NCBI GenBank assembly: GCA_051294905.1
Contig: CM119371.1
Location: 4,528,001-4,592,000, forward strand
Source: Botryllus schlosseri
Lineage: Eukaryota
Reading direction: 5' to 3'
DNA length: 64,000 nt
The stretch's first letter is position 1. Each line of letters begins with the position of its first letter. The notes under the pieces were generated by a model, which worked only from the letters and a program-made list of their open reading frames with translations, searched no databases and was not told the DNA's origin. Positions 1 through 64,000 of the stretch are shown piece after piece. The translations under genes were made by a program, and so were the position numbers.

Positions 1-675
1 TGGAATGATAAATTTGTCTACAAAAATATTAAAAGATGCATAGTGCATACGCCTCAATTCTAAGACATAGAAGTGGTATGGTACGAAATGTTGGATTAGG
101 AAACATAATACTATTTCCGATTATAAATTCCATCTTCAAAACTGGATTGAGCAGGTTCATGAGGCTGTATTATTGCACAGTTGCAGAGTTAACTAGGCCT
201 TATGAAACGAAAACAATATTTGGATCCCGCGATGCTAAATTTTTGGTGAGCTTCAAAGATGAGCTGAAAGCGCTACAATAGTGATAGGGCTGGGCAAGGG
301 CGTAGCCAGAAAAAATATTTGGGGGGGGCGAAAAATTTGATGACGTAAATAAGCCCATCCCGCTTAAAGACAAGAAAAAAAATAGGTCAAAACGATGGTG
401 TTGGGCCCTTATTGGATGATTAACACAACATCTCCACTCCTACATACAGTGATGTGATAACAGAATGATTGCGGAAAACTCGGGGGTTAACACTTCCGCG
501 CGAAGCGCGAAAATTTTTCATGGTCAATGAATGAAATTGGTTCATTATATTGTCCCTCGCATATTGCAAATACGTTGTCATTACCAGATTTACCGGTAGA
601 GCTGATAGAACTGCTGTCATCTAAGGGCGCACACTTGAACTATATGTTCATACCATACGGCAAGACTATTTAGAG

Positions 676-1190
676 CAGTGGTTCTCAACCGAGGGTCCGC
701 AAAGCATTTTCAAGGGGTAAGCGAAACCTCCAAACTTGCAAAATGGTTGATAACCTAATTTTTAGTTTGGCTCAAATTAGAGAAATCTCGAAGCACTTTC
801 GCTTCATAACTGTTAAAACTTCAGGACTCACGCAAATGGCCGTCTGAGATGAAATATTCCACTGTGCCATAAGTCATTTTAATTGCCAATCGCCTACTTA
901 TACTAACATATTGATGTTTAGGGATGTATTGTTGGGGTTTTGGAAAAAATTGTTTGCAGAGATCCATTCTCTCCTATGATAGATAAGACCGCTATTCCAG
1001 CATAACTTCACGATGAGCTGCTAGATAGAAATGACTAGGCTGGAGGTTATATTGGTCCATGTATGTTACCATAATAGCCAAAGGTGTCGTCGGAAGCGTA
1101 CGCGTTATGATTACATCCGCCACCACCTATCTTTGTGGAAATGGATTTTCGGCACTTGTTCATATCAAATCGACGACGCGGATTTTCAAG
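676..1190 (+). mobile_element. Charlie/Buster-like hAT fragment with a C-terminal transposase relic
   Basis: Begins with cagtggttctcaacc; 1110-1181 translates ITSATTYLCGNGFSALVHIKSTTR, resembling the Buster TTYLCExGFS motif; homologous (inverted) to about 16100-16646. Confidence 0.7.
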
Positions 1191-1230
1191 ACATGGCCCT
1201 ATGAGTTCAGGGGAGCTCCCCCGTGAGAAC

Positions 1231-1800
1231 TAGAGGTCGACCGATATTGATTTTTACAGGCCGATACCGATACCGATATATCGGCCACTCACAAGGCCGA
1301 TACCGATATCATAGGCCGATATTAATATGGACTAAGCAGAGAACAATTTCACCAAAAATATTATATATTAGGCAAGATGGCACTTGTTCATGCCACAGAA
1401 AGCTGAACAACAAACGAGAAAACTGAAATTGAAAAGAATTATTCCTTAATTGTGCACATTCGATGAAATTTGGGATAACCAAAAAAGCAAAATATGATAC
1501 AGAATTGCAGATCAGTTCAGAAAAGATAGATTGTAATGCAGGAAGCATAGTTTCTCTGCATGCTCATTGCTCACCCAGCTAAACTCGTCCTGCAAGGGTA
1601 AATCTGTCATATATTGCCCTTTGCGTCGTCGATTTCTTGAGATTGAAAACACGGAGCATTGAATTTCCGAAATTTTTGAATGTTTTTTAAATATAAAATA
1701 TCGGCCGCGATATCGGCCTTCATTGGCCGATACCGATAATCGGGAAAGCTCTAAATATCGGCCTCGATAATCGGCCATGTCGATAATCGGTCGACCTCTA
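1231..1800. mobile_element. hAT-type MITE (570 bp)
   Basis: TIR tagaggtcgaccgat / atcggtcgacctcta; exact TSD GTGAGAAC; subterminal ccgata repeats. Confidence 0.9.
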
Positions 1801-4724
1801 GTGAGAACACCTCGCAGAACCGTACATCCTGCCATGGGCAATTTCATCACTACCCTTTATCCATACGATTCCTAGACGCACCTACACACACACACATACA
1901 CCCTATGGAAGCATCCAGTTGCCAACTATAGCCTGTATAAGGCGATCTTTTCACGGACGAACCCAAATCGCTGACATTAAGTGATGAACAATCAGTGTTT
2001 ATTTCGGACCTATAGTCGCGCGGAGCGTAAAATGTTTTTGAATAAATAAAAGAGTTTTATCAATAATACTGATGCGTGTGCGTGCATATGAGCCCGATTC
2101 CAGTCTTATCAATTACTTTGTTGAAGCACGGTTGTTTAGCAACCTCTCGTAAAGATTGGCACCACTTTAAAGATTGGAATTGCTGATACATACCAGAACA
2201 AATTGCAGAACTCCTTTGATGAGACTCGTGCGATTTCAAATTAGTACTTTTTAACGGGAGGTGGCGATATTTTCCTGTGCCAGTCGCATTTATGTCCGGG
2301 GGGGGGGGGGGGGGGGGCAGGGGGTCTGATTGCAGGGACAGAATCATTAGGCGCCAGCCTTTTAAGCACCCAAAAAGCTATATCGAGGGCTTCGGAATAC
2401 ATGCGTCCGTTTTATAACCGTCAATCATTTTGGGAGCGCACTTTGCGGAGTCGCATGTAGCCTACTTTATATGTCTTTGTGTGTCCCGGTACGGAAGTTA
2501 CCAGAACTAACAGTCCCCAACCCCTATACTGAACTGACACCCATAGACCCAATCAACCCAACGACCTCGGGCTACTCTCGTGTATCTACTGGTACTGTTG
2601 TATTCTCATAATTGAGAATATAGGTATAGGTATTTGAGGAAGAATTTTTTTAGGGATACCGTTAATAAAATCAAGACATGCATGGCCACTAAATCGTGCG
2701 AAGCGCGAAGAAAATATTTAGGTTGCATTCATCTACCCTAAAATACTGTTATTTTTATTGATTTTACGAAAAAGTTTCAAAAATTTGGGGGGGGCGATCG
2801 CCCCTTTCGCCCCTCTCTGGCTACGCCAGTGGGGCTGGGTAGTGGCGCGTCAACTACCGGCTACGCGCCTGGGCACCAGGATTTTTATTAATTGATAAGG
2901 ATAATAAGTGATGGTTTTTTAGTCTTGAAATCATATGATCCTTGCCACTAAGGGGTAACTTACGAACAATAATTATAGTTTCCATGCTCTTTTTTTCTGT
3001 GGAAGGATTGAAAACACGAATTATTGTAAAAAATAAATGAAATGGCTATGTTCTAAAAACATCTAGTTATTTTTATTTCGATATAAAACTAGCATTATAC
3101 ACTTCGTGATCGCATAAACGGCACATGTCTGAACTTAACACATCTTTCTTATAGTTATGTCGTCACAATGAAGGATACTAGAAAACCCAACTTGACTTGA
3201 AAGCCTAATACGCGTTTCAGATCTACTGATTACAAATGGGGTAATTCATGCGGTCACTAAGTTACAAGGTCTAAAATTGGAATGAAACTTATTGAATGGC
3301 CCCGGGAATTTAAAAAGTGATATACATAGCATTTCATAAACTATTTTCATAAATAAGGTAAAATGCCATGCAAAATTCTTCCATCTCGTTGTGATTGCCA
3401 AAGTTCAAAATGAAATGATGTCTGAACCAATTTGGAAACTAGGATTCTCAGGCAGTGTCGCCTCTGTGTAGTGTGAACTGTGTGTACTAAAATCTTGAAG
3501 TTTAGTTCTGCTGTCAATTGTAGCCAGTGTCGGGATCCATGCACCACTTTTTCTATTCACAACAATATGACCATCACCAATAAGAATTTCCGGCGAACAT
3601 GTTAAAATTTATTGTTTTTGTAATGGGTTTAGGGCAGACTTGGACAACTAGAAAACTTTCAGCTTTTTTAAAGTTAGCTAGCTAGCTACACATTTTTCAA
3701 ATTTCCAAATTAGATTAGACTTAGACTTACTGATAGTGAATTCGTGAAAACTTTGTAGTTGAATCGATTTAATCTCATATCAAATCAGAGCTCATTCTCA
3801 TACTTATGAAAATATGTGTACAGCAAGCTTGCTCGATTCTACACGATAATGTTCTCTTGAAGCATTTTCAATAGAACCAGACGGCAGATAAGAAATAGAA
3901 CGAGAGCATACACACATTTCACAGATTTGATTAGAATCTGTATTTGAACCAGTGTTGGGATCAAGTCTCTTATGTTCGAGTCACGAGGCACCTTGAGTCA
4001 TTGCGAATATTGAGTCGAGTCAAGTCAGGTCAATCGATTTTCAAAGGTGTCTTGAGTCAATTCAAGTCACTCGTTTTTTGGAGGTTACTCGAGTCAAATC
4101 AACTCACGACTCATGTCATGATTCAAGTCAAATTGAATTTTTGAACTATGAGTGATGATGTAAAGTCATTACATTTTGCTGAGTGTGTGAAAAACAGATT
4201 AATTGACCAAAATGACCACTCATCTTAAATCAAATAGCATTGTATCGCTCACTATAAATAATACGAGTGTAACTGTATAGCCACATGCTATACAGTCTGT
4301 TATTATCAGCCAAAATAGAGGATCGAATACGAAGCCTCGAGATGTTGAAACAAATTGATGTGGTACAATACACTACTCATAAATTATATTCATTCAATTT
4401 AAATTATAATAGAAAGTTGGTAAAGGTGAACACTGCATAATGTAAGCACTTGAGCCGTCGAAAAATAAGAAATACGTTCAGTGGTTCTCGACCGTTTTGT
4501 CTTCGCGTATCGCCACCGACCCTCGTGGACCTCTCATGCATATGCATCTTTGGTGAATTGATACCAGAGCCTTTCCTGTCGGCAAAGCCGTTCAATTAAC
4601 TTGCAATGAATTTCAACTCGAAGCCTTCTAGGCGAAACGGTGGCATTTACAGATTTTAGAAGAAATCTACACAGATCAACGACAGGACTAAGCATGGTGA
4701 CTCTAATCTTGAGAACTGGAAGTA

Positions 4725-7230
4725 GCGTAATTTTCCATGTATAATCCGCAAAATTTACACGATTTTTTGCCCTAAAATCGGGGGGTGCGTATTATACATG
4801 GGAACAACACGCTAGAAAAAAATGTCCCTCGATAAAAAACTTGAAATCACACCTTTCTTCATTTTTGTTTCCAATCACGCATCACTTTCAGCCATCACGG
4901 GTAGTAATTCGTATTAAAGAGTGTGACGCGCTGCCAATTAAGGGAAGCGCGTCTCTAATTAACGAGAGCCGTGCGCACAATCACGCGATCTCCTGCTGAG
5001 TTGGGTTGCCGTTTGTACGGGAGCGGAATGAGGTCAGTAATAGACACTCGCGCGCGGCAATTCTCGCCAATTCATCGCGTCAATGACAGGCCCGAACAAT
5101 CGCATATACAAGAGGCCATGTGCGCAAGATATAATCGCTTGCGTAATCAGTCGCATCTCCAACAGAACTGTTGCACATGACATAACCGTTAGCCTAGGCG
5201 CAATCGCATCTGTAATAGGCATCATGCTCAAGATGTCGGTTCGTTGGCCTAAACCAGTGGTTCTTAACCTTGCCCACAGCGCCTCCCAGGGGGCGCTGGC
5301 GACTCTGAAAGGGGGCGGAAGCGCTCAGGGGGCGATATGGGGGGCGCTGGGCTCAGGGGGGCGGTATGGGGGGCGCTGGAGAAAAATGGCTTCGCAGTAG
5401 ATGATGTGGTGGTAGGCCATATCCTTAATGAGTATTCAGGGCAAATTAACACCGAAAACTTCGTTACGTATAGCGTTCAAAATACATATAGGTTTAATTG
5501 TCCATGGGCGCCTAAATGACTGACACCGAATGTTCCTGTCTTGGCAATCTGAACCCCAGAAGACGAATTCCATCCGGCAGGGAACAATTATATGTCAGTG
5601 AGGAAATACCAATCTGAAATTGGTGCGTCTTTTAGTTTAGTACGATTGGGCGACAGGGATATTCCTGTTGGGCGATATCCCCGTTGCGCGATTCTATATT
5701 TTTTGATATTGCAGACAGGGGGTCACGAAATAGCATCATGCAACGAAGTCATACCAACGGGCTCGCCCGCCCAAATATGTTTGACCATTAGTAAGGGGCC
5801 CTACAGTTTTCAAGAAACCTCACAATGTTCGCTTTAAGTTTTGATGAGTCTGCGCACACTCAACAACTCACTGCGCTGACCCTTGGACAACAGTGCGTAA
5901 CGACTAAAAAAGGTAATAACTTCGGATTTGTTGTGCGCAACGTAGATTTCCTGTGCGCAGAGACCGTGTCAGCACTGCGCACGTGCGCAGCTTAGAGGCA
6001 ACAATGCACCTCACTCAGCTCTACCGGTAAATGTGTTTACATGAGCAGAGAGAGGATAAAAATTGATCTCAATTTGCATGCAATTCCCGATGATATTGAC
6101 CAATTTAATCAATAATTAGTGAGATTTTTCGCGCTTCGCACGACTAGGCGAGCATAGCTGCCTCAGTAAATGGACACCCAATGTAGACACCTAATAGGCT
6201 ATCAGCCAATAGCGGACAGCCTAATGGAGGTATGGGAGTGAAGTCCCCAGGAAGTTTGGTTTATCACCCGATGGGGGCCCTGGACCAACGTTTTTTGTTT
6301 TGAGGGGGGGGCTGAAGAAGTGCTGTTACGGCCCTGGTAACGAATAATTGTACCTGCGGGAACGCCCGAATATGTTTAATTATTAATTACGTGCCCTTTA
6401 TTTTCCTATACAACAGCTCATTCGGTGCTACTGGTAAATCTGATTACGTGGGCTGAGAGGATAAACAGTTTATAGCGAGTTATATATGTAATTACCACCT
6501 TTCCATTCATGCATTATAGAAAATTATGGTACCTAGGGCGACCAGGCCACACAAACTTTGCTGACCAGTGACCATCAAAATCACGATATGGGGTTCGTGG
6601 GGGCGAAGATCTCAGAGATTCAGTTTATCACGCTATGGGTGCGCAAGGCAATCGTTTTTAGGGGGGTTGACAAAGTGCTATTACGGCCCTCCCTCTTACT
6701 CATTGTCTTTATTACATTCTTTACAATATGAAGTTGGGGGGCGCTGGAGCACGATAATTTTTGAAAGGGGGCGCTGGAAGAAAAAAGCTTAATAACCACT
6801 GGCCTAAACTAACTCGTCGTCGGCCTCGCAGGCTTTGGCTGCCATCTACTGTCGTTTAGAGACAATACCGTTAATTGTATAATGATTAGCAATATGATTA
6901 GCAATCGCATATGTGAAAGGTCTCCTCGTGCTCAAGATGTCGTGTCGCTAGCCTGAACTATCGTGCCGCCCGCCTCGCAGGCTTTGGCTGCTATCTACTA
7001 TCGATTAAAGACAATCCCGCTAATTGTATAATGATTAGCGATCGTCGTGTAATGATTGTTCAACAGTGACATTGCAAAACAGAATGACATCGTATACGAA
7101 ATCGGAACTATTCGTGTTCTGAAATGCAGGGTGCGTACTATACATGGGTACAGGCTTTTTCCCAGAATTTACATGCTATTTTAGGGGTGCGTATTATACA
7201 TCCGGGCGTACTATACTTGGAAAATTACGG
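4725..7230. mobile_element. Tc1/mariner-superfamily (Tc2-like) non-autonomous element
   Basis: TIRs gcgtaattttccatgtata / tatacttggaaaattacgg flanked by TA on both sides; same family as 21534-21981. Confidence 0.75.
5255..6801. mobile_element. hAT (Buster-type) MITE nested in the Tc2-like element
   Basis: TIR cagtggtt / aaccactg; exact TSD GCCTAAAC; subterminal gggggcgct repeats. Confidence 0.85.
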
Positions 7231-8083
7231 TAGTTCGCGTGTAGAAAAATGCTCATAAGTAGAGTTGTATATAAATAATATCCTGAAATATGAATATCAT
7301 GTGACATCAGCGACTATTATTGTTATTGTAATTAATCATGTTTCATAAAACTCCGTCGTGTACAGCTGCTTGTCTGCATCTTAATCATTTCGGACATGCC
7401 CGTGAAAAGTAAAGCGGTTGTTAACGTTGAAGAACCACTGGTCTTCAAAAGATTGTCAAACACATTCCTCTGTCGGCTAGTGCTATTGGAGCTGGTGTTT
7501 AACGCGACCAAGACCATGGTGCCGGCTCCGAACCAGATATCCGTCTCTAATCGCCTGGCCGAACCGGGCTGATGGTGTCACACTTGTTCCAGAATTGTTG
7601 TGAATCTAATATTCAATCATCCCGGGACTTGTTGTAGACAGTAAATGAACAGTTTTGTGTCTTGGAGCTAAAATCTATTGGACGATCAAGTTGAAACCTG
7701 AATGTCCCAAATGTTCTATCCGCAGCCAATATCCGAGAGGGAATCTGTAATGTAATTGTGATCCACAAAGTATGTGCGAAACATCTATGAGTAACTACCG
7801 TACTCGTCTGAATTGTCAGGCTGCCGGTCACCACAATGCCTAATAATTCTACTAAACTGGTATTATTAGATCATAAGTTTGTTATTCTTGGATATTGTTA
7901 TTTATCACACTGCTCCGTTTTAGCTAATTCTTTCTGTATTTTAGACTGGGTTGCTATAATTTGAGAATTAGAATACTATGCAATGACTCATTCCAAGCTA
8001 TCGTTGAAAACTCGTTTTCAAGCAGTGAGCGGTTGATGTGTGATTCTTCAAGAAGTAAAGTAATATACAGATAATCCAGAAGA

Positions 8084-9601
8084 ATGGCAAGGAAGATGTG
8101 CTGGATCTGTGGAAAGAGCTTCCACCGTAACGACGGATTGAAGGCCCACTTGCGATTCCACATTATAGATAGAAATACCGAATGTGACATCTGCGGAAAA
8201 TCGTTTGTGCAGGCTAGCGACCTGAAAACGCATGGAAATATACATACTGGAAGCAAAAACTATGCATGTCAGATCTGTGGAAAAATGTTTATCCAGCTTG
8301 GTCACTTGAAACGCCATGAACATACACATACTGGAGTAAAAAACTATGGATGTCTGATCTGTGGAAAAGCTTTTACCCAGCTTGTTGACTTAAAAAGACA
8401 TGAACATACACATACCGGAGTAAAAGACTATGAGTGTCAGATCTGCGGAAAAGCTTTTAATCGGCTTAGTAACTTGGAAACACATGTGAATACACATAAT
8501 GAAGTCAAAAACTATGAGTGCCAGATCTGTGGAAAAGAGTTTATTCAGCTCGGTCACTTGAAAACACATGAAAATACACATGCTGGAGTAAAAAACTATG
8601 GATGTCTGATCTGCGGGAAAGCTTTTACCAAGCTTGTTGACTTAAAAAGACATGAACATACACATACCGGAGTCAAAAACTATGAGTGTCAGATCTGCGG
8701 AAAAGCGTTTACCCAGCTTAGTAACTTGAAACAACATGAAAATACACATAATGGAGTCAAAAACTATGAGTGTCAGATCTGTGGAAAAGCGTTTATTCGG
8801 CTTAGTCACTTGATAACACATGTGAATACACATACTGGAGTCAAAAACTATGAGTGTCAGATCTGCGGAAAAGCTTTTACCCAGCTTGTTGACTTAAAAA
8901 GACATGAACATACACATACGGGAGTCAAAAATTATGCATGTCAGATCTGCGGAAAAGCGTTTGCCCGGCTTGATAACTTGAAAACACATGAGAATGCACA
9001 TACTGGAGTCAAAAACTATGCATGTCAAATCTGCGGAAAAGCGTTTACCCATCTTGGTAGCTTGAAACAACATGAAAATACACATACTGGAGTCAGAAAG
9101 TATGCATGTCAGATCTGCGGAAAAGCGTTAACCCGGCTTCGTGACTTGAAAAGACATGAAAATACACATACCAGAGTCAAGAACTACGAGTGTCAGATCT
9201 GCGGAAAAGTGTTTACCCAGCTTAGTAGCTTGAATAATCATGGACATATACATATGGGAGTCAAAAACTATGCATGTCAGATCTGCGGAAAAGCGTTTAC
9301 CCATCTTGGTAACTTAAAACAACATGAAAATACACATACTGGAGTCAGAAAGTATGCATGTCAGATCTGCGGAAAAGCGTTTACCCAGCTTAATAGCTTG
9401 AATAATCATGGACATATACATATGGGAGTCAAAAACTATGCATGTCAGATCTGCGGAAAAGCGTTTACCCATCTTGGTAACTTAAAACAACATGAAAATA
9501 CACATACTGGAGTCAGAAAGTATGCATGTCAGACGTGCGGAAAAGCGTTTACCCGGCTCGATTACTTGAAAAGACATGAAAGTACACATACAGTAGAATA
9601 G
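8084..9601 (+). CDS. Tandem C2H2 zinc-finger protein, 18 fingers (intronless ORF, possibly a 3' exon)
   Basis: 505-aa uninterrupted ORF of 28-aa repeats CxxC-GKAF-x5-L-xx-HxxxH with TGVKNY linkers; all 18 fingers keep their Cys and His ligands. Confidence 0.9.
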   Translation: MARKMCWICGKSFHRNDGLKAHLRFHIIDRNTECDICGKSFVQASDLKTHGNIHTGSKNYACQICGKMFIQLGHLKRHEHTHTGVKNYGCLICGKAFTQLVDLKRHEHTHTGVKDYECQICGKAFNRLSNLETHVNTHNEVKNYECQICGKEFIQLGHLKTHENTHAGVKNYGCLICGKAFTKLVDLKRHEHTHTGVKNYECQICGKAFTQLSNLKQHENTHNGVKNYECQICGKAFIRLSHLITHVNTHTGVKNYECQICGKAFTQLVDLKRHEHTHTGVKNYACQICGKAFARLDNLKTHENAHTGVKNYACQICGKAFTHLGSLKQHENTHTGVRKYACQICGKALTRLRDLKRHENTHTRVKNYECQICGKVFTQLSSLNNHGHIHMGVKNYACQICGKAFTHLGNLKQHENTHTGVRKYACQICGKAFTQLNSLNNHGHIHMGVKNYACQICGKAFTHLGNLKQHENTHTGVRKYACQTCGKAFTRLDYLKRHESTHTVE

Positions 9602-9762
9602 CGGAACGCACGTCTTTTTCTTCTCGCTATGATGGTCTCGAACATGAAGCAGTTATATTGACAGAAATACCTTATACTAAAATATGCTGTTATTTAGAGT
9701 GGACGTCCATTCAATCTGCTAGAATTTAATATTGCGTTCAAATCTGTACCAGTACTCAACAC

Positions 9763-12700
9763 CATAGGCGCCGACTTACGAGGTTACGAGGTGGCGCAGC
9801 TACCTCGTGACCATATTTACGAGGTGGCGGCCACCTCGTATAAAATGCTCAAACGCCCAAGTTATTTGTGACCAGTAATTAGTAATCCGGCGTATCGATG
9901 CGACCTCGTTAGAGACGTATTCGATTTCGATACGCGTGTCTGCCAGGCGCGTAGCTACGGGGGTTTCGGGCGTCGAACTTCCCTATTTGAAACGCGAAAC
10001 CTCGTCATTTTGAAATGATCATTCTAACTCAAATATGCAGTTGCCATTCCATAATTCTGTTACCAGTGTTTCGCGCGGATGATTTGCGAGAAACGTGTTG
10101 TCAATTAACGAGAAGAGTCTGTGATGATCTCCCGCTGAGATGGTCGCGAAATTAGGTCATTCATTCCCGTGCGCGCGGCAATCGTCGCTAGCCTAATTTA
10201 TCGCGTCTCGAACAAGCCTGGTTCCGCAGGCTTGAACAATCGCATCTGCAATACGTCCAGTTCACAGGATATCATCGCTTGCCTGCGCAATTGCATCTGC
10301 ATAGGCGGCTTCGGCCTAGTGTGCACGATATCGTTGCTGGCGTACACAATAGCATCTGCAATAGGCCCGGTGTGAAAGATATTGTCGTTAGCCTAACTAT
10401 CGCGTCTCGGATTAGCATGCTTTGACTCCTATCTCTCGCTGGTTTGGAGACACTGCGGTCGAGTTTACGCTAATTAGTGATTGTTTTATGTCATATTGAT
10501 TAATAAGCGACATCGCGAAACTGAATAACATCGAATCGCTGCAAACAGACATTAACGTTCGTAATTGATTCCCGCTCATACTTGAACTTAACGATCAGAA
10601 TATGTGTATCATGGCTAGGGCTGGGCACAATGATTCGAGTACTCGAATCTGAATCGAGTATTAATTTTAATGATTCGAGTCGAGTAGTAAAAGAAGATAT
10701 TTTCGAGTACTGAAATTACAAGCTCCTCGCTACTGAATGTTAATTTATCAACGAGAATTATAGTTTTGATGCTAGTTTCCAATTTGGAAGGCTTAAAACA
10801 CTAATTGGCTGCATTGTAGCATACGAAACATAGTACAAAGCTACAAAGCTTACGTGAAATAACACATTTTCGAAGTCATAATCATCCCACAACCTTGTCA
10901 CGAAGTGCAATGAAATCGGTATATGGTCGAAAAAATATCAAGGCATCTTTAATGTGGTGGATAACAGGCATTATATTCTTTGCTGTGGCAATGTGGCATA
11001 CAAGCTACATATTTGAACTTTGACATATTACATTCTGTTATGACGTCATAGTGTGTGATACTCGAATACTCGACTCGACTCGACGCATAATACGTGATTC
11101 AGAATCGAATCACTCAGGTACTCGATTTTGCCCAGCCCTAATCATGGCTCGAGTTCTGAAAGACGACGAAGGTTTGAAATCGATGCCATCAATTTCGGAC
11201 ATTTTGATTTGCGAAAACTGTCGCCGAGACTGCGTAGTTTAATTTTTCACCAGAGATCAGGGACTCGCTAATTGACAGCACTCCCGGACACTTTGGCAAG
11301 CTTATCATACCCCTAAAATCGTCAATACGAAGAGATTATATGATCGCCATTTACACATGTACTTGACCCGAATTGAATCAATGCTATATTGGTAAATTTG
11401 AAAATAAAATCCAAATGCCCCTAATTTTTCGACTGGCGACGCGTATAGCGTGTGCTGAGAAGCACCATCAATCCATCATAGATCTCCTCTCCCTACCAGG
11501 CGCCCAAATGGACGTTCTGCTTTTCTGAAATCTAAATTATGTGCGCCCATATTCGTTTACAAAACCATTCGTGAGCTAGCTAGCTTCGTGATAGTCTTGG
11601 TAATCGGAGCGCGTAATTGGCAGGCGTGTTGGTGTGTGCCTGAAAATTGAAATTCAATTCATTTCTGCGCAGATTCGTTTCTCTAACAAGGCTTTGCCAG
11701 TGATATTAATCGGGAAATGCAGCAATACACCGTAAACATCGATATAATGAGAAAACAATAGTCGCGACGAAAGCTACTCAATACGGTGTCAGACTTAAAA
11801 CCCATTCGCGGCGACACTGGTTAGAATACACGCTTTCTTATTTGCCATCATCCATATTTCTTGTTATCTACTTGATACATTCGTACTCCGAAATTGTCGC
11901 ACAAAGTGTTCCTTTCATTAGTAACGTGCAGTAGGCCATGTCATGCCATTGTCCAATATTGATGCATCACAAGATTCTATGTGGCATAAATTCTGATTTT
12001 ATTCGATTCGTTTGAACAGGGAGCCTTCTACATTCCGATAAACTTGATTTCTAGATGTACTCGTATCGAGAACAACAATATCGAATATTAAACTATTAGA
12101 AATTAGATAGACATTGGATTTCTAGTGACAGGATCTCGGCATGCGCCCGAAGTGGCCAACCTGCGGCCGTAGAAGGACATTTGTGCGGCCGTCAACACGT
12201 AATTCAATTAGTATGTGTTGGCGGCCGTCGACATGCAGATTGAATTTACGAATTGACCGATGTACTCCCGAAATGCTTCGCGAACGTAAACCGGGAAATG
12301 CACCAAAATCGCCCAAATCGCAGTTTTAATCAGCAAACAATTGCCGCGATGCGAGTCAACACGAGCAAGAAACCGCAAGAGACAATTAGCCTACTGATTG
12401 GCTGCGCGATTTCGCGTTTGTAATCATTATTATTCTCTGCTTGAAGTATTCGAGAGTTGTCGTGTGTTACTTGTAGTGCCTGGCGTAGCGAATTTCGTTA
12501 CTCACAGGCATGTGAATAACATTGATACAACTGCAGATTCCGTCGGACGGACTGGTAGCGCTGGCACTTCAACACTTCTAGTGATCATACCGTTTTAAGA
12601 TTCCATTTAATATCTCGACTGCATGGTTTGATATTAATGAGTGCAAGGCCAGTATTAAAATGTCACGCGAATGGTATAACGCTGCACGCACACCACCGGC

Positions 12701-12806
12701 ATGTAGTAAAGTACGTTTTCGGGCGATGATGACGTCATCGATATGGAACAATTATGACGTCACAAGACTTCGCCACCTCGTAAAAAAATAAAAGTCGGCG
12801 CCTATG
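9763..12806. mobile_element. Non-autonomous hAT-like element (about 3.0 kb)
   Basis: TIR cataggcgccgactt / aagtcggcgcctatg; exact TSD CTCAACAC; subterminal acgaggtggcg repeats. Confidence 0.9.
10616..11140 (+). mobile_element. hAT-type MITE (525 bp); relatives recur in the PLK introns
   Basis: TIR tagggctgggca / tgcccagcccta; exact TSD ATCATGGC. Confidence 0.9.
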
Positions 12807-14090
12807 CTCAACACATATATCTTTGAATCACCTTTCCGGCTGAATGATTTCTGTGCCGGATGTGTAGAAATGGTGTTGGTGGTGGACTTGTATCTTCATG
12901 TTGCAACGCCACTGGCCCATGTCCATATATCGCTGCCACAATCAAATTTCTGTGTACGTTCTTTGTCTTTCTTGCCTATTTTTTTTCAGTTTTAGAATGT
13001 CCCTCCCAGTTTCATATCTTAATTACTGTGCCTGAAAATTTGCTTCTCACTGCCTGAATCAGTCTCAATGAACACCTCTTTGTGATAATTTGCGCTGGGT
13101 CTATTGTTCAGAGAAGTTTGAAGGGGATGTTCAAATCTTTGTATCACAGTACTAATACTATAGTTTATGCCACCTTTAAGCGTCGTGTGAATTAGCCTTT
13201 GTCATATTCTCTGGTAATTAGCAGTCTGCGCATATCGTTAAGAAGCTCCTTGTAGTCTGATATGATGTTCTGTCAGCTTTTTGCTAGTAGTATCTCCTAA
13301 TTCCAGCAGTATGCTGCATCCTTACAAAGACAACGCGAAAGGGATGCTTTGTGGTACCGGTGATTAGCACATCATTGATCGCTATCCTTTGTGATTATGT
13401 GATTAATAACAGTCAGCCGCAGCACATAATATTTTTATTCTGTTTCGCTTTAAAATCTATTGAACATCTGATAAATTCTGTGTGTATTTCTGTTATACAC
13501 TCGCTGCATCTTGTCAACAATTTCGTTCCTACATGAGATTTTGTTTCGTTCAGATTATTTGTAATTTGTAACACTGCACAACAATGCTCCTTAACTTGTT
13601 TTGTTTGATGAAAACTTGAAGCTGATATGACGAACTCATGAACCCTGTTCACTAAAGAGGCAAACTGAGGTAAATCGTGATATGAATAATCAGTAATAAT
13701 CAGATTTTTTTCAACATCTCAAAATTGTTCACAAAGTCGAAAAAATTTTGACATATGCATTTCGTTCGTATCATAGATTTTGCACTGTTGGTGAACTTTT
13801 CATTTGATATTTTACAACTTAGCCTATAGCCTACTTTATATGCCTACCATTGTAAACGGTCAATTATTTGCTCATTGTGAATTAATAACGGTCAAATAAA
13901 AGAAATAAGTAGACACGGTGTTATGGTCAACGTGCCGCAATATCCTAACTGAAGAAACACTTCTTGGGCATTGCATCATTCTTATATTAAGGAGTGCATC
14001 ATTCTTACATTAATGAACGCATGATGAAAAATTGTGATGTAGACTACATTTTCAGAATGAAGCAACACGGTGTGTCACCAACAGTTTATG

Positions 14091-14165
14091 CAGCCAACTG
14101 CTGCTGTTGAACGTTCTTTCTCCATTCTTAGCAAGCGTCTTAGTAAGGACATGCACTCTCTACCC
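14091..14165 (+). mobile_element. Relic of a hAT transposase C-terminal dimerisation domain
   Basis: Translates QPTAAVERSFSILSKRLSKDMHSL, matching the hAT ERxFS motif; element boundaries uncertain (about 13.65-14.57 kb). Confidence 0.5.
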
Positions 14166-16741
14166 AAGAATGTAGGAAAGTATCTCTCGTTTCACTATAG
14201 TTGTATGCTACAAATTTTAATTATTTTTACCATAATACGTATTGTAAGCACTGGATTTTTTCATAGGGCCAGACTTCGTTAAAATATCAGTTTTTTCATG
14301 TAAAAATTTGCCTGTTTACAAGCGAAAAACGTTTTGTTCAGGCGAAACTACTGCATTAGGACAGCCAGTTCCAACTAAAAATGAAAATAAGTGATACAGT
14401 CTTAAAATTACATGGAAATACACCTAATTTGCATACGTTAGGTCAAAATTTGGTCACAATTCAGTTTTGTTAGGTCGAAAAAAGTCGAAATTTCTATTTT
14501 TAGATCAATATTTTCTTTTTTTTTTTGGTCAACATTTTCTTTTTTTAGGTCAATGAAAAATCTCCCTAATAATTAGGTATGTCAATTGAACTATCCTGAG
14601 CTACAGACATTACAGACACTGCTGGCGAGAGCTCGATTATAGCTGCAGGCTGTACGGAAAATCACTTTTGGTAGGTGGTTTCACTTCTGGCCGAGTAGAC
14701 CAGATATTTATGGTTTGATTAGTGACGGTTACTTCTCCAAGAACTCAGAAGCTGTAGAGCAAAACCAGTGTCACTTCTTAGCCAACATGATTGGATAAGG
14801 AATGATATTACCCGTAAAACTTGTGATGAATAATTGCACTGGCAACATAGCACTAATCTTTTGTGGCAATCCGGCACTATGGAGGCGCGTAATGGCTCAA
14901 AATCGTCATTAACTGTTCATTTGATTTTATGCAAATTGCGAGCTACATAGAATGCCCTTTTGGAAGAAGTGTGCAGGGCACTATGAAATATTGCGCCATA
15001 GTAGTGTTGCAATGGTTTTTCGCTGTCTGTATATTGCGTCACCTTAACCATTTGGTTCTCAACTGCCAATTTCCAGACCTGTGCCAGTCGGCTGAACAAA
15101 TATATATTTGATGTATTCGTAATCGCAAAATGTAAGAGGTGGGAATCTTGTTCATTAATTACAGAACTAGAACACCGCCTTCTTTTTTTTAATCATCATC
15201 ACAGCGTTGCAATTCATGCACCGATCTGTTTGAAATCACCCAGAAACACGTTTATTAGGAAAAAACATCACTCAATATTCAGACATGCTTGGAACGCGAT
15301 GTTTGATTACGGCTTAGTGTCGGAATTAGCTCCGTACATACTATTACTTGAAAAAATGGCTGAAATGTTGATTTCAGATTGCAATGCTGTTGCTAGTCGA
15401 AATCGACCGAAATTTGGTTTCTAACGTTGTTAGGCAACCTGACAATTTCATCACTATGCGAGTAAAGTTTTAATATATGTTATTTCCGGAACGGCCTTAC
15501 TGTAAAAGTCGTCACAAGGGGATTATTCAACCACCAATCAATGTCTCATTGTTATTGGAGCGAATAAAATCCAGTAGATGAGATTTTGAGTCCGTCGGTA
15601 GTTTTGTCAACTTTTAAAGATCATACAGACAGCTCATTATTTTTAGAAACAACGTGTTTCCGAACTTCATCCTTTACATCTGAAAATAGCCCTTCTATGC
15701 CTTGCGAAATTGTGTTTTTACTGGTAAGTTGAGCAACGTTGTAACTTAATCAATCAATCCTTTTTCCACCAGCTTGTCCTTGTCACCAGCTAGTGTGACC
15801 TGCGATACCAACCGCTCATTTCAAAATTTTGATGCGTGCTTTTACTCAGCCTATATCGTTTTTTTCTTAAATTAGCTTAACATAAACGATGTGATTCGAC
15901 CGTAAGTAGTCACAGAATACGGTAGTAGACTGACCACATGCCCCAATTTTTGGTTCAAATTTACCTCAAATATCGTGCAACCGTAATCTACCATGACACA
16001 AATATCGACTGTAAGCTAGTAATAAAGATCATCAAAAATAACATCATACTATTGATGTGCAGATTGGGAGGACTTTATGTTGTGAATCCTGTAGCTGCAT
16101 TTCTTGGAACGTGCTAGAAAATCCACACCGTCGATTTGACATGAACTAATGCCAAAAATCAATTTCCACTATGATAGCTGGTGGCGGATGTAATAATTGA
16201 CTGTAGCGCTTCACAAGATAATTTTTTGGTATGATATATATGGCAGCAATATTGAGAAACAGAACACACAAGGTCCAGCCTATTCATTTTTATCTAGCAG
16301 CTCATCTTGAAGTTGATATGGAATAGCGGTTATTTATGTCACAGATGAAAAGGGATTTTTGCAAATAGATTAATTTGAAAACCCTTACAACACATCTCTA
16401 AACAGCAATATCTTTGTATCAGTGAGTAGACGAATGGTTTCTAAAATGCGTTTCTCTAGTAGAATATTCCATCCAAGACCGTCATTATGTTTATGTCAGT
16501 CCTGAAGTTTGAACAGTTATGAAGCGAAACTACCTCGTGATTTCTCTAATTGAGAAATACAAATTTGGTTTTCAACCATTTTGCAAATTTGGAGGATTTG
16601 CGGACCCCCTGAAAATGCTTGCTGGACCCTCGATTCATAATCTCTGTATTTGATTAATCTATACTGCTACTACGACAACGTAAGCTGTGATCATTTCATT
16701 TGTGGTCAATAGGTCGATGTATTTGTGATGTAGCAATAGAG

Positions 16742-17172
16742 CAGTGGTTCCCAAAATTCCAGGAGGTACACGAGTGGATTCTGTTTTATTTTCGTTCGAA
16801 GGGAGTTAGTAGTACAGGTGTGCTTGATTTTGAGTTTTTTGAAGATTCGTGGTAAGGTCTTTTTCTTGGGTGGTCAATCCCAGCAATGACGGCTTATTGG
16901 GAAGAGAACTACTCGTCAAGCATTGGGATTCTTACCTAACCAAATTACGTTTTAGTATATTCGACCACACGAATTCCGAATCGATCCACTACAGAAATCA
17001 CATATTGCGCCTTAGTATGGGCAGTTTATTTTCTGTTTTGCTGCAATCGGCAGCTCAACACGGTGAAAACATTTTTGACGGTCTTTGCCGCACGTAACTT
17101 ATGTAGGTGGTACGCGAGCACTGCATAAAATCTCAAAATGGTACGTGGGTAGAAAAAAGTTGGGGACCACTG
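16742..17172. mobile_element. hAT (Buster-type) MITE
   Basis: TIR cagtggttcccaaa / ttggggaccactg; exact TSD CAATAGAG. Confidence 0.85.
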
Positions 17173-17326
17173 CAATAGAGGATCGGTGAAACCTACAATC
17201 GGTGAATGACTGGTCGTTCTCACAAGTGGCACCAGCGTATCGCGACCGAGCCGAACTTACCCATGGTACATCGTTTATTTGATAACTTGAAATTGACTCG
17301 TAAATTTTACCTGAGTCACGAGTCAA

Positions 17327-17630
17327 ACCGACAAGATAGCGTAATGGTGAAGCATCCTGGTTTTTGATCGGTAGGTCGTGGGTTCGATCCCTGGCCGGGT
17401 CAGACCATAGACCAGATTAGTATCACTTCTATCCATGACTTCCCTGCTTGGCGCTCATGCATTGCTGGGATAGCATGGATGGGGTGATGCAAAACTAGAA
17501 TGCCGGAAAAGGCTATATCTGCACCTTCCTTGTCCAGCGGCATATGCACATTGTCTACATGTATATCACGAGTTGGTGTATATGCCACAAAAACATCAAA
17601 GACAAACATGAACTATATCCATTCCTTTCC
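17327..17630 (+). mobile_element. tRNA-derived SINE
   Basis: Pol III A box tagcgtaatgg (17337-17347) and B box ggttcgatccc (17381-17391); about 300 bp that interrupts the host MITE; ccattcctttcc-like tail. Confidence 0.7.
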
Positions 17631-18247
17631 AATCCACATTTCTGAAGCGCCGAGTCAAGTCAAGTCATACGAAAAAGTTGACTAGAGTCTGACTCGAGTC
17701 AAGTCATGACTCGAGTCGTCCAAACGCTGATTAGAGCGCAGAAATATTTCGGAAATTAGATTGGAATTATAGTACCGGTTGGTTGCTCTAATTAGTGTAA
17801 TTAGATAACTATAATTATCTAGTTGTCCATGTGCAGTTAAGGGATAGGATATCGTAGGACTGGGTTTAGTTTTGTACTTGTGGTGGCGTAAAATTAAGGT
17901 CGGGTTAAAGGTCATGGATGCTTTCACAAAACACTAAACCTAAACCACTCATGAATGCCATAAATGTTGACGTAGTCACTTCGAACCGTGATTAATGATG
18001 GTCATGTGTCATGCATTTGTTATTGGCGTGTTTCAAACTGTGTTCAATTTAAAGTGATACGTAATTTTCAGAGATGAATTGTCATAAACCTGAATTTTTA
18101 TTTTATGTCTATGGTTGGCTATGAATTGGTTGCAATTCACCGTTAAATATTCAGTTGTAAATTAATTATGCACTGAGTTCACTGACTATCATGATTGCTG
18201 ATCGTCCAGTAATGTGTATCAAGACTAGCTTATAACATACCATAGGC

Positions 18248-19526
18248 CAGGGGTCACTAACCTTTTTGCAACCAAAGGCTACTTTTGGGTACTGATTGAA
18301 GCGACGGGCTACCATTTACTCCCACCGTTTACCCTTGTCAGACGGAATTTCCGATTTGATATTCATAGCATTGGGCACGTATCGCATAGCGTTAAGACTT
18401 CTAAGAGATTCTTTTAACTCGAAACATCTTATTTCAACTTGCTAGCCACAAAGACTTTTTAAGAAATCACGAACTACTTCACACCGTGTCTATATAAGTT
18501 ATTATATAACAACTGTAAGCTTAGATTTTAAAATAAATCACGTCATACGTTAGACTGCACAGTGGACATCGTGTTATCTGTTTCTAAACCAGTCAGTGAG
18601 AGGCCTGGCATTGAATGCTATCAACTAGTGCGCTGTACTCTGGTATGCAACTTACACTGCAACTCTGATTGAGTGTTGCAGATGTGCAATGTGCATTAGT
18701 GAGGCGTGTTCTGTGATTGTTTTTTGATCAATGTCGTGTCCGCAAAGGCTAATACACAACGATAAGTTGAACCAAACACGCTTGCAACCTTCCTCGCTGC
18801 TGCGCAAGTGCGCATTCACCGCTGTACTTTTCCGTGCCAATAAGGCCTGTGAGGTGGAGGTGATTTTGCAGTGGTTGAATTTCAATCCCGGACTGTTCAG
18901 CATCCAGACATGACAGATTTCATTATACCTGACAGCAACATCGATTGCAGAAAGTTAGAAACATGGTACTATAAACTGCGTTGAGTGTAAGAGAGGCAAC
19001 CTGTGTCAAAAGATGCAATACGTAATGGGCATACTGCATCTGCTCTTACGTCACCGCTATCTGCTACTAGCTACTGGATAGTAATGTTGCTTACTACTTT
19101 GGCATTGTCCGGGACGTCGGGCTACCATATCTGAGCCCCCCACCATTTCAAGAAGACCGTGGATGGCATGCCGTCATATCGCATGTATGGACAGTAGCCT
19201 ACGCCGTATTCTACGTCTTCGATATCTTGTTATTCTATTTCATGTTGGACGTTGGTATATTACTAATTTTAATTTGGGATATTTTATATCATCATTATAA
19301 GTGTCTATATATATGTATTGTCATTTCTAAGTCACATGTTATAGTTTGATTTAAACAAGAATATAGCTAGATCACTCAATTTATATATTTAAAAGCTCAC
19401 TGGTGATAATCTGACGAATATTGGCAAATGCTGCTATTCGATCTATTTTTAGAGCAGGCTCGCGGGCCACTCATCTGGTCCTCGCGGGCTACGTGGTGCC
19501 CGCGGGCACCAGGTTGGTGACCACTG
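18248..19526. mobile_element. hAT (Buster-type) non-autonomous element
   Basis: TIR caggggtcactaacct / aggttggtgaccactg; TSD ccataggc / ccacaggc (7 of 8). Confidence 0.8.
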
Positions 19527-20158
19527 CCACAGGCGTTGTGGTGCTTCTGACAGGAAAGACTAGCTACAAACTAGCAGGAATATTTCTCTTTTCAACCTAT
19601 ATAAAAGTAAATGTAGCACTGTTAATGTGAACTTTATTACTGAGGAAACTAATTCAAGGCATATTCATTGAAGCTGCTCAATGTTCATGGTCACAGGTAC
19701 ATCTTTTGATGGTTATTGGAGAATTTCTGTAATTCATTTGTAAATATGCACCAAAGTGCGCTATTGTCAGTCAGCTTTGTGTTTTTTTCTGATGTATGAA
19801 TGGTTTGTTACTAAAATGATCGAAACTTGATATAACAATAGTTCTCTTGATGATATCCGACTACATTAAACAATATGAATACATCACTATGTAATATATT
19901 TATTTTTACACTCTCATTAATGATGTCATTTCCATGCCATTGATATTTTTGTATGTTGTACTCTATCCTGGTATGGTGATTGCTCTGTGTACAGTCTTAC
20001 AATAATCTTTGTTTGATATAGTTCTACACTTTCATGCATTACAGATGTGGTCATACTATTATTGAACTAAGTTTATTTGCTTAAATGCTGAAAATCTTAC
20101 GGTCTTTTCTCTATTGTCATAAAGAAAAGCATTCAGTGGATCCAGTATCATCTACGAT

Positions 20159-22060
20159 TTGGAAGAACGCCGATTCCATATATATGGGAAAGCATTTACT
20201 GGGAATAGTAACCTCAAACATCATATGGACATGCATGCTGGCATCAAAAATTTTGAATTTGATGTATGTGGTAAAGCATTCACTCATGAGGGTAACCTCA
20301 AGCGTCATATGGATATGCATGCTGGTATCAAAAATCATGTTTGTGATATATATGGGAAAGAATACACTAGGAAGGGTCACCTCAAGCATCATATGGATAA
20401 GCATGCTGGAATCAAAAATCATACATGTGCTATATGTGGTAAAGCATTCACTGAGAATTGCACCCTCAAGGTTCATATGGATATGCATGCTGGCATCAAA
20501 AATCATGTTTGTGATATATGTGGGAAAGAATACACTAGGAAGGGTCACCTCAAGCATCATATGGATATGCATGCTGGCATCAAAAATCATGTTTGTGATA
20601 TATGTGGGAAAGAATTCACTAGGAAGGGTCACCTCAAGCTTCATATGGATAAGCATGCTGGAATCAAAAATCATACATGTGCTATATGTGGTAAAGCATT
20701 CACTGAGATTTGCACCCTCAAGGTTCATATGGATATGCATGCTGGCATCAAAAATCATGTTTGTGATATATGTGGGAAAGCATTCACAATGAGGTGTAAC
20801 CTCAAGCATCATATGGATAAGCATGCTGGGATCAAAAATCATACATGTGCTATATGTGGTAAAGCATTCACTCAAAAGGGTCACCTCAAGCGTCATATGG
20901 ATATGCATGCTGGCGTAAAAACTCATGTTTGTGATATATGTGGGAAAGAATTCACTAGGAAGGGTCACCTTAAGCTTCATATGGATCAGCATGCTGGAAT
21001 CAAAAATCATGCATGTGCTATATGTGGTAAAGCATTCACTCAGAATGGTACCCTCAAGCATCATATGGATAAGCATGCTGGAATCAAAAATCATGCATGT
21101 GCTATATGTGGTAAAGCATTCACTGAAAAGGGTACCCTCAATTTGCATATGGATAAACACACTGGAATCAAAAATCATACATGTGCTATATGTGGTAACG
21201 CATTCACTCAGAATGGTACCCTCAAGCTTCATATGGATATGCATGCTGGCATCAAAAATCATATATGTGCTATATGTGGTAAAGCATTCACTCAGAAGGG
21301 TACCCTCAAGCATCACATGGCTATGCATGCTGGCATCAAAAATCATGTTTGAGGATTGTCATGTATGTGCGAAAGCATATACTGTGAGGGGTCGCCTCAA
21401 GGAACATATGGATATGCATGCTGACATCAAAAAGTATAAATTAGACATGTGTTGAAAAGCATTTATTATGAAGGGCAACCTCAAGCATCATAGGGCTACA
21501 CATGCTGGCACCAAAATTCAAAACTGTGATATACCGTAATTTCCCATGTATAATACGCCCCTGCGTGGCTTGCGACGCGATAGTTCATACCAGCAACGAT
21601 ATCATGCACACAATCCCTATCACAGATGCGATTGAACAGGCCAACGATCAGACCTATATCGTGCGCACAAGGCCTGTTGGGGTTGCGTCTATTTCGGCCA
21701 GCAATTATATCTTGCTCTCTGGTCCTGTGGGAGATGCGATTGATCAGGCCTGTCGTTGACGCTATGAAGTACTACGATCTTCAGCGCTCGTGTGCAGCAC
21801 CGCTTCTCGTTAATTGGCAGCGCGCAACACTTCCGATACGAGTTACTGGGCACGGTGGCTGAATGTGATGCGGGATTGACAGCAAACATGTAGAAAGGTG
21901 TGATTTCAAGTTTTATTTCGGGAAAGATTTTTTCAAAACTTCTACCAATGCGTAATGTGCATTATACATGGAAGATTACGGTATGTGGAAAAGCATTTAC
22001 TACGAAGATTAACTGCAAGCGTCATACAGTTCTGCATGCTGATAATCAAAAATCATGAAC
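20159..22060 (+). pseudogene. Tandem C2H2 zinc-finger array, partly decayed (open frame 20159-21352: 14 units, 11 intact)
   Basis: 84-bp repeats with AGIKNH linkers; the ORF starts at TTG; the first three fingers lack Cys ligands; TGA at 21350 is followed by frameshifted fingers, a TE insertion and another finger remnant. Confidence 0.75.
21534..21981. mobile_element. Tc2-like MITE inserted in a zinc-finger repeat
   Basis: TIR ccgtaatttcccatgtataat / attatacatggaagattacgg; TA TSD; removal restores tgtgatata-tgtggaaaagcattt (C-D-I-C-G-K-A-F). Confidence 0.85.
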
Positions 22061-22891
22061 GTGAAACTTTCTGAAATGGCCAACATCAACTATGATATGG
22101 ATTAACATGTTTTGTTCAAAAGTCACGCAAGGTCTCGATCAAGTGAAAAAAGGTCGGAAGTATTCGAAATGACATCCAGTACCAGTATTCTTTCAATGAA
22201 AAACTCAATTTTACCTAGAACCTGATCAATCACCAATTTGCTCATGTAAGAAGGCATACTTGGTAACTTATCGAAATTCAAAGAGTTGCAAATTCATATA
22301 GATGCCGAATTACGTATATTTCACGTCTGGAGCTGGTTATGATCGAGTAACTGCTAGCAGTGCCAGTGATAAGTGATTGCCCTGAAGAGTAAACGTACTA
22401 CTACATCTCTATTGGCTTTCATACTGTATGAGCTCACATATTTTACATGTACATTTTATGATACTCATGCAGCCTATTGCATTAACACTGGTCAATATGA
22501 AAGAGACCCATATCGTTATGCATTTTTGTGTATTGATGTACATTTGTTAACAAGCGTTATACATTTCTTGAATATCGTTAAGATCGGTTTTGTTTGTGTG
22601 ATGATCTTGCAGCCATTGCTAGCTAGTAATTGCTTAGTTTATCCTGTATAGTGGTAGTTCTGTCAGTCTGGTTCTTCAGTAAGTTTTTACTGATGTAAAT
22701 GTGGAAAGACAATCTGATTCCGATAAAATATAATGAATGAGTAGCTTCGGAATCAAATCCATTGAGTTATGTTTTCGTTAGTCACTGATTTTCAAATGTC
22801 GTTCGATCTGATTTAGTTGTGCTGTTTAAGCATCCAGTAGTTTGTGGAAGTCTGGTGCCAGCATGTTAATGTACGATATTTCATTTTGCAG

Positions 22892-23095
22892 ATTGATTTT
22901 GATTTGATTTCACGATTATGTTTAAAAAAAGTATAGCCTACCTTGCGACGAAAGAGATCTCCGAACTGATGTGTGATGACTCTCTGGGAACTATACACGC
23001 AAGGTCCATTTCTTGACAAAAGCTGATTTGCCAAATGCTTTAAACTCACTGGAGTCAAAAGAAAACAAGCTTTCGCTTGATAAAATGTGGCAAAG
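22892..23095 (+). pseudogene. PLK1: PLK exon A copy 1 (Gly-rich loop), disabled
   Basis: KEISEL...YTQGPFLDKS*FAKCFKLT vs PLK1 KEIPEVL...YVRGRFLGKGGFAKCFEI; donor mutated to GG. Confidence 0.75.
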
Positions 23096-23624
23096 GGGAG
23101 ACGTCTTTATCGACACTTTGGAATCTGCGTGAATGTTTATATTTGTCACATGCTCTAATACCATTTTGTAAATACTCTTGTGAAAACAAATACGGTCAAG
23201 AACTTGGAGGTTGCCATTTCTACATGCCTTTTATAACTAGAGCTAACCGGATTTCGGGTTTTTGAGCCGATACCAATGAAACTGATACCAAGCACCTTTA
23301 CTGATAGCCTCAATATTCCCCAAGATTTGGCCACATTTTCAAAAAATCACAGCTTCACAGTCATTGTTATACCTGGACATAAAAAAAACTAGAAACGCTG
23401 TATATGGACACTTGGAAAATATAAGGAATCTATCAATATTTCCAGTGTAGCAGTCGCATTGTTTTCTATGAGCAAGTTGTGGCCACGCAGAAATTATCGA
23501 TATTTGTTGCCTCTCATGGCCGATGCCGGTATATCTTTCAATGCGTGACATCGATACGATGTTATTGGCAAACGTATCACGGGCCAGGCAGTAAATGCGA
23601 TCAATAATTTGGTCTTCATTTCAG

Positions 23625-23774
23625 GCACTTCTTGTGAATAAGCATCATAAAGACAAAATGTGTCAAGAGACCAGTCTCCATCGCGGTTTGAGTCACAAAC
23701 AAGTCGTTCGATTTTATGGATTTTTCAAAGACAGGATTTTTTTCTATATCGTTCTGGAGTTGTGCAAAAGAAGG
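23625..23774 (+). pseudogene. PLK1: PLK exon B copy 1 (open frame)
   Basis: [50 protein letters not shown]; cag / gtaaag; 150 nt. Confidence 0.9.
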
Positions 23775-24572
23775 GTAAAGGTATTTCTTTGATACAACTG
23801 TGATACCGTGGCAATTGTATCAGCTCTGTCACGCTCATCACCAACAGACTTTGCCAACCAGATAATTCTTGATGTCTTAATAGACTAATTATAGACGAAT
23901 GGCGATAATTAAATTCAACCCAATTTGTGAAATGTTCATTTGCCCGCAGTTTAATTCTAGTCTGCTGTCTGTGAAAATATTACTGGAGGATTGTACCGAG
24001 AAAAACGAGCAAAACTTGGTGTATGTACAGACATTTGCTATTCTTGTGCTTATAAGAATAAACTCAGATATGATATGCACTGTACTAGATTTTGCTGCAT
24101 CTTCTGCTGCATTTCAATTTAGTTACGAAAGAAACCATATCATTTTAATGCTAATCTACGTTGGAAAATATGACATTTTTTCAATTACACAGCTTTGATC
24201 ACTGGGTCTGGGCACAGTCATTCTAGTCGAGTAGCGAGACAAACATTTTTTTAGTACTGAAATGACACGATCCTTGCTACAAGAGGATAAAGGATTAACA
24301 ATAAACTGAACCGAACTGAACAGAGGTAATTTACTAACACATTATCAATGATCAGGCTGGCGTGACGACAAAATGAGTATATGACCAGATATATTGTTGA
24401 CGCCATTTTAATATTTGATCAATGAGGATTTTATAAAACCTCACCTAATTCCATGAAGTGAAAACCCGATAAGACCTTCGTGATTCGGTTATATACCGTG
24501 TGAAATATAGATAAGGGAAAATACATGCTACAATATTTTGTTCGTAATCTCTCATGGCTATAATATATACGC

Positions 24573-25554
24573 CAGTGTTGGCATGACTCGAGTCATGACT
24601 TGACTCGAGTCAGACTCGAGTCACCTTTTTCGTATGACTTGACTTGACTCGAGTCACTTTGCAAAAATGACTTGACTTGACTTGACTCGGCGCTTCGGAA
24701 ATGTGGATTGACTCGTGACTCGGAGCAAAATTCACGAGTCAATTTCAAGTCATTAAGTGAACGGTGTCGATCAAATCACCCTATCCTATGTATGTTCGGG
24801 TTGTCCGCGATACGTCGGTGTAATTTGTGAGAGCAATCGGTCATTCACTGATTGTACGTTTCACTGATCCTCCATTGTTACATCACAAATAAATTGACCG
24901 CTAACGAAACGATCACTGCTTACACGTTGTAGTGTAGTAGCACTAGTATCGATGTTTCTTAGACGGCTCAGTGCTTACATTGCGCAGTGCTCACCTTTAC
25001 CAACACTCTTATATGATTTAAATCGAACGAATATAGTTTATGCCCTTATATTCTCACGGATGTGTAGATGGGTAGTGCCTATTGTAGCACATCAATTTGT
25101 TCAACTTATCAAGGCTTCATATTCGATCCTCTATATTGACTAATAAAATCAGACTGTAGCATGTAGTGTAGATATACGGTTACTCACGTATTTTATTAGC
25201 AGTTCTACGTGTGTGTGAGCGACGCAACACCTTTTTGCATGTATATTTAACTTTATATTCGGTATTTGATTCAAAATAAATGGCCAATCAATTTGTCCAT
25301 CACCCAGTTAGCAAAATGTAATGACTTTGCGTAATCACTCATACTTCGAAAACTCAATTTGACTTGAATCGTGACTTGACTCGTGACTTGACTTGACTTG
25401 ACTCGACTTGACTCGAGTCACCTCCAAAATTCGAGTGACTTGACTTGACTCGAGTCACCTTTGAAAATCGATTGACTTGACTTGACTCGAGTCAAAATGT
25501 GCAATGACTCGAGATGACTCGTGACTTGAAGGTAGTGACTTGATCCCAACACTG
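24573..25554 (+). mobile_element. hAT-type MITE (982 bp), uninterrupted reference copy
   Basis: TIR cagtgttgg / ccaacactg; exact TSD ATATACGC; dense gactcgagtc and gacttgact subterminal repeats. Confidence 0.9.
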
Positions 25555-26078
25555 ATATACGCGTGTAATACCACGTAGAAACATTGAATTCAATTTCATG
25601 ATTCTGGGATACTGTTACGCCGTCGTACGTTGATTCAATAAATTTGCAAGTCCTGTAGACAGAAACAAAATATTCGTCCATGTGATCTTCGAATACGTGT
25701 GCACTAGACAGGCTTCGTGGTACGTCAGCCAACGAACCCTGCGGCGTGTGACGCCGTTCCGTCGAAGGAAAGATACACGCAACGACTCAAAAGTAGCCTA
25801 ACCTTCATAGAGTCAGATTACACACAAAACAACAACAACAAACATTCGCTCTGCGTTAAAAGTAATACTTGATTCAGAACCGCGCCCGGCCTTACATAGG
25901 CCTATTACACGTCTACTATCAGAAACCAGTATTAAATAAACTATCTAATTTGAATGGTTCACAACTCTGCAAAATTTGTTGTCAATACAGCTTGAGAATC
26001 ACCGATGTAGAATTGTCCAACAAATAATATTGTTATTCTCATTCTAGGAATCCAATTATCTTTGATATTTGTTTTCAG

Positions 26079-26202
26079 TTGCAGATGGAGTTTTACAAAA
26101 GGAGGCGCACCATCATGGATTCAGAGTCTCGTTATGACATGCAACAGATTGTGCTTGATGTCATTCATCGTCACGACTGCAAGACCATTCAGAGATATCG
26201 AG
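26079..26202 (+). pseudogene. PLK1: PLK exon C copy 1 (catalytic loop), frameshifted
   Basis: LQMEFYKRRRTIMDSESRYDMQQIVLDVIHRHDCKTI; 124 nt vs 126 in intact copies. Confidence 0.85.
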
Positions 26203-26508
26203 GTAACAAATACCTGACTATGATAATTTGGACGTTGTTTACGGGAAATTTTGTATTGCTACTCAGTAATTGCCTAGTTTTTTCTGTATTGTGGTAGGTC
26301 TGTCGGTCTTATTCTTCAGTAATTTCGTTGTTTATGTGAAAAGCCAATCTGATTCTGATAAAATGTATTTATTCATTTGTGTTTCAGTCAATTCTAGATT
26401 TTTAAAGGTCATTAGTTCGAAATCTAATTGTTCATTTTGCAACTCGAGTAGTTTGTTTTTATGTGTGTCTGATGCCAGTGTGCTAATGTGCAATATTTTA
26501 TTTTGCAG

Positions 26509-26719
26509 ATTAATTTGGATTTGATTTCAAGGTAATATATAAAAAAGTAGATTTCGGTACTAAAGAGATCCATGAAGTCTTGTATGAAGAGTGAAGACAG
26601 ACTCTACTGAGAAACGATACACGGGAGGTCGATTTCTTGGCATAGGAGGATTTGCAAACTACTTTGAAATCACGGAAGTCGGAACAAAACAAGCTTATGC
26701 TTTAAAAATTGTACCAATG
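26509..26719 (+). pseudogene. PLK1: PLK exon A copy 2
   Basis: KEIHEVL...KRYTGGRFLGIGGFANYFEITEVGTKQAYALKIVPM, then gtgag. Confidence 0.9.
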
Positions 26720-27561
26720 GTGAGCCAAGTTTATGGACAGATTCGAATCCACGTGACTGATTATATTTGTCGCATTCATTAATGGCATTATTGTGAATAA
26801 TCAACAAATATTGTCAAGAACTTGTAAATTGTCATTCTTACATACTTATTATAACTAGAGCCCGACTGATATCAGACTTTCAAGCCAATACCGATAAAAC
26901 CGATACCCATTATCCTTGATTATCCATGATCGGTGGATCATCCCAGAATTATCATCGAAAAACTTGAATAACTCCGCTGCTACAGTTTGGAATTGAGTCA
27001 AATTTGTTTTGCATCGTTATTGAAGACAGCGCAACAATTTCATGGGGTTGGAAGAAAAATTTGAAATTTGGGCAAATTCAAAATTTTCAAACTGTACGAA
27101 ATCTGCGAATATTGGTTGGAATGAATTGAAATTTGGCATGCGCCGTTTTTGAAGGCAACCTCACGATTTAATCACGTAGCCAGCAAGATTCAGGAAAAAG
27201 GAATATTTTTGAACAGCCCTACCCTTCACCCGTACCCTCGATATTCTTCTAGCTTGGGCACATTTCCAAAATAGAACGGCTTCACAGTCATTTCTATGCG
27301 TGGACATGAAATAAACTAGAAATGATGCATCCGGGCACTTGTAAGCTATAGAAAATATATTAATATTCCCAGTGTAGCAGTCGCAGATGATAGTTCTCTT
27401 AGTCCCTACTACCAATCTGTGACGTCATGGATATTACCGATATCTTTTCCCTCGTGGCTGATACCGTTATTTCTCTCAAAGTCTGTACGATATTATTGGC
27501 GAACTTATACTGGGCCGCGCTTTGATTACAGGCATCAATTTCGTGTGAATTTGAGCTTCAG

Positions 27562-27682
27562 CTACTACTCTAGAATGAGCATCTAAATGACAAAATGTGT
27601 TGAGAGATCAGTCTCCATAGCGGTGTGAATCACAAGCACATCATTTAATTTCACGGATAAGACAAAGATTTTGTCCAGATTG
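27562..27682 (+). pseudogene. PLK1: PLK exon B copy 2, truncated
   Basis: gacaaaatgtgttgagagatcagtctccat is homologous to copy 1; stops and deletions. Confidence 0.75.
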
Positions 27683-28162
27683 TAATGTAATTTGGAATAA
27701 AAATTGTAGCTATAATTCTAATTGTAGTCTAGTTTGGAAATACCGAGAATAAAACCATTATCACTAGGGCTGGGAACAATGATCTCAGTACCGTACCGTA
27801 ATCAAATCTGGATCAATATATTGTTTGTGGTCCCATAGAAGGCACATATGTGAAATTTCAACCTCATTTATACTGCTTTGATGTCATAATGAGTGATACT
27901 CGAATACTCGACTCGAAGCCTAATACCGTATTCTGAATGGAATCACTCAGGTATTCAATTTTTCCCTGCATATGACAACTCTGATATCAAAGTGGCAGCC
28001 TGAAATGAACTTTCTGATTTGGAAGGTTCACGGGGTCTACAAAATTGTTGTTGAATTTTACCAGTCGGCTAGCTCCAGAAGGTTTTGAACCACTGATTTA
28101 TATGTTCCGGCAAATAATATTGTCAATCTATCAATCCGATTACATTTGAATTATGTTGTCAG

Positions 28163-28288
28163 TCGCTGATGGAAATTTACAAAAAACGACGCGTCATCAC
28201 AGAACCAGAGACTCGTTATTACAAGCAACATATTCTGCTTGGAGTTGTTCATCTTCACGATTGCAAGATCATTCACACGGATATTAAG
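28163..28288 (+). pseudogene. PLK1: PLK exon C copy 2 (open frame, HRD changed to HTD)
   Basis: SLMEIYKKRRVITEPETRYYKQHILLGVVHLHDCKIIHTDIK; ag/gt; 126 nt. Confidence 0.9.
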
Positions 28289-28344
28289 GTAATATTGCTT
28301 GCAGTGGTGACAGAATTGTAGAAACTACTGAATTTTTCAATATT

Positions 28345-28845
28345 CATAATTGGAACTAGAACTACTCCCTTTTCAAAGCTTGCAGCTACAACTAGAACTA
28401 GAATTACTTTTAAATCACTCACTTTTTAAAAATAGCATCTACAACTATAACTAGAATTACTCGCTTTTGAATTACTCATTTTAAAAACCAGCAACTCTAC
28501 AACTCGGACTAGAATCATTCACTTTTCGGAACTCGCAACTACAACTCGAACTAGAATTACTCATTTTTGGAAACTAGTAACTACAACTAGAACTAGAATA
28601 ACTCCCTTTTCAAAACCAGCAACTGGAACTAGAATTACTCACTTTAGAATTGCTCGCTTTTTAGAACTAGCAACTAGAACTAGAACTAGAATTACTAACT
28701 TTTATATCACTCACTCTTCAAAACCAGCATGTACAACTAGAACTAGAATTACTCACTTTTACTCGCTTTTCAAAACTAGCAACTACATCTATAACTAGAC
28801 TTACTCACTTTGAATTACTCAGTTGTATAAAACTCGCAATATACA
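28345..28845 (+). repeat. Degenerate minisatellite (aactagaactagaattactcactttt-like units)
   Basis: Roughly ten tandem imperfect units; shorter relatives at about 35.3, 35.8, 36.0 and 47.3 kb. Confidence 0.7.
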
Positions 28846-29524
28846 CTTTTTTCAGGTTCATCATTACTAAGAACGGATATATTCTTCTACTCATTAATAT
28901 TGGCAAATATACTCATCAAGTGAAAGCGATGTCTTTTCTCGCATCCAAAAACGCCGTGTCGAAGGCCACTGTCGCGGCACTGTGGTAAATCCACGCTCGT
29001 TTGAAACAAAGTAGAATAACGCCGGGTAGTTCGGGTTAAAATGCCATCACACCCTGCAGTGAGCAATAACTGCTCAAATTCTTCGTAGTTCTCACAGCAC
29101 ACGATGAACCGCGCTTTTTAGGGGTACTCTGCTGTCCCAGGTTCAACATTGTCAATTAACAATGGACTTTTCCGGTACAGCTGAATGGACGGACTGCCCT
29201 AAATTGCCCTGGCTGATTCGATTCTGCATTTTGCAGCTTTATTTATAAATCGTTTCAGCGCTACGCAGCAGTTACCTTCTAAACGTACACCGTTTACTCT
29301 CATTTACTCTCGGCGCCCCCTACCGCCCCACTTTAATAGTCAGCGCCCCCCAATCACCCATTTCATGGCCAGCGCCCCCTTCGCGCTCGCACCACCTTCA
29401 CGCTCGCGCCCCCTTCGCGCTTGCCGGCGCCCACTTTGGGAACCACTGATCTAACTAGTTTGTTAGTTTGCACAAGTCTATGTAGGCCTACGTGTGTAAC
29501 TGTACGTGAAATTTTTCTTGACAG

Positions 29525-29712
29525 CAGGATATCCATTCCTAAACAATAGCATGGACGTAAAGTTTGGAGATTTCGACCGAGTTGCCAAAGTCGACACTGC
29601 CGACCAAACAAAAAAGTTCTTTTTGCGGCACATCCAACTATATTGCCTCGAAAGTTCTAGGCATGAAGGCACACAGTTTCAAAGCGGAGACCTAATCGTT
29701 TGGTTGTGTTTT
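29525..29712 (+). pseudogene. PLK1: PLK exon D copy 1 (DFG/activation loop), frameshifted
   Basis: FLNNSMDVKFGDFDRVAKVD...CGTSNYIA...GCV; ends at gtgag. Confidence 0.85.
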
Positions 29713-30227
29713 GTGAGTATATGCAACTACATTTATCTGGGACTTTAATGGATGGGTAGGTCTGAATAAAATCGAGTATTATGATTCATTCCGAGGATCA
29801 CTCAATAGGAAATATGTGGAAAGTTCAAATACGTACCTTTTACTCCAGCACAAAGCATATTATGACAGTTGTACATCAGTTTAGGGATGATTTGGTATTT
29901 TTCAAGCATATCATTTTGTCACAATGCTATGTATTGATCACAACTTCGCAGATATCATATTTCAACTAAAGTGCGTATCTTGGTACTGCGTGTTTCATAT
30001 GCTGCGATACGGCCAATCGAGATTTCATGGCTATAATTCTCATTGATGTATTTCCTCTTAGTGGCAAGGATCGTATCATTTTAGAACTAAAAAAATCATC
30101 TCCTAATTCTCGACTCTAATCATTAGAATTGATACTCAACTCAGATTCCAATATCCGAATCACTGTGCCCAGTCCTAGCCACAAGCTTCCCACTTGATAA
30201 CTTGGTGCATATTTTTCTTTACCCTAG

Positions 30228-30268
30228 GTATACATCGTTGGTCGGTAAGGAACCATACTGGATTTTTA
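30228..30268 (+). pseudogene. PLK1: PLK exon E fragment
   Basis: YTSLVGKEP after a cctag acceptor vs PLK1 YTLLVGKPP. Confidence 0.65.
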
Positions 30269-30430
30269 AACTGCGCAACGATAGAACGACTCGCTTTCCA
30301 AAATGTGCAACTACAACTAGAACTATTTTCTTTTAAAGTCCACAATCAGATATAGAAATACTGAGAGAAAGACTTAGTTAGTTGCTCTTCACCGAACTAG
30401 ATAGGTAATTTGTACGAGTCTCAATTTCAG

Positions 30431-30568
30431 GCAATGATCATCAGAAAGACAAAATGTATCAAGAGATTATCTCCATCACAGTTTGAATGACAAGCATGTT
30501 GTTGGATTTCACCGATTCTTCGAAGACAAGGATTTTATCGACATCTTCCTCGAGTTGTGCAAAAGAAG
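30431..30568 (+). pseudogene. PLK1: PLK exon B copy 3
   Basis: HQKDKMYQE...[24 protein letters not shown] with indels. Confidence 0.85.
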
Positions 30569-30600
30569 GTAAAACATTTCCTTGTTGCAACTGTAATATT

Positions 30601-31147
30601 CAGCGCTGCAATGACTTGAGTCATGACTCGACTAGACTCTTGATTTTTGGTGACTTGACTTGACTCGAGTCAATGTGTCTTGTGACTCAACTTGTACTGG
30701 AGTCATTTTTGCATGACTCGAACCAAGTCATATGACTCGAGACTAGGACGGCCAAGACAGACATTTCATTATAACTTCGAAGAATAGTAAAGTCACCACA
30801 TTGTTGGTGTTTCGTCTATCAGTCCTGATACTTGGAAAATACGGCTAGAAACTGTTAACACTGAAGAAAATAACAATATTATGAATGCGAGCCATTCTAT
30901 ATCACGCGAGCAGAGTTGGACAAAGTGGGTTGAACCGGATTGAACTCAAAACTGAACCGTGAATATAATGATTTGGACTAGGACTCGAGTCATAACACTG
31001 TGACTCGGACTCAAGCGTCTACTCACTGACCTGGACTCGGGCTTGACTCGGTGATGAATTGGAAATGACCGGACTTAACTCGAGTAAAAACTACAAAAGT
31101 GAGATCGACTTGTGACTCGGAACCTCGTGACTTGGTTACAACCCCAG
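30601..31147. mobile_element. MITE with gactcg subterminal repeats (same family as 39654-40104)
   Basis: Begins cagcgctgcaatgact; internal similarity to 39654-40104; TSD degenerate. Confidence 0.65.
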
Positions 31148-31700
31148 TAATGTGTTTATGAGGCGATCGCAATTGCATCACCTCTGTAATGTTCATTACT
31201 AGCAGACCTAGACAACTAGATAGTTCTTATCTAATTTGCTTAATTAGAGCCAAATTCTGGTAATGTAGTTTTAATCCGATTTGTCAATGCTTTTACATCC
31301 ACATTTTCATTTCAATCTAATTTTTGGTGTTCCTAAAAATGCTACAGGAAAACTGTATCGTACGAAACGAGCCAAGCTTGATGTGCAGATATCTGCTATT
31401 CTCGTGCTTATCTAAATGAACCCGGAATTGATATGAAGTGAGCCTGATTTCTGTACCATTTATTTGATGAATTAAGTAATTAACATTCTAATCTAATTTA
31501 GAAATACCTGTGTAGCTATCATTCTAATTCTGGTCAAATTTGAAAAAATAATTATCCATAATGTTATGATTCACTCCAAATGAGGACCCGTGTTTTCTAG
31601 TTGATCGGCAACTGCAATTATTTTAAATTCTCAAATGAACTAGAACCACTCGCTTTTCAAAATCCGTAAGTGAAACTAGCACCCGGTATCTGAATTCCAG

Positions 31701-31849
31701 GCATTGCTCGCGGATGATCACCAGAAAGACAATATGTGTCGGGTGATCATGCACGTCGCAATTTGAATCACAAGCACGTTGTTGGATTTCGCAGATTCTT
31801 TCAAGACAAGGATTTTGCCGACATCGTTCTCGAGTTGTGCAAAAGAAGG
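31701..31849 (+). pseudogene. PLK1: PLK exon B copy 4
   Basis: [14 protein letters not shown]...[25 protein letters not shown]; frameshift; donor mutated to GA. Confidence 0.85.
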
Positions 31850-32842
31850 GAAAAGCCATTTCCTCGTTACCAGTGTAATGTTTCTGTCACTGTGCCTCAA
31901 ATGCATCTCTAACGTTTATTGCTGACAGACTCGCGAAACCAATTGATATCAAGTGAACTGATTTTAGGTTCATTTCATTTGTGGATTTCGTAATTCTAGT
32001 CTAATTTGTAAAAAATAAAATATGTAGCTGTAACTCTAATTTCAATGACATTTGGAAAGAGACAGTAGCTATAATTCTGTAGATATAATTTTAATTCTAA
32101 TCTAGCTTTGAAAAGCTGACAATTTAGTTACACAACTTTGAAAACTAGGGGGATGGTCACAATGATTCGAGTAGTCGATCTAAATTGAGTAGTTATTCTA
32201 ATGATCAGAGTCGAGTACTGAAATAATATGCTCCTTGTCACAAGAGGTAAAATTATTAACAATAAACTTAACTAAGCTGAAGTAGGGTGAATTTGTCAAT
32301 GAGAACTTTGGCTTCGATAGTATTTTCCACTGCGGAAAGCTGTGAGCCTCAATAGGCCGCAACAGAGCACACGAAACATGTAGTACAAAGCTAAGCTAGT
32401 TACTGGAAATGACATATCTTTGAAGTCGTGATCAACTCACAGCATCGTCACAAAGTGTAATGAAATAGGTATGCTCGACAAATTTACAAATTATCGTAAA
32501 GCGTAAAAGGTAGTCTACATATTTGAAATTTCCGCATCATCCATACTGGTATGGCATCATAATTAGTGATACTCAAATACTTGACTCGAAGCCTGATACT
32601 CAATTTAATTTCAAATCAGTCTAGCACTCGATTTCACTCAGCCCTACGTACGACAGCTCAAATATCAAAAAGGCATGAAAGGTAGTTTTCAATTTGAAAG
32701 TTATCGGTTCCAAAAGTTTATTTTCGAATTTCACTGGCCTGCTATCTCGAATAGTTTGAGAACCAATGATTCAGATACTCCCAACAAATGATATTCTTGT
32801 TTTTATCCTGTCAATCCGATTACCTTTAATTTATGTTTTCAG

Positions 32843-32965
32843 TCGCTGATGGAAGTTTACAGAAAGACGCGCCATCACAGAAGCAGAGACTTGTTATTGC
32901 ATGTGACAGACTCTGTTTAACGTCGTTATCTTCATGATTGTCAGAACATTCACAGAGATATTGAG
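32843..32965 (+). pseudogene. PLK1: PLK exon C copy 3
   Basis: tcgctgatggaagtttac...attcacagagatattgag, then gt; indels and a stop. Confidence 0.85.
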
Positions 32966-33678
32966 GTAATAAGATTAGTGTAGTTGCCTAATGAAACTCA
33001 TTACAGTGAATGCCTGTAATCTAATTCTAATCTAATTTGTCAAACGTTTCCATGCTCTCATTTTAATTATAATATAATTTCTGGTTTTCCTGACATTGCT
33101 ACAGGAAAGTGTGCCGTGCGAGACTAACCAAGCTCGATGTACAGACATTTTGCATTCTTGTGCATGATAATGAATTCTGATTTGATATGAACTGAACTTC
33201 ATTCGATGTCAAAGTTTTCGTGAGCTTAGTAATTCTAACTGTAATCTAATGTGTAGCCATCATTCTAATAACTGCCTAATTTGGAGTAAACTGTTTAGCT
33301 TTTATACTAATTCTACTCCAATTCAAAACAAAAACTATGTTGCTATCATTCTCAATTCCATATAATTCGTAGATTACTGTGTAGCTGTCATTATATTTGT
33401 ACTCTAATATGAAAAATACTTCGTAGATGTACTGTAATTCTAATCCTAATATAACTTCATCAAGCTGAAAATTTCCCAGGTATCCAAGTCTCCAAATCTG
33501 CCTATCCTGATCCTTTGAATCTCTTCCTATCCAAACGCGGAATAAGTTTACGATATCAAATCTAAACGTAGATTCGTATTATAGTTCTAATTCCACAAAT
33601 CTTCATTCCCAAATATATTTGGCATTATACACGAGTTAGTATCTGTGATTTGGTTATTATCAGTGATTTCTTCACTAG

Positions 33679-33862
33679 AATGTTGGCGAGTGACCCGTCT
33701 CATCGAGCTTCTGTAAAAGAAGTGCTGGCCAACGAGTTCGTCAGCGGCTACGTTCCACAAAACCTGCACACAACCGGATTGAGCTCACGTCCAGGTTTCA
33801 TTTCACGGACTCTTCCAAGACAAGGATTTTGTCCACATCGTTTTGAGTTGTGCAAAAGAAAG
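33679..33862 (+). pseudogene. PLK1: Chimeric PLK exon F/B
   Basis: MLASDPSHRASVKEVLANEFVSGYVPQNLHTTGL (exon F) joined at about 33800 to the 3' half of exon B, ending ELCKRK then gtgag. Confidence 0.8.
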
Positions 33863-34774
33863 GTGAGATCTTTACTATGTTGTTGAGATCTCAAACAGCA
33901 GTGGTGGCAATTGCATTAGCTCAGTAATGTTCATTACTTACAGACTTGGACGACTAGATAATTGAAGTTGTCTAATTGAGTAATATTCTAATTCTAATCT
34001 ACATTTTGAATACTTTTATTACCATCTCGTTTCAATTCCATGATAATCACCGGTTTCCTGATATGCTAAACGAACAAAGCTTGGTTTCGAGACATCTCCC
34101 ATTATTGTGACGATGAAAAGCAGCTCTAATGTGATAAGAAGTTGACTTCATTTCTGTTTTATTTCGTTTACCAAACCAAGTAATTCTAATCTAATTAAGA
34201 AAAATGTGTAGCTGTAATTCTAATTGTAATCTGGTTTGGAAAATATGAGAATTTTTTACTGTAGAAAGCTGTAAACCACGATTAGACGTATCGCATCATA
34301 CCTACCGTGTAGTAAAAAGCTTCGCACAATACTGGAAATAACATTTCTTGGAAGTTGCCATCAACACATGGCATTATCACAAAGTGCAAGAAATAGGTTT
34401 TGTCGAAAAATAGCAAATCATCTTTAATCTGATGTAAAGCTGCCATGTTATTCCACATGGTCACATAAAACGTCCATATTTGAACTTTCCGCGTCATCCA
34501 TTCTGGTGTGATTTCATAATGAGTGATAAGCAAATATTCGACTAGAAGCCTAGTACTCGATTTAGACTCAAATCACTCAGTTACTAGATTTTGCCCAGCA
34601 CTGCGTCTGTTACGTCAAATATCGAAAAAGCAGCATTAAAGAAAGTTTCTAATTCGAAAGGTTCGTCGGTACTAAATATTTGCTACTCAAAAAGGTTGGG
34701 AACCAATAATTTAGATGTATATCATATTCTTGTTTTGATTCTATCAATCCTATCAACTTATCATTTGTTTTCAG

Positions 34775-34899
34775 TTGCTGATGAAAGTTTACAAAGAGGA
34801 TGCGCCATCACAGAACCAGTGACACATTACTAAATGCAACAGATTCTGCTTGGAGTTTTTCATCTTCACGATTGTAGGATCGTTCACACAGATATCCAG
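34775..34899 (+). pseudogene. PLK1: PLK exon C copy 4
   Basis: ...AITEPVTHY*MQQILLGVFHLHDCRIVHTDIQ. Confidence 0.85.
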
Positions 34900-35471
34900 G
34901 TAACATTGTTGGCCGCAGTGGCAGACTTGTACAAACTACTGGATTTTCCAAATACACTACTTGGTTTCAAACTTATCAACTAGAGTTAATGACCATTACG
35001 ATTCTGCAACGAATGAATAGCTGATGACACATATTACTAATTACAATTGAGCTAGTAAATATCAGAGATAGAACCACTGAATCAGTATATCAAATGGACG
35101 GGAGTTTTATTTAGGAATGACAGGCGTGTCAACCCCCAAGACCCACTTTACTGGCTACGTCACTGTTTGTAGTTATGACTGTGATGTAGCGATGGCTGCA
35201 AGAACATCAAACAACAGAACATTGGTATCACAATTCTCGTGAAACGACGAAGCATGTTTTCTAGCTGTTCGGCAATTGTTTTGGAAACGCATAACTAGAA
35301 CTATGCACTTTTCATAACTACAACTAGAACTACTCACGCCTCAAATCTGCAACTACAACTAAAACTGAAACTACTCAAAAAACTTTACTCAGTTGGCTAT
35401 CAACCAGCCAGATTAATAGTATGTACAAGTTTGTAAACTTATGTATCTGAATGTGAGATTTGTATTGGCAG

Positions 35472-35633
35472 CTGGAGAACCTGTCCCTGAACAATATGGG
35501 CCTGAAGATTGGAGATTTTAGCCTAGCCACCGGAGTCGACTTTGATGGCCAAACAAGTAGTACATCTTGCGGTACATCCAACTGCATTGCCCCGGAAGTT
35601 CTCGACAAGAATGTACATAGTTTCAAAGTGGAC
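35472..35633 (+). pseudogene. PLK1: PLK exon D copy 2, 3'-truncated
   Basis: [54 protein letters not shown]. Confidence 0.9.
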
Positions 35634-36477
35634 TAGCTCAAGGAGCATTCCCAAACCTTCGGAACATTTGTTTGAACATCTTTGCATCCATTTCAATGCT
35701 TGTATAGGAAATGAACTAGAAATGATACATCCGGACACGTGTAAGTAGAGATGCAACTAGATTTATAACTAATTAATTTTCAAAACTCGCAACTAGAGCT
35801 ACTCACTTTTCAAAGCTCACAGCTGCAACTATAACTAGTAACTAGTACCACTCATGTTTCCATGCTCACAACCAGAACAAGTCTTTTAACTCTTAGTTAG
35901 CAATTCGATTGCAAGAACATCAGACAAAGGAACACTGCTATCACGATTCGCGGCAAACGATGACGTATGTTTTCTAGTTATTCGACAACACATCTTTTTG
36001 AAAACGCTCTACTACAACTAGAACAACTCAGTTTTCAAATCCGCAACTACAACTACGCAAAAAGCAGTAGTTAGTATGCCATCAACTAACTAGATGAGTA
36101 ATTTGTACAAGTCTGTATGCTTGTGTAACCGAATGTGAATTTTTTCAACCATACCTATTTCGTTCCACTATGTGACAATGATGTAGGTTGATCTCGACTA
36201 CACAGAAATGTCATGTGCAGTAACACTGCACCCTTTTACCACAGATTTCGTATGATGCAATGCAAGCAATCAATATTTACAGCATTCCAAACTGGAAAAT
36301 AGTATTTAAACTATAATTAATTATCGGTAAAAAAATTAACTTATTGTGGCAAAAAAATGCATCATTTCACAACTCGAAAAAATCATATCTCACTACTCGA
36401 CTCGAACGATTGTGCCCAACCCTAGCAACAAACATCCGACGCGGTAACTTGTTGCATGTTATTTTTCTTTATTGTAG

Positions 36478-36606
36478 GTACACATTGTTGGTCGACAAGC
36501 TGCCTTTAAAGGCCAGTTGTTGCAGGAAACATTCTTGAAAATGAAGAAGAATGAATACGTGATTCTACAAATATTAATCAACTGCAGCTTGCAATCTCAT
36601 CAAAAG
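36478..36606 (+). pseudogene. PLK1: PLK exon E, frameshifted
   Basis: YTLLVDKLPLKASC...ETFLKMKKNEYVI vs PLK1 [29 protein letters not shown]. Confidence 0.85.
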
Positions 36607-36925
36607 GTATATTAAATATATATGAATTGGGCTTGCTATTTTGCCTTTTTTCTCGAGTGTTCCGTAGTGTTGGGATGACCCAGTGAAGTTTCTCAAGTGT
36701 CTTGACTTGACTCGAGTCGCCTTCAAAAATAAGTGTCTTAACCTGACTCAAGGCTACTTCAAAAAATGAGTGACTTACCTTGACCCTAGTCATATTCAAA
36801 AAATAAGTAACTTGACCTGCCTCGAAAAATCGAGTAAGTTGACTCGACTCAAAATATGCTATGAGTTGCGACTGACTCAAACATAGTGACTCATTTCCAA
36901 CGCTGACCTACCATGATTTCCACAG

Positions 36926-37078
36926 CATGTTGTCTATTGACCCATCACAACCAGCTACCGCAAAGCAATCACTGTCCAGTGAGTTTTCCAAAGGCTACAT
37001 TCCACAACAACTACCGACCACCTGCTTGGCTAGCACGCTCAGCTTACCGGAAAGTCAACTGGAGCCAATGTTTCAACG
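36926..37078 (+). pseudogene. PLK1: PLK exon F copy 2
   Basis: MLSIDPSQPATAKQSLSSEFSKGYIPQQLPTTCL; ends at gtaag. Confidence 0.8.
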
Positions 37079-37233
37079 GTAAGATTTTACAATAATGTGG
37101 TTACGACTGGCCACAATCTATCACTTGAGTGACTCGATTAAGTTTTAATTCGCCAATCCCGATTACCTAACAATCATGTGAAAATGTCGGGTTCTATCTG
37201 TGATTTTGTTTATATCTGTGATCTTCTCATTAG

Positions 37234-37386
37234 AATGTTTGAAATCGACCCCTGTAAAGGAAGTGCCGGCAAACAAGTATTTCAACGGCTACATTCCACG
37301 GAAACTGCCCATAACCTGATTGACGATGGCTCCTAGAATTTCGGAAAGCCAACTACAGCAAAGGCGTCCTCTCCTGAGTTTCAACA
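37234..37386 (+). pseudogene. PLK1: PLK exon F copy 3
   Basis: ...YFNGYIPRKLPIT*LTMAPRISESQLQQRRPL vs PLK1 GYIPARLPITCLTIPPRFS. Confidence 0.85.
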
Positions 37387-37929
37387 GTGAGTTTTGGTAG
37401 GTCTCGGCAAAATCGAGTTCCTGATTGATTCGATCTGAATCGAGTATTACGTTTCGAGTCGCGTACTCGAATCTCATCATAACTAGAGCTCGACACGGCA
37501 GATATCTTATTTTTGAGCCAATGTCGATAAGTAGCTCCTTCACCGATAACCTAGATATATTCGACCTATTTTGAAATAATATGGCAACTAGCTCAAGACA
37601 TATTTCCAAACCTTCAGCACATTTATTTGAACCAATTTGCGGCCATTGCTAGACTTGGACATGAAATAAACGAGAAAGGATGCAACTGAACGCACGTAAG
37701 CATATAGCAATAGTGCTTCTACTTTTACAGAGTACTCGAGTAGGTTTTGCCCCCAAGGCTATCACCATTATTAGTAGTGATGAGTCTGAGACGGCTGTAA
37801 GAACATCACACAACGAAAAACCGATATCATGATTCACGACGAACGATTGGCAACTGAAATATTTTACATAATCTGCTAGAACTAGGCCTACTCACTTTTT
37901 AAAATCTGCAACTAAAGCTAGTATCTGTG

Positions 37930-38069
37930 AAGTAGCATGAGAAAGACAAATTTGTCAAGAGCTCTCTCCATCGAAGTTTGAATCAAAAGTAGGCTACGTC
38001 GTTTGATTTCACGGAGTGTTCAAAGACAAGGATTTTGTCTGCATCGTTCTCGAGTTGTGTAAAAGAAGG
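37930..38069 (+). pseudogene. PLK1: PLK exon B copy 6
   Basis: ...[21 protein letters not shown]; donor mutated to AT. Confidence 0.8.
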
Positions 38070-39089
38070 ATAAAAGTGTTTCCTCATTACAAATGTAATG
38101 CACCTCTAACTGTGCCAGTCGAAAATGCATTAGAACTGTAGGGTTCATTACTAGCAGACTTCGACAACTGCATAATTATGGATCTATAATATATTAGGCT
38201 AAATAGGGCGAAATACTTCCAATGTAATTCCAATCTATTTAGTCAACTAATTCTACACATATAGTGTGAAACGAGTCAAGATTGGTTAACTATTTTCATG
38301 CTTATGATAATCAAGTTCGAATTGATATGAACTGAAATTGATTTCTTTTCCCAACTACGTAAATAAATCCTAATCTAGTTTGGATAATGTGATCATTTTC
38401 TAGTGACACAACTGTAATCACTAGGGCTGGACACAATAATTTGATGACTCAAATCTGAATCGAGTATCAATTCTAATAATTTTGATCGAGTAGTAGGATT
38501 GTTTCTCGTACTGACAATATATGCTCCATGTCACTAAAGAGAAAAATTATATAACCAATATGCTGAACTGAACCAATGGGAATTATACTTTCGATAATAT
38601 TTCTCGCCGTGAAAAGCTATGAAACCCAATAGCTCGTATTGCAGCATACGAAACATGCAGTACAAAAGCTACTCACGTTACTGAAAATTACAATCTGTGA
38701 AGTCGTGATCAACCGAAAGCATTGTCCCATAGTGCGGATTGCGATGAATAGTTATGGTCATAAAAGTGCAAAACAATCTTTATAATGTGACCGGAATCGG
38801 CATTATATTCTTTGTGGTGTTGCTGTTACGTTAACATGACTGACTTAAACTCATTACTCCATTCATGATCAAAACACTCGCATACTGTGTTTTAGCCAGC
38901 CCTATTTATTACACCTTGAAAAAGAAGGTAGTATTAGATGAAGTTTATAGTTTGGAAGGTTCCCCGGTCTGCAAATTTGACCGTCCCTCTAACTCAGAAA
39001 GGGGGAGAATCACTGATTTAGTTGTTTACAACAAAGAATATTAGTGTTTTCATTGCAGCAATCCAATTACCTTATATTTCAGTTGTCAG

Positions 39090-39211
39090 TCGCTGACAGA
39101 AGTTCACAAAAGAAGATGCGCCATCGCAGAACTAAAGACTCGTTATCACACAACTGATTCTGCTTGGTGTTGTTTATCGTCACGATTGAAATCATTCACA
39201 GAGACATCACG
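39090..39211 (+). pseudogene. PLK1: PLK exon C copy 5
   Basis: SLTEVHKRRCAIAELKTRY...IIHRDIT; indels. Confidence 0.85.
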
Positions 39212-39653
39212 GTAACATTGCATGCAGTAGTGCATTCGTAAATAATCTTTGAAAATTATGTCAGAACCAGAGCCGACTAATTATTGGCTTGCCAATTCGG
39301 GGATGAAACTATGCACATTATGTACCACTGACATAAAATAATTGATGGCGCTACAATCTCTCTAAAGTAGACTTGTACAAACTGCTGGATTTTCAACATA
39401 CGAAACAAGAATTTGAAGTGCTCACTTTTCCAAATTCTCTACTTGAGTTAACGACCATTGAAAATCCACTACTAATTAACTAATACACAACTCGCTGATG
39501 ATTGTTTGGCTACTAAATTACAAATGAGCTGAGAAATATCGGGCATAGAATTGGCATCTTATAATGACCAGGTTTCGAGTTCAAAACGGGAGTGGTTTCG
39601 ACCTCCAATACTCAACACTGCTAATACCACTGTTTGGCGTGATCACTCTGAAT

Positions 39654-40104
39654 CAGCGCTACAATGACTCAAGTCATGACACGACTCGAATCAGACTCAG
39701 TGATGTTTATTTGGTGACCCGACTTGACTCGTGTCATATGACTCAGGACTATCAATGTAACTTCGAAGAATAGTAAAGTCACGATATGATTGGTATTTCG
39801 TCTGTCAGTCCTGATGCTTTGAAAATAGGGCCAGAAACTGTTAGGGTCGAGGAAAATAGCGATATTTTGAGTGTGAGCCATTCTATATTGCTCGAGGAGA
39901 GATGGAAAAAGTGGATTAGATAGGACTGACAACTGAACAGTGAACTTGGACTCGGGCTCAAGTGAAAACATTATGACTGACACTCGACTCTGTACTAGTT
40001 AACTTGAATTAGGGCTTGACTGTGTGGTGAATTGAAAATGACTCGACTTGACTCGAGTCAAAACTGTAAAAGTGAGATTGACTTGTGACTTAGTTACAGC
40101 TCTG
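39654..40104. mobile_element. MITE with gactcg repeats
   Basis: TIR cagcgctacaa / ttacagctctg; TSD ctctgaat / ctctgagc; paralogous empty site ctctgagt at about 47562. Confidence 0.75.
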
Positions 40105-40395
40105 CTCTGAGCTAACAAAGGCTGCAATAATATCATGCAGCACAACACCGGTATCATGACGACATACGTTTTCTAGTTGTTGTTGTTGTCGACGGCTAAA
40201 TTTTTTTCAATGCACAACTTGAAGTAGAACCATTTACTATTCAAGATCCGCGACTGCTACCAGAACCACTTGCTATTATATTACGTAGCGGAAACCATAA
40301 TTCCTCTTCCTCATAATTGCAGTTGTCAGCAGTTTGTTGGTAGTTAATACAAATCTGTATACCCGAGTAATTGAATATAAAATTTGTATTGACAG

Positions 40396-40589
40396 CTTGG
40401 AATCTATTCCTGAAAAATATGGAGGTGAGGTTTGAAGATTTCGACGAGAATTCATCCTGGCTGCCAAAGTCGACTTTGACGGCCAAAGAAAGGTAATTTT
40501 TTCCGCACGCTCGACTATATTGCACTTGAAGTTATCGGAAAGAACGGACACGGTTTCGATGTGGAGACCTGCTCGCTGGGCTGTGTTTT
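40396..40589 (+). pseudogene. PLK1: PLK exon D copy 3
   Basis: NLFLKNMEVRFEDF...DYIALEVIGKNGHGFDVETCSLGCV; indels. Confidence 0.85.
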
Positions 40590-40966
40590 GTGAGTGTATA
40601 AGAACATTCATTTGTAAGTTTATTGAACGGGAATCGCGCGGGTCTCAGTGGTAGGATTGGGAGAATTTGTGCAACTGAGTGATTTGATTCTGAATCCAAT
40701 GTCATCCTTAGAGTCAGTCGAGTATCCGAGTATCACTCAATATGAAGTCATAACAGTATGAATGATGGGGAAAGTACAGATAGGCACATTTTACGCGAGA
40801 ACAAAAATATAATTATTCGAGTCGAATCATTGAGCCCAGCCTTAGCTATTGCATATTGCACAGACGTCTATCGTTATTATCAGCGAGGGGCTAGGCAAAA
40901 TCCAGCATCTTGGTGATTGGATTACGTGATAAGTATTCAGCATCAAGCTGGGGTGTTCTTGTAGCC

Positions 40967-41613
40967 CAGTGGTTCTTATACTTTTCAGACCGCGACCCAA
41001 ATCTGACTTTTAGTGGTATCTCGCGACCCATGCAACACACACCAAAATGAATGCATTTGGGTGCCGACCAATTATATCAATAACGAAGGGTTTGGCCACC
41101 CAGCGACGGTCAATTATCGCCACCGAACTCTTTGGCACCGCACTTTGCCCAGTCGTATGTTGACCCAACGTCATATATTCATGTGTTCAAGCGTGGGTTT
41201 TGGCCTCATAAACAGGCAACCGTTCGTTGTACAACTCTACACTAAAGCGTCCCAGGTCTCCAACGGTGTCTTCCAGAAAAACCAATGTTGAAAAATCTTA
41301 CCGTGAATTCAAAGCAATTTGTTTAATACAAAGGTCGGCACATTTTCATGACCAAGTCACGTTGTGGTGGCGACTTCTCCACGTGTCTCGCTTATTGGCC
41401 GTGGTACCAAACTCAGTGACCGCCAGATATGCTCTCCGACATGCTCAAGCCAACTACAGTAAATCGCGCGAAAAGCGAAGATATTTTTGTTGTTGCAATG
41501 ATCTCAAATAATATTACATGCATATTAAAGGACCATTCTGGTACCGTCGCGACCCAAAATTATACCCTTCCCGACCTATGTTTGGGTCGCGACCCATACT
41601 TTAAGAACCACTG
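40967..41613. mobile_element. hAT (Buster-type) MITE
   Basis: TIR cagtggttctta / taagaaccactg; exact TSD TTGTAGCC; subterminal cgcgaccca repeats. Confidence 0.9.
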
Positions 41614-41828
41614 TTGTAGCCTGTATCCTGCCAACAAACTGTTTGAATTCGAGTTCTTAGCTGGTTCCATGCTGAGTATATAACACGTCTTTTTATGAGG
41701 TCATAAAACCTCCCAATCCACATTTTAACCCATTATGGGTTTGCGAAGAAAATGGAATTTTCCAGCCCTCATCACAATTGCAGTGCTATTATTTCAAAGT
41801 TGTATCATCTAATTTCTTTACTTGACAG

Positions 41829-41985
41829 GTGTTACTAATACAGAGACACAGAAACATATGTGACAAGCAAGCGGTCATCATCATATGCAGTAACGAATCA
41901 TCGGACTTTCGTGTGCCAAAGTTGGAAGCTCAGCTCGAGAAATTGATGCATACCAATCTAACTTTGAAGTTTGCTATAAACATGG
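41829..41985 (+). pseudogene. PLK1: Probable PLK linker exon G
   Basis: ag/gt bounded; SDFRVPKLEAQLEKLMHTNL...AINM loosely resembles DCHLSDMLQQLHSVNAS; phase 1 at both ends fits exons F and H. Confidence 0.55.
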
Positions 41986-42835
41986 GTTGGTACTTATAAA
42001 ATCAGTAATTGAATTCATTTTGTATCGACTTCCCTCTTACATGTAGGCCTACTTGTAAAAATCAGTGATTTTATAGCATTCATGACTGTCGCGACAACTG
42101 AAAAATATCATAAATTCTCTGTGCAAATCTAGTTTGTCAAATTGCAGTACCGTAAATCTGGCCGATATCTTGAAATCCATGCTTATCTCAAATTGAGAGA
42201 TATGATGGATCCAAATTACGGCTCTTGCTCGCATGTGACGTTGCCGAGAAGATTGTTGACACTTGAGCTGTGCGGAATGAATCGGGTGGGTTCTTAAAAC
42301 TGAATCGCGCATTATTGTCATTGATTCCAGTCGAATAGGGAGAAACGTTCCGTTCCATCACTGAAATCCTCTGCTCCTTGTCATTCCGAGTTGATTGATC
42401 GATGAAAAGGATTGCTTCGATACTCATGTCCAGTGCGCAAAGCTGTAAACCTCGATTGGTCGTACCACAACATACTTAACATGTGGTACATGCATGACGC
42501 GTATTACTAAAATTGACATATCTGTGAAGCCGTGATCAACCCACACCACTGCCGCAAAGTGCAATGAAATAGGCGTGGTCAAAGGGATACAAAATCGTCT
42601 TCAATGTGATATAGGACTGGCGTTATATTGGTTGTAGTAACTTATTTGAACTTTCCACGTCATCAACACGGGTATGGCATCATAATAAGCGCTTGTCGAA
42701 CACTCGACTCGAAGCCTATTATCCGGATTCAATTTCGAATCACCCAGGTACCCGATTTTTGACAGCCATGCGTAGAACAAGGCCGATATCCCAATGGCAC
42801 CATGAAATGAAATTTTGAATTAGAGAGGTTCACCA

Positions 42836-43683
42836 CAAGGGTGTGAAACATAAGACCCGCCAGACGATTTCATCCAGCCTGCGAAGCAATTCTGAGTACG
42901 GTAGATTGAAAAATTCTTATATTGTCCCGCAATTTGTTGCAAATGTTGCGAATTTTTGCAGGAAATACTTCTATGTTCATAGGCCTCTTAATAACCACCC
43001 GACTACGGCGTTTCGGTTCCACTTTAGTGACCACTGCTGAAATTCACATCCAATTTCAGGAAGGCCCCAAGTGCACAATAAGTTCAGAGTTTTATACAAA
43101 TATGGACCAAAAAGTAGCTATTCACAGAAGCGAAAACGCCAATGCTTGACCGTTATATGCAGTTTGCCGTACTTAGTAAATATATTAGTTGCGCAAATAT
43201 ATAATTGAAATGTCTGTGGTCGCACTGCTGTGCCACTTTCGACCCAATAGAACCCCGGACATGACAGAAACCGAACTAGCGGTTTAGTAATAACAAACCA
43301 ACTTCTAACGTCCGCGTTTCCAATTATGTTGTATTCCTTACAACGTATATGCATGGCTAACGCCAGATTACGACTAAATCAAAGGGAGCAAAAATATGCT
43401 ACTTTATATATCGTCTTTATCGCCACTGTTTTAGCTATTCTCAACTGTATTCAACCTTGCAATCATCATATTTTTGCCAATTCCATTGTTCGTGAATAGA
43501 GGTGTTGCAACTTGCTCCTTCAAAAACGCTATGATCCGTGTATCGTTTATATATGCTTTTATGGTATTCTGGTGAAATGCAAGAGCACGAGGTAACACTT
43601 TGAAATCAGTTGACTGGTCCGGCCTGCGAGTGATTTGAAGGCTTGAATCCGGCCTGCGTCATAATTTGAGTTTGACACCCCTG
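42836..43683. mobile_element. hAT/Charlie-like MITE
   Basis: Ends caagggtgtgaaac-like / gtttgacacccctg; interrupts intron sequence that is contiguous in paralogous units; TSD degenerate. Confidence 0.6.
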
Positions 43684-43814
43684 CTTTATTGGTTCAAAAC
43701 TTTGTTATCAAATTTTAGAAGAAAGGTTGAGAACCACTGATTTTGATGTTTCCAACAAATTATTTTCTTGTTTTCATCGTGTCATTTCCGATTAGCTTTA
43801 ATTTATGTTTTCAG

Positions 43815-43946
43815 TCGCTGATGGAAGTTTACAAAAGTAACGCGTCATCATAGAAGCAGAGACTCGTTATTGCATGCGACAGATTCTGATTACCGTCGTT
43901 ATATTTACGATTGTATGATCATTCACAGAGTGACAGAGATATCAAG
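43815..43946 (+). pseudogene. PLK1: PLK exon C copy 6
   Basis: SLMEVYKS...EAETRYCMRQIL...; indels; closest to copy 3. Confidence 0.85.
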
Positions 43947-44666
43947 GTAATAATTGTAGTGTAATTGTCTAATAAAACTAATCAAGCGAATGCCTGTAAT
44001 CTAATTATAATCTAATTTGTCCAAATGTTTCTATGTTCTCATAGTAATTCTAATCCAATTTCTGGTTTTCTTGAAACTGCTGCAGGGGAACTGTGTCGTT
44101 TGAAACCAACCAAGTTCGATGTACAGACATTTGCCAATTTTGTGCCTATGAGAATGAACTCGGATTTGATATAAACTGAGATTCATTCGATGTCAAAGTT
44201 TTGTAAATTAAGTAATTCTAATTGTGATCTAATTTCGAAAAATTTGTGTAGCTATCACTTGACTCTGATTTGGAGTAAAACTGTTTAGCTTCAACTCAAT
44301 TTCAAAACGTATTCGCATAAAACTGTTTAGCTATCATGGTAATATTCTGATTTGTAAAAAGCTGTGTTCTACTGCTAAAAGCTGCTAATTCTACTCTAAT
44401 ATGGATAAAAATAGCTTAGCTGCTGTAATTTCAATCGTAATCAAATTTGGAAAAGCTGAAAATTTTCTAGTTGATCAAGTCTACAAATAGGTTTATCCTT
44501 ATACTTGAATCTCTTCCTATCGAACTACGGAAGTAGTTTACTATTTCAAATCCAAATATTGATTTATATTATGGTTTTAAATCCACAAATCTTGATTCCC
44601 AAACAATCTCATAAAAATATGAATTACTAGCTGTAATTTTGTTGATATTTGTGATGTTCCCACTAG

Positions 44667-44833
44667 AATGTTGGCATGCGACCCCTCCCAACGACCCTCT
44701 GTATAGGAACTGTGAGCGAGAGAGTATTTTAACGGCTACATTTCACAGAAACTGCGCACAACCTGCTTGACCATGGGGCCCAGGTTATCGGAAAGCCAAC
44801 TACAACGAAGGCGAACTCTATAGAGTTTGAACA
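44667..44833 (+). pseudogene. PLK1: PLK exon F copy 4
   Basis: MLACDPSQRPSV*EL*AREYFNGYISQKLRTTCLTMGPRLSESQLQRRRTL*ELN-like. Confidence 0.85.
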
Positions 44834-46019
44834 GTGAGTATTCCCTAGCTCTTAACAAATTAGAGTTCGTGGTTGATTGCATTCTGCTAAAGCCTAACCG
44901 ATATCATATTTTCGAACCAATACCGATTAGTAACACTTTCACCGATAACCCAACTATATCCGGCCTATATTGAAACAATATGGCAACTTGCGTAAGGCAC
45001 ATTTCTAAATCTTCAGAGCATTGATTTGAACAACTTTGCGGCCGTTACTATGCTTGGATATGAAATAAACTAGAAAGACTGCATCTGGATACTTATATGC
45101 AGAGGCAGTCAGTAACAATAGTAGCCTTCCTCATTTTTTCAGAATACTCAAGTAGGTTTTGCCGTATACTTCCACTAATACAAAAGTCACTCCATATTTT
45201 AGACGACTTTTGTACCTCCTATGTAACAGTTCAGTTTTTCGGCAAAACCAGTTCTAGAATACTTGCCTTATTACCGTACCTACTTTGTCATCGCTACTTT
45301 TGCGTATGCGCGAGCAGACATTTACAATGTTACTTCTACTTCAATGCTCGAGTACCAAAGTGACCACTTGTAAGTCACGTGAAATAGATGATTATTCCCA
45401 ATGTAGCAATCGCAAATAATACTTTTCCATGCTACCATGTCGTGACGTCACAAAAATTGCCGATATTTTTACCTCTCATGGCTGATATGATTCAAACCCT
45501 ACTATAGACCTGGTGTGATTGGCCAAAACGATAGCATCAGTCATGTTATCATTAAACCTTATTAAAATAAACCACCTCATGACATTTATGAACTGGTAAT
45601 ATCTTCTGACTCTACAATTCATCTCTAGTCCTAGTTCTAAGCACATTCCGCATAGGGCAGCATATGGAACTGCTGAAGTAGAATGTCCATTTTTGATTAA
45701 TTTAAGTGACTCAATTATTCTCAAGTCCGGGTCCCTAATTAATTAACTAATGGGCCTAGCTGATGATATAAAATACTGAAATTCATAAGAGTTAAGGAAT
45801 ATTGGCATTTCAATTATAAAACCACCTGGTGGTACTACTTGCTTAATAGTGATTACTCGGAGCTGGCTGCAAAAACACCGGTATCATGACACACCAAATG
45901 AAGACATTTGTTTTCTAGTTGATCGGCAAATAAAGTTATTTTAGATGCACGAATAGATCAAGAACTACTCACTTTTCCGAATCCGCAACTAACACTAGTA
46001 CCCAGTGTCTGAATTTTAG

Positions 46020-46174
46020 GCATTGCTCGGGGCTCGCGGATGATCACCAGAAGGACAATATATCTCAAGAGATCATCTCCACCGCAGTTTGAATCACAAG
46101 CATGTCGTTGGATTTTACAGATTGTTCCAAGACAAGGATTTGTCGACATCGTTCTCGAGTTGTGCAAAAGAAGG
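46020..46174 (+). pseudogene. PLK1: PLK exon B copy 7
   Basis: Closest to copy 4; ends [10 protein letters not shown], then gtaaaa; indels. Confidence 0.85.
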
Positions 46175-47143
46175 GTAAAAGCATTTCCTTGTGATAACTG
46201 TAATGTCTCTTAAACTGTGGGGCTCGCAATCGCATCAGCTCTGTAAGGTTCATTTCTGGCAGACTTTGACAACTAATTGATATCAAGTTTACTGATTTTT
46301 GGAGTATTTCTTTCACATATTTAGTAATTCTGGCTGTAATTCTAATTCTAAGCACATTTGAGAAAAACGGTAGCTATCGTTCAAATGTAATTTGGAAAAA
46401 TTTATCCAGCCCAGTACTCGGATGGGAATCGAGTAACAATTCTCATGATTCGAGTCTAGGTGAGAGCCATGAATTTTGTTTGAGTACCGTACTGAAATGA
46501 TATGCTCTGTGCCACAAGAATGATTACTCATGAACCTTGCTGAATTGAACCGTGAGTTAATTTACCAATAATTATGGTTTCGACAGTATTTCGCACTATG
46601 GAACGCTGTAAACCTGAATTGGACGTACGCAGCATATGAAACATGTAGTACAAAGCTGCACAGGTTACTGAAAATCATATATATGTGAAGCCTTCATCAA
46701 CACACAGCATTGTCAAAAAGTGCAATGAAATAGGTATGGTACAAAAAATGCCGAATAATCTTTAATATGATGCAAAACTGGAATTGCACTCTTTGTGATT
46801 GCAGGAAGGGTCCTTAGTTGAACTTTATACATCATTCATGCTGTTATCATGACATAACGAGTTTAACGGGAGTACTCGTCTTGACTCGAAGCCTAATACT
46901 CGGTTAAGTTCCAAATCAGGTATTGATTTTGCACAGCCCTATGTATAACAAGTCAAATATCAAAATAGCAGTGTCATATGAAGTTTCTAACTTGGAAGGT
47001 TCACCGATCTGCAAAATTTGTTGTTTAAATTTTACCTGCCCGCAAGCTCACATTGGTGGAGAACCGCTGATTTCTATGTACCCAACAAATACTGCAATTG
47101 ATTTCATTCTATCAATCCGACTAGCTTTGATTTTCATTGACAG

Positions 47144-47269
47144 TGGTCGTTGGATCTCGACAAAAGTAGTCGCGTCATCACAGAAGCAGAGATTCGCTCT
47201 TTCATGCAACAGATTCTGCTTGGAGTCGGTTACCTTCACGATGGGAAGATCATTCACACTAATATCAAG
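47144..47269 (+). pseudogene. PLK1: PLK exon C copy 7 (open frame, HRD changed to HTN)
   Basis: WSLDLDKSSRVITEAEIRSFMQQILLGVGYLHDGKIIHTNIK; 126 nt; ag/gt. Confidence 0.9.
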
Positions 47270-47789
47270 GTAACATTGTTTGCGGTGGTTCCAGTCAGTG
47301 CAAACTGCTTGATTTTTGATATGTGCAACTACAATTAGAACTACTCAGTTTTCAAAACTAAAACTAGAACCAAAGACTGTTACAAATCCCAACTAACTAA
47401 CTAAAATATAGCTAAGTAATAACGGATAATTTAATTTCCAAATAACAAATGAGCTAAGCAATATTGGAGATAGAATCGGCATTTTGAGTTTCAAAATGGA
47501 GGGGTTTCGGCCCCCAAAGCCTCTCTTGCTTGCTTATATCAATGTATTTTGGTAATGATGACTCTGAGTTACCAATGTCTGCAAGATCATCACACAACAG
47601 AACACCGCCATCATGATTACACGCATTTTCTAGTAGTCCGGCGACTACATTTTTATTAAAATGCACAACTTGAACTAGAACTACTCAAAAAAAGCAGCAG
47701 TTACTGTAGTTCGCCATCATTCAACTGGATGAGTAGTTTGTACAACTTTATATACTTATGTAGCTTGATGTTGAAATTTTGATTGACAG

Positions 47790-47972
47790 CTGACAGAATT
47801 CCCAAACAATAATGAGGTGAAGTTTGAAGATTTTGGTCAAGCTACCAAGGTCGACTGCGACAGCCACACAACGAATACTCTTTGCGGCACTCCCGACTAT
47901 TAATGACCCGGAAGTTCTCGGCAAGAATGAACACAGTTTCGAAGCGGACGCCTGGTCGCTTGGTTGTGTTTT
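47790..47972 (+). pseudogene. PLK1: PLK exon D copy 4
   Basis: EVKFEDFGQATKVDCDSHTTNTLCGTPDY...PEVLGKNEHSFEADAWSLGCV; frameshift/stop. Confidence 0.9.
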
Positions 47973-49044
47973 GTGAGTTGATGCACCAATAGCACCATTG
48001 ATAAGGGATCTTTATAAAAAGGTGGTCGCAAGGGTCTTAAATGTAGAAGGTCGCACGGTTCTTAAATGTAATTCTGGGCTAAATCGAGTACCTGACAGAT
48101 TCCATCCTGATCTTACTATTCGGCTTCTGGTTGAGTATCTGAGTATCACCTCTTGTGACGGCATAATGTTTTTAAAAATGTGGAAAGCTCAAATATGAGA
48201 CCACAAATGATATAACAGCATTTCTACACCACCCTAAATAATTTTGTATTTTTCAACCATACCTATTTAGTTCCAGTATGTGACAATGCGTGGCTTGATC
48301 ACGACTTGATATATGTCATTTCCACTAACACTGTACCTCAGTGGTTCTCAACCTTTTTGTCTTCGCGGACCCCCTCAAGTTTTCGTTCAAATTTAGCTCA
48401 CCTATCGGCTCGCACAACCGTCATCTGTCCTGTGCAAATATTAATTGTTGACTAGCGATAAACAGCAACAAAATGACTTTTCTTGAAAATAATATCACAC
48501 TAAATGTAGACTTTCATTATTTCGAAGCGAATTTAAGTGCTATATTTATTGTCTTGAAAATCCGTGTCTTCGATTTGATAGGAACGACTGCCGAAAATCC
48601 ATTTCCACAAAGACACGTGATGGTGAATGTAATATTAACGCACAACGCTTCCGCCATCTTTTTGTGTAAGTTTTTAATGAAGGTATCACGACACTAGCAG
48701 CAAATTTATCACTGAAAATTATATGATCAATAATATTTTCCACTGTGGGAGGCTGTAAACCTCGATTGGCCGTATCGCAGCATAAGAAACATGCAGGGCA
48801 AAACCACGCAGTACACGGATTAGTGGAAATGACATTTCTGTGAAGTCGTTGTCAGCCCACAGCATTATCACAATGCGTTATGAAATATGAAAGATTATAA
48901 AAAAATACCAAATACTCTGTAATGTGATCTAGAACCGTCATTACATTGTTTGTAGTCGCATAAAAGGTACACTCCACCAAAATGATTGTTAGCACTGACT
49001 TAGTGGGCAATTTCTGTATTTGAATGCTATATGTGATTGGACAG

Positions 49045-49122
49045 ACGAGGCAGAAGAGCCAGCTGCTGTACCGGTGCTTTGGGTCAGCAAATGAGTCGGT
49101 CTGACGGATCAAGCTGGCATCG
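49045..49122 (+). pseudogene. PLK1: PLK exon H (polo-cap and start of polo box 1)
   Basis: EAEEPAAVPVLWVSK*V vs PLK1 EAEDPACIPIFWVSKWVDY. Confidence 0.85.
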
Positions 49123-50283
49123 GTATGGAAATGTTGGTATTGTCGCTGTGTCTGGATATGCAAACAGTACTGATATGAGATTACCATCTAATTCGATAAA
49201 TACGCAAGTGAATAAAGTAGTCTTCTTGACTACTCAAATAGAAGTAGAAATAGCGCTGTATATTCTACTCAATTAGAAACAAAAGTAGGCCTACTTGAAT
49301 TATACTACAAATTTGAGTGAATTCCAACTAGTAGAATCGGAACTATTTGAATTTTTCGTTAATAATCCCCGGATCAAGGATAATCCGAAAATTATCAACG
49401 AAAAACTCGAATAACTACGCTTCTACTAGTAGGAATTCACACAAATTTGTTTTGCATCGTCTTTGAAGACAGCTCAACAATTTCATGGGGTTGACAGAAA
49501 AATTTGAGAATTTTTTTTTTAAATTTTATTATTAAATTAAAAATTTCAATTCAAGATTGCACGGCCTTTACTGGTTGGAATTGAGTCAAATTTGGCGTGC
49601 ATCGTTTTCTTGGACAACCTGATTTGGTCATTAGGCGAGTGAGATTTGGAAAATAAATTTTTTTTTGAACAACCCTATTGGTCAACTATATAATTTTAGT
49701 TGTCAAATTGGAATGATTAGAGCCTAATGCCGGTAATGTAATTCTAATCTGATTTGTAAAAATTTTTCATGCTCTCGGTTCAATTCTAATCGAATTAATA
49801 ATGGCCTACAGCAGAGCTGTATCGCGCAAAACGAGCACAGCTTGGTGATGAAGCATTTGACATTTTCATGCTTATGGGAATGATTTGATGATGCAAATGG
49901 AACTCTATTTTTGTTATATTTTTTACCAATTAGGAATTTGATTCGATTCGGTAGATTTTGCGAATTCAGTAATTCTAATCCAAATTGAATAAGCTGATTT
50001 TCTACTTGTCCAACTAATGGTTTTCATCACCTCTTGCCAACTAACATGAACTATTGCCAAATACAACTTCAATAATGTTAATGTAATATACAATTATGTG
50101 TTACATATCATAACATTTCGCTGCTCAAGAATGCCTGTAAATATCCTAATATGGTTCTTACTATAGCTGGCCTTGAAATAGCTGGAAAATATTCATTGAT
50201 TCAAATAAAATTTCGATATTTTCCTTACAATGGCCGTCGTTCAAATACTTGCAAGATTTTGATAGATTTGATTCCAATTTCAG

Positions 50284-50489
50284 GTTACCTACGATGGGAC
50301 AACAACAACGGAGTGCTTTACAACGATAGCACGCCAATATTTCTGCACACCAACGACGAGCAATTACAGTATATTGACGAAGACATGGCAGAATCTTACT
50401 ACACACTACAACAACACGTGATCACCCTAACCAAGGAAGTAACCTTGCTCATGTATTTCCGCAACGACATGTCTGGGCATTTGTCCAAG
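50284..50489 (+). pseudogene. PLK1: PLK exon I (polo box 1, open frame)
   Basis: YLRWDNNNGVLYNDSTPIFLHTNDEQLQYIDEDMAESYYTLQQHVITLTKEVTLLMYFRNDMSGHLSK vs PLK1 YQLCDNSVGVLFNDST...LLKYFRNYMSEHLLK. Confidence 0.9.
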
Positions 50490-51406
50490 GTGCGTTGTAT
50501 TGATTTGTGATTTGATTGGAAATGAAAGTAATATAATGCTAATGATACAATATCACAACAGTTACTTATTCGGTCTGATTTTAGAATACATTACTTCTAC
50601 CTGATAGATTTTAAACAAGGCCGCTTACTTTTCACACTTGAGACTGTCAAGTGGAAGTAGTTTAAAGTCATATCTACTCGAAGCAATAGTGCAAGTAGGT
50701 AAAACCTACTCTAGTGATTTGTGAAAATTGAAGTACGTTTTACAGACTACTTCTGGCAAGTAATATCAAAATGTTATTGCCAATTGCATACATCTATACT
50801 ATTTCTACTAAATCACTAGTGGGAGTAGTGATTCCCAGGACTTGTCAGGGCCACTTGAAGTAGAAGTAGAGAAGGATGGTTGGAAAGGTAGTCAAATCGA
50901 GTAGTTTTGAAAAGTATATTTGTTCAAGACGTCGCATACTTTTAGTAACTGATCGTAGTTGGCTACATTAGAAATGGCAAAATTCATGTTCACGACTAAT
51001 ACAAAATGACCGATTACATTACCAATAGATGCAATTTACCAAAATAAATTCTGTTTCCCATGATAGACGGACTACTTTTGCTTAGTTGTTGTGACAATGT
51101 CACTCATAACAGTAGTAAAAACTACTTTAAACTTTATAAAATTCAATGTATCAAAGGTGAGCAGTTTTGCTTAAACCGCGGTTGGTTCGAAGTGGGAATA
51201 CTTTTGCCTGTAACTGAGTATAAATTTATGTCGTTACTTCTACTTGTAATTAGTTAAATATTTGAGAAGTTACTTTTACATGAGTAGCATCGCCGTCTAC
51301 CTTGACCACCTACTACTTGTTTGTTTTAAATTCACGAGGTTACTTCTACATGAGTATATTGAGCACCTTTGCTTTAATATGTGTTTTCAATCATGCAGGA
51401 GAGTAG

Positions 51407-51560
51407 GACCACACAAAAGGGATTCTGTGTCCTCTGATGAGAACCGTGATTTACATCGAACAGCAACGTAACTTCACATCCTACAAATACAGATGGAATC
51501 ATTGTGTGGGAGCTCGCTTACGATACGCAGATTGTATTCGGAAAGACTCGTGTTTGGCGA
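51407..51560 (+). pseudogene. PLK1: PLK terminal exon (end of polo box 2)
   Basis: DHTKGILCPLMRTVIYIEQQRNFTSYK vs PLK1 [27 protein letters not shown]; then degenerate ELA..LRYA. Confidence 0.85.
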
Positions 51561-53780
51561 CTCTACTATAGATGATGATTCGTGATATTCTTGATGCAAT
51601 TTTGTGTGGTTGCGAAATCGACTTTTACAATAAATTTATGCATTAGCAAATGAAATCGCTAAGCTCTGCAACTGATTGTCTTTTCATCAAGGCTGTAACC
51701 AATTTACGAGGTTCCAAGTCTCACTTTTGTAGATATCACTCGAGTCAAGTCGAGTCAGTTTCAATTCGCCACAGAATCAAGTTCGATTCAAAACATACTG
51801 TGTATTATTAGGCGTGTCTTGTCTGTCTGGATATCTCAGGTATTACTCCTCAATTTCGAGTTCCAGTCATTTTTACCAAAACTTTGACTTTGTGAGACGA
51901 ATCCTTCGCATTGCTGATATACTATATTATCTCATTTCTAACCAAATATGGTCAGTGTGAGTCATGTAGTACTGGTTAAATAAAAGTCGGCGTCGCTACT
52001 CGACTCGAGGTAAAAGACACTTGAAGTCCATTATACTGAATTAAAAGTGGAACTAGCGATTTTCATGACATGTCAATACACAAATTACATGGAAATCGTT
52101 TCACGAACACTGGGGTATCATTCTCGAAGTAAAGTTGTATGCTGCGGGAATCAGATTTATGTGAGGAAGATAGTGGTGGTCGGTGCGTTCAAAAATTTGA
52201 GACGAGGAGTTTGACAACCTTGTACGTAATATAACGAGTCTCGAGAATTTCCGTTGAAATATCGCGTTATTCGTTTTGTTACTATTAAATATGATTTTTC
52301 GCGCTCCGCGCGATTTACCCCAGGCTACAGTTATTACTCTTTATATTGCCCGACTCTGATATTTCAGAATCCACTCATCAAAACTTCCATGTCATTAAAC
52401 TATCCGTTGGGATTGCAAGCAATCTGATTGCACTTGTTAAGATCTTGTGACATCAGAAGAGGGCGCGAAATTTTTCACTATCATAAAGGGACGCGTTCCA
52501 AAAAACTTGGAGAACCACGTAATAGAAGAACGTGTATATGGGTTTAAAGAGAGTTAGAAATGTATCATGTTTCACATTGTTTAGAATCATGACGGCAAAT
52601 AGATATATTTTAATTTACCGTTAATTTCTCATTTCCTGAGCAACATTTATTAACAGTGTAATTTATAAATGAAATCAAAAGACGCTGAAGAATAGTTGAA
52701 ATTTTTCACTCGGCCCGTCAACGTATATCCACTTCTCAGTTGGCCCGCGGAGTAAAGTAATTGCCTACCCCTGTTGTAGTAAGTTCGTGCGGTCTAGCAA
52801 CAACATAAACCCTGCAAATATACCAATTGCATTATATACGCAAAAAGCTGCTGCTAAAATACATAAGCAATAAAGATAACGCCTTTCGGCGTCTTACATA
52901 TTCTCAAACAACCATTATTCAGTTTAATATCTGATACTTGGACAATGGACATACAACTCAAATGTAGACGGTTTTTATTTCCTAAACATTCGCTACACTT
53001 TTCCACGGTAGACTGCTTTTCCGGATCGTGAAGTTTGCCTCGTTTCATTTTTCACAGCGATCATGATATCGTTGCCCAAGGCTATAACGAACGCATAGGG
53101 CGTAACATTTCAGACTAAGAACGCTATTACTCTGGTTGACACTATTTCAAGTTGAACAGTACAGTTTTCAGAATGCCGTAGTAATAGGTTGCTCAAATGG
53201 TATGACTGATATAGGCAGACTTCACATTGCGCAGTAATGAATTAACGCCCGAGCAGAATCGAATATAACTAGCGATATCATGCTTTCGTTTCCCAAATAT
53301 TCTGGTAGATCTCTAGAAATAATTGCTGCGAGTTTTAGGATTCACGATATTTATTTTCACGCGCTGTTGGCTGCAGCGCAGACATTTATATCATTAATAT
53401 ATATTTAGGCTTCCGAAGGTATTATGAATGTGCTGTAGTTATGATGAGATACCGCGCTTCTTCATCGTTATTGACAGATAGCTAAGTGACATTAGGGTCT
53501 AGCACAGGAGTGGGCAAACTTTTCAGCTCGCGGGCCGCATTATAATATGATCGTATGATAGTATGATTATATAGTAATCATGGCGACATGGAGATAATAC
53601 ATGGATATGGAATAAAACAATTTAAACCTTGATTTGATGATAACGCACATGTGTTAGCCTTTTTATTAGCTGGTCAGTGGTCATCCTCAATCAATTCGTC
53701 AACATTGGGGATGGAAGTAGGTTTTGCCGATTCTTATGACAAGTTGGAAATTTGAATAAGTGAGAAGTGATCGTGTCATG

Positions 53781-54504
53781 CAGGGGTGGCCAACCTTTTT
53801 AGCCCAAGGGCCACATTTGATTGGCGAACTATTGCGCGGGCCACCAGCCGCGCCAAGCGCGAAAATTTTTCGAAGTTCGTAGGTCAATAATATTGTCACT
53901 TGACTATATTGCGGGCTGGCTGCATATCGCTGGGCTCAGTTTGCAAGGAATAGACTATTCGGCGCCTGGACATATCGATATCGGAAGCTTTGACCAACAT
54001 GCGTCAATCATTTTGGGCCTAGGTTTCATAGTCGACGGTGTTTCTGCAAGCGCAAACGCAAGGTCGCATATGTTGAATGACACTTTGTCTCGTAATCGCG
54101 AATATAGTTACACTCCATCCGATACATTAGGCGTTCTTTCATTTTCACAAAGGGGTAACAATATTAAAAGCAAAAAATCGAATGACAACATGTTGAGCGA
54201 AGCGTGTATTGGATTTTTACTTATGATAAATCTATCGCAAAGTATTCTGCTTTATTGTAGTGTACGAAGATCTACCAAAATGTGAATGGCTCATGGATCT
54301 GCCAATGCGTCGGAACTGATATTTTATTCATCAAATCTCAAGAGTTGCGGCCAGACTAATCAAATTTTTGGTTGGCCTTGCAAGTTTACAATCTGTGCAA
54401 TCCATTTTTGATAATATTACTGATTTCGGAAATTACCTCGCGGGCCACTCAATACTGTCTGGCGGGCCACATGTGGCCCGTGGGCCACGGGTTGGCCGGC
54501 CCTG
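53781..54504. mobile_element. hAT MITE (nest level 2)
   Basis: TIR caggggtggccaacc / ggttggccggccctg; exact TSD GTGTCATG. Confidence 0.9.
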
Positions 54505-54833
54505 GTGTCATGGATATGCTAATTCTGGGTTTGGTTACCGCTTAATAGCATGTTACCTTAAAAAACGTTTTAGTAAAAGCGTTACTGTGGTAAACTTACC
54601 TTCTTCAAGCTCATTTGTTAGGGATGACATCAACATAATTTACTGTTGTCTCAGACATTTCATTAATTCGGTTGATTCATACAGAACAGTGGCCGGGAAC
54701 CTTTTTTGTCCGAAGAGCCATATTGGCCCTATTTTTTCCATCTCAACTCCCAAAGAGCCATACCTGCCAATCAACTGTTACGTCATAATTGAAAATTCTA
54801 CACGTCATGGTAGCGGTAATTCGAACTCACTAC

Positions 54834-55332
54834 CAGAGATGCCACTCCTGGGTTTTTCCACCCACATCTGGGTTTTTTGAGCATCACCTGGGTTTCTGGG
54901 TTTTTATCCTTGAAATCTGGTTTTTTTTCAACATCCAGTTCGCCAGGTCAGTATTACGTTCAAAAATTAATTATTAGATTCGTATGGTCGCAATATCATG
55001 AAATCCACGCACTTCAGTTCGCCATTGTCGATGAATTTTGCTGTTATTGTAACGACAAAGTGTTGAGAATCTATTTCACTACTAAAATAAGAGGCTTCCG
55101 CTTGATGCGATGGAGCTTCATTGAATGGTAACATCCAGGTCGCAGAAAGTCATGTTCATATAGGACGATTGCCAGTAGAGAACTCGGCACTTGGTGAACA
55201 ATTCGGCATGTATCGATAAATATCATGTAACTGTATGCGGTATGCACAAGGACATGAACAGACCAAGTGATGATTCGACTTATATAATCCTATTGTTATC
55301 TGAGTATATTTATAGTTCCAACAGGGACACCC

Positions 55333-55364
<32 letters not shown>

Positions 55365-56075
55365 CACCCAGAGAGAGAGAGAGAGAGAGAGAACGAACAC
55401 CCAGAGAGAGAGAGAGAGAGAGAGAACGAACACCCAGAGAGAGAGAGAGAGAGAACACCCAGAGAGAGAGAGAGAGAACACCCAGAGAGAGAGAGAGAGT
55501 TAGTTAGTTGGACACCCTAGCAAGTTAATCAGAGGCATTGGATATCAGCACATTCGAACCCTAACCCTAACCCTGAATTTCATGATTTGGCAGTTACGGT
55601 ATTTATTTTCACTATACATTGGTCTGTGTTTATTCCAAATAAAAGTGATTGTCGTTGGATTAATCAATCGAAAGCTACTTTCAATCCATCCAGGTCGCTG
55701 AAAATACATGAAATCATCCTTAGAAATAGGGAATGGATGGCATTGCATTGAACTTTCGCAGCGCGATGATATAATTAGTACAGGTACACTATTAAGTATT
55801 CACGGTGCGCCACAATTGTTTCATTGCGATGTGTTGAGAGGAACACAACATGTTTTTGTGCGATTCGCAGTATTAACCAAGCAAAATGTGTATTATGAAC
55901 TGTTGTAAATTCAATATCAAAGGCTTCAATGACTGTATGAGTGTATTCGACGACTATCAGGCTCCACTTTCACAGCTATCTCGTGTCTTTTGAGTGAAAT
56001 ATAGGATCTGGGTTTTTATGGGTTTATTTCGCCTCCACATCTGGGTTTTTCCGAAATATCCCAGTGGCATCTCTG
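54834..56075. mobile_element. hAT-type MITE (nest level 3)
   Basis: TIR cagagatgccact / agtggcatctctg; TSD ctcactac / ctcactat; ctgggtttt subterminal repeats. Confidence 0.85.
55327..55499. repeat. Compound microsatellite: (GA)n runs punctuated by acaccca
   Basis: Six GA tracts, each preceded by acaccca. Confidence 0.95.
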
Positions 56076-57870
56076 CTCACTATACATGGGATTCCTTTGT
56101 GCGTCATATTTTCTCTGTAAAAACGGGTATGCATTGTAAGAAAATAAAGCTCGGAACGAGCGGTAAGGCACAGACGGGCCAAGTCTCACCATTGATAACG
56201 CAATTCATCGTAAGTATCTTAGAATTTAATATAACTGATATCGAATGTAACTGTCACCCTGATTCCGAAAATTTAAATACTTATCGACTTCTCAATTGTT
56301 AAGGTATTCGGCGGTAACATAACGTTGCGTTTCACGCATACATTTTATCGCCGGTACCACAGAGCTTTACTAATCAAGAACGTAGATAGCTATGGCGTTG
56401 TTTGTAATTGTGAATGTCACGTCCACGGCAGTTCATTTCGCGCCGTAGATCAGAAAGACAGTGGGACAAAAGACAAAGACAAAACTGCGTTTTGAAATGG
56501 GCGTCACCATGTCTGCTATCCTCTTTGATTAATCAACGTGTCGCACAATTCAAGATTTCGAGTCGAGTACATAGAATTCGCGAGTGGTATTGACCGCCGG
56601 CGTGACAGTAACCTAAATTTTATGATTTTGAAAAGAGGGGGACTAAGCCCCTAAACATGAAAACGGCATTATTGTTTTTATCTCTCAAAGACATGTTTAT
56701 ACCGTCACGAGAATAATTATTCCAGCCGTGATGAAAATTTACCAACAAGTCGCTGCAATATTGATCAATTAAGTACACAAATAAATATTTGGCAAATAGC
56801 CATATCTTGTACCCAAAAGAGCCATATATGGCTCGCGAGCCATAGGTTCCCGACCACTGATATAGAACCTCATAATTTGGTACATTAGACCTCTAATTAG
56901 GATGTTCGGATTCGGATTAGAACAACGAATTCAATACAATAAGTATTACAGTGACGTGCGGTCCAATGAGGCAGTTGAGGCAGTGCCTCACCTGTCTTCA
57001 GGGTGAGTAAGTGAAAATCGTGAAAACCCTCTATGAGTCGATGATTATCAATATTTTACATCGATGTTCATAAATAACTAAATTTGAACATTTTTTCACC
57101 CAACATTATCAATTTGCATAATTCTTATTGAAAATACAGCGCGAAAGGAGAGTTGGGCACAGGTGAGGCACGTGCGCGTCGTGCCTCACCTGCGACATTG
57201 CAATTCATCATAAATATCTCGTAATTCATAACAAATGGTATCAATCAAATGCTATCGTCACCAGACATGGGGTAATCGCGATTAGTAATCGTAATCGATT
57301 ACGACGATTACAGCATTTTGAAGTAATCGTAATCGCAATCGATTACATTCGAGAAAAATCCGAAGTAATCGTAATCGTAATCGACTACTTCCCATATTTA
57401 TTCGATTTCTTTGTGAAAGAACGATTACTTTTTATTTGTACAAGGACTATGACATAAACTGAACATTATTGAACAATGAACATATATTATACGAGGTTAG
57501 TGATAGCACAAACGTCTGATTTTCAAACGCTACTCCTCATTATTACGTCAGAAGTATTAGCTTTGCTCGTCATTGCGTAAGAAGTATCCACACATAGTAA
57601 ATAGGTATTCGAGGTACATTGTTGTGTGATTGTAATAACACACACCGCTGTGAATATCGGATTATCAATGCACTTTAGACGCCACTACCTCGCAGCAGGA
57701 TAATAATCCCCACTCTGCCTAGTGTCATATATAGTAACTTATGTATTGATGTTTGGTTAATGGTTATTCTTAGTTATACGTAGTTTGACCGTTGCTGCTT
57801 GGCGAACAGCAGGCCTATGTAGCATGTACGTACGTACAACGTACACCATACAAAGATTTGAAATTTTGTA

Positions 57871-58871
57871 TAGGGATGGTGTGAACCTCTGAAAGGTTCA
57901 GGTTCGTGTGAACGCGAACCTTTTTGAAAGGTTCTGTGTGAACGCGAACGTGAACCTCATGACGTCACGCGACGTCATATTGCTAATTCCAACCCTATCT
58001 TTCAATGAAGTGATAGCTTATAATAATGTACACGACACCTAGCGACGACACGGGCCACATAATGCCACAATGCTGAAGTACATACTGGCGTTTCAAACGT
58101 TGCTGAATGTATCAACCGCGGTAGTCAAAGAATATAATAATCCCATAAAATCAATACATTCCGTCGCTTTGTCAACAATTTCGACGAGGACTTACCAGGG
58201 AATATAAGCTTGGGGCTTAACGGTCTAGGCCTCACCGGACAATGCGGTATTCGGCGTCTGAGTATTGCTACATTGACAATAATTAATAATGAGCAGAGTG
58301 TAAAACGGGTTTCTATACTGGCTACCGATACCACAAACAACAACAAGTTATACAGCAGTAGCCAACACCTTAAACGCACGGTTTTGGTTTTAATGGGACA
58401 GTAAAGATATGAAGTCAAAATTGACCCCGTACGCCTGCTAGGTTACACCAGAAAACGATATCAATGTAATTGATTGGTTCAATAAGCATCATTCGCTGAC
58501 TACGTATTTCGCTCGTGATGTTGTGCGATTGTGGGTCAAGCTCACAGCAGAGAGTCACTAAATATTCACGAACGGAAAGCTGGATATTTCGAGAACATTT
58601 TTGTAACAAAGCAAGTAAAACTTTTAAAATTGTCAAGGTGCATGCTCGATTAGTATTGATTTTCTACGCTGCCATTGCCATGCATAGAGTGGCCCGCAGT
58701 TGAAATGCAATAAATTTGAACCAAAGATCTTATAATGAATGGAAAATTGTAATTTACCAAAAAGGTTCACAGTGCAGAACCTACCAAGGTTCTGTTGTGA
58801 ACGTGAACCTCTAAATTCTCGAGGTTCACACACAGAACGCGAACGTGAACCTCACGTTCACACCATCCCTA
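57871..58871. mobile_element. hAT-type MITE (nest level 4)
   Basis: TIR tagggatggtgtgaac / gttcacaccatcccta; flanks aattttgta / aatttttgta; gtgaac repeats. Confidence 0.85.
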
Positions 58872-59277
58872 AATTTTTGTACTCGTCAAATAAAATATTA
58901 CGGTTTCCACAACGAACAAATAAAGATCAACAGCTGCTGACATATATTATAACCGAGACGGTCTTTGCCGTTTCTAGTAACGGTAGCTGGCAGTATCTGT
59001 ATTGAGTTGAAGGTAGAATATTATGTTTCCTTTATCTTATTCTCATATGACTCTACTTGAAACGGGCGCCAATCGATATTTCACACTTATTTACTCAATA
59101 TTCGGACCTGCTGACATAGCCATCCGCTTATTCACAGTGTGCGCGTGGGTTATTGTAGCTAAAATCAGACCAAAACAGCAATTCGTCCCCGACTCCAAAC
59201 GTGAGTCTTGGGCCCCATGGTCATTTTTCTAGTTCAAGACTGAATTTCGTCAATAATATTGGTAATTGCATTGTATT

Positions 59278-59715
59278 TAGGGTTGCAGTTAAAACGAAAG
59301 TCAATTTAAAAAAAAATGATTAAAACAAATACCTTGTTTAAAACATGTTTAATTGTTTTCCTTTAAGCCATGACGTCACGAATATTCTATTTTGATGTCT
59401 TGGTGGATTGACATTGACAATTGAAAATATAGAGTAAATTTAGCTCATGTGACGAAATATATGTACTATTGCTGTTGAACCGACTATTTTGGTGGTTTCA
59501 ACCATCCCATATCGATATACGTTGGCTATATCGGATGGTGATTGTCCGTAGGCCCATACAGCATGTTTTTTTGGAAAGTATTCACACAATTATGGCATAA
59601 TTTCATAACTAAAAAAACACAATATTGTTTTTTAAAGGCCTTGGTTTATAACACTGCTTAAAACATGTTTTAAAGAAAGTGTTTTGGAACACCGTTTGTT
59701 TTAAATGCAACCCTA
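59278..59715. mobile_element. MITE (nest level 4)
   Basis: TIR tagggttgcagttaaaac / gttttaaatgcaacccta; TSD not convincing. Confidence 0.65.
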
Positions 59716-62700
59716 ATCATCATTTTTGATCCTCTCCAGTCCCCGATGGTCAGATTTACTTGTAAATCCGGGGGACGTAATTCATAATCATTACCATCTG
59801 GTATGTTGTTAAATCGTGACCTCCGATCCTTTAAGTAATAAAAAGATGTTGCAGTCGCCCAAACGTATAGCAGACAAAAAAAAAAACCTTCGTGAGACTT
59901 TCACACAAATTGTCATGTCTATATTCGTCTGTGGGTGCCCTCGGTTGGCATTTGCATTGTGGGCTCAGATTGGAAGGACAGCACTATTAGTCACGCCCAC
60001 CCAGCGCGGATATTGACAATGGACAAATACCCTAAGTTTCGGAAAAGTCTTTCTTTAGTAACACACTCCGTGGAGTCGCATATTGGCCCAAACTGCATAT
60101 GTCTTTTGGTGTGTCGTGACGCGGTAATGACCGGCTCCCAAATGCCTATTACGATAAATTATGCATGTTTTTTTCTTGAGGGGGACAGGTATGAATCACA
60201 AAAGTCTAGAAACATTTAAATCGCGAAGCTCGAAAAAAATTTCAAGTTAATTAAATCTCTCGAAAATATTCTATAATTTATGTTGGTTTACGAAGTATTT
60301 TTGATTCCACTTAGAGCTCGCTCCCCACACTATTGGTGATTTTTGGTTGCGGCAGTTACGGACTTAGCTGGCAAGAATGCAAATCGTTGGGTGCGATAAA
60401 TCCTAGATTGTTGGGAAATGACTACATTATGACGTAACAAGCAACTGACGCATCATTTATAAAGAAAGTTGTTAAATCAATAGGCCTTATATTGTCTTCC
60501 AATATATCTCGTAAGCTTAGTTCTTAGAATAAGCAAAATAAATGTAATCGTGAGTAATCATGATTACTTTTCCAATGTAATCGTAATCGTAATCGACTAC
60601 TTCCTGATTTTGCTGTAATCGTAATCGTAATCGCGTGATTCTGAAGTAATCGTAATCGCAATCGATTACATTCATGAAGTAATCACCCCATGTCTGATCG
60701 TCACACTCATTCCAAAAATCTAAATATTAATAGTGTCAGAGCACCAGAACCCCCCCAAAATCGCCAAGGAAGGTGACATTCGGTTTTATTACAAACAATG
60801 CCATCGCAGAGAAACAATAGCCAGGTGAGGCACAAACTAATCTGACTCATGTACTATTCGCTAACAATTGGACAATCGCAACACAGCGAAACTGCCTATG
60901 GATTTCGGAATACAGCAGTCCTGTAGGAATTATATAGTAGCGACCGCCAATACGTAATGCGGAGCAAATTCAGTCCCTTACTTATGTAGCTGTTATGTAC
61001 TTTCCGTTAAATTGTGGCATGTGATAGCTACTTGCATAGGCTACATCGTCGTTTTTGTGGCCTTTATGCTGTGTTTGTGGTATGTGATAGCTATACTTAC
61101 ATAGCCTGCGTTGTCGTTGTTCGCGGTCGGTGGTGCCACTCCTAGTGATTTTACACTAGATGTGGTGTATTTTGACTTGACCTAGTGTCCTAGTGTATTT
61201 TCTTGCGAAATTAGGCAAATCTAGTGTTTTTTACTGAAAAAATATCTGTAAATAAGGATACTATTTTCATGTGCTTCGGATAATTTATACCGATACTTGA
61301 AGAGATAGTAATTAATATCCGTCTAAACTTGCCCATTTAGCACAATAGCGACCAGTCCGACGACTTATATTTTAGAATGTGGAATTGCAGCGGATATCAC
61401 TGCGCAGAGAAAATGCTCCCTATACCCGCTGTTCTTGGTATTCACATATTGGGTCTCTTTATCAGGTACTTTGCGTGGGTGTTTGTGTGTGTGTGTGGGG
61501 GGGGGTCCATGCCTCACCAGTCACGAACCTCACAGCGCGTCAATGAAGTAATTTAGACTGTGTTACCTCAGACGCAGGAACCGATGTAGGCTACCTATCA
61601 GTTGATCCTTTAACCATTACAAAGCATTCATCTTCAACTTTCCGCGTTTCGTATTGATTCAAACAACTGATTATGATTAAAATGAGGCTGAAGTTAGGAA
61701 CAATTTGCACCTAACTGCGCATATAGATGAGAGGACGAATCTAAATAACACGCACAAAATCAGTTTTCCAAGTACAGAACTAAAAGTTGGAATTCTAACC
61801 CGAAATCACAATTGTTATACGAACTAATTCATTTACAATTAGATTTTCCTGGATATTTAGCAAGCGAAATGTTTCGAAATGCAATATTATACGGTTATCA
61901 CTTATTATCATGATGAAATATCTCAAGAAAAAGTTTAAACTAGTCTCTCTAGTGATCAGATTTGAACTGCGCATTATCATTATTTCTATTAAAATATTCA
62001 ATGCCTTGACTGGCTGCACAAGATGTTGTCTCGGGCCGCACGTGGCCCGCGGACCGTAGTTTGCCCACCCCTGGTCTAGCATATTCCAAACTTTGCGCAC
62101 AAATGCAGTGCGTTTGAGAGAGACGGGGACTGAGACTGCAATTTAATATCTTCAGAGGTTTGGGACCAAAATTAAACAGCTTTGAACGAATTCCCCTTGA
62201 GACCCTACTTGTTTTTATATTTTGATATGTGTTTGAGCAATATTGTAATGCTTGACTCATACCAGGTCATTAAGCAAGTTTTCACTCAATTTAACCTTTG
62301 ACCCTACGCCGTAAGGTCTTAAATGTCACTTTGACATATAGACTATCAGACAAGCTACCGAGAAATCCAAGTGACAAATCTCAACTGTCTTCCAACATCA
62401 GCTAAACCTTGATTAATGTATTGATAAAACAAAGTACTGTTCAGACCCGCAATGAGTGGAAAATTGTCAATTTTTAAAATGGCGTAACTTCTGTGATCCT
62501 GTTTGGAATTAGCTCATCGATACAGGTGCTAAATTTCACGAGATTTAAAAAGGTAGTGATGTCGACATCGGAAGTCTAGGTTTGGGTCTTTGGGATTGTC
62601 CTTTGATATCGAGGGCAGCTTTTACGATGGAGTACTGGGATCTGATTAGTGTATTAAATCTAGTGATCCCAGTCGAATATATTCCACGGTAGAAGTCTGT

Positions 62701-63347
62701 GAACTGTGATCAACCTACAGCTTTGTTAAACAGTGCAATGAAATCCTCCACAGCCTGATACTCGATTCAAAATATATGGATATCGTTCCTAAACCTTCGG
62801 ATGGCGCCAAACCTCTCAGTAACCGTGCCAGTTGCCCACTGCCCATGCATGCAGTTATTGAACATTTCGCAGTTGGATAATAGAATGTACTTTTTCGGTA
62901 ATAGTATATTTAACTACCCAGAATGTATATGGATGAAAGTTGGTCTGAAATGTGCACTTCGCTCTAAATATGATGGTGAGTTTTTTTATGTGCTGGAAAA
63001 TTTGGTGAGCTTTAGGGAAACTAAGTCGTAACACACCAACTTTAACCACCACATTAGTCATCTTGGGTCTTTTACTATCATCTGAAACCTATTCTTGTCA
63101 AAATGTAATAAAAAGCAAATGAACAAATGGACAAATGGACAAATGGACAAATGAAGACAGCTATTTGGTAGCCACAGATCATAGTGATGGAGATTTGGTC
63201 AGTTGTGTTAAAGATGAATTTGAATACCATGCAACATGGCGGACCCTTACGCAAACTTGCATTCTGGTCCCAGGATTTTCGTCCAGTCTCATAAACTACA
63301 AAAATCTATCTCATTGCACGTCTGATACATCACGCGGCTGAATAGAA

Positions 63348-63490
63348 AGGTTTTGCGGGTGGCAAATCGGATTTTGCGGGTGAATAGCAGGGTTTTTCGG
63401 GTCACAAAGCGGGTTTTGCGGTTAACTATCAGGGTTTTGCGGGTCACAAAGCGGCTTTCGCGGGGGAATAGCAGGGTTTTGCGGGTGACA
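63348..63490. repeat. Short tandem repeat (about 21-22 bp period, ggttttgcgggt core), probably a TE subterminal array
   Basis: About seven cores with alternating spacers (cacaaagcg / gaatagcag). Confidence 0.7.
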
Positions 63491-64000
63491 AAACTCGCAC
63501 AGTTAGAACCACTCGTATAACGGGCCGCATTTTATCAGCAAAAGACGCTGCGGGCCGCAGAACATTATTATCGTGTATTTGTGGGCTACTATTAAATTTA
63601 GGCTACTATAGACTATTTACCAGTCGTTTGCGGGCATTTTTATGCATTCTAAAGCATTAATGGACAACGTTCGTAAGTCTGCAGTTGCTGTATTTTGTGA
63701 GAATATGTATCTTCCAGTGGCGCAAGTCAATCCCTTCATGGAGGGTGTATTGCATTCGTTGCCAAGTCCTACATTCAAACCCTTCCAGCAGAGAACCGAA
63801 CTCTCTGTTTCGATGCGTGAGCGCGCAAATATAAAATTACGGTCGCTTTTTCGTTACGCAGGCCATGCATTATCACTTTGAGCTCTCTGTTGTTGTTTAC
63901 GAAACAAAAAGATGTGCCGCTTATCGCCTAGCGGCCATTTGCAACAGTGATCGGGCTCATTTCTGAGCAAACCAAGCAACTCTCCTCCTTTTCTTCCATG

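Follow-up and report, generated by a model that had tools for sequence, protein, structure and literature searches.

Clustered zinc-finger (ZNF) genes of vertebrates keep their structural residues, and their DNA-contact residues show positive selection in comparisons of recent duplicates (PMC4592553). DNA transposons can also carry host genes. Pack-hAT elements are described from plants (PMC8903248), and the capture and amplification of a whole gene by a hAT element is reported for histone H3 in Pseudocercospora fijiensis (PMC6710886). Buster-family hAT MITEs, such as Mar of Drosophila willistoni, are by contrast short and non-coding, with CAG... termini and 8-bp target-site duplications (TSDs) of the form nnnTAnnn (PMC3517528). 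We compared these systems with a locus in Botryllus schlosseri, analysed within a window of 64,000 nucleotides, where an open ZNF gene lies inside two nested transposons.

Transposable elements (TEs) nested in one another, and insertions that are templated or duplicative and arise where breaks are repaired, form a known class of event. We put at about 80% the probability that the locus is a three-layer nest in which a ZNF block was repaired into a dead hAT element (hAT-N) and then spread by local duplication. As in that class, the order of events can be read from split elements, and the junctions carry microhomology and filler; unlike in that class, the inserted piece is a complete gene under selection that later became a unit of cluster growth. 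Events of this kind are ordinary; what is unusual is the detail in which this one is resolved.

Composition of the nest

The outer layer is a hAT-type MITE, of which a whole reference copy of ~980 bp lies on the forward strand at 24573–25554, with termini CAGTGTTGG...CCAACACTG and the TSD ATATACGC on either side (8/8). A second, inverted copy on the reverse strand is split into a left part at 3950–4478, with terminus CAGTGTTGGGAT and flank ATTTGAAC, and a right part at 16647–17729, which opens on TATTTGAT, one copy of the hAT-N target duplication. A BLAST comparison of the window with the reference MITE aligned 24956–25554 with 4465–3950 (71%, E 7e-91), 24573–24651 with 17729–17651 (92%), 24705–24877 with 17329–17173 and 24870–24945 with 16741–16662, all inverted. 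The halves thus meet at reference position ~24945–24956 without overlap, confirming the proposal of the first-pass annotation that an inverted MITE copy is split at one point. Within the right part lies an extra piece of 321 bp, at about 17309–17629 (joint 17308>17630), and the TSD of the split copy is ATTTGAAC/ATTAGAGC (6/8). Dispersed copies occur on contigs C3, C9 and C10. The outer element therefore has the terminal inverted repeats (TIRs), 8-bp TSD, non-coding sequence and multiple copies of a hAT-type MITE.

The 12.2-kb interruption of this MITE had been read as an insert with inverted Charlie/Buster-like ends. hAT termini are indeed present at 4479 and 16646, but the interruption is not a single element: an 11.4-kb block separates the two parts of a non-autonomous Buster-type hAT of ~760 bp, hAT-N. 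The left ~53 bp (4479–4531, forward strand) start with CAGTGGTTCTCGACC and line up with the initial ~55 bp of free copies and of the 'empty' copies described below; the right ~705 bp (15941–16646, forward strand) end in a decayed, inverted terminus. This right end is decayed in the window and in two paralogous regions, A and B, slightly decayed in the empty region C, and reads GGTTGAGAACCACTG in the empty loci L058 and L057; free copies have near-identical forms. A sister copy at 676–1190 retains CAGTGGTTCTCAACC at the terminus that is decayed at 16646.

The short TIRs of hAT-N start with CAG, a trait of the hAT superfamily. At this locus its insertion produced the TSD TATTAGAT versus TATTTGAT (7/8), the former taken from paralogues since the window has lost 10 bp at that place. 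Four free copies of 646–759 bp have 8-bp TSDs that match at 8/8, 7/8, 7/8 and 6/8 positions. Across all five pairs (TACTATAG, CTCTATAC, CACTATAG/CCTTATAG, CAACAATA/CAATAATA and TATTAGAT/TATTTGAT), at least one copy of each has TA at positions 4–5, which fits nnnTAnnn; it is by the TSD pattern alone that we assign hAT-N to the Buster type. A genome-wide first look gave 3739 candidates for the family, and the best 40, which were scored, all match at E <= 1e-69. hAT transposases combine a BED finger, an RNase-H-like core and a hATC dimerisation domain. hAT-N has no ORF, Pfam was negative for 10 non-ZNF ORFs of the region, and we identified neither an autonomous partner nor a transposase here, making the element at most a non-autonomous hAT member. 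Its short non-coding body, CAG... termini and nnnTAnnn-type 8-bp TSDs resemble those of Buster MITEs such as Mar.

The block inside hAT-N starts with a 5′ spacer (4532–4719, forward strand) found at only 15 places genome-wide, each of them on contig C1, and containing the 12-bp palindrome ATGCATATGCAT at 4536–4547. A secondary insertion (4720–7229) is missing in most paralogues, with 4719 adjoining 7230 in L022, L024, L026 and L028. It consists of an older ~950-bp repeat (4720–5248 plus 6808–7229, adjoining in region A) and, inside it, a young 1.56-kb repeat (5249–6807) that is 99% identical to a copy on C11. The region upstream of the gene (7230–8083, forward strand) is common to paralogues and likely holds the promoter or 5′ UTR; conservation over 7550–8083 is 0.72–0.87 among paralogues, apart from one 40-bp bin, 7950–7989, at 0.56. 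After the single-exon ORF (8084–9601, forward strand) come a shared 3′ flank (9602–9762, forward strand) and secondary TE insertions (9763–12806) that are missing in paralogues, 9760/9762 adjoining 12807 in 7 of the 11 loci L020–L030. Here, 9763–10400 is 89–90% identical to dispersed copies and 10612–11140 is a common repeat. The downstream part (12807–15928, forward strand) is cluster-specific save for a dispersed ~800-bp repeat at 13719–14523. On either side of the ORF the block includes further DNA, roughly 1 kb upstream and roughly 3 kb downstream. A 12-nt filler, ACTGACCACATG (15929–15940), separates it from the resumed hAT-N; the filler is present in the window, A and B, and missing from the empty segments and the 22-Mb copy.

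Empty segments, a probable donor array and the proposed repair of a break

Four paralogues of the segment, all on the chromosome of the window, share its flanks and its MITE but contain an uninterrupted inner hAT and no ZNF block: region C (C1:5.71 Mb), L058 (4.30 Mb), L057 (4.93 Mb) and L041 (26.13 Mb). They hold window 2870–4531 followed directly by 15941–16710 and 17173–18247. Because their hAT-N is continuous, and collinear across the break with the free copies L005, L006 and L007, the break in the window copy is an insertion. The gene is thus younger than the MITE, as the first-pass annotation had argued, and younger than the hAT as well, in line with its alternative of a later insertion into the hAT.

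In the three empty segments with a readable right junction (C, L057 and L058), the same 22 bp have been deleted immediately to the right of hAT-N, so that these segments represent one lineage rather than independent witnesses. A single loss would consequently suffice if the block were ancestral and one precise deletion, duplicated afterwards, had made the ZNF-less segments. We regard this as very improbable: such a deletion would have had to excise 5–6 kb and the 12-nt filler to the base, the hAT-N of the empty segments matches unrelated free copies across the break with nothing lost or added, and the block ends run into other DNA in a second ZNF array at 21.9–22.1 Mb.

Both block ends recur in this array, and neither adjoins a hAT or MITE there. 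Six of the 15 copies of the 5′ spacer (4533–4719) lie in the 22-Mb cluster, and in all three that were examined the upstream DNA resembles window 13196–13342 rather than hAT or MITE sequence. At the other end, homology to the array stops exactly at 15928, where two of its copies continue into unrelated DNA. The array does not hold the block as a single collinear piece: a 4533-like spacer follows 13342-like DNA, and a piece resembling 15274–15928 sits in a different spacer. The array probably represents the donor type. At the left junction, acceptor ...GGACCCCCTA and donor ...TACCCTCAT gave ...GGACCCCTCATGC. The microhomology there is just 4–5 bp, in DNA that has diverged by 15–25%, so the repair mechanism is one that we infer, with end joining as the probable route.

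In the history that we favour, the ~980-bp MITE inserted first, followed by the ~760-bp hAT-N, which entered it by cut-and-paste and left an 8-bp target duplication. A chromosome break in the by then dead hAT-N would have been mended with about 5–6 kb copied from a tandem C2H2 array, comprising spacer, one whole single-exon gene and downstream spacer, through end joining with microhomology on one side and the 12-nt filler on the other. The composite and its flanks were then copied many times by local segmental duplication in a 2.4-Mb ZNF cluster, and younger TEs entering the window copy (4720–7229 and 9763–12806) swelled the block to 11.4 kb. Of this history, the order of the layers, their boundaries and the flanks in common are shown by the sequences.

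Less probable still than an ancestral block is the idea that a mobile element not recognised as such, whether Helitron-like or of another type, makes up 4532–15928, carries the gene and chose this site. The block ends are sharp and recur in the second cluster, and two paralogues were rearranged independently within a few bases of the left end: region B has a deletion of 4367–4528, and L022 a 1.6-kb insertion between copies of 4533–4543. The perfect palindrome beside these recurrent breaks can, however, explain such fragility. Helitrons have 5′-TC and 3′-CTRR ends and an A/T target, neither of which is seen here, and the block lacks TIRs or any other inverted ends, is not bordered by a target duplication and has no poly(A) at 15928. 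The spacer is restricted to its 15 places in two clusters on one contig, and the 22-Mb copies have flanks in common, as tandem duplicates do. Processed retrocopies typically have a poly(A) tail, a 7–20-bp TSD and no promoter; we rejected this origin, as the block has neither poly(A) nor a duplication and includes upstream and downstream DNA.

Spread by segmental duplication

The first-pass annotation had proposed, as one of two alternatives, that the gene travelled as hAT cargo by Pack-type capture. On a full cargo account, a gene taken up by a hAT, for example during gap repair after excision, would have been moved by transposase as a composite, and the family would have spread in this way. 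The locus does share features with maize and rice Pack-hAT elements and with the histone H3 case in P. fijiensis (PMC8903248, PMC6710886): hAT termini enclose a stretch of host coding DNA, and the family makes 8-bp TSDs. The gene came to lie between TIRs, however, through the splitting of a complete element, with none of the interior replaced or rebuilt; the free copies of hAT-N carry no ZNF gene, and the right terminus is decayed in the window, A and B. We consider this the least likely of the three alternatives.

The outer flanks point the same way. All eight other copies of the 5′ spacer in the 4.5–6.4 Mb cluster retain the MITE sequence of the window copy beyond the hAT terminus, with the left half of the MITE adjoining the spacer or lying no more than 1.7 kb away, which argues for segmental duplication and not transposition. 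Pack-TYPE elements are known from multiple copies that have transposed to separate sites; here the outer flank is constant, and no copy mobilised as a unit, with its own TSD and flanks, was found among the best candidates scored. Region A is collinear with window 15414–23783 and region B with 3114–16836, so that both TE junctions and kilobases beyond them are held in common.

Dozens of ZNF paralogues lie within 2.4 Mb, and the close ones that were scored (74–85% identity) are all on C1, at 4.08–6.5 Mb or 21.9–22.13 Mb. No copy of the block was found off this contig among the scored candidates, which were the best 40 (for protein, 85) of the first-look candidates, a sample in which a rare transposed copy could be missed. 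With the close paralogues scored confined to two clusters on one chromosome and a constant MITE flank, the idea that DNA transposons were the route by which ZNF genes spread finds no support. In the favoured history the transposons were a passive landing ground and passengers of duplication, not gene carriers.

A diversifying zinc-finger family

The ORF at 8084–9601 encodes 505 amino acids with 18 C2H2 fingers, TGVKNY linkers and no further domain, and its frame opens three codons ahead of the methionine. Pfam zf-C2H2 (E 5e-106) marks 18 stretches with a 28-residue period, made up of 17 complete 28-residue units and a final finger, in the C-x2-C-x12-H-x3-H array of a tandem C2H2 protein. The intact 18-finger frame that had been described is therefore real. 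We infer DNA binding for the protein, whose best matches among public proteins show only 27–50% identity.

Selection on the family is clear. In ten of 11 paralogue loci the frame is open from a conserved methionine, with 15–29 fingers; in simulations of neutral drift to 10% (substitutions only), the frame was still open in 1 of 2000. In the dN/dS comparison that the first-pass annotation had called for, the value among paralogues was 2.79 at contact positions −1, 2, 3 and 6; it fell to 0.34 over the remaining 24 codons and to 0.21 over the 31 N-terminal codons. The family is thus kept open while diversifying at DNA-contact residues. RNA-seq, also suggested in the first-pass annotation, gave no support for expression: three bulk RNA runs, sampled at 1.1–1.9 thousand million letters each (about 6–13% of each run), yielded 0 reads of at least 96% identity on 7612–9467. 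The window copy may not be expressed, or its expression may be confined to stages outside the sample.

Megabase clusters, local duplication and contact-residue diversification are shared with vertebrate KRAB-ZNF clusters, such as that on human chromosome 19. The family differs in that the ORF has no KRAB, SCAN, BTB, ZAD, FiNZ-type or other effector domain (the best 25 of 43 Pfam families were zinc-binding or chance matches) and paralogues have no conserved upstream ORF or coding exon. Its TGVKNY linker also differs from TGEKPY, the linker of vertebrate KRAB-ZNFs. Our literature search found no paper on such a poly-ZF family in this animal group, where such families are hardly described, and this large family is apparently lineage-specific.

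Had transposons ferried whole ZNF genes, this would have added a new way of dispersing genes presumed to police TEs; the evidence here points in the opposite direction, to local segmental duplication, the known growth mode of tandem ZNF clusters. What the locus offers is a three-layer nest with both junctions resolved to the base and paralogous 'before' and 'after' states in one genome. More speculatively, the junction might be a founding scar, left when a single end-joining event put a piece of the 22-Mb array into a dead hAT at 4–6 Mb and so seeded a subfamily that expanded to dozens of genes, with this KRAB-less, contact-diversifying family as a tunicate counterpart of the vertebrate ZNFs that repress TEs. 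If so, the halves of the broken hAT and MITE would be an inbuilt marker of descent, and the seeding of the ZNF cluster, its growth rate and the turnover of its targets could be dated copy by copy through TE scars.

Nested hAT elements and a third layer

BLAST of the whole reference copy of the ~980-bp MITE (24573–25554) against the window (G000:C1:4528001-4592000, in a 495.5-Mb assembly) placed reference positions 24956–25554 at 4465–3950 in inverted orientation (71%, E 7e-91) and positions 24573–24945 at 17729–16662 in three pieces, so that the halves join at a single reference position, which confirms the observation in the first-pass annotation that this MITE is interrupted at one internal point. 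Termini CAGTGTTGG...CCAACACTG bound the whole copy, whose 8-bp duplication, ATATACGC, is perfect; the flanking duplication of the split copy (ATTTGAAC/ATTAGAGC) matches at 6/8 positions. The outer element, a hAT-type MITE, is non-coding and has dispersed copies. Its right half contains an extra 321-bp piece at ~17309–17629. RNA reads are stacked over 17356–17800 at a depth of ~30–100 per strand with only a partial fit, and ~44 bases (17508–17551) match an abundant transcript from elsewhere. Neither this stretch nor 3900–18300 as a whole contained an RNA family (Rfam, gathering threshold) or a tRNA (ARAGORN).

The interruption opens at 4479 with CAGTGGTTCTCGACC and closes at 16646, where the inverted terminus is decayed. 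The final 533 bp up to that point are part of a family for which the assembly gave 3739 first-look candidates, and all of the best 40 that were scored matched. Four free copies of this inner element, hAT-N, lie on other contigs; they are 646–759 bp long, with ends CAGTGGTTCTCAACC...GGTTGAGAACCACTG, and their 8-bp duplications match at 8/8, 7/8, 7/8 and 6/8 positions. In every pair at least one copy has TA at positions 4–5, as in the duplication consensus of Buster-family hAT elements (PMC3517528). The left flank of the hAT-N copy nested in the MITE, TATTAGAT, was taken from paralogues because the window has lost 10 bp there; it matches the right flank in the window, TATTTGAT, at 7/8 positions. 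The 8-bp duplications of the free and nested copies thus indicate that a ~760-bp non-autonomous hAT-N entered the MITE by ordinary transposition. A further right part of hAT-N lies inverted at 676–1190, its terminus well kept as CAGTGGTTCTCAACC, with a CCGATA-rich simple repeat beyond 1190 (~1230–1330).

Several loci carry hAT-N without the zinc-finger (ZNF) gene. In the paralogous region C (C1:5.71 Mb), the MITE left half (window 4385–4479) is followed within ~70 bp by window 15932–16710, then by 17173–18247 and the next ZNF gene. L058 (C1:4.30 Mb) and L057 (C1:4.93 Mb) run from window 2870–4506/4534 directly into 15941–16710 and 17173–17846, L057 additionally containing 18090–18194, and L041 (26.13 Mb) is arranged like them. 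Across the break, hAT-N at these empty loci is collinear with the free copies L005, L006 and L007, so the window element is split into 4479–4531 and 15941–16646. Nothing has been lost from it, and the splitting block consists of 4532–15928 plus 12 nt of filler. One option in the first-pass annotation, a later insertion into the hAT, is thus supported by ZNF-less loci with an unbroken hAT-N. It is very improbable that the empty loci instead lost the block in a single exact deletion, even though the three with a readable right junction have a 22-bp deletion in common and hence form one lineage, so that one loss would suffice. Had another left end of hAT-N, or a MITE end, stood immediately before 15929, it would have pointed to recombination between two element copies. 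This was rejected, as local alignment of 4300–4620 with 15600–15990 gave a score of 16 against a shuffle mean of 19.3. In a check for an empty-site allele, the pieces of sequencing run X2 (DNA-like contigs) at the locus were short, and none bridged a junction by at least 31 letters.

Composition and origin of the inserted block

Comparison with 11 paralogue loci and three 20–30-kb regions resolved the inserted block into an ancestral core (4532–4719, 7230–9762 and 12807–15928) and two later insertions: 4720–7229, as 4719 adjoins 7230 in L022, L024, L026 and L028, and 9763–12806, as 9760/9762 adjoins 12807 in 7 of the 11 loci. The first of these is made up of an older ~950-bp repeat, itself host to a 1.56-kb repeat (5249–6807). 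The latter has 99% identity to a C11 copy and 92–96% to dozens of dispersed copies, and appears to be a non-autonomous element that was active recently. A dispersed ~800-bp repeat occupies 13719–14523; the remainder of the block has matches confined to contig C1. A candidate hAT transposase remnant at 14061–14282, with a motif resembling the hATC domain, was dropped: this stretch lies within the ~800-bp repeat and gave no Pfam match at E ≤ 1.

The 5' spacer (4533–4719) occurs at 15 places, nine at 4.5–6.4 Mb, window included, and six in a second ZNF array at 21.9–22.1 Mb. Upstream of the spacer in that array, all three copies examined resemble window 13196–13342, not hAT-N or the MITE, and in two copies of the block's 3' end there the match ends at 15928 and gives way to unrelated DNA. 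The block ends have no TIRs, target duplication or poly(A). With these spacer and 3'-end relatives, the block looks like a copied stretch of a ZNF array, although no donor unit collinear with all of it was found. A break in hAT-N would then have been repaired by end joining with a duplicated ZNF-array segment. The acceptor (...GGACCCCCTA) and donor type (...TACCCTCAT) have 4–5 bases in common at the left junction, a short microhomology for such a repair; the 12-nt filler lies at the right junction.

An open zinc-finger gene in a local family

The ORF at 8084–9601 is open over 505 aa and encodes 18 C2H2 fingers. In 10 of the 11 paralogue loci a conserved Met (M-T/A-R/K-K-M-C...) begins an open frame with 15–29 fingers. 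Substitution-only drift of 10% left the frame open in 1 of 2000 trials. Each window finger was compared with the best-matching finger from each of 10 paralogues, with contact codons masked during matching (170 pairs). dN/dS was 2.79 at positions −1, 2, 3 and 6, 0.34 at the other 24 codons and 0.21 over the N-terminal 31 codons, for which 5 paralogues were compared; these values are indicative only because best-match pairing within repeats can bias them. Pfam showed no effector domain in the ORF among the best 25 of 43 families. The preceding 7550–8083 is mostly conserved as strongly as the coding part (0.72–0.87 per 40-bp bin, with one bin at 0.56), and comparison with paralogues revealed no conserved upstream ORF; a candidate coding exon at 7397–7573 was rejected, as paralogues have stops and indels there.

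Searching the assembly with the protein gave 1073 first-look candidates; C1 holds most of them, and many have long open frames. The scored matches fall mostly in C1 clusters at ~4–6.5, 9.6–10.2, 21.9–22.15, 32.4–32.7, 34.7–34.8 and 36.9–37.2 Mb, with a further cluster on C3 at 36.7–37.1 Mb. Among public proteins, of which the 7999 candidates with the most words in common with the query were scored, the best 120 of 2042 passing were generic poly-zinc-finger matches (27–50% identity), with no orthologue identified among them. In three RNA runs (~6–13% of each read), no read aligned to 7612–9467 at 96% identity or higher and reads fell on repeats only, so expression of the window copy is not shown.

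At 20085–21455 lies a further zinc-finger array, which belongs to a different subfamily (HMDMHAGIKNH linkers). It is open for 409 codons (20123–21352), but more fingers continue in a different frame at 20919–21455, so the array may be frameshifted; in regions A and C, its paralogues sit beside the same TE composite. Two other ZNF paralogues, L020 (C1:4084834-4090052) and L021 (C1:4194599-4199813), are mirror images 110 kb apart. Their flanking pieces are identical in kind and reversed in order and their 515-codon open frames are near-identical, which suggests a large inverted duplication.

Spread of the composite

In all eight other spacer copies of the C1 cluster around the window (4.5–6.4 Mb), the same MITE left half lies beyond the hAT terminus. 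Four of them match without a break over 4300–4719 and one does so from 4431; the others have a 740-bp insertion at the junction, a deletion of 4367–4528 and a 1.6-kb insertion at 4533–4543, respectively. At L036/L042 (C1:5470301-5471466), an insertion of ~740 bp lies precisely where the hAT-N terminus meets the MITE flank. The deletion, in region B, and the 1.6-kb insertion, near L022, are independent rearrangements within ~10 bp of the left junction, and only a few bases inward of it, at 4536–4547, is the perfect 12-bp palindrome ATGCATATGCAT; this may be a fragile spot.

The 15928/15929 junction is crossed at six other places, all at C1 4.0–6.4 Mb. Region A is collinear with window 15414–23783 and region B with 3114–16836, across the TE junctions and kilobases further. 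Close paralogues of 7493–9760 among those scored (74–85% identity) are all on C1, at 4.08–6.5 or 21.9–22.13 Mb. These common outer flanks and the clustering point to spread of the composite by segmental duplication. Our survey consisted of targeted searches of the assembly in which only the best-scoring candidates were scored, and among these we saw no transposed Pack-hAT copy with new flanks. The proposals that the gene travelled as hAT cargo and that DNA transposons provided a route for spreading zinc-finger genes were therefore not borne out. hAT elements capture and amplify genes in fungi (PMC6710886), and plants have Pack-hAT elements (PMC8903248); among the copies scored here we saw no mobilisation to new sites, their defining trait.

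In vertebrates, tandem KRAB-ZNF clusters grow by local duplication with contact residues under positive selection, a textbook case (PMC4592553), and ZNF content is linked to TE content across metazoans (Wells et al. 2023, PMC10547256). Tunicates are absent from the main text of the latter, whose supplements may list tunicate genomes, and we found no paper on ZNF expansions in tunicates or ascidians. The locus combines a nested TE scar with an apparently lineage-specific tandem ZNF cluster; both kinds are already known, and the significance of the finding is modest.
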